DNA of 64,000 nt. It comes from Haplodiscus bocki. Taxonomy: Eukaryota. Positions 1 through 64,000 of this stretch are shown here, piece by piece. Numbering within the stretch: position 1 is the first letter of the stretch; each line of letters begins with the position of its first letter. Position numbers and translations under genes: made by a program. The stretch lies in assembly GCA_965655095.1 (NCBI GenBank), contig OZ296650.1, forward strand, positions 24,800,001 through 24,864,000, in the 5' to 3' direction. The notes beneath the pieces are model-generated. The model was given only the letters and a program-made list of their open reading frames with translations, was not told where the DNA came from and made no database searches.

Positions 1-114
1 TGTTCAAGTTTCCCGACCCAGTGGTTTGTCTTTGTTTATGCCGGCAGCGCCTACTCTCGTCTGCATCTGGTTTGAGATGCTTTGATAATTGGTCATCATT
101 CTTATCCATCTCGT

Positions 115-690
115 CTAGGAGTTGTTGTAACGTTCAACCAGGGTGGCAAGTTTTGCTGGGGGTTCCTTTCTCCGGATCATCTCCTCAATTTTTTCATTCA
201 TTTGTCGCTTTTTTTCGAAGCCGAGACTCAATTTATCTTGTAATCGACACAACGTGAGACAATGCCCTCGTTCCTTCAAGTTCCGGGCGAGCCATCTCGA
301 GACCCATTCCATATTGTGGGTGATCCATTGTTTAAGAATAGCTTTCAGAGCTTGGTGACAACTCTCGTGCCATGTGAAGTGGTCATTTGTTACTTTGGGC
401 TTCATCATCTCGTTTTCCGTATTATGAAGGTTCCTCTTTATGACGTCCAGGCGGTTGAAGTGTTCATACAGCATGCCTGCCGCTATATGTTTCTTGCCCA
501 CTGGTTGCATGAATGCTTTATTGGATGCTTCAGCGCAATTTTTTGATATCCATCACTGTTTTCTTCAGAGACTCCACATGGGTTTTCAATTTGAGCGAGT
601 TACTGGAACTTTTCAATTGTTTGACAGGTTTTTTGTCTGTGTACAAAAACAAGTCTTCCGTAACCACTGGCGTAGCCATATTCACACGTC
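115..690 (-). pseudogene. Interrupted coding remnant of unknown family (possibly TE gag-like)
   Basis: Minus strand reads MATPVVTEDLFLYTDKKPVKQLK...KKLR*, followed by the 131-aa ORF 115..510 with protein-like, helix-compatible composition. No recognisable motif. Confidence 0.2.
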
Positions 691-2059
691 TCCGAATACG
701 CCAATTACAGTTAGCGTTTTAGATAACTGGCAGACGCAAACGTCCAAACAACTACAGCAGGAAACCAACTGGAATAAAAGATATGTGGCAGACGCAAACG
801 TCCAAACTACCACAGTATCAAGTTTCCTGAATTCGGAAAATCTGTCCCAAATGTAACGTCTGACTCAAATCCCAACAATTGATTCAAGCTTTTGCCGGTC
901 CTTGGTTCATCCTGCTCATCATCAGTTGAACAGGATTCTATTTTTTCGAAAGACTTTGTTTTTTGCTCATGTGAAATAGCTCCACTAGATTGCCATTTCC
1001 TAACTTTGATAATTTCTATCTTCATACCTTCTTCGAACTGGACTACCTTGGTGATTTTGATCCAACTTGACTGAAATCTGTCGTTAGCGCTCGCCTATGA
1101 AGAACTAAATGATTTATTTACAGGGTAATGATCAACCGCTTAATAGGGTTATTCAAAACTGGTCTAACTGACTAGAAGAACTCATTGTTTACATAGCAAA
1201 CAACAACAGTAATACAAAAAAGTAAAGTTATAAAGCGTGAAAAAAAAGTGGAATGTTGGCGGTAAAAACCAAAACTACCCTATAAGAACCACAAATAGAT
1301 GAAAGGGGTAAAATATCTCAAGATGAAAGAATATACAAGAACTGAGTAAAATAGTGAAAATTTGTAGAGAAATAACACAAAAATCATTGAAATTATCCAT
1401 GTAATTAAATTAGTTAATTGTCACAAACAGGTACGTAGCATCCAAAAAAGCACTATGTGGGCCAAAACACGTAAATTATAGAGACGTGACATGCATGAAA
1501 GTTTGAGAGGGGCAAATGTTCACAGGAAACGGGAAATCACGCCACTAAATATCAAGTTTGCTAAGTTATTCTCATGAAAACAGCAAATTCTCTCCAAGCA
1601 AGTTATCAAACAAAAATCAAATGAGACTTCATACCAAAAAACAAAAATTTCTGAAACACCAATGAAACAAATACAGCGTTTTAATATAATTGATTCATCA
1701 AAGAGATGGATAAACTCATGAAATTAATCAAAAACTTGACATAAGGCATGATGGCTAAAAAAGACAGGTTGAGCGAGTTGATGAAAAACTTTATCTCCGA
1801 TTTGGATGATAATTGGCATGTCGATACGCTAGGTTAAGAAAAGGTTCAGAACCCAAGGGCAGGGTCTACGGGTCAACGTGACCATAAAAAATCACAGTTT
1901 CAAGGTTTCCATAGGTCTTAAGACCATTTGGGTACTTCGACCGGTCAAAATTGAAACCACTCTGCACATACCACTGAATTGCATTACAACGGCTGATAAG
2001 AAGTTCTCAGGGCTCAATATCTAACCTCTTAAACCACTCCATGATTATACAAAGGTAAG

Positions 2060-2350
2060 AAATATTCTCAAGATTTTTAGTTTTTTGAGTCTTTGGCGCC
2101 AACATATGTACTGGATGCAGTTTTTCTGCTAAAAAGCTCTGCGTTAGCATTCAGCTGGTTTCGCAGTACCATGAAGTGATTTAAGTTTTGCTTCTCTCAT
2201 TGGAAGACTTTCGCGAGTCGGAAATCTTTTCTGTCATCTTATTTGGAGACTCTGAGTCCTATATCGAAAACTTGGAATCGTTTTTGGACCAAGAAACCTG
2301 ACTAAATTTTTTCATGGTGTTTACGAAAGTCTTTAAAGTTGCCGCAGGTT
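2060..2350 (-). pseudogene. Decayed small gene fragment, probably Polinton accessory (PC4-like ssDNA-binding candidate)
   Basis: Frameshifted pieces QVSWSKNDS...NHFMVLRNQLNANAELFSR. Similar in character to the fragment at 5500-5960 and next to the Polinton debris. Family call is weak. Confidence 0.25.
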
Positions 2351-3499
2351 AGCTTGTTCAAAAAAACAGTAGTTTTGAGAACCAGGGCTTTTGGTTGTCA
2401 ATATAGTCAGCTGGTTGCTGGAAGTGGTGATTTTTTTGAGAATGAAAGTTAGAGATTGATGTTGGAGGAGCAAGTTGGTACTTATTTACGCTCCTTTTTC
2501 GGTCATTGTTCTATGGTGTTTTCTTATTCGACCACTTTCAGGTGACATTTCCACGAAAAGCGTTGCTTCACTTTTTCAGTCTGGGTCATGTCTTTTTTTT
2601 GTGACCAAAAAATAGTAACACTTTGTTCGTGAGATTCATTTTTTGAAAAAACGATTCAACAACCAAATGGCAGCAGTAGTGTTCCAAATGATCACCATCT
2701 TTTATACAAATTTTTCGGAGCAAGTCTTTTTTTTTCTGGAAACGCAGATGAAAAATTCATTGTGAGTAAACACTACTGTATGGCCCATCACCATGACAAC
2801 ATGTGCTTCCTAGCCAAACGCAGATACAATTTTCTACTTGTAGCAGAGATTGAAGAAGTGCGACAAAAAGTGGACGCATTCTGTTTCAAGTATCAACACG
2901 TGGACTGCCTACATGCATACATGCACTATTCAGGTATTCATTCAATGGGAAAACTGTTGTCAACAGTGAACAACTCTTTGACGATGTGCGGAGGGCAGTT
3001 CGTTTCAACCAAACAAATTGAGCAGTGGGCAGGATGCCCAGCATCTCAAGAAAGAGACTCTTGAGAAAAAAATTTGTAATTAAACACTTCTCGAGCTCAT
3101 TCCAAAAGACTTCATCAACGCAAGTTAGTAGAACAGTCTTGCCAGGCAGCATTGAACAGGTTAAATTGACTGAATTTGAAGTGGAACTGATATAAACTGT
3201 AGGTTTTTTTCGGGATAATTATGTTAGTTGTACCATTAACTAAATAAATATCAAATGAAAACTTTCAAAGCTAACCATTTTGGAAACCCATAGAGACTTG
3301 TAAATGCAATTGATAGTGCAATTGGAATGAGCAACACTGCCTACATCAGGCCCACAGCAATAGGAAAACCAACAAAGAAACAGAGTCCCCCGAATAATTG
3401 AGAACGAAAACTGAATACTAATTGCATTTGTTTTGAAGTAGAATTTTCCACAGAACCTGAAAGACAAGTTGAAGATCAAAAATAAAAGTAACATTTTCC

Positions 3500-3860
3500 C
3501 AACGAGTCATGTTTTGACTCGAAATTTTAACAGCGCGTCAGATTTTGTAACAAAGAGTATGAAATGTGTCACTTTCAGGAAAAAAAGCTGCGTTCAATGG
3601 TCAGATTCAAACAAAAAGCCGACAAAAATTTACAGTTTGAGTATTTTGGCTCCGTGAAAACGACAAACTTTGCTTTTTTGGTGTTTCTTTTTAAAAAGCA
3701 TGGTGTTGACTTTCAAAAAATACAATGTGTCAGTGTTAGAATTGAAACTTTCACATCGTGTCAGATGTTCAAATAATCTATTTTGAACAGGTCAGACATT
3801 GAAATGAATAGTTTTTAACCTGTCAGATTTCAACTTTTTTAATACTAAATTCTAACTTAG
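3500..3860. repeat. Degenerate ~31-32 bp tandem repeat with GTCAGATTT-like core
   Basis: Core variants start at about 3537, 3568, 3600, 3728, 3760, 3791 and 3822, separated by A/T-rich spacers. Confidence 0.65.
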
Positions 3861-5499
3861 CTCCACCACATGTACTTTCCAAAAAGTTATCCTCCACACG
3901 ACCCTACAATATCCTACAATATACAAACAGTTAGAGCCTACAATATCCTCGGCAACTAGGTAGTAGCTTTTATCACCATCCAAACGATAGTCCTATCACT
4001 ATTTCTCAATTTAGCTTCGACTTTTGATTTCGATGTGCTGTCCTACTTTCTCTGTATAAACATGATATTAGCGGACAACAGCTGCTACTTTTAGCAATAT
4101 CGATTGTGAAATTAGACCGCTTCCGTCTTACTTATGTATGACTAACTTTTGAGAAAGAGTTTGAAGAAATAAAACACTTTTATCAAGTTTTTTGATTAAA
4201 GACAAGCACATTAACATTTAAAAATGGTATTCAAACAAGTTTCTGTATACATATTCGGGATCATTCGCAGTTCTTGTTCCAAAAGGGCGACTTCTCATCA
4301 ACACAGCAGGATGAGTTGTTCTCTCGGAGACTGGAGTTGTTGAACGGGGATGAGAATTCTCCTTGTCCTGCTGTTCCTCAATCAGAATTGGATTTCCAGC
4401 TGAAGAACCCATCTGGAAAGCGTTGAAAGTTGTACGGAATAAGGAGTGTCTATGCTTCGTTGGAAAACTGCATCCGTGTTCAGGTCAGGATTCTCCCATC
4501 GAAATTCGGTGTCATCAAGATCGAATACATGACACCCGTGTGTGCTCCTTTCTTGCGTGCCTACGCTTGCGAGTGTTTCATCCTGCATCTCCGTTGACCC
4601 TTGGCTTTTCCGGTTACTTAGAAACAGCGTTAGATGGTTGTTGAAAGAGTGTTTTTTTGAGACAACAACAAACTCCCTGCTGACATAGGAAATTCGGGCG
4701 AATTTTGATGTCATTTCTGGGACGAAAACTTTTACAGTTTGAATAAAATGAATCGGAACCAAAGTCAAGAGACCACTCAAACCATCGTTGGAGACTGGGG
4801 AAATTTATGCTGCCTTTTCATAGACTGAAATTATAGAAAAGGAGACTGAAAATGATTTTCAGGCTAACTGTATCAGCCAAGAGGATGTTACCTCAATGAC
4901 GCCAATAATGGATTGATTTTTGCCCTTTCTGGCCCAAGTTCGAATGTCGTAGATTGTGATTGACGGTGCACTTCCGTCAAAAGGAGTGGTGGTTTTTCAA
5001 TGTAGTCACGACTTCGCTTTTCTGTGAAACAATGTGTCCTATCACCGCCAAACAACATAATTGTCGGTTGTTAGTCCTTAAAAAACTCGAAATATGGCAG
5101 CAGGCCTTGCAGTGCAGACTGTGGTACCAGTTTTTACCAGTCTTTTTCCATGTATGGACATCGACACACTTTTGTTTGGAACATTACCTGCTCGAACAAA
5201 AAGCATCTTCAATTTTACCAATATTTGATTTCTGCGTGTCTTCAAAAGTGAAATCCGTCAGTTCCACATCAACACAAGCGAATATGATCTTTCATCAAAA
5301 GTATAACGCGCAGCTGACACGTGGACGTGGATTCAGCACATTGACCGTCACATCCGCTGTGAGATTTATCTTCTTTCTGAGCCCGGAAAGTTTCCGAAAA
5401 CACATTTTTTTCGACAGTGTACAGTGCTATTGTCGTATCAAAAATCACGAATGATTGCGTTATACATCGCAATTGCTGTCAGTTACTTCACACATGCTT

Positions 5500-5960
5500 G
5501 CATGGTAATGTCGGTTCCATTAGAGGTGGTAACTTTCACGATGGTTAAGTTTGACGTTTTCAGTAAGTTTGAATTGATTACCGTAGAGGTCAAATTTTTT
5601 GATGGAGCAATGAAAGATTTGTTGTTTCGAAATCAGAACGATAAACGAAGATGTCTATTTGAATGCTCAATGATAATTTTTTAGTATTCAGAACAGATAT
5701 TGTCTTTTGACTTCGCAATTTCATTCCCAATTTCGGGTTGCGGTATTGAAATCTGTAAACACTCGTTAGATTAATCAAATGCTTCGAGAAAATTGCACAA
5801 AATGTCAACCAAAGAAGAGATTCTTTTTTGGAAGTGTTCATTATTCCAGGAGGATAAAACCTTGCTCTGTCTTCAAATCGCAAAACTGGAACAATTTGAG
5901 GTCAAAGATTGTTTAATGGAAACTTGGCTAACTCGTCCAACTGGATGCTGTGACTGGGAA
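5500..5960 (-). pseudogene. Decayed Polinton accessory gene (PC4-like candidate)
   Basis: Frameshifted pieces such as DLKLFQFCDLKTEQGFILLE, oriented divergently from PolB. Family assignment is tentative. Confidence 0.3.
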
Positions 5961-6914
5961 AGGTTAAATTATTTTTAGTGAAAACGACTATTTACGTCCG
6001 TTTTCTTCCTCCGGTTTTTCTCGCAAAAATGAGGACAGTTAATACAAACTGGGACTACTTTTTTTGACAGATATCAACTGCTTTTAGTCAACAAACTGTA
6101 CAAGCTGTTTTTGTTGGTGGCGCAGTAGTATAAGCAAAGCGGATTGGTTAAAGGTTTCAAGTTTCAACGATAGCAACACTAGCAACGCCAAGGAATCAGT
6201 TGAAATTATTTCTTCGCGGATATTCAAAAATGAAGTTGCGGTTTAGTGGTTGAAACCTTCGGATCACCAGCTTTTTTTCAGCTGAATACTATCCTGCATG
6301 TTGTTGTTCTGATGGTTTAATCCTCCACAATACATGAACTGTGCAATTTTTAATCTTTTTCTTCTTTTGGAAGACTTTTTCTTCGACAGTTGTGACGGAA
6401 ACGAAACTGATCAACAATATGATTTTATGAGACAAGATGTCTCCCTATGAAATTAGTTTGGTCCACTGGAGTTTTTTCCCCAGACAAGTTGCCACCTCAT
6501 CGGGGAACATGTTCTACTAGATTGATTCCTTCAGACACGCTGTTGGAAGACAATATTCTACTTGATTCACTCTCTCAAACAGTCTGTCACCATAACAAGG
6601 GAAGTTTTTCCGCTTGGAAAGTTTTCACAGACAGGCTGTTTCGTTTGTTTAATTAGTAGTTGGTATATATGTATACCTAATTTAAAAAACCCGCTTTTGA
6701 ACAAAAAGCAAATTATTTGACAGTTCTTTTATGGTTGCGTTTCCTCTTTACAGTTGGTCTTTACTTCTGTGGTCTTTCTGTATGGTATGTTTTGTGGTGA
6801 GTAACACTTGCTTCATATTCTGGCTATTGTTTCCTCTGCATTGCTCCTGTCAAGTTGGTGCAAACTTACCGTTTACTTCAAAACACGCACTCCTATTGGT
6901 GTCACCGAAACGCA

Positions 6915-9900
6915 TTCCCTCAATCGCAACCAGAAAATTACATGTGAGAAATGAGGTACAACAAAGCTTAATGTTGCTCGTTACAGGAACGGTTGCTCTA
7001 CTGGGGCAATGTTTTGTACCCAGAGTTCCAATCGCTACAAAAAAATCCTAAAAAGATTTGAGTTTTTAATGTGCGTAGAAGAGCAGCCTTCCACAACCAG
7101 ATGTTACCTTCAATTTTCGGTAAAAAAGTAAGTTGTGTTAAACGGCTAACTTTGTTATGGAGAGTTCCTAATCCTTTACGATTTCTGGTTAAAAAAACAC
7201 TCAACATAGTTTCTTCCATCAAGAGAGTTTTTGTTGAACCTGACAACATCCTCAAAGAAGTTGATAATGCGCTTTTCAAAGAGGAGTTGCGGTCATATAA
7301 GTAATTTATCGTAGAATCTGAATTTATAGGAGTGAAACAGAAAGTATTTGTTCATGAAATAGAAACCCTCAAAGCTTGATAACAATTTCAACAGCCGAAT
7401 GTCTGCAGCAAAATTGATTATAGGGATAGGGTTCTTCTATAAAAATTTAGAAGATGGAGTCTTCGGATGCTTTTACGCACACGATTACAATACCCTGCTG
7501 GACCGATTGAAGTTTTTGTGCATCAAGGGCTATTTAACTGAGATAGGGGAGATTTGGAACAAAACTGACGTTATCGAATCGTACAGTTGAGAAAAGATGA
7601 AATAAACCGGAGGTTCTACAATTTGACAAAATTAACTGTGTTTGCTTCTCTACTCAAGGAAATACCTTTGGCTCGCAAAGACGCTGCTTTACAAACATTC
7701 TGCTGCAAAATCACACAGTTAACTGTCCCACAACGGAGGAAATTACAAGGTAGCCTTATAAAGACATTTAGTGTTTTTTGTGCCCTTGCTCTCCAATTTC
7801 ACGGAAATCAATGATCTGATGAAAAAGTGTTCGGAAAATTCCTTTTATTGATCAATAAAAAGGATGAAGTTATGCCAATCAGTTCGAAGGTTTCCACATG
7901 AAAGATTTTCTTACTGGTGAGGATCTGCATTTTCTCAATTTTCTGCTATAAGATATAATAATTGTGCATGGAAACAAAATTGGAAAACTTATTCATCAAA
8001 CGAAGTGTTCGGAAATGCGAAGATACTGTGCAAATACTGGGCTACAACAACCATATATAAGAGAAAGCAACATTAATGCAGTCTTCCAATCTTTTGATTG
8101 CACTGATTGCGACACTTTCTTCAGCAGAGTATTCAATTTCGAGCAGTATTCAACCGCAGTGAAGGACTTAAAAATATCTAACCCAAGAATGTATATCGAT
8201 TCCGAGAAAATCTCTTCGCAAAACAGGCTCTTTTGTTATCAAGTAAGCAAATCAACATAGTCTCCTCAAAAACTTAGCAAAATCCGACCCTGAATCCTTT
8301 TGTGCCTTTTAAAATCTTCAGACATAGAAAGAGAATATAGTTGATGGGGCGCATGTCCCAATTTTTTAATCCATTTCTTCAAACCTTGTAGAGGAACCAG
8401 TTTTTTTTGTAACTCCGATCCCCTTCACCTCGATGCTTCTTTTTTTGGAACTCTGGAAATGGGAAAACCTGGCGTCACAAAACAAGTTACAAAAGAAAAG
8501 TTCATTCCATGACACCAAGACAGCGATGAAAAATTAATTGGGAAGCATTTTGTCGAAATTCACTCATGGTCATAGTCAATGGAAGCAGGCGCGAAGCTGT
8601 TTCATGAGTCGAGATGACTTTGACAAAGACAATTGTGCCTCTACTGTTCTGAAGCCGCTGCAAAAATTTAAATAGTATAATCTCCGGGAAATTTTGTAAC
8701 GTTAGGGCAATGTTTTGCAATTATTTGGCTGCAACGGTGCAAAGTATGATCTCAATTTGATCATTTTTTGTTACTTGTTCTTTTTTATTGAACGAGATTT
8801 TGAACCTACTGTTATCAAAAAATCGAACCAATTCACTTTGTTCCAATTCCCCAATTCCATGAGTTCCAGCAATTGGTTATATTGATTTTTCTTGGAGGCG
8901 CAACAAATCTTGTTTCCTTCTTGAAAACATACAAAACTTCAGGGGCTAAAGGTTTTTTTCTCGTGAAATGGATTCGATCAGACAATTCTCCTTCGGATGC
9001 CTTCTACAGTAAACTTCTTAGCGAAAATTCTCTGGAAGCAGAATACAGAGTCGACGTTATTTTCCTAAAAATTGGAAAGACCACAGATCAAACTGTTGTC
9101 AAATTGAAACTATCAAAGCCACTACCTAGTGAAATTTACAACTTTCAATACCTGCAAGAAATATGAAAGAAGGAGCAACTGAGTTCGTTCAAACTCTTTT
9201 TGCACCAGTATGGCATAGAAGATATTGTGCTAACTTCAGAGGCAATACAAAAAATTGCTTTTTACCACGACGACGATATGGATGTGCTGTAGCTGGGTGG
9301 TAGGTTACCAAACGTGGCCAACGTTTGTCTGCATTAGTTCACAGATGCAAATTTCTATGCTTCCACAGAGGGAGGCAAAAAGCTATTGTAAGAAACTCGA
9401 AAAGGTTTTGATGGTTGTCCATCTATTGTTTTTACACGTAAAGCAGTCGTTGACAAAACTTTCAATCGGATATCTACGATTATTTGTAAACCTATTGTCG
9501 GTAGTGACGCTAACCCACTCTACGCGTACACTATGAGTCAACCGATATCAACTGGTTTTTATACATGTTTGGATTTTGTTTCAGAATCCGGGAGATTCAC
9601 CCACCATTGAAACAAAACTCGAAGCTTTGAAAATTTGGCCGTGTCTTTTTTCCGACAAAACTAGCCAGAATGAAACAATGAAAGCTTCTATACATCAGGC
9701 AGATAGAAAGAATTTGACTGCCTCAGTATTGCTGACTTTTGTTCAGATTGCAACATTGTGTTTGAGGCCGTTTGTTGTTTCTTTTACTTTTGGCTTTGCC
9801 AAGAAATGAGTCCAGTATCAGTGAAAAAGACATCAGAGGCCGCCGTAAAAAGATTGAGCTTGGTGCGTTCAGACCGGACGAAATATAAGAAAAAGGCTTC

Positions 9901-11183
9901 TTTTCTTTGAAGTGTGGTAATATGAGTGGTGCAGACTGTAGACGACAATCAATAGTAACAAACAAGATATCCGATAACACCTTCCTTGCAGCTGTTCACT
10001 TGCAGCTGAGCAAGTATTAGGAGAGATGAAAAAGGAAATTTGTTGGGCTAAGTTCAGTGCATTCATGAAGAACCTGATTATTCGAATTAATTTTGATCAC
10101 TTCCATCCAATCTTCAAGAACACTTGACTTAGCAAGAACGATATCGAGGACCTATTGAAGAACTATCCCGAAGAAGGATTGATGTCTCAACCTCATAAAA
10201 TGCTGATTTTGCGTCACACTACAACACGGTACATTGATCACTCCCACCTTTTTCTTTTAACTTGAAATTGGCCGTGTTTGTTCAAACATACTTTGTTTTA
10301 AAAAGTTCACTCCGAAGAAAAGTTTCAACAGATTTGTACAGTCCGCAGTTGATGCATTAAAACAAAGTGCCATTTTTTTCGAGTGTCGTCGCAGATACAA
10401 TGAAACTCCCAATCAACACCTCCCACGCCTAATAGATAATAGAACGCAGCCGACACAGTGCGACGATGTACCTCTGTGGCGAAAAGACACATGCCGCTAT
10501 CAATAGTGTATTATAAGGAGCTGGATCACGTGAACATTGCTTGATATAATTTTGAGCTAGAAAAAGCACAGAATGAACCCTTGAAGCCAATTCTTGTCGG
10601 TTTCTGCGCTCTCAATATGCAAAACTACGAGCGCTGGAACTGTAATAAAACTTTTTCGCCGAAGTTTGTGGTTTAAACATGTTCGAAGAGTTGGAAATGA
10701 ACCCTGTTTCTCTCTATATTGTTCTTGCTGATAAGGAACGGGAAAAATTAATCCGGCATGAACTAAAAGCAAAGTGGGGGAAAGTAAGTTCAGCAAATTG
10801 CAATGTTAGTTTCAGTGCCGACCCAGTTGGATTTTCCTGCCGCCGAACATGCTGTTCAAACAAAAAGAACATGACAAGTGAGAGTCTGGAGTCTTCAAAT
10901 AGGAGTTCAAATGTACAGAGTTGTTACGTTTTCGTAGCAAAACGCATTGCTGCTATGATGTTTGCTCGAACAAAATTGTTGTTAAAAGTAAAATCTTCAA
11001 CAAACGTGTGTTGGAACAGAGGAGTGAAGTACCAAAGTGAAAAGGAACGTCAACAAGGAGAGGTGTCCGAACACACAATCACGCTGTTGGAACATAAGAA
11101 CAAAATAAGAAAAGGCTTTTTGACTTTTATCCGGAAAAAAAGGTGAAACTGTTGGAATTCACACTCAAACTCTCAGTTTGTAA
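6915..11183 (+). pseudogene. Protein-primed family B DNA polymerase (Polinton-type pPolB) with many stops and frameshifts
   Basis: Motif remnants in the expected order: Cys-containing N-terminus (LNRNQKITCEK*GT), ExoI KNLAKSDPESFC (~8270), ExoII FGCNGAKYDL (~8725), KGFFLVKW (~8950; KGxFPY), motif A IVGSDANPLYAY (9494; DxxSLYP), motif B TMKLPINTSHA (~10397; KLxxNSxYG), motif C ELEMNPVSLY (~10688; DTDS), and C-terminus GIHTQTLSL* ending at 11183. Confidence 0.85.
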
Positions 11184-11449
11184 TATAATGAACTTCTTCC
11201 GTCTAATATTTTTTTTTTCGTTCAATTTCGAACCTTCTAATTAACTTTTTGAACTTTAAAACAACTTTTTTCATAGCAAAAAGTCCCAGCGGTAGCCGCA
11301 AATGTCATAATTTATCTGCGTTATTGTAGTAATCCGCGAAGGCCAGAAAAAAAGTTCACAGAAAGTTCGATAAGTCTTCAAAGTCAGGAAGAAGAGTTTT
11401 TAAGCTCACTCGTTTTCTATTTATATTGCAAAACTTTAACCTATGCTAA

Positions 11450-14400
11450 TACTTAACCGCTCATCTTTCCCTATCTTACTACTTTGCCGATCACACTCGG
11501 CTTCTGCTCAAAACGCAAAAATTGTCGGCAGCCATTCAGAGTCGCGCACGAAAAACCCTTAAACGTCGTCAGCCAATCAGAATGAGTGTTCCATCCATAA
11601 AAATACCCGAGAGCTCTTGGCTAGGGTTGAAGTCCTTTCTCGACCACGATTTTCTTGGGCTCACTATAGCCTACCTTACTACATAGCGTGCTCAGCTCCC
11701 CCCTCCCCACTTGGTTTTCTCACTCTTCTAATACTCAAGTTCTAACCATTCGACGACGCCTTGATTCATTCCTGCAGTGCAGAGTATTGTGCTTCTGAAT
11801 CGTGGATGGAAGTCCGCACAATCTGCCCTGCTTTCAAAACTCTAGAGTTTTTTTCATTGACTTCTAAGGTGTTGCTTTATACCGATGTACCAATTCGAAA
11901 ACACGCGTTGGTTTATCAGGTCGCCAGCACAGCGAAGATGCGCTACTTCTTCTCTGACAGAGATGAACTCTCATTGTCTGTTGTATGCGACTAAAGAAAT
12001 CAAAGTTGTGGACTAGCAGAGCTCACCTTGTTCCGTCTGAAGGATAGTGGTTCACCACACCACCTTTTTCGTCATGGATTGTTTTGTTGAGAGGCAGAGA
12101 CAACCTCAGGCAGTGCGTCTGTAGGTACGGCCATACGAAAGAATTACGCTGCGGAAGAGGTTCCGGGGTCGCGATTAGGATTGAGTCCTAGAGCACCACC
12201 TAGTTTTTTGTCGAAGTGAGAAACCACACGCTAGTCTGCACCGATTGCTGGTCTTGCGAGCAACCCAGTCTTAAGGGACAATCTCAGCGGTTACACGAAA
12301 ACACGCGTCAAACTGCCTTTATCGAAATCTCCTCATCGTGGTGTTCTACTACATGAGGTCCGTCAACGCTACTTTACAGACCGACACGGCTTGGTATTTT
12401 TTGCTTTCAACTTTTTATCTGCCAACATCTACGTAACTAGACTTGGACGCCACCAGACAGACAAAAACTTCAAAAAGCCAGCAAACCGGGAAAAAGATCA
12501 ACGCGTTACAGTCAAAGCAAAAGCTAGCAATAGCAAAGTGTACTTCTTAATTCTTGTTAACTTACGTTTAAGTTCAGGGCTATTATTAAAAGCCCCATGA
12601 GACATCCTAGCCTACAAGGAAATCTGCAGATTTGAACGATTTAGTTTGTAACGAATAAATTTTCTTTTCCACTACCTCGCCGCCGTCAACTACCCTGAAT
12701 GATTCGGTTTTTTCTTTTGTAACCAAAATTGTTGATAGCTCAGTAGCGAAAACTGTTGTTTCTCGGAGCAATACCTAGTACGGTAAACCTGTGACTCCCG
12801 GACCCAAAAATTGAAAGGAAGAGTCAACTGAAAGAACTGCCAAATAAGCGTGACGAAATCAGAGCTAAACACGAAGGAAGAATCGATGTAACTGAAAAAA
12901 CGTGATAGCACGAAATCACCGATAGTTTGAACAACCATGGTATCAAGCATCTACAGTCAACAGGGTAGGCCAGGGCTTTCTTTTTTTTACTTAGATCAAG
13001 ACTAGTGTTCTGGCTTCCAACAAACAAATAGAGAAAAATTTTTAAATTAGCTGCAGCGTTTTTTCGTACCTTACTTCACCTGGGGGATACCATTCTCTGT
13101 CTGGCACCTGGACACAAAGGTATCAGGAGTCCCGTCTCCAGAATATTCACCATGTTTTCTGCCGCCATTGGATGACCAATGCTTAAAAATCTATCTGACC
13201 GTCTGGCTCAACGAAAACTCAGTCCTCCAATTGTTCATCGATTTTGATTATGGTTCACTTCTTGTTTTTATTTGTTCAAACTGGAAGGAGAATTTTGTGG
13301 ACACACAAAGTTAAGATAACCTGAGTCGACTGTATGTTTGAAAAAGAGCGTCCCATAGTAGCGGAAGCACTTTAACAACTCGCTGTAACCTCTGCAGAAC
13401 AACTCTATCCTCTCCAATACCCGCAATACTTGCTCTTTTTGCGCCACATACCAAAAGACATCAGGTGTGCCGTGCACTTTTCATCAAATTTGGAAAGTAC
13501 TGGAAAGATGATGAGTTTTATCTCGTTCGTCTTTTGTAATGACCTTCCGACTCAACGGAAAAAGGTTCACGCTAAGTGAGCGCTCCAAAACTTTACAACG
13601 GAAGTCCTGCCAGTAAATTAGAGTTCTTGCCATTAATTTTAGTTTGCAGCAAGCCGCTGCACAAAAAAATGTATGGAAGACGCAAACGAACAAGAAACTT
13701 TCAAAATTTTACAGTGCTGCCTCCTAGGATGACAAGTACAGTCGTACATCCCTTCCGTCAACTACAATCCAGTTCTAAGTTCTACGATTGTAGGCAAACA
13801 GTCAAAACGCAAGTTGCTTTACGTGGAGGTTTTTAGAAGGACTGGTTAGTGGTTTTACTTCTATTTAAAACCTGCCACGAGTACGCGTCTTGATTAGCCT
13901 GTTGGATTGGAATCTTTTTCACTCCCTCTTAACCTAGGACAGGACAGCACATTTGTCGTCCAGTAGATTATATACATTTAAGTCCTCTGATTCAACCAAA
14001 AACTGAGCGAGCTGGCCTAAAGACTCAGAATTCAGACGCGCACAATCGTAATAGCACCGCTAAGCCAACAAACACGGCAAGACTTGCCCGGTGAAACAAG
14101 GGAAGGTTCAACCAAGCTACGGAGTTTATTAACACCTTCTCTTTCGGAAAGCCGCAATCTAGCCCACTCACCTGGTGTACCGTTATAATTGATATGTGTT
14201 TAAGAATGGTCCTGTGAGGCACCATTTTACAACAGTATCTCTCCGGCGCTCTTTTTTTGTAACCCCAACAAAACCACCAAACTCTCAATAATTTTGTATC
14301 CAAGTCTTGCGATATAAAGATTTGGCCACTGTTAACTAAGGTGGACGTTGTGAAAAAGAATTTTTTGATACCGCACAGCCCAACAGATCTAACGATGTTT

Positions 14401-15780
14401 TCCGATCACCACCTACTGAGTTCAACGGCTCCATTGGGACCCCGGTGCCGGCGTTGCGAAGACGTGCCCAAGCTCAATCCAAATCCTCTGAAATGTTTAC
14501 CGTTTTTCTTTCTCTTCAAATAATCTTTTGAAGCAAGCAGGACCGACTATCCGTGTCTAATGGCATATCTACAAAATTGATACCATCAACAAAACAGAAA
14601 AAGATCTGATGTCGAGCTGCTACTCAACCTACAATCAAACCAATTGATGCTTCACTACCCTTAATTCCTATGCAATAACTTGTTTTCAACGAGTGTACAG
14701 GTCAGTTTTTTCATTTGCACCAATACGAATATCAGTAACATGTTTATTCAATTTCCTCGAATTTGTGCATCAGTACCAATTGAACTCATTTACCGAAAGA
14801 TTGAATAAAAAAATTAGCATTCATGCAGCAGCCCTTGTAGTAGTACATCAAACTAGTCCCAACGGTACACCAGGTTGTTGCTGATGCCGTTTGTGTGCAT
14901 GTCTCCTTTGGCACCATACGATCAGTTTACAAAAGATCGCGTCATGCATGACCAACCATTGACAGCGGCCTCAGGCTAAATAAGAAAACAACCGCCCCTT
15001 GTTTCGCATCGGACTAGCCATTCCAGCTTCTTGCACAATAAATGTCGACAGAACTCCAAAGCGTGGAGTGAAGGCACCTATGATGACCAAAAATGATAAA
15101 GTAACCTAACCTTCGACGACCAGTGAATCGTTAAGGCGATTACTAAGATTTTCCTGGTTTACAAAAGCTTGAAAAGGCGTGAAGTTTTTGCCCCGCATGT
15201 TGTCCTGGTACTACACTTTTCGTCTTTTTAGCTTTCGGAGAAATTGGATATAGGTCCCATTAATCATTAAAGCTGGATTAGAAGTAACGCTTCCGACTAA
15301 TTTGAACAGTCGTACCAAAAAGGTGTTTCACACTCACTGTTTTGACATCACATCGGCTGCTACCTTATAAACCGGTCGGAGGAAGGTTTAGTTCCTTCAG
15401 TCGTTACTAAAAGACATTTGATACAAAACGAGACGAACAAAATGATCGTCCTTGGAATGTAGCTCTGAGGTTTTTTTACCAACTGTGCCCATTCTCACTT
15501 CTCGTAATAAATGCATTGGCGTTCAACAATCAATCGAATACTTTCGAAGTTGTTTTTTCCTTCAGGTATGCGATACACAAACTGTACAAAACGAAGTACA
15601 ATTGTCTTCCTGGGCTTCCACCCACTATCGATTCAACATCAACGCTAGGTAATCCAAGCGAAATATGTGCCCTCCAGTTTCATTTGACTCGACTTTTAGG
15701 AACAGTGAGCGAAATAGAAACTGCTGCCAGTTTGTTGCAGCTTTGAATTGATCATTGCCTCCGTGGTAACTGACGATTCG
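11450..15780 (+). mobile_element. Highly degenerate Ty3/gypsy-like LTR retrotransposon (pol remnants), running into the gap
   Basis: RT-like pieces at ~13070-13260 (FTWG/GYH..., GMTNA), RNase H-like WSCEA...LQQYLSGA...NHQTL at ~14205-14290, and integrase-like remnants at ~14940-15560. A CCAAT/ATAAAA-containing stretch at ~11570-11610 may be an LTR. Confidence 0.5.
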
Positions 15781-15980
15781 NNNNNNNNNNNNNNNNNNNN
15801 NNNNNNNNNNNNNNNNNNNNNNNNNNNNNNNNNNNNNNNNNNNNNNNNNNNNNNNNNNNNNNNNNNNNNNNNNNNNNNNNNNNNNNNNNNNNNNNNNNNN
15901 NNNNNNNNNNNNNNNNNNNNNNNNNNNNNNNNNNNNNNNNNNNNNNNNNNNNNNNNNNNNNNNNNNNNNNNNNNNNNNNN
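15781..15980. other. Assembly gap (200 N)
   Basis: Run of N characters. Confidence 1.
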
Positions 15981-17430
15981 TTCTAGTGACACTTCCATTT
16001 GGCGTTGCTGTAGGAACTCGCATAGCTGCTCCAGGTAAGCTGATATTTCTGTAGCTAATGAGTCCACATTGTTGCTCTCCGCGTAGACGGTAAAGTCGTC
16101 TGCGTAGGACACCAGTTTGATGTGGGCTGGAGGTAGAGGGGCGCCATTGACATAGAAGTTGAATAAAATGAGTCCTAATAGAGAGCCTTGCGGGACGCCA
16201 ACTCGGTCGTTACGGCTTTTGGAGAGGGAATCGCGAAACATAGTCCTCGCTTGTCTTCGGTGCAGGTAGCAGGCCAGCCAGCGGGTTACATATCCCGGTG
16301 GTGACGACCTGTTTATATCTGCGAGGAGGGTGTTGTGAGAGACTAGATCAAAGACTTCCGACAAATCCAGGGCTACGAGCAGCGTCCTTTCGGCTGGAGT
16401 CTCTTTGTTGAAGCCTTCGGTAATCGCAGCTGATATCTCGTTCAGAGCCGATGTCGTCGAGTGATTCCTTCTAAAGCCATGCTGTTGTTGTTTGCATTTC
16501 AGGTGTTTCTGGATGGTTGGTAATATGCACTTCTCGAGAATTTTGGAAGAAGGGCATAAAAGTGATAAAGGGCGACACAATTTACTGTCGTTTACTGGTT
16601 TACCAGGTTTGAGAAGAGGAATTATTGTCGATTGTTTCCATATAGAAGGTAAGGTACAAGTTGATATAGAAATGTTGAAAATTTTTCTCAGATAGCAGAG
16701 GGCTTCGGATCCCAGATGCTTCAGATGAATCATAGTGATCCCATCGGGCCCCGCCGCTTTCGAGCATTTGGCTGCTCGAATTGCTCCTTCGACCTCGGGA
16801 ACAGTGAAAAAAAGTGCCATTGTCTAGGACTCTTTTGCTTATCTCCCTCCGGATGGCTCGATGTTGTTCCGAGGTGCTGTGCGGCTTCGGCGAAGTGAAC
16901 TGCTTGATAAATAGTTCTGACATATAGTTGTGATCAGTGATAGTTTTCTTGCGTTTTGAGAATTGGAATTGGATTGGGTCTTTCCTTTTGAGTTTTGTTG
17001 CTTTGTTGTCGAGATTCTTTATGGTTCTCCATAGTTTCGACGAGTCAGTTTTGTGGTCGAAAGAGCTGATGAACTCGCGCCATTTTTTTTCTTTGCTTTT
17101 GCGTATCGACATCTGAATACGGCTATTTAGCTCCTTAATTTTTGGCGAGTGTGGTTCTTGGGCTCTTAGCTCGTCTCTTTCTGTCATCCATTCTTTGGGT
17201 TCATCTGAGAGCTGAGAAATCACGTCCTTGCGTCTGCCTGACGGAATGTGGTGTTTAGATGCTGTGTTTATGACTTTCCGCAGTACAGCTTCACCTTGGT
17301 ATACATCCGTTGGTCCAGACTAGTTTCTGAGCGCACTTTCTATCTCTTGCTGAAAAGCAGGCCAGTCAGATTTGGCGATGTTGATGAAAGTGCGCTTGGG
17401 GGCGCTGATGGGTTCCAGGAATGATGAGGA
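15981..17430 (-). mobile_element. 5'-truncated non-LTR retrotransposon (LINE) ORF2 reverse transcriptase, relatively young
   Basis: Long open frames 16600..17223 and 15981..16820 joined by a frameshift near an A-run (~16807-16813). Motifs KAAGPDGI, RPLSLLC, QHGFR, ALDLSEVFDLV, GVPQGSLLG, YADDF. No endonuclease catalytic motifs seen upstream; 3' end lost in the gap. Confidence 0.92.
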
Positions 17431-17759
17431 TGAAATGGATTCAATGATCTCAAAAGGGTCCAATCATTCCGCCTTTTCCTGGTGGACCCAAGACGAAGGT
17501 TGCTCCTCCGTGCAAATAGAAGTTCAGCGGTCAAACGCTGGACGATCATCCCTCCTTCAAGAAGAAGAGAGGCCGCAACTGGCTCGTGTTCTCGTTCAGA
17601 CCTTAATGCGATTTACGTTTAGAATCTACTGACAGGTTCTTTATTTGTCAGGGGTAAGTCCATCGCCTGAAAAGAGTCCACAAAACACGACGCTTTGCAC
17701 GACTAACTCCTAAAGCATCAGGAAATTATCTAATACAGTTGTGATTGATTACAATAGGA

Positions 17760-20700
17760 TAGAATTTAGTTTCTTTGATGGGAACCAATTATGAAATAAT
17801 ACAATTATATAATAACAGTAAATACATGTAGATGTAAGGGCTAAATAGCACCATCACAGGTGGCCCTCCAAAATAAAATGAGGACTCAAATAAGGTAACA
17901 GCATAAATCTCTTTGAAAAATCAGATTTGCAATTTGATATTTTACTGTTATATGTTGCATGTGTTTCAGTGTTTTACGCTTGATTCCCTTCGAAAAAAAT
18001 TAAAAAAAACCTGTTTCTAATAGGCATTTGATTAGCTTTACACCTCTTCAGCGCAAAGAACTACGACTAACATCAAGAGTCATTTTGCAGAGAAAGTAGG
18101 CCAAGTTGAGATTTTCTGGTTTGAGCATTGGATACTCATATATCGAGTTGCGATATTCAGTTGGTAGAAAACTACGAACTGAGTTCAAAAAAAGGAAGTA
18201 GGAAGCTGAGCAGGAAAACAGTCATATATGTTTAACACATTTATTTTACCAAAAACTTCTGCAGATGAATATTAAGGAGAAATGGAGCAAAATGGTCTTG
18301 GTGTCTTTTTCTGTCAAAAAAACAGTTTCCAATCTGTTCGCTGAATATACAGCTGTAGATTGAAAAACCATACCCTACAACCAGTTTGGTATAAGTTTTT
18401 CAGTGCCGTAGAAGCACAGGCTTTGCCACATAATGTTTAACTCGTAATTATACTGATTAGCTATTGACAGTTTTTCTACTTCAGCAAAATGAAATTTAAA
18501 GTTTCACACATTATCGAATAAAATGCCAAGTTTATTTACAAAAATACTTCGTTGAATGGTGAAGCACGATAAATGAATCTCGCCTTGATTTTTCAAAAAG
18601 CATATGACTTGAGTTTTTTTGGTTTTAAAGCAAGGTTATTGACAGATAACCATTTCGGAAAACTTTTTGGACAAAAACGGATCGTCTTTTTCCAAGGATA
18701 AATATGATTCGTATCGTCAGCAAAAACATTGAGTTACGGGGTTCAAAAGCACTTCGTGGATCATTACTGTATTTTCAAAAAAGTAGAGTCCCAAGAAATG
18801 AGCCTTGCGGCACTCCTAGCAGCAGGTACATAAAAATCGAAAGTACATCACTTACTTGAACAAACTGAGGTGGTTCTTTTGATCATAACTCAAACCAGTC
18901 TAAAAAATTTCCCCCGACTTCATATTTTTTAATTGAGCTAAGAAAAGTTCACGATTAATGGAAACAAATGCTTTACGTGAATCAAGCAAAACACACGTAA
19001 ATGTATTAGTACTCCCTTGCCTAGTTCGTTCTGTAATTCGAACAAGCGCGTCGATAGTACTTCGTTTACTTCAAAAATTAAACTGCTTCGTATATTGCTA
19101 ATTTTTCTTGTCGCAAATATAACATAAACGTGCATTCATGTTTTTCTCGAACAGCTTAGTTTTAGCTGGTAATATCGAAATCGTCGAATAGTTATTGATA
19201 TTCATTTTGTCACCCAACTTGTGTAAAAGATTTACATTCACATCCCTTAGACACTTCGGGAACCAACCGCATGACAAAGCTAGATTATCAAACTCCATTA
19301 AATTAAAAACAATCACCGGAAGCGAATCTTTACGCACTCTAGCGGAGACACTATCAATTCCAATAGCTTCATTGTTTTTTCAATTTACCTACCGTTTTAA
19401 AAACTTTTGTCATATTAGTTGGATAAGCAAACATATTTTCATCATTATCATGAATAATTTTAAAACATTGTTTACGCTACTGTGTGGTTGGAATTTCAGC
19501 AGTGGTTGCAAAGTTAACAATATTTTGTTGAACATCTGCACAATATTTCTAGGGGAAATTTCTCTGTTTCTTTTGTTTGTTCAAAATTAGGATTTGTTTT
19601 CACACTTCTGTTACCTGTTGTTTCGTTAAGCGTCTTGTAGAACTTTTAACGCTTCCTCATACATTTTACAAAGACCTTTGAAAAGCGTTTAGATCTGTAT
19701 TTTAAAACCAAAACTCGTTTTCGGCTACTTAGAAGTCTTGTTTCATTCAAAGCAATTAGTATTGCCCTAAAGCTTTTATTGCCTGTCTTTTATCAATGAA
19801 AGAATTTTTAACTTCTTTATGAAACCAAGGTGGTACACACTTTTTTAAATCACATTGCTCTACAGAACTGCATCGTTCATCTTTATTTTGTATTGATTTT
19901 GGAAAGACTTCAGTTTGGTAAATAACCTCATCATAGAGATTCGGCATTATCAGTTTCTTTGAAATTAATTCTGAACAAAATTGTCTTGCATTTTCATTGT
20001 GAACGGAATGAAAAACTTCAGATAAATTTCCAGTGTCATCTTAATGCTTACAAGGGAAAATCTATTTCAAGAAAGTAACAGTGCTCAGTTTTATCAGTGC
20101 AAAGTATACCACAGTCAGGACAGGAATTGACGATGAAGTATAAGATCGATTAGAGTTGTTGACTCTAGTGAATCGTGTTGCAGTGGCGCTAGTAGTTGCA
20201 TCTTTCCGTTATACAGCAGTAAATTAGAATGAATACCGGACGAAATGTTTTGTTTCGGAAGATCGATATTGAAAGCGCCTTCAAAAAAATGGGGAGCTCC
20301 TTAACTTGGAATTGTCATTTAGAAACATTTCAAACTCTTTAAAAAACAACAGAAGTTTTGAAAGAAGGAGAGTTGTACATGCAAACCGCCAGGAAACAAT
20401 GGTGGTTTTTTTCGTTGTCTCAATAGTTTTAAGACATAGGTTTGCTATAGTGCATACAACCTCATGTTGTGTAGATTCAAGCTCCTGAACGTTTACACCT
20501 TCATTTCTATTGAATCAAGGTAAAAATATTGGGGGTAAGTATTTGTTTAAGAGTCAAATTTTAAATTCAATAACATTTTGTATCCATGCTCCGGATAAAC
20601 TTTTGATTTTTCGATCTAATGTCGCCAAAAGTTTCCCAATGAAGCTCTAAATTAAAAGTTTCCACAGCGAATGATTTTTGGGGCGAAAAATCAATCCATT

Positions 20701-21360
20701 GCCTTCTAGACTGGTCTCAGTGTATCTTTCAAATTTCCTTTTCAGTTGGTGTTTTCAGCTGGGGTCAATATATTTTACGAGCCCCCTACCGAAAATGCTC
20801 AAAGCTGTTACATACAGAATCAACGTGTTTTTCATCTCATGTACGTAGATCAACGAAAAAAATCAAAAATTTATCTTCCGGCGGTGGACATTGTTAAAAC
20901 TTCTTCCTCGTTGAACTTATCAACATACTTGACGTCGGGGCGCTGGCGAAGGGCTCTTGCCAGTTTTGCAAGCAAAAGTGTGACATCGTCATCAATGTAT
21001 TTTTTGAATCAGTTTTTTGAATTTTTTTATGGATCATAACGCAAAATTTAGTTTCACGTCGGACAAGCTTTGGAATTATTGGGCGTTGTCCTGGGTTTAT
21101 GGAGGACAAGCAATGACGGACACTGATATCTTGTTGGGATAGCGTCACTTCGATATCGTTTGTTACCTTTAACAGACGCTCATATATCTAATCAGTCATC
21201 CCCTCAAACCCAAAAATTCGGATGTCTAGACGACCATTTTGCTCATTCGAATCTGCTTAAACTAAACTCGTATTGTCGGCGTTATTTGAAGGTGGCGATG
21301 TTTTGCCCTCTTCAAACTCCGATACAGCGCCAAAACCACATACTTAGGGGCGATTCATGA
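17760..21360 (-). mobile_element. Degenerate CR1/L2-like LINE (ORF1 + APE-RT ORF2 + AT-rich 3' UTR)
   Basis: RT motifs GVPQGSFLGTLL (~18780-18815), VFADDT (~18712-18729) and NYSTISILP (~19170-19195). ORF1-like DISVRHCL...RPIIPKLVRRETK (20894..21148). Many stops. Confidence 0.8.
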
Positions 21361-22472
21361 AGTTTCTTGATATGCTCAGGCAACCATTTAGATGTCCACG
21401 CAACACTCTTTGCCGTCCGGACCATTCCCAGTCCATTGAATGAGATAGATTTACCCATCATTATTGCTTTCTTTGTCTGTCACAGATTTTTGCCGGCTTT
21501 GGTGGCCATCTTTCATTGAGTATCTTTTTAAGTATCTCAATAATTAGGCTGTTGCTTTGTCGTAGTATGCTCACAGTCTTGAACTGAAAGCACGATGTCT
21601 CCTGTTTACAGCTCTGTAAATGAGATTTCAGGTTCGAAAGCTTCTCACGTTGCATTTCATCTAGAGAGTCGGCGGCAGTGGCAACAATTTTTGTTTCTGG
21701 TCACTGGCCAATGGGAGTTAAACTGGGTCGAATCCTCTCATGTAGCAGTTACTGGTGCTTTACATTTCAGCCATTTTTTGGTAAAGTTACTGGCTTATAA
21801 CTGGAGTGTTAGCTGTTCCCCTGTTTTACCACGAACACATGAGGGCAAGCTAAGCCTAGGACTGATGAAGAAATATGACACTCTGCACGGCTGCGGATCC
21901 TGACGTGGAGTTCTGAAATAATCACGAGTTCTGCGAATGCAATTGAATGGGGGTAGGGTTTAGGCCGTTGTCCTCCAGCCCTGTTTCCAGTGCCTCCGAA
22001 CCGGTTTTTCGCAGCTGGTTTGTTGCTACTACCGAGGTTACTTCAGGTGGTTGAATACAATAGTCAATCCTTGAAAAGTTTTTTCCTGAGCAATTTCCAT
22101 TTTTTTCATCTTTTGTTCCCTTGTGAAGCCATGAGCAACTCGTCCCGAGATGTGATCGACCTACATTATCACTTCCATTTGATTGATCCCTGCATTTTTT
22201 TTCTGTTAAAGTGTGGTGTTCTAGTTTGCCCCAGGGAGGACATGCCCATGAAAATTGAGTTGTCTGGCAGTGACTATCATCCGGAGGTCTCCTTTGCCTG
22301 ATGCTTCGATGCTCGTTTTAGAAATCAGGAAGTTTGCTCCATTCGTCTCATGGCTCACATTTGAGAAAGACGGATCCTTTAATTATATAAAAAACGTTCC
22401 ATTAATTAGAAGGGCACCGAAAATTCAGATTTGCCTGATGTTTTTCAGATTTATTATCGTTTTTCTGGAGAC

Positions 22473-22683
22473 ATGGAGTCTTATCATATGTGGAGTGCAA
22501 CTCTGAACAAAAGCAAGAAAGAGAAGCAATGGGTATCCAGCGAAGACGACAACCTACGAACACTCTGCTTGAGCAACATTTTTCTTGGAGAGCCTTCAAC
22601 TACTGAACAAAACGTCGTGAAAGTCGAGTATGCAGACGTTGACGGTGAACCAGTTAACTGCACATTATGCATCTTGCAGAAAG
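22473..22683 (+). CDS. Nucleoplasmin-like (NPL-fold histone chaperone) N-terminal coding exon, copy 1
   Basis: MESYHMWSATLNKSKKEKQWVSSEDDNLRTLCLSNIFLGEPSTTEQNVVKVEYADVDGEPVNCTLCILQKG follows the nucleoplasmin core pattern (W-x-x-x-L, short acidic A1 patch, L-x-L-x-x-I-x-LG, E-x-NVV-x-VE, L-x-x-L). Upstream TTTTTCAG acceptor (22448) and AAG|GTAATA donor; frame is stop-free. Confidence 0.78.
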
Positions 22684-23099
22684 GTAATATTGGTTATTTA
22701 AATAATCGGTTTTTTTGTGGTCCAATTGTTTCATCTAGATTTTCGATTAGACGAAGTCTGAAGGTTTTTAGTTGACAAAATTTCACTCGTTAATTTTAGC
22801 AAGAATGTTGACTTCTAGGCAAGGCTAATAAATTGTACTTGAGTAATTTCAATTGCGATCATGATTGAAAAAAAAACGTTGCAATAAGTGTGTTTTATAG
22901 TTCATGAACAATAGATATGTTTTTATACGAAAACATTCCAATAATTATTGCTTGTCAAATTTTTAAATTACACACATGAAAATGTGAAAATGAACCGTTA
23001 ATAACGCGATTTACTGTTTTTTGATCCCAAGTGTGATGATTGACTTTAGCTGTCAATCATGAGTGGCTCTTTAAAAGGCGCTTCTAAAGATCAATAGGT

Positions 23100-23736
23100 A
23101 TAAAATAGCTTATGAAATCGGGGTTTGTCCCATACAAGAAGAGGAACATTGTTCAACTCCAGGCAACGAACTGCGTCCATCTCGTTTTCTCTCAGCTCCA
23201 ATTCAAAATTTTCACTGCGTTTTCGAAATTTGGATACTTTACAATCCCGGCAGTTTTTGAAAAGTGACAACTGTCCTCGTTGAAGTCAGCAAGTCTCAAT
23301 GTTCTGTCGGAGAACAACCTACAACGAAGTTTCCATCAAATTCACAAGTACCTGGCCAGCCACAGGGCACACCACGAACTTCCCGGAACAATGCGCCTTT
23401 CGGATTGCTCAGTCGAATCAACTCTTCAATGAGTTCTTCCTGCATGTTTATTACTCATCTTTAAGCAAAACAGCCTTGAACCAGTCACTCTCTGGTGAAA
23501 TTAACCCTTTCTGTTGCTGAGAAAGGCTTTGTGGGCGGAGCTGCTGGACTGAAGCATGCAAAAACTACGGTACCTGACGGCCTATAGAAAGCTGTCCTAA
23601 AAAGCTAAAAAGTGCAGCAAAAGGTTGAGCAAAGTCACGTGTCTCAATTTTTGCGACCATCATAAACCACGGTATCTTCTCGAGAAAGTAATTTCCTTGT
23701 TGCCACCCAATCAGTTTACGACATTTCGAAACCTAG
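23100..23736 (-). mobile_element. DIRS/Ngaro-like RT-RNase H fragment, downstream half (repeated at ~30390-31022 and ~37670-38306)
   Basis: LGFEMS*TDWVATRKL...DWFKAVLLKDE...MQEELIEELIRLSNPKG...ELRENEMDAVR resembles the DIRS RT C-terminus and RNase H. It continues the frame from 53526-54230 across the LTR insertion. Confidence 0.5.
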
Positions 23737-24464
23737 TGTAACATTGCATGTTATGCTGTAAACTAAAGCAGAAAAGACTCATCTAAGGAATGTGCGCATC
23801 AAAACTTATCTCTAAAGGAAATATGAACAAAACTTGAACTTCGCACTTTCGGGAATCTAAACGGCGCTATATTTAAGATAAACTACTCCCATTTATCATT
23901 AGGTTAAACATTGATCTATTAAATAATGTATACTCTTTAATTTTTGACAATTAGATTTGAACGCTCTAGAAGAAAGTTGGTTTACTTAACTAACAAAATT
24001 TCTGCTTTGACGAGCTGTTGAGTTGAAGCTTGTAGCAAGTCGAATCGCGGGAACCTCGTATCCATCAGAGACATACTGTACCTGAAAATTCAGAAGGTAT
24101 CAAAACCCGCTCTGGTATAAAGGAAGCAAAACTCGAAGTAAGAGCACATACATTAGATGGTGACAGTTCGGGTGCGACGACCAGCTACTTAGTAAAGACC
24201 AGCAGCTGCACAAGACGTCTGGATCCACTGGTTGGTCTAAACAGTATAAGAAGGTTAGTATGATCTTGTCATTCAAAAATAGCCTAAATCCTAGAGACTA
24301 AAGGCCTACGTATCAAAAGAGGAAGACGCTTAACCTTATTCCAGCAGACGACAGACACCTATCTGGAACTACACTAATCCTAGAATGCAGGGAGCCGTAG
24401 TCCTTCTTTCCTGTCAGTCCTATTCTTAATCCCAACCTAGGAAGTTTAATTTAGATGCAGTAAA
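23737..24464 (+). repeat. 5' LTR, copy 1
   Basis: Starts TGTAAC, roughly 95% identical to 52805-53525, and is followed 1 nt later by a TGG-starting PBS candidate. Confidence 0.93.
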
Positions 24465-24465
24465 T

Positions 24466-24482
24466 TGGTAGTTGCGCTCCGA
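24466..24482 (+). promoter_or_regulatory. Primer-binding site candidate (also at 31752 and 39036)
   Basis: TGGTAGTTGCGCTCCGA immediately after the LTR; 8/11 match to the tRNA-iMet-type PBS TGGTAGCAGAG. Confidence 0.55.
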
Positions 24483-24693
24483 TTGTTCTCAGAAAGATTG
24501 TTTTCATCATTCATCCTGAAACCACAGATTTTATAGGAAACGCTGGAGGACCTAATTTGGTAATAAGGCAGTAGTTGTGATTTTTCTTTTATTTTCACAC
24601 ATTACTTTCTGAAACGGAATCAGTTCATTAGGCTTTCATCGTTTTGACATTTCTTGCGATTCAGATCGACGGACACTTGTTTTGAAAAAAAAA

Positions 24694-27070
24694 ATGGCAG
24701 CGCACGCACATTCAACGGTTTGGTTTCTCTTCCAAAAGACGGAGGAATTTCAATGGACAACTGGACCGACTTTGAGTCCTTGTTTCGAATGATAGTTGAT
24801 GTTACAGGAATCCAAGCAAAATCAAAAAGTAGGATTCTTGAAGCTTCATTTGAAAGTTTCAGCATTACAATTTTTCCACACATTAGATGCGAACACAAGA
24901 GCAGACTTAGAGTTAACAATCGCAGCATTGAAAAACCATTTTTGCCCCCCGAATTTGTGGGAAATTCATTATATCAACTTCGAAAACACGAAATTTAACC
25001 ACAAAACTGAGTCTCCTGGAGAATTTCTGGCAAAACTTCGAAATTTAGCGATGAAAGCTTATCCAACAGTAGTAGATCTGTCAGTAGCATCGGTTGATGT
25101 ACTGTAGTAGGTGACCAAGACAGTTTTGATCGGTAAAGGAGAGAAAAGGATGATAGGAGAGATTTTGCTCAAATGGAACGAGAAACAAATAACTAGATTG
25201 ATAAAAAAAGGGACGCCGATTTTTATACGACTTAAACTTTTAGAGTTACGGGAAACTGCCACAATCCATTAATTGTGCTCAAAAGCCAGACAAAAACTGA
25301 TTTTGAGAGAGTTATGCCCAGTAGATGATTGTTCTAGAGATGGATTGAAGGAAATGAGTACAGACAGTTCAGAAAATTTCCTAGCGGTCCGGACCAAAAT
25401 GACAAAAACTGAAAATTTTCATGGAAATAGAATTAACTCATTGAAAAAATTAGTCAGCCATAACAAGGCACATCGAGCCAAACACAATCCAAATTTTCAG
25501 CAACCAACAGAAATGGAGAGGAAATTCTAGACGATGCTTTCAATCTTCAAATTCGTGAAAACAAGGGGATATTATAATAATAAAGGATCGAATAACTACC
25601 AGAACCAAAATCAAAATGAAGGAAGATACGGGAACAATTTCAGAGGGAACTTTAGAGAATAATTATAGAGGAAACAATTACAGGGGGAACAATCGTGGAA
25701 ATAATTCAATGGCAACAGGAATAACAATTTTCAGCAATATGATAATCAAAACGCTGAAACGACTTTAAACACAGGAAATGTGGAAGGACACATTGCGACG
25801 GCAGCTTTTTCGGAGAGTTTGCTAATCACGTGATTAGCGTAATCACATATCGAAAAATTGTGAAGCGAGAGGCAGAAGCAGCTCACGAGGTGGACAAATT
25901 CCGTTCAACTCGCAGTCAACAAACTAATAACGCCACACACGTCAGACAGTCCAGAAGCCTCTAACATTTTAAGTTCACTGCCATACACTGAGAGTCATCA
26001 TCTGAATGTTTTATCACCAAAAATAGATTAAACCACAGTCAGCTTGAAGAAAACCCAATTTTTAATATAAACGAAGCTCCGGTTCCTGCAGATTTCGAAT
26101 TGAACGCGGGCATTACCCTTGAAGGAGAAAATTGAATTATTTACCTTTAATATTTGAGAATGATGTCATAAGCAAAGCAATAATCGAGACAGGAGCGTGT
26201 GCTAAAGCCATTGCGGTCGTTTTGTGTGAAAACTGATAGAAACGTCACCGATTTCCCTCTCAGATTTGAAGCAAGCTTCTTTTTTAAGTGTCAAAGTGGC
26301 ATGAGGACGCAATGTGAAAGTCCTTGGTCACATTGACGTTCAATTCAAAATTAATGAGAATGAATTTGAAGATACCTTCCTAATACTTCTTTCAGTGAAC
26401 AGTGTTGTCTTAGGCAACCCATTCTTTCGTAAATACAGTTTTGAAATTGGCCCGGGAGAAAAAAAACTCAAACTGCCAGAATTGACTTACGAATTGAATG
26501 AAATAAAAGCTCTCAATGAAGGTCGCAAAACGATTCCTAAACGACATTACCGACTTGTGATGAGCCAGAAAGTCATAATCAAGCCCCAGCATCAGGAAAG
26601 TTTACAGACAAAAGTAGATTTTAGTAAAATCTTTGAATGACTTACTGGAATGATAATCCCAGATGATGATCTCGAAAATAGTACAGAATTTAGACTTCCA
26701 TCCTTTGTTGTCACAGTTGGAAAAGACAACATGGTTTTAATTTTTGCAATCAAATTGAATGATCACGCTATAAATTTCACAAAAAAACAAACTATTAGGC
26801 GTTTCCCAATTTCCCCTCTCCGCAAGGAGAAAATAATTGAAATCGGACCAGATTTTCTGGCACTCGAGAAAATGAAAGATGGAGAAGTTTTCCGAGAAAT
26901 TTATGAACTTTTGCTGATGGGAAAAACAGGAGGAAGACAACCTAAACGCCCTCCCTTGAAAATGATAAATTTTGGTTTCCCCAACCAGAAAACTGTCAAA
27001 ATCCTGATCACCTGCCTACCTGACAGTGGAAAATTTCTCATAACATAGTTGAATCGCAAAAACGTGATGT
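24694..27070 (+). pseudogene. gag + protease + dUTPase-like region, truncated by the duplication junction (copy 1)
   Basis: Gag-like FLKLHLKVSALQFFHTL...ESPGEFLAKLRNLAMKAYP, an N/G-rich tract, a decayed Zn knuckle, and protease site KAIIETGAC (D to E, ~26175). Confidence 0.85.
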
Positions 27071-28646
27071 GTCTTTTATCAATGAAAGAATTTTTAACTT
27101 CTTTATGAAACCAAGGTGGTACACACTTTTTTAAATCACATTGCTCTACAGAACTGCATCGTTCATCTTTATTTTGTATTGATTTTGGAAAGACTTCAGT
27201 TTGGTAAATAACCTCATCATAGAGATTCGGCATTATCAGTTTCTTTGAAATTAATTCTGAACAAAATTGTCTTGCATTTTCATTGTGAACGGAATGAAAA
27301 ACTTCAGATAAATTTCCAGTGTCATCTTAATGCTTACAAGGGAAAATCTATTTCAAGAAAGTAACAGTGCTCAGTTTTATCAGTGCAAAGTATACCACAG
27401 TCAGGACAGGAATTGACGATGAAGTATAAGATCGATTAGAGTTGTTGACTCTAGTGAATCGTGTTGCAGTGGCGCTAGTAGTTGCATCTTTCCGTTATAC
27501 AGCAGTAAATTAGAATGAATACCGGACGAAATGTTTTGTTTCGGAAGATCGATATTGAAAGCGCCTTCAAAAAAATTGGGAGCTCCTTAACTTGGAATTG
27601 TCATTTAGAAACATTTCAAACTCTTTAAAAAACAACAGAAGTTTTGAAAGAAGGAGAGTTGTACATGCAAACCGCCAGGAAACAATGGTGGTTTTTTTCG
27701 TTGTCTCAATAGTTTTAAGACATAGGTTTGCTATAGTGCATACAACCTCATGTTGTGTAGATTCAAGCTCCTGAACGTTTACACCTTCATTTCTATTGAA
27801 TCAAGGTAAAAATATTGGGGGTAAGTATTTGTTTAAGAGTCAAATTTTAAATTCAATAACATTTTGTATCCATGCTCCGGATAAACTTTTGATTTTTCGA
27901 TCTAATGTCGCCAAAAGTTTCCCAATGAAGCTCTAAATTAAAAGTTTCCACAGCGAATGATTTTTGGGGCGAAAAATCAATCCATTGCCTTCTAGACTGG
28001 TCTCAGTGTATCTTTCAAATTTCCTTTTCAGTTGGTGTTTTCAGCTGGGGTCAATATATTTTACGAGCCCCCTACCGAAAATGCTCAAAGCTGTTACATA
28101 CAGAATCAACGTGTTTTTCATCTCATGTACGTAGATCAACGAAAAAAATCAAAAATTTATCTTCCGGCGGTGGACATTGTTAAAACTTCTTCCTCGTTGA
28201 ACTTATCAACATACTTGACGTCGGGGCGCTGGCGAAGGGCTCTTGCCAGTTTTGCAAGCAAAAGTGTGACATCGTCATCAATGTATTTTTTGAATCAGTT
28301 TTTTGAATTTTTTTATGGATCATAACGCAAAATTTAGTTTCACGTCGGACAAGCTTTGGAATTATTGGGCGTTGTCCTGGGTTTATGGAGGACAAGCAAT
28401 GACGGACACTGATATCTTGTTGGGATAGCGTCACTTCGATATCGTTTGTTACCTTTAACAGACGCTCATATATCTAATCAGTCATCCCCTCAAACCCAAA
28501 AATTCGGATGTCTAGACGACCATTTTGCTCATTCGAATCTGCTTAAACTAAACTCGTATTGTCGGCGTTATTTGAAGGTGGCGATGTTTTGCCCTCTTCA
28601 AACTCCGATACAGCGCCAAAACCACATACTTATGGGCGATTCATGA
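27071..28646 (-). mobile_element. Duplicated 5' half of the CR1/L2-like LINE (copy 2)
   Basis: Near-identical to 19785-21360. Confidence 0.8.
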
Positions 28647-29758
28647 AGTTTCTTGATATGCTCAGGCAACCATTTAGATGTCCACGCAACACTCTTTGCC
28701 GTCCGGACCATTCCCAGTCCATTGAATGAGATAGATTTACCCATCATTATTGCTTTCTTTGTCTGTCACAGATTTTTGCCGGCTTTGGTGGCCATCTTTC
28801 ATTGAGTATCTTTTTAAGTATCTCAATAATTAGGCTGTTGCTTTGTCGTAGTATGCTCACAGTCTTGAACTGAAAGCACGATGTCTCCTGTTTACAGCTC
28901 TGTAAATGAGATTTCAGGTTCGAAAGCTTCTCACGTTGCATTTCATCTAGAGAGTCGGCGGCAGTGGCAACAATTTTTGTTTCTGGTCACTGGCCAATGG
29001 GAGTTAAACTGGGTCGAATCCTCTCATGTAGCAGTTACTGGTGCTTTACATTTCAGCCATTTTTTGGTAAAGTTACTGGCTTATAACTGGAGTGTTAGCT
29101 GTTCCCCTGTTTTACCACGAACACATGAGGGCAAGCTAAGCCTAGGACTGATGAAGAAATATGACACTCTGCACGGCTACGGATCCTGACGTGGAGTTCT
29201 GAAATAATCACGAGTTCTGCGAATGCAATTGAATGGGGGTAGGGTTTAGGCCGTTGTCCTCCAGCCCTGTTTCCAGTGCCTCCGAACCGGTTTTTCGCAG
29301 CTGGTTTGTTGCTACTACCGAGGTTACTTCAGGTGGTTGAATACAATAGTCAATCCTTGAAAAGTTTTTTCCTGAGCAATTTCCATTTTTTTCATCTTTT
29401 GTTCCCTTGTGAAGCCATGAGCAACTCGTCCCGAGATGTGATCGACCTACATTATCACTTCCATTTGATTGATCCCTGCATTTTTTTTCTGTTAAAGTGT
29501 GGTGTTCTAGTTTGCCCCAGGGAGGACATGCCCATGAAAATTGAGTTGTCTGGCAGTGACTATCATCCGGAGGTCTCCTTTGCCTGATGCTTCGATGCTC
29601 GTTTTAGAAATCAGGAAGTTTGCTCCATTCGTCTCATGGCTCACATTTGAGAAAGACGGATCCTTTAATTATATAAAAAACGTTCCATTAATTAGAAGGG
29701 CACCGAAAATTCAGATTTGCCTGATGTTTTTCAGATTTATTATCGTTTTTCTGGAGAC

Positions 29759-29969
29759 ATGGAGTCTTATCATATGTGGAGTGCAACTCTGAACAAAAGC
29801 AAGAAAGAGAAGCAATGGGTATCCAGCGAAGACGACAACCTACGAACACTCTGCTTGAGCAACATTTTTCTTGGAGAGCCTTCAACTACTGAACAAAACG
29901 TCGTGAAAGTCGAGTATGCAGACGTTGACGGTGAACCAGTTAACTGCACATTATGCATCTTGCAGAAAG
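29759..29969 (+). CDS. Nucleoplasmin-like coding exon, copy 2
   Basis: Same translation and splice signals as 22473-22683. Confidence 0.75.
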
Positions 29970-31022
29970 GTAATATTGGTTATTTAAATAATCGGTTTTT
30001 TTGTGGTCCAATTGTTTCATCTAGATTTTCGATTAGACGAAGTCTGAAGGTTTTTAGTTGACAAAATTTCACTCGTTAATTTTAGCAAGAATGTTGACTT
30101 CTAGGCAAGGCTAATAAATTGTACTTGAGTAATTTCAATTGCGATCATGATTGAAAAAAAAACGTTGCAATAAGTGTGTTTTATAGTTCATGAACAATAG
30201 ATATGTTTTTATACGAAAACATTCCAATAATTATTGCTTGTCAAATTTTTAAATTACACACATGAAAATGTGAAAATGAACCGTTAATAACGCGATTTAC
30301 TGTTTTTTGATCCCAAGTGTGATGATTGACTTTAGCTGTCAATCATGAGTGGCTCTTTAAAAGGCGCTTCTAAAGATCAATAGGTATAAAATAGCTTATG
30401 AAATCGGGGTTTGTCCCATACAAGAAGAGGAACATTGTTCAACTCCAGGCAACGAACTGCGTCCATCTCGTTTTCTCTCAGCTCCAATTCAAAATTTTCA
30501 CTGCGTTTTCGAAATTTGGATACTTTACAATCCCGGCAGTTTTTGAAAAGTGACAACTGTCCTCGTTGAAGTCAGCAAGTCTCAATGTTCTGTCGGAGAA
30601 CAACCTACAACGAAGTTTCCATCAAATTCACAAGTACCTGGCCAGCCACAGGGCACACCACGAACTTCCCGGAACAATGCGCCTTTCGGATTGCTCAGTC
30701 GAATCAACTCTTCAATGAGTTCTTCCTGCATGTTTATTACTCATCTTTAAGCAAAACAGCCTTGAACCAGTCACTCTCTGGTGAAATTAACCCTTTCTGT
30801 TGCTGAGAAAGGCTTTGTGGGCGGAGCTGCTGGACTGAAGCATGCAAAAACTACGGTACCTGACGGCCTATAGAAAGCTGTCCTAAAAAGCTAAAAAGTG
30901 CAGCAAAAGGTTGAGCAAAGTCACGTGTCTCAATTTTTGCGACCATCATAAACCACGGTATCTTCTCGAGAAAGTAATTTCCTTGTTGCCACCCAATCAG
31001 TTTACGACATTTCGAAACCTAG

Positions 31023-31750
31023 TGTAACATTGCATGTTATGCTGTAAACTAAAGCAGAAAAGACTCATCTAAGGAATGTGCGCATCAAAACTTATCTCTA
31101 AAGGAAATATGAACAAAACTTGAACTTCGCACTTTCGGGAATCTAAACGGCGCTATATTTAAGATAAACTACTCCCATTTATCATTAGGTTAAACATTGA
31201 TCTATTAAATAATGTATACTCTTTAATTTTTGACAATTAGATTTGAACGCTCTAGAAGAAAGTTGGTTTACTTAACTAACAAAATTTCTGCTTTGACGAG
31301 CTGTTGAGTTGAAGCTTGTAGCAAGTCGAATCGCGGGAACCTCGTATCCATCAGAGACATACTGTACCTGAAAATTCAGAAGGTATCAAAACCCGCTCTG
31401 GTATAAAGGAAGCAAAACTCGAAGTAAGAGCACATACATTAGATGGTGACAGTTCGGGTGCGACGACCAGCTACTTAGTAAAGACCAGCAGCTGCACAAG
31501 ACGTCTGGATCCACTGGTTGGTCTAAACAGTATAAGAAGGTTAGTATGATCTTGTCATTCAAAAATAGCCTAAATCGTAGAGACTAAAGGCCTACGTATC
31601 AAAAGAGGAAGACGCTTAACCTTATTCCAGCAGACGACAGACACCTATCTGGAACTACACTAATCCTAGAATGCAGGGAGCCGTAGTCCTTCTTTCCTGT
31701 CAGTCCTATTCTTAATCCCAACCTAGGAAGTTTAATTTAGATGCAGTAAA
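31023..31750 (+). repeat. 5' LTR, copy 2
   Basis: Copy of 23737-24464 with one visible substitution (AAATCGTAGAG). Confidence 0.93.
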
Positions 31751-31978
31751 TTGGTAGTTGCGCTCCGATTGTTCTCAGAAAGATTGTTTTCATCATTCAT
31801 CCTGAAACCACAGATTTTATAGGAAACGCTGGAGGACCTAATTTGGTAATAAGGCAGTAGTTGTGATTTTTCTTTTATTTTCACACATTACTTTCTGAAA
31901 CGGAATCAGTTCATTAGGCTTTCATCGTTTTGACATTTCTTGCGATTCAGATCGACGGACACTTGTTTTGAAAAAAAA

Positions 31979-34354
31979 ATGGCAGCGCACGCACATTCAA
32001 CGGTTTGGTTTCTCTTCCAAAAGACGGAGGAATTTCAATGGACAACTGGACCGACTTTGAGTCCTTGTTTCGAATGATAGTTGATGTTACAGGAATCCAA
32101 GCAAAATCAAAAAGTAGGATTCTTGAAGCTTCATTTGAAAGTTTCAGCATTACAATTTTTCCACACATTAGATGCGAACACAAGAGCAGACTTAGAGTTA
32201 ACAATCGCAGCATTGAAAAACCATTTTTGCCCCCCGAATTTGTGGGAAATTCATTATATCAACTTCGAAAACACGAAATTTAACCACAAAACTGAGTCTC
32301 CTGGAGAATTTCTGGCAAAACTTCGAAATTTAGCGATGAAAGCTTATCCAACAGTAGTAGATCTGTCAGTAGCATCGGTTGATGTACTGTAGTAGGTGAC
32401 CAAGACAGTTTTGATCGGTAAAGGAGAGAAAAGGATGATAGGAGAGATTTTGCTCAAATGGAACGAGAAACAAATAACTAGATTGATAAAAAAGGGACGC
32501 CGATTTTTATACGACTTAAACTTTTAGAGTTACGGGAAACTGCCACAATCCATTAATTGTGCTCAAAAGCCAGACAAAAACTGATTTTGAGAGAGTTATG
32601 CCCAGTAGATGATTGTTCTAGAGATGGATTGAAGGAAATGAGTACAGACAGTTCAGAAAATTTCCTAGCGGTCCGGACCAAAATGACAAAAACTGAAAAT
32701 TTTCATGGAAATAGAATTAACTCATTGAAAAAATTAGTCAGCCATAACAAGGCACATCGAGCCAAACACAATCCAAATTTTCAGCAACCAACAGAAATGG
32801 AGAGGAAATTCTAGACGATGCTTTCAATCTTCAAATTCGTGAAAACAAGGGGATATTATAATAATAAAGGATCGAATAACTACCAGAACCAAAATCAAAA
32901 TGAAGGAAGATACGGGAACAATTTCAGAGGGAACTTTAGAGAATAATTATAGAGGAAACAATTACAGGGGGAACAATCGTGGAAATAATTCAATGGCAAC
33001 AGGAATAACAATTTTCAGCAATATGATAATCAAAACGCTGAAACGACTTTAAACACAGGAAATGTGGAAGGACACATTGCGACGGCAGCTTTTTCGGAGA
33101 GTTTGCTAATCACGTGGTTAGCGTAATCACATATCGAAAAATTGTGAAGCGAGAGGCAGAAGCAGCTCACGAGGTGGACAAATTCCGTTCAACTCGCAGT
33201 CAACAAACTAATAACGCCACACACGTCAGACAGTCCAGAAGCCTCTAACATTTTAAGTTCACTGCCATACACTGAGAGTCATCATCTGAATGTTTTATCA
33301 CCAAAAATAGATTAAACCACAGTCAGCTTGAAGAAAACCCAATTTTTAATATAAACGAAGCTCCGGTTCCTGCAGATTTCGAATTGAACGCGGGCATTAC
33401 CCTTGAAGGAGAAAATTGAATTATTTACCTTTAATATTTGAGAATGATGTCATAAGCAAAGCAATAATCGAGACAGGAGCGTGTGCTAAAGCCATTGCGG
33501 TCGTTTTGTGTGAAAACTGATAGAAACGTCACCGATTTCCCTCTCAGATTTGAAGCAAGCTTCTTTTTTAAGTGTCAAAGTGGCATGAGGACGCAATGTG
33601 AAAGTCCTTGGTCACATTGACGTTCAATTCAAAATTAATGAGAATGAATTTGAAGATACCTTCCTAATACTTCTTTCAGTGAACAGTGTTGTCTTAGGCA
33701 ACCCATTCTTTCGTAAATACAGTTTTGAAATTGGCCCGGGAGAAAAAAAACTCAAACTGCCAGAATTGACTTACGAATTGAATGAAATAAAAGCTCTCAG
33801 TGAAGGTCGCAAAACGATTCCTAAACGACATTACCGACTTGTGATGAGCCAGAAAGTCATAATCAAGCCCCAGCATCAAGAAAGTTTACAGACAAAAGTA
33901 GATTTTAGTAAAATCTTTGAATGACTTACTGGAATGATAATCCCAGATGATGATCTCGAAAATAGTACAGAATTTAGACTTCCATCCTTTGTTGTCACAG
34001 TTGGAGAAGACAACATGGTTTTAATTTTTGCAATCAAATTGAATGATCACGCTATAAATTTCACAAAAAAACAAACTATTAGGCGTTTCCCAATTTCCCC
34101 TCTCCGCAAGGAGAAAATAATTGAAATCGGACCAGATTTTCTGGCACTCGAGAAAATGAAAGATGGAGAAGTTTTCCGAGAAATTTATGAACTTTTGCTG
34201 ATGGGAAAAACAGGAGGAAGACAACCTAAACGCCCTCCCTTGAAAATGATAAATTTTGGTTTCCCCAACCAGAAAACTGTCAAAATCCTGATCACCTGCC
34301 TACCTGACAGTGGAAAATTTCTCATAACATAGTTGAATCGCAAAAACGTGATGT
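31979..34354 (+). pseudogene. gag + protease + dUTPase-like region, truncated (copy 2)
   Basis: Copy of 24694-27070. Confidence 0.85.
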
Positions 34355-35930
34355 GTCTTTTATCAATGAAAGAATTTTTAACTTCTTTATGAAACCAAGG
34401 TGGTACACACTTTTTTAAATCACATTGCTCTACAGAACTGCATCGTTCATCTTTATTTTGTATTGATTTTGGAAAGACTTCAGTTTGGTAAATAACCTCA
34501 TCATAGAGATTCGGCATTATCAGTTTCTTTGAAATTAATTCTGAACAAAATTGTCTTGCATTTTCATTGTGAACGGAATGAAAAACTTCAGATAAATTTC
34601 CAGTGTCATCTTAATGCTTACAAGGGAAAATCTATTTCAAGAAAGTAACAGTGCTCAGTTTTATCAGTGCAAAGTATACCACAGTCAGGACAGGAATTGA
34701 CGATGAAGTATAAGATCGATTAGAGTTGTTGACTCTAGTGAATCGTGTTGCAGTGGCGCTAGTAGTTGCATCTTTCCGTTATACAGCAGTAAATTAGAAT
34801 GAATACCGGACGAAATGTTTTGTTTCGGAAGATCGATATTGAAAGCGCCTTCAAAAAAATGGGGAGCTCCTTAACTTGGAATTGTCATTTAGAAACATTT
34901 CAAACTCTTTAAAAAACAACAGAAGTTTTGAAAGAAGGAGAGTTGTACATGCAAACCGCCAGGAAACAATGGTGGTTTTTTTCGTTGTCTCAATAGTTTT
35001 AAGACATAGGTTTGCTATAGTGCATACAACCTCATGTTGTGTAGATTCAAGCTCCTGAACGTTTACACCTTCATTTCTATTGAATCAAGGTAAAAATATT
35101 GGGGGTAAGTATTTGTTTAAGAGTCAAATTTTAAATTCAATAACATTTTGTATCCATGCTCCGGATAAACTTTTGATTTTTCGATCTAATGTCGCCAAAA
35201 GTTTCCCAATGAAGCTCTAAATTAAAAGTTTCCACAGCGAATGATTTTTGGGGCGAAAAATCAATCCATTGCCTTCTAGACTGGTCTCAGTGTATCTTTC
35301 AAATTTCCTTTTCAGTTGGTGTTTTCAGCTGGGGTCAATATATTTTACGAGCCCCCTACCGAAAATGCTCAAAGCTGTTACATACAGAATCAACGTGTTT
35401 TTCATCTCATGTACGTAGATCAACGAAAAAAATCAAAAATTTATCTTCCGGCGGTGGACATTGTTAAAACTTCTTCCTCGTTGAACTTATCAACATACTT
35501 GACGTCGGGGCGCTGGCGAAGGGCTCTTGCCAGTTTTGCAAGCAAAAGTGTGACATCGTCATCAATGTATTTTTTGAATCAGTTTTTTGAATTTTTTTAT
35601 GGATCATAACGCAAAATTTAGTTTCACGTCGGACAAGCTTTGGAATTATTGGGCGTTGTCCTGGGTTTATGGAGGACAAGCAATGACGGACACTGATATC
35701 TTGTTGGGATAGCGTCACTTCGATATCGTTTGTTACCTTTAACAGACGCTCATATATCTAATCAGTCATCCCCTCAAACCCAAAAATTCGGATGTCACGA
35801 CGACCATTTTGCTCATTCGAATCTGCTTAAACTAAACTCGTATTGTCGGCGTTATTTGAAGGTGGCGATGTTTTGCCCTCTTCAAACTCCGATACAGCGC
35901 CAAAACCACATACTTAGGGGCGATTCATGA
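34355..35930 (-). mobile_element. Duplicated 5' half of the CR1/L2-like LINE (copy 3)
   Basis: Near-identical to 19785-21360. Confidence 0.8.
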
Positions 35931-37042
35931 AGTTTCTTGATATGCTCAGGCAACCATTTAGATGTCCACGCAACACTCTTTGCCGTCCGGACCATTCCCA
36001 GTCCATTGAATGAGATAGATTTACCCATCATTATTGCTTTCTTTGTCTGTCACAGATTTTTGCCGGCTTTGGTGGCCATCTTTCATTGAGTATCTTTTTA
36101 AGTATCTCAATAATTAGGCTGTTGCTTTGTCGTAGTATGCTCACAGTCTTGAACTGAAAGCACGATGTCTCCTGTTTACAGCTCTGTAAATGAGATTTCA
36201 GGTTCGAAAGCTTCTCACGTTGCATTTCATCTAGAGAGTCGGCGGCAGTGGCAACAATTTTTGTTTCTGGTCACTGGCCAATGGGAGTTAAACTGGGTCG
36301 AATCCTCTCATGTAGCAGTTACTGGTGCTTTACATTTCAGCCATTTTTTGGTAAAGTTACTGGCTTATAACTGGAGTGTTAGCTGTTCCCCTGTTTTACC
36401 ACGAACACATGAGGGCAAGCTAAGCCTAGGACTGATGAAGAAATATGACACTCTGCACGGCTACGGATCCTGACGTGGAGTTCTGAAATAATCACGAGTT
36501 CTGCGAATGCAATTGAATGGGGGTAGGGTTTAGGCCGTTGTCCTCCAGCCCTGTTTCCAGTGCCTCCGAACCGGTTTTTCGCAGCTGGTTTGTTGCTACT
36601 ACCGAGGTTACTTCAGGTGGTTGAATACAATAGTCAATCCTTGAAAAGTTTTTTCCTGAGCAATTTCCATTTTTTTCATCTTTTGTTCCCTTGTGAAGCC
36701 ATGAGCAACTCGTCCCGAGATGTGATCGACCTACATTATCACTTCCATTTGATTGATCCCTGCATTTTTTTTCTGTTAAAGTGTGGTGTTCTAGTTTGCC
36801 CCAGGGAGGACATGCCCATGAAAATTGAGTTGTCTGGCAGTGACTATCATCCGGAGGTCTCCTTTGCCTGATGCTTCGATGCTCGTTTTAGAAATCAGGA
36901 AGTTTGCTCCATTCGTCTCATGGCTCACATTTGAGAAAGACGGATCCTTTAATTATATAAAAAACGTTCCATTAATTAGAAGGGCACCGAAAATTCAGAT
37001 TTGCCTGATGTTTTTCAGATTTATTATCGTTTTTCTGGAGAC

Positions 37043-37253
37043 ATGGAGTCTTATCATATGTGGAGTGCAACTCTGAACAAAAGCAAGAAAGAGAAGCAAT
37101 GGGTATCCAGCGAAGACGACAACCTACGAACACTCTGCTTGAGCAACATTTTTCTTGGAGAGCCTTCAACTACTGAACAAAACGTCGTGAAAGTCGAGTA
37201 TGCAGACGTTGACGGTGAACCAGTTAACTGCACATTATGCATCTTGCAGAAAG
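37043..37253 (+). CDS. Nucleoplasmin-like coding exon, copy 3
   Basis: Same translation and splice signals as 22473-22683. Confidence 0.75.
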
Positions 37254-38306
37254 GTAATATTGGTTATTTAAATAATCGGTTTTTTTGTGGTCCAATTGTT
37301 TCATCTAGATTTTCGATTAGACGAAGTCTGAAGGTTTTTAGTTGACAAAATTTCACTCGTTAATTTTAGCAAGAATGTTGACTTCTAGGCAAGGCTAATA
37401 AATTGTACTTGAGTAATTTCAATTGCGATCATGATTGAAAAAAAAACGTTGCAATAAGTGTGTTTTATAGTTCATGAACAATAGATATGTTTTTATACGA
37501 AAACATTCCAATAATTATTGCTTGTCAAATTTTTAAATTACACACATGAAAATGTGAAAATGAACCGTTAATAACGCGATTTACTGTTTTTTGATCCCAA
37601 GTGTGATGATTGACTTTAGCTGTCAATCATGAGTGGCTCTTTAAAAGGCGCTTCTAAAGATCAATAGGTATAAAATAGCTTATGAAATCGGGGTTTGTCC
37701 CATACAAGAAGAGGAACATTGTTCAACTCCAGGCAACGAACTGCGTCCATCTCGTTTTCTCTCAGCTCCAATTCAAAATTTTCACTGCGTTTTCGAAATT
37801 TGGATACTTTACAATCCCGGCAGTTTTTGAAAAGTGACAACTGTCCTCGTTGAAGTCAGCAAGTCTCAATGTTCTGTCGGAGAACAACCTACAACGAAGT
37901 TTCCATCAAATTCACAAGTACCTGGCCAGCCACAGGGCACACCACGAACTTCCCGGAACAATGCGCCTTTCGGATTGCTCAGTCGAATCAACTCTTCAAT
38001 GAGTTCTTCCTGCATGTTTATTACTCATCTTTAAGCAAAACAGCCTTGAACCAGTCACTCTCTGGTGAAATTAACCCTTTCTGTTGCTGAGAAAGGCTTT
38101 GTGGGCGGAGCTACTGGACTGAAGCATGCAAAAACTACGGTACCTGACGGCCTATAGAAAGCTGTCCTAAAAAGCTAAAAAGTGCAGCAAAAGGTTGAGC
38201 AAAGTCACGTGTCTCAATTTTTGCGACCATCATAAACCACGGTATCTTCTCGAGAAAGTAATTTCCTTGTTGCCACCCAATCAGTTTACGACATTTCGAA
38301 ACCTAG

Positions 38307-39034
38307 TGTAACATTGCATGTTATGCTGTAAACTAAAGCAGAAAAGACTCATCTAAGGAATGTGCGCATCAAAACTTATCTCTAAAGGAAATATGAACAA
38401 AACTTGAACTTCGCACTTTCGGGAATCTAAACGGCGCTATATTTAAGATAAACTACTCCCATTTATCATTAGGTTAAACATTGATCTATTAAATAATGTA
38501 TACTCTTTAATTTTTGACAATTAGATTTGAACGCTCTAGAAGAAAGTTGGTTTACTTAACTAACAAAATTTCTGCTTTGACGAGCTGTTGAGTTGAAGCT
38601 TGTAGCAAGTCGAATCGCGGGAACCTCGTATCCATCAGAGACATACTGTACCTGAAAATTCAGAAGGTATCAAAACCCGCTCTGGTATAAAGGAAGCAAA
38701 ACTCGAAGTAAGAGCACATACATTAGATGGTGACAGTTCGGGTGCGACGACCAGCTACTTAGTAAAGACCAGCAGCTGCACAAGACGTCTGGATCCACTG
38801 GTTGGTCTAAACAGTATAAGAAGGTTAGTATGATCTTGTCATTCAAAAATAGCCTAAATCCTAGAGACTAAAGGCCTACGTATCAAAAGAGGAAGACGCT
38901 TAACCTTATTCCAGCAGACGACAGACACCTATCTGGAACTACACTAATCCTAGAATGCAGGGAGCCGTAGTCCTTCTTTCCTGTCAGTCCTATTCTTAAT
39001 CCCAACCTAGGAAGTTTAATTTAGATGCAGTAAA
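38307..39034 (+). repeat. 5' LTR, copy 3 (contiguous with the complete internal region)
   Basis: Copy of 23737-24464. Confidence 0.93.
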
Positions 39035-39262
39035 TTGGTAGTTGCGCTCCGATTGTTCTCAGAAAGATTGTTTTCATCATTCATCCTGAAACCACAGATT
39101 TTATAGGAAACGCTGGAGGACCTAATTTGGTAATAAGGCAGTAGTTGTGATTTTTCTTTTATTTTCACACATTACTTTCTGAAACGGAATCAGTTCATTA
39201 GGCTTTCATCGTTTTGACATTTCTTGCGATTCAGATCGACGGACACTTGTTTTGAAAAAAAA

Positions 39263-40496
39263 ATGGCAGCGCACGCACATTCAACGGTTTGGTTTCTCTT
39301 CCAAAAGACGGAGGAATTTCAATGGACAACTGGACCGACTTTGAGTCCTTGTTTCGAATGATAGTTGATGTTACAGGAATCCAAGCAAAATCAAAAAGTA
39401 GGATTCTTGAAGCTTCATTTGAAAGTTTCAGCATTACAATTTTTCCACACATTAGATGCGAACACAAGAGCAGACTTAGAGTTAACAATCGCAGCATTGA
39501 AAAACCATTTTTGCCCCCCGAATTTGTGGGAAATTCATTATATCAACTTCGAAAACACGAAATTTAACCACAAAACTGAGTCTCCTGGAGAATTTCTGGC
39601 AAAACTTCGAAATTTAGCGATGAAAGCTTATCCAACAGTAGTAGATCTGTCAGTAGCATCGGTTGATGTACTGTAGTAGGTGACCAAGACAGTTTTGATC
39701 GGTAAAGGAGAGAAAAGGATGATAGGAGAGATTTTGCTCAAATGGAACGAGAAACAAATAACTAGATTGATAAAAAAAGGGACGCCGATTTTTATACGAC
39801 TTAAACTTTTAGAGTTACGGGAAACTGCCACAATCCATTAATTGTGCTCAAAAGCCAGACAAAAACTGATTTTGAGAGAGTTATGCCCAGTAGATGATTG
39901 TTCTAGAGATGGATTGAAGGAAATGAGTACAGACAGTTCAGAAAATTTCCTAGCGGTCCGGACCAAAATGACAAAAACTGAAAATTTTCATGGAAATAGA
40001 ATTAACTCATTGAAAAAATTAGTCAGCCATAACAAGGCACATCGAGCCAAACACAATCCAAATTTTCAGCAACCAACAGAAATGGAGAGGAAATTCTAGA
40101 CGATGCTTTCAATCTTCAAATTCGTGAAAACAAGGGGATATTATAATAATAAAGGATCGAATAACTACCAGAACCAAAATCAAAATGAAGGAAGATACGG
40201 GAACAATTTCAGAGGGAACTTTAGAGAATAATTATAGAGGAAACAATTACAGGGGGAACAATCGTGGAAATAATTCAATGGCAACAGGAATAACAATTTT
40301 CAGCAATATGATAATCAAAACGCTGAAACGACTTTAAACACAGGAAATGTGGAAGGACACATTGCGACGGCAGCTTTTTCGGAGAGTTTGCTAATCACGT
40401 GGTTAGCGTAATCACATATCGAAAAATTGTGAAGCGAGAGGCAGAAGCAGCTCACGAGGTGGACAAATTCCGTTCAACTCGCAGTCAACAAACTAA
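39263..40496 (+). pseudogene. gag: gag (frameshifted)
   Basis: ATG at 39263, capsid-like helical segments (ORFs 39365..39676 and 39842..40099), an Asn/Gly/Arg-rich tract at ~40140-40320, a decayed CCHC knuckle (C*SRG*RNHISKNC), and a stop in CAACAAACTAA. Confidence 0.8.
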
Positions 40497-40499
40497 TAA

Positions 40500-43400
40500 C
40501 GCCACACACGTCAGACAGTCCAGAAGCCTCTAACATTTTAAGTTCACTGCCATACACTGAGAGTCATCATCTGAATGTTTTATCACCAAAAATAGATTAA
40601 ACCACAGTCAGCTTGAAGAAAACCCAATTTTTAATATAAACGAAGCTCCGGTTCCTGCAGATTTCGAATTGAACGCGGGCATTACCCTTGAAGGAGAAAA
40701 TTGAATTATTTACCTTTAATATTTGAGAATGATGTCATAAGCAAAGCAATAATCGAGACAGGAGCGTGTGCTAAAGCCATTGCGGTCGTTTTGTGTGAAA
40801 ACTGATAGAAACGTCACCGATTTCCCTCTCAGATTTGAAGCAAGCTTCTTTTTTAAGTGTCAAAGTGGCATGAGGACGCAATGTGAAAGTCCTTGGTCAC
40901 ATTGACGTTCAATTCAAAATTAATGAGAATGAATTTGAAGATACCTTCCTAATACTTCTTTCAGTGAACAGTGTTGTCTTAGGCAACCCATTCTTTTGTA
41001 AATACAGTTTTGAAATTGGCCCGGGAGAAAAAAAACTCAAACTGCCAGAATTGACTTACGAATTGAATGAAATAAAAGCTCTCAATGAAGGTCGCAAAAC
41101 GATTCCTAAACGACATTACCGACTTGTGATGAGCCAGAAAGTCATAATCAAACCCCAGCATCAGGAAAGTTTACAGACAAAAGTAGATTTTAGTAAAATC
41201 TTTGAATGACTTACTGGAATGATAATCCCAGATGATGATCTCGAAAATAGTACAGAATTTAGACTTCCATCCTTTGTTGTCACAGTTGGAAAAGACAACA
41301 TGGTTTTAATTTTTGCAATCAAATTGAATGATCACGCTATAAATTTCACAAAAAAACAAACTATTAGGCGTTTCCCAATTTCCCCTCTCCGCAAGGAGAA
41401 AATAATTGAAATCGGACCAGATTTTCTGGCACTCGAGAAAATGAAAGATGGAGAAGTTTTCCGAGAAATTTATGAACTTTTGCTGATGGGAAAAACAGGA
41501 GGAAGACAACCTAAACGCCCTCCCTTGAAAATGATAAATTTTGGTTTCCCCAACCAGAAAACTGTCAAAATCCTGATCACCTGCCTACCTGACAGTGGAA
41601 AATTTCTCATAACATAGTTGAATCGCAAAAACGTGATGTTTTAGATCCGCAAAAGAACGAACACGACAAAACATTTTCAGCACAATTTGATTGGTCGCAT
41701 TCAGCCTGGAACCAGGATCAAATTTCGGAAATGCAGAAGCATTCATTTGATTGTTACGACGTTTTTGCGAGACATAGATTCGATGTCGGATACAAAACTG
41801 AGCTGAAAGTTAAGCTGACATCAGCGCATGATTTACCAGTTGACGCACAAAGTCCACCCACTCCAATTCACTTGCGAGATGAAATCTTAGTTGAATTAGC
41901 TCTAATGCATTTTAATCGCATTATCACACTTTTATGACCCAACTCTAATTATAGCAGTCCAATATTTGCGCAACGCAAACCGGCAGGGAAACAGAATATT
42001 GATTGATTTGAGGCGTTTTAATCACGTCCTTCGAAGTGATTACAGCGATAAGAATTTGTCACTTTCAAACATGGCAGACGCCGTTCATCATTTTACAGGA
42101 AAGACTTTGTTTACCAAATGAGATTGTTCACAAGCTTATGATTGTGTACAAATGGCTGGCTGACCCGTTATCAGTCCAACTCTTATCATTCAACTTTGAT
42201 TCGAGAGCATACGCCTACACAAAATTAGCTCAAGGATTAAACAACTCAGTGACCAGATTTAACTCAATTTTCGTGTCTTATCTTGATTCGTGCCTCGGGG
42301 CTAACTTATGTAGACAATTCACGGACGATATCGGATGTGGAGTGGAGACATTTGAAGAAATGGGCCCCACAATCAGACAAATATTTGACTGTTTGCGTAA
42401 ATCAGGACTTAGATTGACCCCTCACAAGTGTGAATTTGGCATGACCTCGATAGATTTTCTGGGTAGCACAATCACATCTAATGGACTTACACCGGAAACT
42501 GCGAAATTAGAGAAACTTTTGAAGACAATGGAGTTACCGGCAACAGTTAGACAAGTGAAAAGGTTGGTTGGTTTTCTCTTATTTTTTTCGCACATTTTTG
42601 CCTAAGCTAGCTCGAAGTCTGATGCCTTGGTATAAGTTACTTCGGAATGATGCTGATTTTTCCTCGAGTGATGATCATTTGAGAATTAATGAAAGCATAA
42701 AAAAGATCTGCTCCAAGCTACCACAACCACTATCAGACTAGTGAAGCCTGGACAACAGTATGTAGTTCTATGTGACCCAAGTTATTACAGTTTATGGATT
42801 TGTTCTCATGATAGAGGTCTACATTGAACATAAAAACGGAACGGACAAACGATCTTACGCACCAGTGTCCTTTGTCTCTCAACTTTTTCATACGAGTCAG
42901 TTGAAGTTGTCTACGTATTGTAAGAATTTTTTAACACTTTATTTTGTGCTGGAAAATTTTTCTCCGTCGATTTGGGGTGCAGAAAAACCGGTCAATCGAT
43001 AACAAAAGTCACGAGTTTTTTCCACCCAAAATTACTCCACCCATCACTATGGGATTTTGTGGACAAAATGATCGCTTTTAACATAGTCTTGGTGCATATA
43101 CCAGGTCGAAGAAATGCAGCTGCAGATTTTCTGTCGAGAATGCGAACCGATCCAATTCAGAGCTTGGAACTACTCTTGATCGACTCAATTCCAATGAAAA
43201 AAATTGATATAGGTATGAAAGCCAGAACACCCGATGCATCTTTGCTGTTGATGGAATCGGACAGCACCTTAAATGAAACCAAACAACCACAAATACCGCA
43301 AGAGCTCATGGCCCAGTTACAAGCTGACGATGCCTTACAAAATTTAATTCCTAAATTAAACGATGTTCTTGAATCAGCTTCACCAAAAGAGACATTTTAA

Positions 43401-45671
43401 CTTTATGCTGTGAAAAAGGCTTTTGATATTAATTCAATTCAAGCAAATGACCCATTGAATTTTTTTGAAAAGTCAATTTCGAACAAACGAGTGATTGATA
43501 TTCAGACAGAGCAGAAAACGATCCAGCTTTGCGAAAAGTTATGGCCTGGATTCAAAAAGAATGCACAGATGATATTACATATGCTTCATTTTAAAAGAAA
43601 TTGTATCATAAGCACCTTTCGCGTTTGCAACTACGTAAAGGTTTTTTTAGCGCTTCAAGTTTTTGATGATGTTGGAAATGTCGAATTATCAAGTGTGCAT
43701 TCCGAAACATTTGCGACAAGACGTACTCTGGAATTAGCAACTCACCGACAGGTCCTCACCTCGGAATTGTCCGAACCGCTCAAGAGTTTCGTAAAAGATT
43801 CTACACTCCGGTGTTCACACAGTTACTCGCGGATTACATCAAAAACTGTGTCATTTTCGACACTGAAACGAGTTAACAAGAAGCAATTGAGCCCTCCCTT
43901 GAAGCCAACTCATCGGTACAACTTTTTCCGGGAGATATGATGCAAACTGACCTGGTTGGTCCTTTTCAATCGCTGATATACAAATATGCTCTGAGGCATT
44001 GATGCTTTTTCCAAATATCTGTTTGCAGTTCTGCTAACATCGGCACACGCCGGAAGTGTAGCAAAACCATTAGTTTCAATGTTTTTCCAACACAGCTAGA
44101 TTCCTACGACACTTCTGTCGGACTTGGGAACAAGCATCGTAACAAAATTACAACATGAACTGACTGATTTACTTGAAATTCAATTACAACACGCTTCTTT
44201 GAAGCATCCACAAACTATTGGAGTAGTTGTACGACCACTTTCGGCATTAAGACGCATTCTTAAACTGAATAATGCGGACGAAATTTGAATTAAATGGTAT
44301 CGGTACCTCGACCTAGCTACGTTTATACATATTACTTTTTACCATTCCTCAATTGGATATACTCATAGGTCTTTATTTCTTGGTAGAAAGTCGATAACTT
44401 CCATGGACATGAGATTCGGAAGCCACGTTCTGGCAAAGAAAGAGCTTACATAGATTATCTGGTGTATTTGCAATATTCACTTTTTGAACAATTTTCACAC
44501 GCGAAATCTGGATTGTTGGATGCCTGTTACAAATATCGTACCTACTATGATTCAAAAGCAGCACTGAAACCGTTGGCGAGCCACCAGTACTACTCATTGT
44601 TGAATCCTTCTCTGCTTACGCAGTGATTTTTGGTGCTGAATCCACAATGATTTGGCTTGCTCTGTATAAAGGTTCTGACAGTCCAACTACCGGATACGAA
44701 GACACGGTACTCCTTATACACAATGCGTTCATCGCACATTGCTGCGACCGATAACACCTATTTAAAATGTTGGTGACATCTCTGTGACCATGGATGATTT
44801 CCGACCCGATCCCTGTTTGGGAAAATATCGTTCCCCGCAGGAATTATTTGACTCTGCCCTGGACCAATCAACAAAAGCTCGACAAAAGCTGTCGCAATCT
44901 AAAGTTCCAGTGCCACAAAGTGACCGATTGCCCGCGAAATTTTGAAAGCATCACTGTCCAGAAAGATCCTATAGACGACCACCTGCTCCTTCTAATGATA
45001 CTTATTCAGCACTTTCTCAATTAAATACATGTGACAGGATTCAAAATGAAAGCATAGAGTTACCGCCTGACATTACTATTTCCGAAGGTGACATATGTTT
45101 TTAATCCACGTGCAAATATTGCTCAATGCGCTTCTTTTGACCTAGCAATGTCACCTCGGATTGCGACGCAGTTCCTTCGTTTTTTCCCAGATTTTTCTGA
45201 AGTACTGAAAACTCACCTTAACCTAAAACCAGGCTCACAGATAGCCTATTTCATGCATAAGATAGCAACTAGATTTATAATTTAATGACAAAACGATACT
45301 TTTTTGAAAAACCGATTTATTCTGACCTACATAAATGCTTTTGTCGCATAAAAAGTCACATGTTACAGAATAACATTAATGAAGTTCGCTTACCTCAATT
45401 TTGATGTGGACTTGACAAATTGCAGTGGAAAAAAATTTTGATGAGACTGGTAACATTTTCTGACATTACAAATATTCCCGTTGAAATCTTCCTATTGAGA
45501 GACTCAAATTCCAATGTTTCGGAAAATACGTTGATCGCAGAGGATTATTCCTCAGATGCGGAAACGCAACGACATGTTCGAGAAATCCTTAAAGCTCGGA
45601 ATTTAGCTCTGAAAGATATGCTCGAATGCCCTCTCACAAATGACCGCAACGACCGTGACACACGACCTTGA
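40500..45671 (+). pseudogene. pol: pol: protease, dUTPase-like, RT, RNase H, integrase, C-terminal macrodomain
   Basis: Protease IIETGA (~40750). RT: VFARHRFDVG, LAQGLNNS, FTDDIG, KCEFGMTSIDFLG. RNase H end HIPGRRNAAADFLSR. Integrase: GPHLGIVRT, MMQTDLVGPF, IDAFSKYLFAV, LSDLGTS, HPQTIGVV. Confidence 0.93.
45072..45491 (+). pseudogene. TARG1/OARD1 (Poa1p-like) macrodomain
   Basis: Across 2 frameshifts and 1 stop: ITISEGD/VFNPRANIAQCASFDLAMSPRIATQFLRFFP...LKPGSQIAYF.../IYNLMTKRYFFEKPIYSDLHKCFCRIKSHMLQNNINEVRLPQF*CGLDKLQWKKILMRLVTFSDITNIPVEIF. Collinear with OARD1 motifs GDLF, LAHCIS-D--MG-GIA--F, YYLITK, KPTY--L--SL, MPRIGCGLD-L-W. Confidence 0.88.
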
Positions 45672-45874
45672 GAACTGTCACAAACGATAACCTCTTTGCC
45701 TAATTAGTCTTATCAGAATTTTGGCGACGTTCAATCTGGCCGTTGTGATTAGAGTAATTTCTGCTAGTTGAAGTAGCATGTATCAATCCTTTCTGATCAG
45801 TAAACACTTCAACATTGAACTTTCGAAAATTCATACATCAATTGAAAGCAAATAAATTACACGGAACGACGAAA

Positions 45875-46616
45875 ATGAAAAATCTTTTTGGGGCTATCGT
45901 CACCGTACTTTAACGTGCGAGATATTCCGAATAATCACGATTAGAAGAAATGAACATAACGAACTTACTGCACCATGTCTTCGACCTTATACACACGGGT
46001 GGCACCACCGAATGCTGGTGTTTGATGAATTTATTGTCTTACCGCATACATTGGAACGGAGTGCATTGATTGACTCCGCCCGTCAATAAGCTGATACGGG
46101 AGAGCTGAAAGATTTTGCTGACTGGCTTGTCACAGTCGAGCACCCACAAAGGCGCACATTATTTTTCTTGGTCTTGTAACTTGACACCTGATATCGCCTA
46201 ATGATTTTGATCAATCATTTATCTTATCAGCCTCTATAAGACCACAGATTTTTCACTTCTGTCATCCGTCTTGAATCAGATGTTCAACGTATGCTAACAC
46301 CATGAGTCGTTTATTATAAAAAAATTCCACCACTGGATACACATGTGACATTCATGGTGTTCCTGTGATCTGGAGTGTGACCCATTCATACATCACTCTC
46401 CGAGTGGACTTCACAATCCTTTCTTGGAGTCAAGGAGCCCTCATGCACAAATACTTTACAATCAACCTGGAATCACCGGAATCGAGCACACTCGTGAGTG
46501 CCGCTGCTCCCTCTGCTCCTGACTTCAACTTGGCTAAAGACCTTATTGACTGGATGGCCAGACAATTTTGAAGCCATTTGTGAATTTTGGCCACTCAAGA
46601 TAATGATATCACGACT
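45875..46616 (+). pseudogene. Accessory ORF of unknown function between pol and env (3'-truncated)
   Basis: Starts MKNLFGLSSPYFNVRDIPNNHD and continues through coding-like frameshifted pieces (LTAPCLRPYTHGWHHRMLVFDEFIVLPHTLERSALIDSARQ...FNLAKDLIDWMARQF). Confidence 0.5.
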
Positions 46617-48099
46617 TTAATCACTCTTATAGCCTGAACTTTTTTTCCCTGAGTTTCCATACTTGAGGTATTTATGTATCGGTAACATGAAAACACAAAA
46701 ACAAAAAGAAACAAACAGTATTTTTAATTGAGTCACAATCTGTGAGTTTCCAAAATCGATGTTAGGAATTGTAGGTTGTTCATTCATTACGACAATTTTT
46801 CTCTTTGGCATCAGTTTTGCTTGATAGAAGACAATTAGTCTAATTTGCAGATAGACTTTATTGAGCTTTTGAGAACGATTGACCGCCGTCGTCATTGTCG
46901 CGTTCTTTCGAGCGTACAATAATATCTTCGTGACGTTTCAGTTTTTCACAATGTACCATTTAAATTGGTTGTATTTCCACGAATACTACATTTGCGACGT
47001 ATTAAGGAGAGTTCAACTAGTAGGCATTAGCAGTGAAGTCTGGTACACCCCTCCTGTGTGAACTTTCCACCGAGGGAACTACGGTCACTTGTTGTATTGG
47101 CATGACCCCATTTTCCTCAACACTCGGGCTTGGAACGAGTTGATCGCATGTCCCGCCCGTAACAACGAAACAGCCAGTCAAGATTTCCTCAACGACTGAT
47201 TGATTCACCTTGATGTCTTTGTCATACAATCAATGGCTTGGCACAATCAGCGTGACTGACGCTTCAAGCACAAACTCGTTCGACTCTCTTAGTTTCTAAA
47301 ACAACAGCCTTTTAATCTTGCCATTTTTTGAAATTGACTTTCATTTTGGTTGCATTTTGTACAGCACAGGTAACTCCAGCGAATTTTATCGGGTCTGATT
47401 AGAATTTGAAATATGAGGAGACCTCAAACACCAATTCAAAAAAAAACGGCTGCACCCTCCCTATATAGGAGGTCCGTTGCCTTCTCTTTTCCTGATCTTA
47501 GTTTTTTTGTTTTTGAACTCGAGTGAAAGCGAAGTTTCCGAGAAGCAATTTCATTCTGGGAAAATTTTGAAATTTTTTGAGACAAACAACTATATGGCCG
47601 AAATTGAAAAATCCCCTTCGACAAAAAATCGAGGATGTCCTCCCTTTTCTGGTAGTAGCTTTTTTCTCAGTTCTAGTTTTTATATTCGTGGAGGGGCCTA
47701 AATTGTTAGCCTATGAACTCGTTTCATTACACACACATGCGTACCATACAGAAACAAAAACTTTTTCTTTGCAAATGAAAAAAAACCCGCACGATGCGAC
47801 TGCAGACATGACTTTTCTCCTGCTAACTCTGCACAATTCAGTTGCTCTTCTTTTACCGCAAGTAAACGCTCCCACTTTGAAACTGTGGTCGTCTATCAGT
47901 CAAGTTTTAGTACTGCTGAACTTCGACTCCCGCAAGTTCAAAACTTAAACAAAAACACAGCGGACGATAGCATCGCTTTACAGTCTCAGATGGTGATTGG
48001 CTTGGGAGACTCACTTTACCAAGACTTGAAAACTCCCACTTCTGCCTTTTACAATTCAGTGTAACAACAAACGAATTTTTTTTCCTGGTCTTTTCCCCC

Positions 48100-49437
48100 A
48101 CTTTTTGGAGGAAATTCAAAAATCTGCTACCCACATTTTATGAAGAAGGGTCTTACCTGTTAAATGGAGCTTCTGCTTGGGGAGTACAGTCCCTGTGCTT
48201 CAAGCGGCAATACTTAGCAATCTGGTTCTCCTGACTGCTGGGATTCGACACGTGGGTGCATTGGCAATACTCACCCGGATGGTGCCTTATATGGCAATAC
48301 GGAGTATTCCGTGTCTTCTGTGCTGTCCCGTTTCTCAGTCAGGTACAATTAGCAACAGTGCACATAAACGTGATGTCTTCAACCGATGACAATTTGGTAG
48401 AAATCTTTGCTAAAGTGCTCTGCACCCTTTTTGATCTGCACCCTTCATCGAGGAAAGCCACTGGCTCAATCGGTTTTTATATATATAATATCAAAGACTT
48501 GGGAGTTGTAATAGAAAATTTCACGTTGTCTCCGAGTCGCTGTGGAGGTGGTTTTGTCAGTAGATTCATCAGTGCTTCAACAGAGGTTAAAAGAGGCTCC
48601 AGCTGCCTTGAGGTGTTTCCACATTTCGCAATTAATATTTTGCTACCATTGGGCACACAGTTATTGCTATCATCTCCGCGAGTTTCCATGTGGCCTGAGG
48701 TAAACCATGTTCCAATAGACAATATTCCGTCTAATTTAGTAATGGTGAGATTCTCAGGGCGCTGTATATCCACAAATGTCCCTAAATTGAACGAGACAGC
48801 GCTTGACTTCTTTTTAAAATGTTTGCCTTATGGGCTTAAAGGGCTATATACTAAATTATACTGAATTATATGGGCCGTATACTAAATTATATGGGCTTAA
48901 AGGGCCCATATATTTTCGTCTTAGGAACAGCGATTCCCTTCAATCCTTAAGCAACCATGCCAGTCTTGTATTTGGTGTTGTCAATCTTTCACACAACCTT
49001 TCATCAACTCTGAATAAGGATTGGTTCACGGTAACCATCGGTTCGGTTGCCCAATCTCCCGAAAACCCAGAAGCCAGTCCACTTCGTACCATTGCATTCT
49101 TCGCATCCTTCCATGTTTTACTGTAGGTTCCGTCAATTTCAGGCACGGGTCCACCCCATTTTTTTGAGCCTCTCCTCCGTTAACATTGCTTCCAGTTTCT
49201 GTTGGTTCAATTGTGTTTCGCTACGTGCTCTCCCTAAAAGACGAGAAATTCCATGTTACCATTATCCTAATTAGTGCCTCCGCGCCTTTTTCGATATGCT
49301 TCCTTTTTGCAGGCAATTACCCTTCAACGTTTTGCTTCTCAACCTTTTCGACAAACATCATTAACTGATAACAATAAAATTGTGCACTCACCAGATTCGT
49401 CTTCTAAATCGTCTGCTTTTGTTGTAACTAATTCCAT
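48100..49437 (-). mobile_element. Very degenerate piggyBac-like (PGBD) transposase remnant
   Basis: Acidic N-terminus MELVTTKADDLEDESG, then DGILSIGT, RGD...ILIAK, and ITTPKSLILYIKPIEPVAFLDE (cf. P--I--YN--MGGVD--D). No TIR or TTAA pair found. Confidence 0.4.
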
Positions 49438-50177
49438 CTGAAAATAAACTCGGTTATTCGTTCTGCACTTCATTTGGCTCAAAGGATACCATTTTGCCTG
49501 CAAACAATTTCACTATTCAAACGCTAAATTTCTTCTCGATTGCGATATACAATAATCATCAACAACAAAAGTAAAACTATAAAAACTATTTGAACTGTTC
49601 AAATTGTTTGTTTATGGCTATTACAATTGATTCTTTCTATCTAAAGTTGGCTAAGTAGACAAAACATGACAAAGACACAGTTGAATGCACAGTATAATCC
49701 AAGAGTTGTCTTCAGTTTCTCCGTCTTCCTTGAGTCCAATTGTGGAGCATATCTCCAAGACTTTTTGAATGCAACTGCGTCCAACACATGTCATTTTATC
49801 TCAACAGGTGACGGTTACATCGGCAACAACCTTTTCGAAACACATTTTCCAATCCAATCAGTGAGAAGCTCGTAGTATCTTTTACAGATGTTAAGGAAAC
49901 CACCAACAAAAAACGAAATAAATCAATGTATCTCTGAGACAAAGTGCTTCACCCAATAGTGGAGGAACATTCTGCCTAAAAGTTTTTTCCCTTTGCTGTT
50001 TTCCGGACTCCTCCTTTTTTTTACGCTACGGGAAGTTTTTTTTATTAGGACCCGTCCTACTGGCTGCACATGACGCCCCGGCTGAATGGAAATTTGACAT
50101 TGTTTCTGACCAAGATTCTGGCGCAGTACTCGCAAATAGCATCATTTTCAACCACGTTGCAAAAATTGTGTGACCTT

Positions 50178-52080
50178 GAAAGTTTATGAATGTTGATTTT
50201 CTGGTTCCGTTTTCGAAGTTCGACATGAACGTGAGTGCCGACCTAGGCGCTTACGTCGAGAAACTGGGAAAGCCTTGGAGCCACTCGAGTTGGCAGTGTA
50301 ATCTGGAGTACCCTTCTTTTTTTTCCAAAAGAATGATTCTTCTTTCGATATTGATTGGCTGTTACATCAAGCTCAAAACGAAGTTCGTCTTGCAGAGCAA
50401 GAGCTTGTCGCTCTCCACAACTACACTTCATCTTCCCTGAACACGGCACAAGGCGCCGCCTATGGACACAATAGGTCGCCGAGGGCAGCGCAACTTGCAG
50501 TGATGGCGCTTGCTTCCGCTGGATTATTTGGATCAGGAATTGCCCTTGGAGCTGGCGAACGCGGACTTAGGGAATTTTCGGATCTTGTCACGAACGGGCA
50601 AAACAACGCAGTTAATCTAGATCAATCAGCAGAGTTCAGGCAATTCCTACCAAAGCATGTTTTCAAATTACGAACCGACGTTAGCTATCATTTTCTCATT
50701 GTTACGACGGAACTTTGCACTTAAATCCGATTAAAAGGAAATGCTTGTAATCCAAAATAGTAACTGGAAAGTTATATGAGAACAATTTGAAATCTTAGAG
50801 CACAAGATTCATGTTTTACGGGATCTGACCACTTGTTATTCTCTCGACGGCAATTATATTTCAATTATGATACTTTTTTTTCACAGCTGGCAGTTACTTT
50901 TGCAAATATTAAAAGTTAAAGAAGCGCTCTTTACAGTCTTCGGATTAACATGATCAATTCAACACAGGCAATGCTCGATCATTATCTTTCTATATCGCTA
51001 GTTCCCAGACAATCACTCTCGAAAATTCTTGACATTGTCGCATTGGAACAATGGCGAGTATCGGACAGACGTACCTTAGCAATTCCTATTGATGAAATTT
51101 TAGCCTATGACGAATCGAAACCATTTCGTGATGTTTTAGTCATCGAGCAAGAATTTATCATGCGCATAGCAATTCCACTAGCAAGAAAGGAATCAACGTT
51201 TACAGTCTCTAGTGCTATAGCAGTCTCAATGCCTCAACCAGAAACCGATTTGGCAATTAATTGGAAATTAGAAGCGCGTTACTTAGCTATTTCAGAAAAG
51301 AACGATGACACAGCCTTCTTAACTGAATATGATCTCTCGCGATGTATTGGATCTACTCGCTATCAACTATGTCTAGACATGATTGCAATTGACGCAGGGC
51401 ACGGGTCCTGCCTAGCAACTCTGTATTGCAAAGATAGCGTTGAAGCTCTACAAACTTGCGAAACTGAACAAATAACACTACCTTCGACGGAAAAAGCAGA
51501 AAATTTAGGCTATGGAGCTTGGCTCATTATTTCGGCTACAACCGCTCATACTCTATACGAATCCGATACCGAATCTACTACGTTTTCTGGATTTACTAAA
51601 TATCTAGGATGCCGAATCTGTATAATCACCTTGAATTGCGCAAGGTAAATTCTCGCCGTCACATCAAGATCAGATCGGACCTCAGTACTTGCGAAGAACT
51701 TCCGGCTATCAAAGTGAATGTGAAATTTCCCGATCCTTTGAAATAAATATGAAGCGATTTACCAGCAATTGACGATATTCCCTATTACTCTCCGAAGATA
51801 CAGACAGGAGTTTCCTTACTAAAAGAAGTTCGCGAACGCTTTGTGGAAAGTCTGCAAATGCGCAACCCGAAAAAGAACTCTTAGATATCGCACGTCCGGT
51901 TACTTCTAAAACGACACAGCTGAGACCTTCACTCTCTAAAGATTTTGAATCCCATCTCTCCATCAAACACTCTCTGGTTATGGGTTTGATTTCCTTTACT
52001 GGTTCTATGCTACTTCATGTTTTGCTGTATCACCGCTATAAACATCACCACCCCACTACTCCACTTTGACGTGGCCTCTT
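50178..52080 (+). pseudogene. env: Envelope glycoprotein, F-type class I fusion protein (N-terminus missing)
   Basis: RSPR cleavage-like site (50473) followed in frame by the hydrophobic Gly/Ala peptide AAQLAVMALASAGLFGSGIALGAG. The 232-aa ORF 50950..51648 has Cys-rich spacing (RYLAIS...LSRC...YQLC...SCLATL...QTC). Transmembrane-like SLVMGLISFTGSMLLHVLLY (~51971-52030) with a basic tail. Confidence 0.85.
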
Positions 52081-52790
52081 CTGTTCTAAAGGCCTAAAGC
52101 AACGAGACGTAACAGCTGCTCCGAAGCAGCCCCTGCATATAGTGATGACTTAAGCCCAGTACAAGTATCTGCACCCGACTACTCGGCAAAAGTTCGAATA
52201 CTTAGTCGAGCTCAATCTGAGCAAAGTCTCTGCGCGCTATCCAACCCAAATCTAGCTACCTGTCAGGAAATCACTTCGACTGCGCCATCAGTTGACAATG
52301 TTCAAAATCTTAGAAATTTTTCATGAAATAACTCACCGCCTAGTGTGCAGCAGGCCCCTTGACCGAAAAATAAATGAGTTTCGTAAGCGCATGGGTCCTT
52401 TTTCGAACCGTTTAGAAAGGAACCAGTTCATTTTTTTGGCAAGCTGATTGAAATCAATATAATCGTTTTCAAACTTTCATACTGATCATATCCACTTTCG
52501 TTACTGTAGTTCTGAAAATTTTTAAAAATATATAAGCTTCATCAGACTGGACGGTTGTGTGCTGGCAATGCAACGGCAACTCTTCTGGATTCTGCATATT
52601 CATTGTGCATAGCGACATTTTTATGGGAACTGTTTTCAACTCTTCGAAGACTTTTTTAATCGAATTGCACCTTTTGGATTTTGGAATTTCAATTTATACT
52701 CAGCCATTCTGGAGATGCCTGTTCTGCTTCTGAGACCTTTGACCTTCCTTCGCCTTTTTCCACACGGTGATGAAACAGCGGCGAAGTGAC

Positions 52791-52804
52791 AGAAAAGAGG
52801 GTAG
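52791..52804 (+). promoter_or_regulatory. Polypurine tract
   Basis: AGAAAAGAGGGTAG abutting the 3' LTR. Confidence 0.8.
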
Positions 52805-53525
52805 TGTAACATTGCATGTTATAAAAACTACAGCAGAAAATACTCATCCAAGGAATGTGCGCATCAAAACTTATCTCTAAAGGAAATATGAACAAAACTT
52901 GAACTTCGCACTTTCGGGAATCTAAACGGCGCTATATTTAAGATAAACTACTCCCATTTATCATTAGGTTAAACATTGATCTATTAAATAATGTATACTC
53001 TTTAATTTTTGACAATTAGATTTGAACGCTCTAGAAGAAAGTTGGTTTACTTAACTAACAAAATTTCTGCTTTGACGAGCTGTTGAGTTGAAGATTGTAG
53101 CAAGTCGAATCGCGGGAACCTCGTATCCATCAGAGACATACTGTACCTGAAAATTCAGAAGATATTAAAACCCGCTCTGGTATGAAGGAAGCAAAACTCG
53201 AAGTAAGAGCACATACATTAGATGGTGACAGTTCGGGTGCGACGATCAGCTACTTAGTATAGGCCAGCAGCTGCACAAGACGTCTGGATCCACTGGTTGG
53301 TCTAAACAGTATGAGTAGGTTAGTATGATCTTGTCATTCAAAAATAACCTAACTAGAGACTAAAGGCCTACCTTTCAAAAAAGGAAGACGCTTAACCTTA
53401 TTCGAGCAGACGACAGACACCTATCTGGAACTACACTAATCCTAGAATGCAGTGAGCCGTAGTCCTTCTTTTCTGTCAGTCCTATTCTTGATCCTAACTT
53501 ATGAAGTTTAATTTAGATACATACA
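52805..53525 (+). repeat. 3' LTR
   Basis: TGTAAC...GATACATACA; direct repeat of the three 5' LTR copies. Confidence 0.95.
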
Positions 53526-54230
53526 CCAGCCTTTGATACATAAGTGTCTTAAATTTTTCATCGTTTCTTTTCAAAACAACGAAGAAGTGTTGAGACCACC
53601 CACCGTGGAGTTCCAATGAACCTTCTAAATCAAGTAGAGAAGGATGGAAGGAAACTGCAAAGAGCGGTTGTCTTACACAAACGTGTGAAGAAATGTAAGA
53701 AAAAATAAGCAGAGCCAAGTGAGAAAGAACTTTCTTTGTCAGAAGAAGCAAACAGAGAATCTTCATATACTTGAAAAGCCTTGCAGATAGCGCACGAACT
53801 GTCAATAGATCAAAAGTCACCAATTGCGAGGCGATATCTGACAAGTGAAAGGCCGAACTGATTAATAAGTTCTTCGTATCCGATTTTACTGATTGTTTTC
53901 TTTAAACCCCCACAAAGAGGTTTTTGGCGGAACAGAATATAACGGAGGCAGAAAGCTTATTTGAACTTGAAAGTCTGCATTCGAACGCAAGTAAGGAAGA
54001 TGATGCAATTCAGCCCATTCTGTTAAGGTTGTTATTTCACCATCATTGACGAACCTTTTGAACATTAGCCGACTGCAAATTTTTCCGTCAGAATGGAAAA
54101 TAAGCATCGTGTCACCCATCTTCAAATATGAGAACCGAAAAAAAGTCTCGCCATGAAGACCAGCTTGAATATCATCCCTAAACTTTCTGAAAAGGTTGTT
54201 TCGAGCCATTGCAGAAACCTCCATCGTAGT
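53526..54230 (-). mobile_element. DIRS/Ngaro-like reverse transcriptase fragment, upstream half (target of the LTR element)
   Basis: Pieces FVNDGEITTL...PPLYSV..., KIGYEEL (cf. KFKYEDL), VTFDL, ending TLMYQRL, which joins GFE on the far side of the insertion. Confidence 0.5.
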
Positions 54231-54249
54231 GATTGATAAATGCCATTAC

Positions 54250-54700
54250 GTGTTCTGTCCGCGACTAAATGTTATTGTTCAATTGTTTTTGCAGTTTGAC
54301 ACAAATTTATAATCTGATTGGAGCCGCAAAAACCTACGATCTTTCCGTTCTGTCTGATTTTTTTGAAGCTTTTCTCAAGATGAAGCGTAGTCAGCTCCTG
54401 GCGAAACTGCTGCAATTAGACATGTCAAAGGTGTTTTCGAACTTTTGCGTGATTACCTAAGTGGAAGATTTCAGAGTGTGAAAGTCCATGAAACGCACCG
54501 GGAGTATTTCACCATAATGTTTTTAGTCCGATAGGGATTTGTCATTAGACATTTATTGTGCATGATCTCTATCAATGATTTGCCTTTTGCTGTCTACTAC
54601 TCGATTGCTGTGCTTTCTGGAGACTACCCCGAAATTTTTTTTTCAAGGCAAAGAAACGGCCCTCAGTAATTTCCAGGATGACTGGAGCATCATGCATTGA
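54250..54700 (+). mobile_element. Degenerate LINE RT fragment
   Basis: DFFEAF...LLAKL, YLSGRFQSVKV and INDLP remnants. Confidence 0.6.
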
Positions 54701-57700
54701 ACTAAGAGAAGTGCTCACTCACAGAATGCAAAGTTCGGAACAGATATGGAAGGTCACTTGAAGCGACGCTCTATTTTGTCGTTAGATTTAAAAACTGAAG
54801 TATTTAAAAATTTCAAGCATATTTCTTTTCGATATAAATATTTACAAGATGCTCTCAGGCAATCATAGCGGTTTTTGCTAAAGAGGAAGATACTCTAGCG
54901 TTTAAAGACTAACTTGGAATAAGGGTCGAGAACTAACAACTGTCAAGCTTCATTGATTTTTCAAAAATCAGTTCTGTTAGATAAGGTTAAAAAAACTGTA
55001 TGCTACGACTGGGGTGATTATGTTCGGACGTAGTCATTGTAGTTTTCGTGTTTGTTCACCCATTCTGCGACTGAATAGAAGAATGTGCATTGGAAACCGG
55101 CTTATAATAATTTTCTTTGTCTTGTCCAAAACTTGCGTTCTGTGACGTTATCAAAGAGTCTAACGATGTAGTGAAAATTATCAAAAACGACTTCTTTTTG
55201 CAGTTGTTTATTTTCGCGTTGCAAAATATGCTAAGTTCATATACATAATGTCCGAAAAAAATGACTATATAGTTTCCTAAAAAGTTATGTTTCGTATATC
55301 AATGTCTTCAATGGCTTGATTTTGAAATACGGGTAATGGTTTACTAAGTGACCGAAAAAACGATCCTTTTTCGAAATTTAAGTTCTCAGAAATGCAAGTC
55401 TTATTAAACAAATCGTTAGTATGCTTTTGAAATTTCTTGCCCGCTTGTCAATTATCTGCAATATTGACACTCATTTTGTCATGTACTGAAACCTTGCCTT
55501 AGTTGAGGACAGATGAACTTGAAACTTAGACTCAGAATTCCTTGACATTTTAATAAACTTTAAACCATTTTAACATTTTAAACTTAATTAACATCTTAAT
55601 TATTTATACACAATGTTTATTTTAATATTGATGAGAGCTGATCTCAAAATCAACAGCTCAGAAGAGTAATAATTGAAATAATGAAAAGGTTCTCTCAACT
55701 AATCCAAAAGGATTGTGATCCATGCATCCAAGATTCTTGTCCGCTCGCCAATAAACTGCTGTCTCCAATAGTGTAAAACATAAACTAACACCTGAAGAAG
55801 AGGTTTAAAACTTGGTGACAGTTCGGAGACAATCCTGAAAATGCAATACAGAGAACTACCCTTTTTGGGCTGAAAAGCCCGCTTGTGCTCCGTACCAACC
55901 ACCCGCTGCGATTCCTTCACGTCATCCACCAAACCCAGCCACATCATCCATGTCCAGACCAAGTTCCCAGTTGAAGTCCAGTTCCACATCCACAAGACTG
56001 CAAAACTAAAACAAGAGAAGGATCAGCAGTATCATTGAACTTTGCCAAATACTTCCAAATTATCTGCTGTGTGTTTTGGACAAAAAGTCTCTAAATCATT
56101 GGACGCTTCATTTCAATGTTTGGACTGTAAACTTTTCTGGAGGAAATTTTGAATTGACTGTGGAACAGCAACTTTGAGTCGCAAACAGTCGCAATTCAAC
56201 ATTGCTATTCCGAATTTTTTTCATTGATGTTCAATTGAGGTTCAGTTTGGACAAGACGACGACAAGACATTGGGATCTCAATTTTCATTCAGATGTTTGA
56301 CGTGATGCTTCAATTCAATCACGAACAGTCAGTGGTGCTGGTGAGTTAAAAGCCAGTATTGATGTAGTAAATTATATGATGTTTTAATCGTTTCAATTCG
56401 ATTCAATTGCTTTCATTTAGCTTGCAACGCCCTTTGCTTTCAACTTTTCGCTTTCAAACTTGTTTTTCTTTCAATCACTTTAACTTTAACATTGTTTCAA
56501 GTAATTTTCTTGATCTGAAAGTTTTGGAACTTTCCTTTTATAGAAATTGAGTTGTAAACAACTCTGAAGTTTTGAAATAGTTTTCTAGCATAGGTGACAC
56601 TGTTTTTTTCCCGTTCTCTACTATTAAAAGCTTAAACATTGGGCTACCAAATGGCAAAACCCAAAAAGTTTTGATTGTCAGCTTGATTTTTGAGTATGAG
56701 GCACTGTAAGAGGTATTCGTATCAATTCGACTGTACCGAACAAGCGTTAGATTCACAGCTGGTCTGGTAATCTCCGGTGTAGTAATTCTAATAGTGTATC
56801 ACATCCCCGATTATATTCTCAAATGTCTCTCAGCACCTTTGATATGTGATACGTGTTTTTGATGTCTACTGACGAGTCAGACTGTGTTGCAAAGTTATGC
56901 TTTGCCTTTGTGCTTCTGTTTTGATTTCATAATTTCAATATTTTCCGTGGAAATATTTTCGAAAAGAAAGTTCAATTCAGTAGGCCAGTTTTTTCGTACT
57001 CCTTAAACTGCCCATGACGCGCTGACTTCGCGTTGCGGAATCATTGATGGCTTGTATAACAAATTTGCCACTGCGATTTGGTAACCCACAGGTAGCAGGT
57101 TCGACAGGATTCGTTTTTTTGATGAATTGGTTGTTTTCTCAAACTCTTTCTTCCCCAGGTAGCTCAGATAATTTGTTTTTGCTCGAGTTTTTCCAAAATC
57201 TACTCTTTTTTCAAGGAAGACGAAGAAAATTTTATTATGACTAAAAAAATTGTAACAATATTTTTTAAAAACTTTTGTGTTCTTTTTGCTTACCGTTTTT
57301 TGTCGTTTTCATTATTTTTTCGGAACCAAAACTTAAAAAAATTACTGACATTTCTGCTTATTAGGATTCATGTTTCTTCATAGCAATGGTCTTCACCTCT
57401 TCAATCAATGTTTAAATCGGAGTAATGCTGGTGGAGGATTGTTCCGTTAAAAAAGTTCCGTTTTAGTCCTTGCATCCGAATCCTGGAAGTCAGAAAATGC
57501 CAAAATTTACTTTTTGAGCTATCTCGATACTCAAATTCATGTTACTGCATAATTGCTGGTTGACTCCTTCCTTGAAAGTCTCATTCAATGGCTTTGTACG
57601 CGCGAGGAACTATGTAGTTATAAGATCACCAATTTTTGTCTTTCCATTGGAATCTTGATAGGCCGAAAATTGCAAAAGGATGCTTTTTTGTTGACATATC

Positions 57701-58379
57701 TTCAGTTTCTAATCCACGTGTCTCCATAACTTCAGGCTGAACTTCTGTCAAGGGCTCAATCAATAGTTGTCTACATGGGAAAAGTTTTCAATGGGAAAAT
57801 TGGTTGTCTTGCTTTCGCTGGAATCCTGATGGTCCGAATCTGCAACAATTGCTTTTGAGTATTGAAGTATCTCGGTTGTCAATTTTGTTTTTCTACATAA
57901 TTTTTAGCTTGGCTGGTTCCATCAAGAACTCGAACAGCAACTTCTGGCAGTGTGGGTGCAGAAAACGCTATACGATAACGGATTTCTGAAACGAACGGTC
58001 ACTGGATTGCCTGTTTGATGCATAACATAGAGTGGATTAAGTTGTCACCTTTTTAAAAGCACATTCAGGGAAGATCCTGTATTTGAACAATCAATGTTAA
58101 TTTCTTGGCAAGATTTGTTTTTCGGTAGAAATATACGCCTATTTTGCTGGCCACTGTGATCTTTTATTTCCCAAACTCATTTGAAGTCTTAGATGTTTCA
58201 GTGAAAGGAGATGGCCCATTGTTCATGTTTTCGCTGTAGAATGTTGCAGCAGAATCGCATAGCTGATTGTTGAATCGTGTAGAATAATCAAAATCATCCA
58301 AAATATAACAAAAACATCATTGATGCAAAAGACATTGGTTTCCCAAGAAACACTAGTGAAGTCCACAGGGCAACTCACA

Positions 58380-58590
58380 AGGCAAATTACAAGCATGTGT
58401 TCTGATCTAAATGATCCATTTCTGGATTTTTCTGTAAAAAAATGTATGATGTTTTTGAAGTTTTCAAGTTGAGCAAAAGTCAAAACACTCGATTTTGCTG
58501 ATGAAGAGGTGGGAATTAATGTGAAGAGCTTAGAAGTGAATCCTTGTAATGGAATGAATTTATATCTATTCAGCCCTGACTCATTCATGA
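58380..58590 (-). mobile_element. Possible hAT transposase C-terminal dimerisation-domain remnant
   Basis: KLFTLIPTSSSAKSSV...FTEKSRNG resembles L-IP-SSA--ER-FS...T--RN-L. Confidence 0.35.
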
Positions 58591-60639
58591 TTCATTCTAT
58601 AAAGTGATTGCAAGGGTGCGAATAAACATCCAGGTCTTTGATTGAGTCTGCCAATATAACAAACGTGAATGTAAATAACATGAAGTCATCGGCGTCATAG
58701 GCTCCCAGTCAAGAGAAATTGAGTAACTTTTGACTCCTTCATTTTCCCTGACATGATAGTGTTTCAAATTTTTGACCAGGGCCGGAAGGCTTAACTGTTA
58801 ATGCAGTTGTTATTTTAACAAAACCGCTGGCTACCACCAACATTTTTTGCGCCGATTTTGTAAAGAAGGCTTTTAAAAAGATGGGAATGTTTTTTCTCGA
58901 AATCATTTCTAATGTTTTTTCATCATAATTTCTGATTTTTCCAACTTTGAATAATTTGTGATTGTTTGCCGAAAAAACCTGAATATTTAGGGCGGAAAAA
59001 GCATTTTTAGGAAATACCTTTTGATACGCATTCTTCCGCAAACTTGCCATCTTTAACAATTTTGATAAATTTTACCGAAAATTCATTTTTTTCGAAGAAA
59101 AAACAGATTTCCAAAGTTTTGAGAAATCTTACTATTTGTCTCATTCTACATCAAAGTTGCTACAAGAATTCTCATGCGCTGAAATGTGAACGAACATCGG
59201 TCACGTGAACGCAATTGGCAAACATCGGGTGAAAAACCAACGCACCATTTGAGAGGAAGATTTTGCTTTCATATTGTAAATAATATGGTGGAAAATGAAA
59301 TATAAATATTGAATTTATCTGATCTCTAGAAAAACTTGCTGAATAAAGAGTTGCACAGTTACAGGCCAGATAAGCGATCCAAGGAAGGTACTTGCTCAAC
59401 GGAGGCATTCATTGTTTAAAACGACTTCCTTTCAGAAAAACCGTAAGTAATACATCATAGAAGAATTGGTGAGGCAAAATTGACCTGGAAAAAATTTTCC
59501 ATGTTTTCTTCTTTTGATTAATTTAATCCCTTCGGGAGCCCAATAGTTCAGCCCTACTTTGTGTGTGACGTTCATACACACTATACAAGCTGAATAACCA
59601 TCCTTGAGTTGTTTTTCGAGAGCAAGAAGACCCAAAAAAGTCCGAAGTTTTTGGAACAATTTTAAATACTATGAGCACCTAACTGGGTTCTCCTCCCCTC
59701 TAGTATCACCGCAGATTTGCCTCTTTTCCTCCGAGAGGTCTGTATTTTGGACATGACGGCCTAATTCATTTCATGCACGAATAGGGAGCCCGTAGGAGGC
59801 TCAAAGTAATTGGAAGCAATACCATGTACACAGGTCCAAGTAAAGAAATAATTTTTAATTGTGAAGTAATAGCGAATATTTAGCACCAAGTTACTTAGAT
59901 AAACGTAAATGTATGACAAGAGGATTCATAAACGAAAGAAATCAAACATTGTGAAAGTTAATAATTTATGAGTTTGTTGATTACCTGCAAAAACACGATA
60001 CGCTGAAGCAGCAAACATGCCGTGTGAAGATACCGCCTACAGAATGTCACGGTTCCGGCGAAAAACCAGTAGGGGGCGCCAAATCCAGGGCTCAGAGTTC
60101 CAAACATGCCGGACAGAGAAGGTGAGCTGTAATCCAGACTACAGATTAAACGCACAAGTTAATTGTTCTCCTTGATGTACTTTTTCAAGACGTTGTGGCA
60201 GAAGGTTGATTTTTCCGTTGAATGAGAGAGGAAAGAGCGGAGTTCTCTGGAATTGCGGACCAGCTTGTTTTATAGCATAGGGACTCTCCTTCATAGGGAA
60301 TGCTCCAACTTCTAGTTCGACAAAACGAAACAGGTACTCTGTTGGTAGAGGAGTCTAATTGAATTTCAATTTCAGGTTCAAAGCATAGAATGTTTTTCCG
60401 CGAAATTGCTGGATGACCGAACCGAATTCAATCAACAACAAACGTGAGGAACCCATATTTATGGCGTTGATCGATTTTGGGATTATTTTTTACTCCACTG
60501 ATGGAAGCTTCGGATGGAACAATATAGTTTGCAAGGTTCTGTGCAGTTGCAAAACAAAGATGAAGAACAGGGAACTACGTGCAAGCATAGATGATAACAC
60601 CATATGGGTTGATAGGCTGGACTTTAAATTTGTATTATT

Positions 60640-61600
60640 TGATTAGTTGCGATCTAGACAATAACCATCAAGTGCACAGGCCAATGCAATTGCGAAAAGA
60701 AACTTCGTTTTATCAATATTGGCTTGATCAGGGAAGGCCAACGTGCTGTCAATCGTGACTTCCAAATGCTTGACATTGGATTTCAGTTGTTAATGATCAC
60801 ACAGGTTAATTAGGAGTCCCCTGTTACCAGGAGAACCACTTTAGATTCATCAACATCACAGTTGACTTTGTTACTCGTCATCCAGTTCTCATCATTTTCG
60901 AGATCTGCGAGTCGTGAAGTGTTTTCGCCTGGTTCATCGAAAATATCGGTATGATCGGCAAAAAAGTGATATTTACTGACATTGCGCATAGTTGGCCATT
61001 GACGTCAAGTAGAAGCCATGGTCCAAGAACTGAGCCTTGGGGCACACCACACTTGTTCTCTTGATGAGCCTGCATTTTCAGTGAGTAACTTTTGCTTTCT
61101 GTTGGACAAGTAGGTTATCATAACTAAAACAAGTGGTCATCCGAAACCGTAGCGTTCCAGTTTTTGAGTTAGAATGGAATGACCGAGTGTGTCAAAAGCT
61201 TGCTTCAGAAAATGCAACACGAATCTTTTTTGTTATTCACAGCCTCTAACATGATGTGAAACGGAATCCAGGGGATCGAATCTTAAACTCGCTATTGAAG
61301 CCGAATTGATTCGGATCGAGGAGATAAAAATCATTTACGTAGCTAATAAATCTTCTGTATTTTACATCTTTGCATACTTTTGATAGAATTGGGAGTAAAA
61401 GTTGTTATTGTAAGATCCGGTGGAACTAAAAGTTTGCGAGCTCATCTTGGTAGGAAAAGTTTTTGCTAAATTTGGTGAAGGCAGAAATTATCGCAGAGGA
61501 TGTCGGGAGTCTTTTATTAACCTTCCATGATCCAAAACCACTGTTGATAGGGTGATGATTTCAATTTTTTGGGTGGAATCCTCTCTCAGTTTGATCCCAG
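60640..61600 (-). mobile_element. Degenerate LINE (CR1/L2-like) RT fragment
   Basis: CGVPQGSVLGPWL (61015-61055), upstream AFDTLGHSILTQKLERYGF and NQFGF remnants. Confidence 0.75.
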
Positions 61601-61825
61601 CTTCTATGTTTCCATTCGACAGGCAAATAATTTTCTTTTCAAATCGAGAAGGATTGTGTATTGGTTGATTTTACCCGTACAGGTGGTCGCTTCTCTGTCG
61701 TACGTAAAGACAATTATGCCATCCGCATTAACAAAAAATCTTCAATGTCGTCTTTGTTTTTTGGCAGCTTCAGATACCACCACACAACGGGGGATTTCAA
61801 GTCCAGCTTACAGAACCAATTTTAA

Positions 61826-61827
<2 letters not shown>

Positions 61828-61887
<60 letters not shown>

Positions 61888-61908
61888 CACACACACATAC
61901 ACACACAC
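61828..61908. repeat. Compound microsatellite (CT)n-(CA)n
   Basis: About 28 CT units followed by an imperfect CA run. Confidence 0.98.
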
Positions 61909-62049
61909 TTTCTCTAGCTATCTATCTCGCTAGTTATCTCGGTTGTTCCTTTCCCTCTGTGAAGCACCCACAGTCAGCTTTTTGAAAAGTTGTTTAGTTT
62001 TTTGTTATGGTTTACAATATCAAAAGTTCGCTTGGATTTAATGCTTGCA

Positions 62050-62330
62050 GAATAGTTTTGAGCGGTGATCTCCTTTGCTGAACCCACCTGCAAATTTCTC
62101 TGTGCTGTTACTTAAATGGTTAATGGATGACGTTTACGAAAACCATTCTGATGTTGATCGATGGGGATACAGATGAAAAGTATTGGCAGAACAAAGTGTA
62201 TTATTAGCCTCACTACCGGTGGCAACAACCTGACCGGGCGGTAACTTGAGGTTTCCCTGCTTTCGGTAGTAGTATGATAACTTCTGATTTCCACAAGCTA
62301 CGAATCCTTTCTTGTGAGCGAAAGTGTGAC
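62050..62330 (-). mobile_element. LINE RT fragment
   Basis: SSYRPVRLLPPVVRL...DQHQNGFRKRH, equivalent to the RPLSLL...QHGFRRNH segment of the 15981-17430 element. Confidence 0.65.
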
Positions 62331-62342
62331 CACTTTTAATAT

Positions 62343-62536
62343 GGAAGAGGAAGATGAAGATATTTACACCGGGGCAAGAATGTGTTACACCACAGGCCCC
62401 AAAATCTTTTTCCGATGCGTTCACAACTCGCACAAATTCCTAGATTTTGACCAAAGAGCGGAGAGTGTGGCCTAGGCTCAAACCTCGGACCTTTGGCGCC
62501 GCAGTCGCAAGCTCTGCTGACTGTGCCATTGCCGCT
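62343..62536 (-). mobile_element. tRNA-derived SINE-like element
   Basis: Minus strand has A-box-like TGGCACAGTCAG (62528-62517) and B-box-like GGTTTGAGCC (62484-62475) at tRNA spacing, ~110 nt of body, and a TCTTCA/TCTTCC repeat tail. Confidence 0.6.
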
Positions 62537-64000
62537 TAAGAATGAGTACTTTTTATTTAAAATATCAAGCGAAAATGTTAAGGCGTTTCTTACTTGTATA
62601 TAAATGTATAAGATTTAACTGAGTTTCTGTACACTTGTTATCAGTAGTATTCCTAGTATCGTGGCCCCTTCAAAAATCAAATATATTTAGTTGATTTGCT
62701 CTTCAGTATTCCGTTGAAGCAAGTGTTGCGAAGCACAACTTCGCCTCTGTGAAAGTAAGCAGTTGATTTCTTCCTGGATTTTTCATTTCGAGAGATTAGC
62801 TTTCGAGAAAAGCTTTTCAACTGGTCACAGTCACAGTTCGCCGACTTAGCGATTTCCGAATGCTTTTTTTCAGTGACTAGTGATAAAGATTTACTCATTG
62901 AACTTCTAATAAAAAGCGAAATATATGTAGAGAAGATTCGGTGCAACTTATTTATACCCTTTCATTTTCTTACAAAATATATTAATGTTATCAAAAAATA
63001 ACTCTAATGATTGACTATGATCAATGTTCCAAACTTTTTCTCAGTGAAAATTTATTCATTTTTTGCTCATTCAAACGCTTGGTCAAGCTGAAGGTATTTT
63101 GAAAAGATCTCGTTAAACAGGTTTGGGTAGTTCGTTTCTTTTTGGAAAAAAACTTATCATAAATGTCAAGAAAAAGGTGCTAATGATTAACAGCGACCGG
63201 TAATCAAAGTTTTTTCTCACTGTTTTGTATCTAAATTTGCTCCTTGAGCGTCAAATGGAAAGGTTATGGTCTGGGAACGATGTCATGGAACCACTTTGGG
63301 TCTTCCGCTTTTATTTTTACACTTGCGCAAGCAGGTGTTATATCACAGGCTTCTTTTTTCCGTTCCGTTCACTACTCACATTCGTGGCTAGATTTTAATA
63401 TTGCCTACATTTTCTTCATGCGCGCTCCCTTTCTTGCAAGTATTTGTTCATGCGCTCTCACTCAGTTGCAGAAATTTGTTCTCGTGGCCTATTTTCTAAC
63501 GTGCCCGCTTGTCTTAACTATAAAACGAATCAGCTCTAATGGCAGGTTGTATTTGTTAAACTGGTATATATTTTTATAAGAGTTAAGTGAGTTAAATAAA
63601 TTTAGGTTTAATTTTTTATCAGTGGTTTTCGTAATGTCGTGATCCCTCAAGTTAACTAATTGCACCATGAAACTAGCCAATTTTTTTCTTGGAACTGCAG
63701 CTGAAGGAATTAATTGACAGCAAACGTAACTCTTGATGGATAGATTTTGACTTTTAATGCGTCAATAGCCAAACACCAAAGAGGCCTATTTTTTCCAGAT
63801 GTTTCATGGCTTTCAAGCCGTATTTCTGTTGGTCGTTCTTTCATTGATAGGCGATCCGAGACTATGGAGAAATTCTTCAAAATTAGGTTCATTAAAGGAC
63901 TCGTTATTTCAGTACCCCTTTATAGTTGCAAATGGATATCATTAAAAAGTTACTCTGGTGAACCGAACAAATAGCAGGGGGTGAGATAGAAAATTCTCGG

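What the first reader, a model, noticed from the sequence alone, without database searches (positions are those of the whole stretch)
45072..45491. Enveloped Ty3/gypsy element encoding a TARG1/OARD1-type macrodomain after integrase: candidate counter-defence module
Seen: a complete ~140-codon macrodomain downstream of integrase and a Pro-containing linker, on the same strand as pol and decayed to a similar degree, so probably a native part of the element. Positions equivalent to the TARG1 catalytic Lys (LMTK) and Asp (CGLD) are retained; the Gly before CGLD is TGA, one change from GGA. Established: TARG1/OARD1 and DarG-like macrodomains remove ADP-ribose from acidic residues and from thymidine in DNA, and several RNA viruses use other macrodomain classes to oppose host PARPs. 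Macro-like domains do occur sporadically in retrotransposon annotations, so novelty is not certain. Inference: this lineage carried an ADP-ribosyl hydrolase with its integrase to reverse host ADP-ribosylation of its proteins or cDNA, or to modulate PARP activity at integration sites. With env and an extra ORF, it looks like a complex retrovirus-like element with accessory genes.
Basis: partly seen in the sequence, partly recalled or inferred. Interest (0 to 1): 0.85.

Follow-up and report, generated by a model that had tools for sequence, protein, structure and literature searches.

The report
Jumping gene carrying ADP-ribose eraser domain
A dead copy of a virus-like jumping gene belongs to a family whose intact members carry, on the tail of their DNA-inserting enzyme, a domain resembling an animal enzyme that strips ADP-ribose marks, probably to undo marks the host puts on the element.

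Summary
Window 45072-45497 is a TARG1/OARD1-type macrodomain (C-half vs human TARG1, E=5.5e-12). It lies after integrase in a dead LTR element (38304-53523) with an F-type env. It is broken by two frameshifts and one stop, at about the rate of pol and env.

The domain is native: 8 of 13 retroelement proteins are single-ORF Pol proteins ending in a complete macrodomain after integrase. All 8 keep the Lys84 and Asp125 equivalents although RT is only 74-81% identical among them and the linker has diverged to noise. Macrodomain and Pol trees broadly agree. Pfam gave it below cut-off or missed it in the long Pols scanned.

Not confirmed: the 'extra ORF' and any activity. Best reading: an active ADP-ribosyl hydrolase carried with integrase. 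Whether it counters a host defence or clears repair-type marks at integration is open; an ADP-ribose-reading tether is the main rival. Macrodomain genes are already reported in fish retroviruses, but ten literature searches showed no TARG1-type integrase fusion in Ty3/gypsy. New variant; interest 0.6.

The parts
38304..39032 (+). 5' LTR (ends TAGTGTA...GCAGTA, decayed inverted termini)
   Evidence: 95.6-95.7% identical to 52802-53521; the exact right end is my reading
39036..39053 (+). primer-binding-site-like TGG stretch 3 nt after the LTR
   Evidence: sequence; cognate tRNA not identified (no tRNA gene in the window)
39272..40500 (+). gag-like region, broken, Asn/Gly-rich end
   Evidence: position and translation only; no meaningful Pfam hit in three frames; inferred
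40695..41750 (+). protease and dUTPase-like spacer, broken
   Evidence: tblastn of P0155/P0157/P0158; those relatives have weak Asp-protease hits, and P0155 a dUTPase hit, in Pfam
41755..42702 (+). reverse transcriptase, broken (1 stop, 3 frameshifts)
   Evidence: RVT_1 E 6.3e-12; 62% identical to P0155
42705..43235 (+). RNase H, broken (3 frameshifts)
   Evidence: 59% identical to P0155
43665..44870 (+). integrase (H2C2, core, C-terminal HRIRLRP-type module), broken
   Evidence: Integrase_H2C2 E 2.4e-5, rve E 5.2e-4
44871..45071 (+). remnant of the Pro-rich linker; about 189 codons missing at 44871 relative to P0002
45072..45497 (+). TARG1/OARD1-type macrodomain, pseudogenised (two frameshifts, one stop); Lys 45291-45293, Asp 45414-45416
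45498..45671 (+). 57-codon in-frame tail to the stop; in most complete relatives the macrodomain ends the protein
   Evidence: translation; relatives
45672..50053 (.). 4.4-kb spacer between pol and env; no identified gene; longest open frame 48235-48864 (+, 209 aa)
   Evidence: all negative
50054..52126 (+). F-type env, broken (7 stops, 7 frameshifts); RSPR furin-type site, fusion peptide, C-terminal hydrophobic helix
   Evidence: 69% identical to intact P0166
52791..52801 (+). polypurine tract
   Evidence: sequence directly before the 3' LTR
52802..53523 (+). 3' LTR, followed by CACC; the 5' LTR is preceded by AACC (4-bp target duplication, 1 mismatch)
   Evidence: the duplication depends on my choice of LTR ends

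Best explanation
This is a dead copy of a lineage of env-carrying Ty3/gypsy elements whose Pol ends in integrase, a long disordered linker and a TARG1-type macrodomain (shown). The domain was gained once in this lineage and inherited with Pol under purifying selection on its ligand-binding loops and Lys/Asp pair (shown at protein level; single origin supported but not settled). As part of Pol it is packaged in the particle and travels with integrase and the cDNA (inferred from standard Pol biology). There it most likely acts as a hydrolase, removing ADP-ribose that host transferases put on the element's nucleic acid or proteins, or on DNA ends and gaps at the integration site (inferred from TARG1 chemistry). 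I split this about evenly between defeating a restriction-type modification and clearing repair-type PARP marks.
For: 8 of the 13 retroelement proteins are single-ORF RT and/or RNase H, integrase, macrodomain proteins (clusters of 1-121 members). P0002 and P0033 also join the integrase tail, linker and macrodomain in one ORF. Lys in 8/8 and Asp in 8/8 long Pols. Among all 33 element-clade rows, Lys is present in 25 of the 25 that cover the column and Asp in 18 of 20. 15 of the 22 columns invariant in the 8 Pols fall on the 30 of 121 columns conserved in cellular-type homologues (p 1.8e-6). Distant pairs: macrodomain 38%, linker 23%, RT 78%. The same two Pol groups appear in the macrodomain and Pol trees. 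The model of P0020 (pLDDT above 90 over the domain) matches TARG1 best (E 1.4e-10, rmsd 1.4 A), then DarG. TARG1 removes ADP-ribose from acidic residues, nucleic-acid ends and thymidine, and needs Lys84 (PMC7050489, PMC8501950, passages). PARP1 ADP-ribosylates single-stranded DNA at telomeres and TARG1 removes it (PMC11102865, abstract).
Against: No activity, substrate or host transferase was tested. The domain evolves much faster than RT or integrase. The adenine-pocket Asp position is Asp in only 14 of 28 rows; P0155 is altered at several other motif positions. Relatives P0162 and P0163 have no macrodomain, so it is dispensable at that distance. The 145-row quick tree did not join the window's subfamily with the other element domains; only the 45-row tree did (98/97). 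Hits were chosen by likeness to a macrodomain, which favours conserved motifs. No dN/dS was possible. Hosts encode their own TARG1 (established for animals), so the need for a private copy is unexplained.
Confidence: 0.6

Rival explanations
1. The domain is a reader that tethers the integration complex to ADP-ribosylated chromatin (damage or replication sites), as chromodomains at the same position target chromovirus integration.
For: Position at the integrase C-terminus on a long flexible linker. Chromodomains occupy this position in other Ty3/gypsy and env-carrying elements (PMC13524379 passages). The ALC1-like class holds both readers and erasers (PMC7050489).
Against: The Lys/Asp pair is kept in 8 of 8 long Pols, while the adenine-pocket Asp varies. 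An unrelated element, P0164, carries a TARG1-like domain after its protease, away from integrase.
Confidence: 0.2
2. The domain is a small-molecule or RNA-end housekeeping enzyme (O-acetyl-ADP-ribose, ADP-ribose-1''-phosphate, capped RNA or tRNA ends) that helps reverse transcription rather than opposing the host.
For: TARG1 acts on O-acyl-ADP-ribose and on ADP-ribosylated nucleic-acid ends. Poa1p appears among the fold hits (rank 14). Fish retroviruses carry either macrodomain or cyclic-phosphodiesterase genes; their link to tRNA-splicing by-products is recalled, not checked.
Against: Diffusible substrates would not need fusion to integrase. Poa1p is a far weaker match than TARG1 (E 1e-5 against 1e-10).
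Confidence: 0.1
3. The domain is a neutral passenger, a captured host sequence that is now decaying, or a one-off insertion in this copy.
For: This copy is broken. Some relatives are truncated before or within the domain (P0160, P0161) or lack it (P0162, P0163).
Against: It is in frame in 8 Pols from several subfamilies, and conservation is concentrated on functional columns (p 1.8e-6) while the adjacent linker is randomised.
Confidence: 0.05

Closest known systems
Human TARG1/OARD1/C6orf130 (ALC1-like macrodomain class; PDB 4j5r, 4j5s)
   Same: Best sequence and fold match; Lys84/Asp125 equivalents; 35-40% identity, rmsd 1.4-2.2 A for a relative's model
   Different: TARG1 is a stand-alone cellular enzyme; here the domain is the last part of a retroelement Pol, evolves fast and forms an element-rich group of its own
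Bacterial DarG antitoxin macrodomain
   Same: Second-best fold match (E 5.6e-8); PADLOC DarG profile hits all 6 queries (E 2e-14 to 3e-5); shared Lys
   Different: Only about the first 145 of 329 profile positions match. No toxin partner was seen. DarG lacks the acidic partner residue, which these domains keep.
Macrodomain ORFs of teleost epsilon-like endogenous retroviruses (Basta et al. 2009, as cited in PMC4977317)
   Same: A retroelement that has captured a macrodomain
   Different: Retroviridae, described there as additional ORFs rather than an integrase fusion. Their macrodomain class could not be checked: the paper is not held.
Env-carrying Ty3/gypsy elements ('errantiviruses' in the operational sense of PMC13524379; Oikopleura Tor3b/4b, PMC4402516)
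   Same: LTR-gag-pol-env layout with F-type env; a gap between pol and env as in Tor4b
   Different: Neither main text contains the word 'macro'. The integrase-tail domain reported there is a chromodomain. No direct comparison with Tor or errantivirus sequences was possible.
RNA-virus macrodomains (alphavirus nsP3, coronavirus Mac1)
   Same: Macrodomain inside a viral polyprotein; model for a counter-PARP role (search listings only)
   Different: Much weaker fold match (E about 5e-5, 13-17% identity); a different class and mechanism (class assignment and recall)

Membership tests
TARG1-type (ALC1-like) macrodomain | Sequence and fold nearest to TARG1 | tested here: met
   ranks 1-8 of the fold search are TARG1
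TARG1-type (ALC1-like) macrodomain | Lys84/Asp125 catalytic pair | tested here: met
   window codons 45291 and 45414; 8/8 and 8/8 in long Pols; 25/25 and 18/20 in the wider set
TARG1-type (ALC1-like) macrodomain | Intact ADP-ribose pocket motifs (N-terminal Asp, His-Cys-x-Ser, Gly loops) | tested here: inconclusive
   Ser 29/31, His 26/31, Gly123-equivalent 19/20, but adenine-pocket Asp only 14/28
TARG1-type (ALC1-like) macrodomain | Hydrolysis of ADP-ribosylated substrates | not testable with these tools
   needs an assay
TARG1-type (ALC1-like) macrodomain | Open reading frame in this copy | tested here: not met
   two frameshifts and one stop: this copy is a pseudogene; the family is open
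DarG antitoxin | Full-length DarG with C-terminal part, beside darT | tested here: not met
   only profile positions 2-146 of 329 match; neighbours are integrase and env
Ty3/gypsy LTR retrotransposon | Order PR-RT-RNase H-IN, and Pol nearest to Ty3 | tested here: met
   best PDB match of P0158 is Ty3-G Gag-Pol, E 6.9e-46
Ty3/gypsy LTR retrotransposon | Two LTRs, PBS, PPT, short target duplication | tested here: met
   the duplication has one mismatch; primer tRNA not identified
Env-carrying Ty3/gypsy (errantivirus, operational) | env ORF between pol and 3' LTR with furin site, fusion peptide and membrane anchor; F-like fold | tested here: met
   32 relatives; motifs; all 13 PDB profile hits are F0, though weak (E 0.03-0.7); Atlas 0.95-0.96 to Baculo_F/Fusion_gly clusters at low recognition; Foldseek E 2e-6 to RSV F with poor TM-scores from a pLDDT-63 model
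Env-carrying Ty3/gypsy (errantivirus, operational) | Intact three ORFs and cell-to-cell transfer | tested here: not met
   the pol and env parts measured are broken here and gag carries stops; infectivity of the family is untested
Chromovirus | Chromodomain at the integrase C-terminus | tested here: not met
   no chromodomain in Pfam scans of P0155, P0157, P0158; the macrodomain takes that place
Complex retrovirus with accessory genes | Retroviridae-type Pol and separate accessory ORFs | tested here: not met
   Ty3 scores 159 bits against 84 or less for entries other than 4ol8 (which I recall as Ty3 RT); no accessory ORF verified

The most novel reading that the evidence does not exclude
These elements carry an integrase-tethered TARG1 because their host uses a DNA- or RNA-directed ADP-ribosyltransferase to poison retroelement cDNA. 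That would be a eukaryotic counterpart of the DarT/DarG conflict. The repeated capture of macrodomains by unrelated retroelements (this clade, P0164-type gag-protease fusions, fish retroviruses) would mark a general, so far unrecognised ADP-ribosylation arm of anti-transposon defence, and would point to the natural source of the base-linked ADP-ribose that TARG1 removes.
Probability: 0.2. Interest if true: 0.85.

Novelty: new variant of a known kind. Interest (0 to 1): 0.6.

Why it matters
Integrase tails of Ty3/gypsy elements are known for chromodomain readers. A conserved enzyme-type ADP-ribose domain in that slot, across a multi-subfamily lineage with large clusters, suggests that ADP-ribosylation matters in the retrotransposon life cycle. 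PMC8501950 (2021) states that no human transferase for thymidine ADP-ribosylation was known, so an element that keeps a TARG1-like eraser is a pointer to where such marks arise. The claim is cheap to test, because intact natural domains exist and the bacterial rescue assay is standard. The domain is easy to overlook: the precomputed Pfam lists of the 8 Pols show no Macro, and a rescan of three gave one sub-threshold hit.

Tried and rejected
Pfam on the three window macrodomain pieces: no hit. PDB search with the N-half alone: nothing. First homologue search with the C-half: 1 hit of 84 candidates. Extra ORF in 45672-50053: no Pfam or PHROGs hit in the frames scanned (plus-strand frames of 46600-50000 were scanned only as the two longest ORFs), stop density mostly near random, no terminal repeats suggesting a nested insertion, no Rfam hit. 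No language-model look-alike search of that region was obtained, so it stays open. My idea that P0030 and P0100 carry the domain between protease and RT was not supported: 7 of 8 flank alignments were no better than shuffles, the eighth (4 of 200) fell at the wrong place, and BLAST was negative; their context is unknown. The 145-row tree was unresolved and placed the window's subfamily beside the long-branch bacterial-type P0165. The AU test did not reject holding 17 element rows together (p 0.32), which does not prove a clade. The window's RT and integrase pieces have long branches and no supported position. The env fragment alone gave nothing in Pfam, the PDB or the Atlas; Pfam also misses intact env relatives. 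Cluster membership and source names could not be looked up, so the host is unidentified. Basta 2009 is not held. No complex prediction was run. Two of 151 proteins (P0058, P0070) may be human, were left out of all counts and stayed unchecked.

Full report
THE OBSERVATION. The macrodomain is at 45072-45497 on the + strand. Its C-terminal half, read with X at the one stop, matches only human TARG1/C6orf130 in the PDB (5 sequences, E about 6e-12). LMTK aligns with LITK and CGLD with CGLD, and the Lys and Asp are 41 residues apart, as are Lys84 and Asp125, the catalytic pair named in PMC8120803 (passages). PMC7050489 writes Glu125 (passages), but the PDB chain shows Asp. A profile built from 34 stand-alone TARG1-like proteins finds two pieces here (E 1e-22 and 6e-4) and nothing else real in six frames of 64 kb. 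The domain is complete in span but broken: frameshifts near 45097 and 45255-45272 and a stop at 45402-45404. Pfam misses the pieces, and the N-half alone finds nothing in the PDB.

THE ELEMENT. Two repeats, 38304-39029 and 52802-53521, are 95.6% identical. They have decayed inverted ends, a TGG primer-site-like stretch after the first, a purine tract before the second and a probable 4-bp target duplication with one mismatch. Between them lie gag-like sequence (inferred; no Pfam hit), protease, RT, RNase H and integrase in Ty3/gypsy order, the linker, the macrodomain, a 4.4-kb spacer and env. Break densities per 100 codons are RT 1.3, RNase H 1.7, integrase 3.0, macrodomain about 2.1 and env 2.1, so the domain decayed with the element. 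Env is real: 32 relatives of 1003 candidates, with an RxxR site before a hydrophobic peptide in 26 of 32 by my pattern, and 69% identity to intact P0166. Three weak lines point to glycoprotein F: 13 of 13 PDB profile hits (E 0.03-0.7), Atlas features (0.95-0.96, low recognition) and Foldseek on a modest model (pLDDT 63, E 2e-6, TM below 0.3). The 'extra ORF' could not be verified.

IS THE DOMAIN NATIVE? Yes. The nearest relative P0001 joins linker and domain in one ORF. A search with it gave 1299 hits at E 0.001, of which the best 150 were listed. P0002 (integrase tail 67% identical to the window) and P0033 run from the integrase tail through the linker into the domain. A search with P0033 among longer proteins returned 14 of 8000 candidates scored. 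One, P0165, is not a retroelement. Of the other 13, eight (P0152-P0159) are Pols ending in a complete macrodomain, P0161 has a partial one, P0160 stops before it, P0162 and P0163 lack it, and P0164 is a gag-protease-macrodomain protein. The eight stand for 333 cluster members, which need not all reach the domain. All have ENA as source and no name.

SELECTION AND ORIGIN. Among the eight, mean identity is RT 81% (minimum 74%; 15 pairs among the six that cover RT), RNase H 83%, integrase 74%, macrodomain 47% and linker 33%; for distant pairs 78, 77, 68, 38 and 23%. The domain is thus conserved above the linker but evolves fast. Twenty-two of 121 shared columns are invariant, including the Lys and Asp, and 15 of them fall on the 30 columns conserved in cellular-type homologues (p 1.8e-6; related sequences are not independent, so this p is optimistic). 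In 33 rows that I assigned to the element group by eye and tree, some of unknown context, Lys is 25 of 25 and Asp 18 of 20 where covered. The adenine-pocket Asp is only 14 of 28. In a 45-row tree, 21 rows form one side of a starred branch (98/97): the window's subfamily, the other integrase-tail domains and six rows of unknown context. The other side holds 22 randomly drawn cellular-type rows, P0164 and P0037 (P0165 and P0108 left out). The 145-row quick tree (145 of 164 domains, those covering at least 100 columns) did not recover this group. The Pol tree separates P0157-P0159/P0161 from P0152-P0156/P0160, as the macrodomain tree does, and puts the two domain-free Pols on their own long branch (100/100; unrooted, so gain and loss cannot be told apart). 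One gain followed by vertical inheritance is the simplest reading. A model of relative P0020 (pLDDT above 90 over the domain) ranks TARG1 first to eighth (E 1.4e-10, rmsd 1.4 A), DarG next, Poa1p at rank 14 and alphavirus domains from rank 19. PADLOC DarG and phrog_335 profiles match the domain only.

MECHANISM. Shown: a TARG1-type domain with its catalytic pair, kept at the Pol C-terminus across a diverged lineage. Established: TARG1 removes ADP-ribose from Glu/Asp, nucleic-acid ends and O-acyl esters (PMC7050489 passages). It reverses thymidine ADP-ribosylation and rescues DarT toxicity in a Lys84-dependent way (PMC8501950 passages), and removes PARP1-made DNA ADP-ribose at telomeric single strands (PMC11102865 abstract). 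ADP-ribosylation can also serve silencing: SIRT6 modifies KAP1 to repress L1 (PMC4695847 passages). Inferred: as part of Pol the domain is packaged and accompanies integrase and cDNA, where it would erase ADP-ribose from the element's nucleic acid, its proteins or the integration intermediate. I give this 0.6, split about evenly between counter-defence proper and clearing repair-type marks. The main rival (0.2) is a reader that tethers integration, since chromodomains sit in the same slot (PMC13524379 passages). Against it are the invariant catalytic pair and P0164, whose domain follows the protease. Housekeeping on small molecules (0.1) and a neutral passenger (0.05) are less likely. Whether the protease cuts the domain off integrase is unknown.

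COMPARISON AND NOVELTY. It works like TARG1 by sequence and fold; it is not DarG, not a chromovirus and not a complex retrovirus. F-type env in Ty3/gypsy elements is widespread and known (PMC13524379 abstract and passages; PMC4402516 passages), as is capture of extra enzymes (PMC5408684 passages). 'Macro' occurs in none of these three main texts; their supplements were not searched and could list such elements. Macrodomain ORFs in fish epsilon-like retroviruses are in print (PMC4977317 passages citing Basta 2009; the original was not seen). A chromatin-domain/transposon fusion survey showed no such fusion in the 12 of 21 passages displayed (10.1101/2021.11.30.470311). Ten searches listed no paper whose title, abstract start or read passages describe a TARG1-type domain fused to a Ty3/gypsy integrase. 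The library lacks most subscription journals and Repbase, so this is weak. I recall, from no call, automatic 'OARD1-like' labels on transposon-derived proteins in public annotation.

VERDICT. A real, lineage-wide and apparently undescribed Pol architecture, seen here in a dead copy; new variant of a known kind. Interest 0.6. The boldest reading, a nucleic-acid ADP-ribosylation defence against retroelements countered by this domain, has probability about 0.2 and would deserve 0.85.

Noticed in passing
window 19784-41639: Three tandem copies of a 7.285-kb unit (99.85-99.89% identical) holding about 3.95 kb of flank, the 5' LTR, gag, protease and the pre-RT spacer. The junction shows a few bases of microhomology (TGT). 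Recent tandem amplification or assembly artefact; pol beyond 41639, the macrodomain and env are single-copy.
   Followed up: partly
window 38304-53523: The LTRs differ by only 4.3%, yet the coding parts carry 1.3-3.5 breaks per 100 codons, mostly frameshifts. This seems more than the LTR age implies: perhaps an already defective parent copied in trans, or over-calling against distant relatives.
   Followed up: no
P0164: A gag-protease protein of another element type with a TARG1-like domain after the protease (Asp_protease_2 E 1e-10; profile E 8.8e-46). It groups with cellular-type domains: a likely independent capture. P0037 may be similar (gag-like start by eye, not confirmed by Pfam).
   Followed up: partly
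   Followed up: partly
window 41755-42702 and P0152, P0153, P0155, P0157-P0159: The RT active-site motif reads QFMDD in the relatives (QFTDD in the window) instead of the usual YxDD (usual form recalled); P0162 has QYVDD.
   Followed up: no
window 15625-17319 (-): A second reverse transcriptase (RVT_1 E 1.2e-22), LINE-like by eye, spanning a 200-N gap at 15781-15980.
   Followed up: no
window ~53900-55100 (+): Decayed LINE-like RT fragments by eye, right of the 3' LTR; no Pfam hit.
   Followed up: partly
window 48235-48864 (+): Longest open frame in the pol-env spacer (209 aa), with a nearly open frame on the opposite strand and a 21-31-nt repeat at 48829-48905; no family match.
   Followed up: partly
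hits (scanned): TARG1-like domains also occur fused to BRCT/ligase 3 parts, NADAR, SLOG, WWE, PWI and TBP domains in proteins of unknown origin.
   Followed up: no
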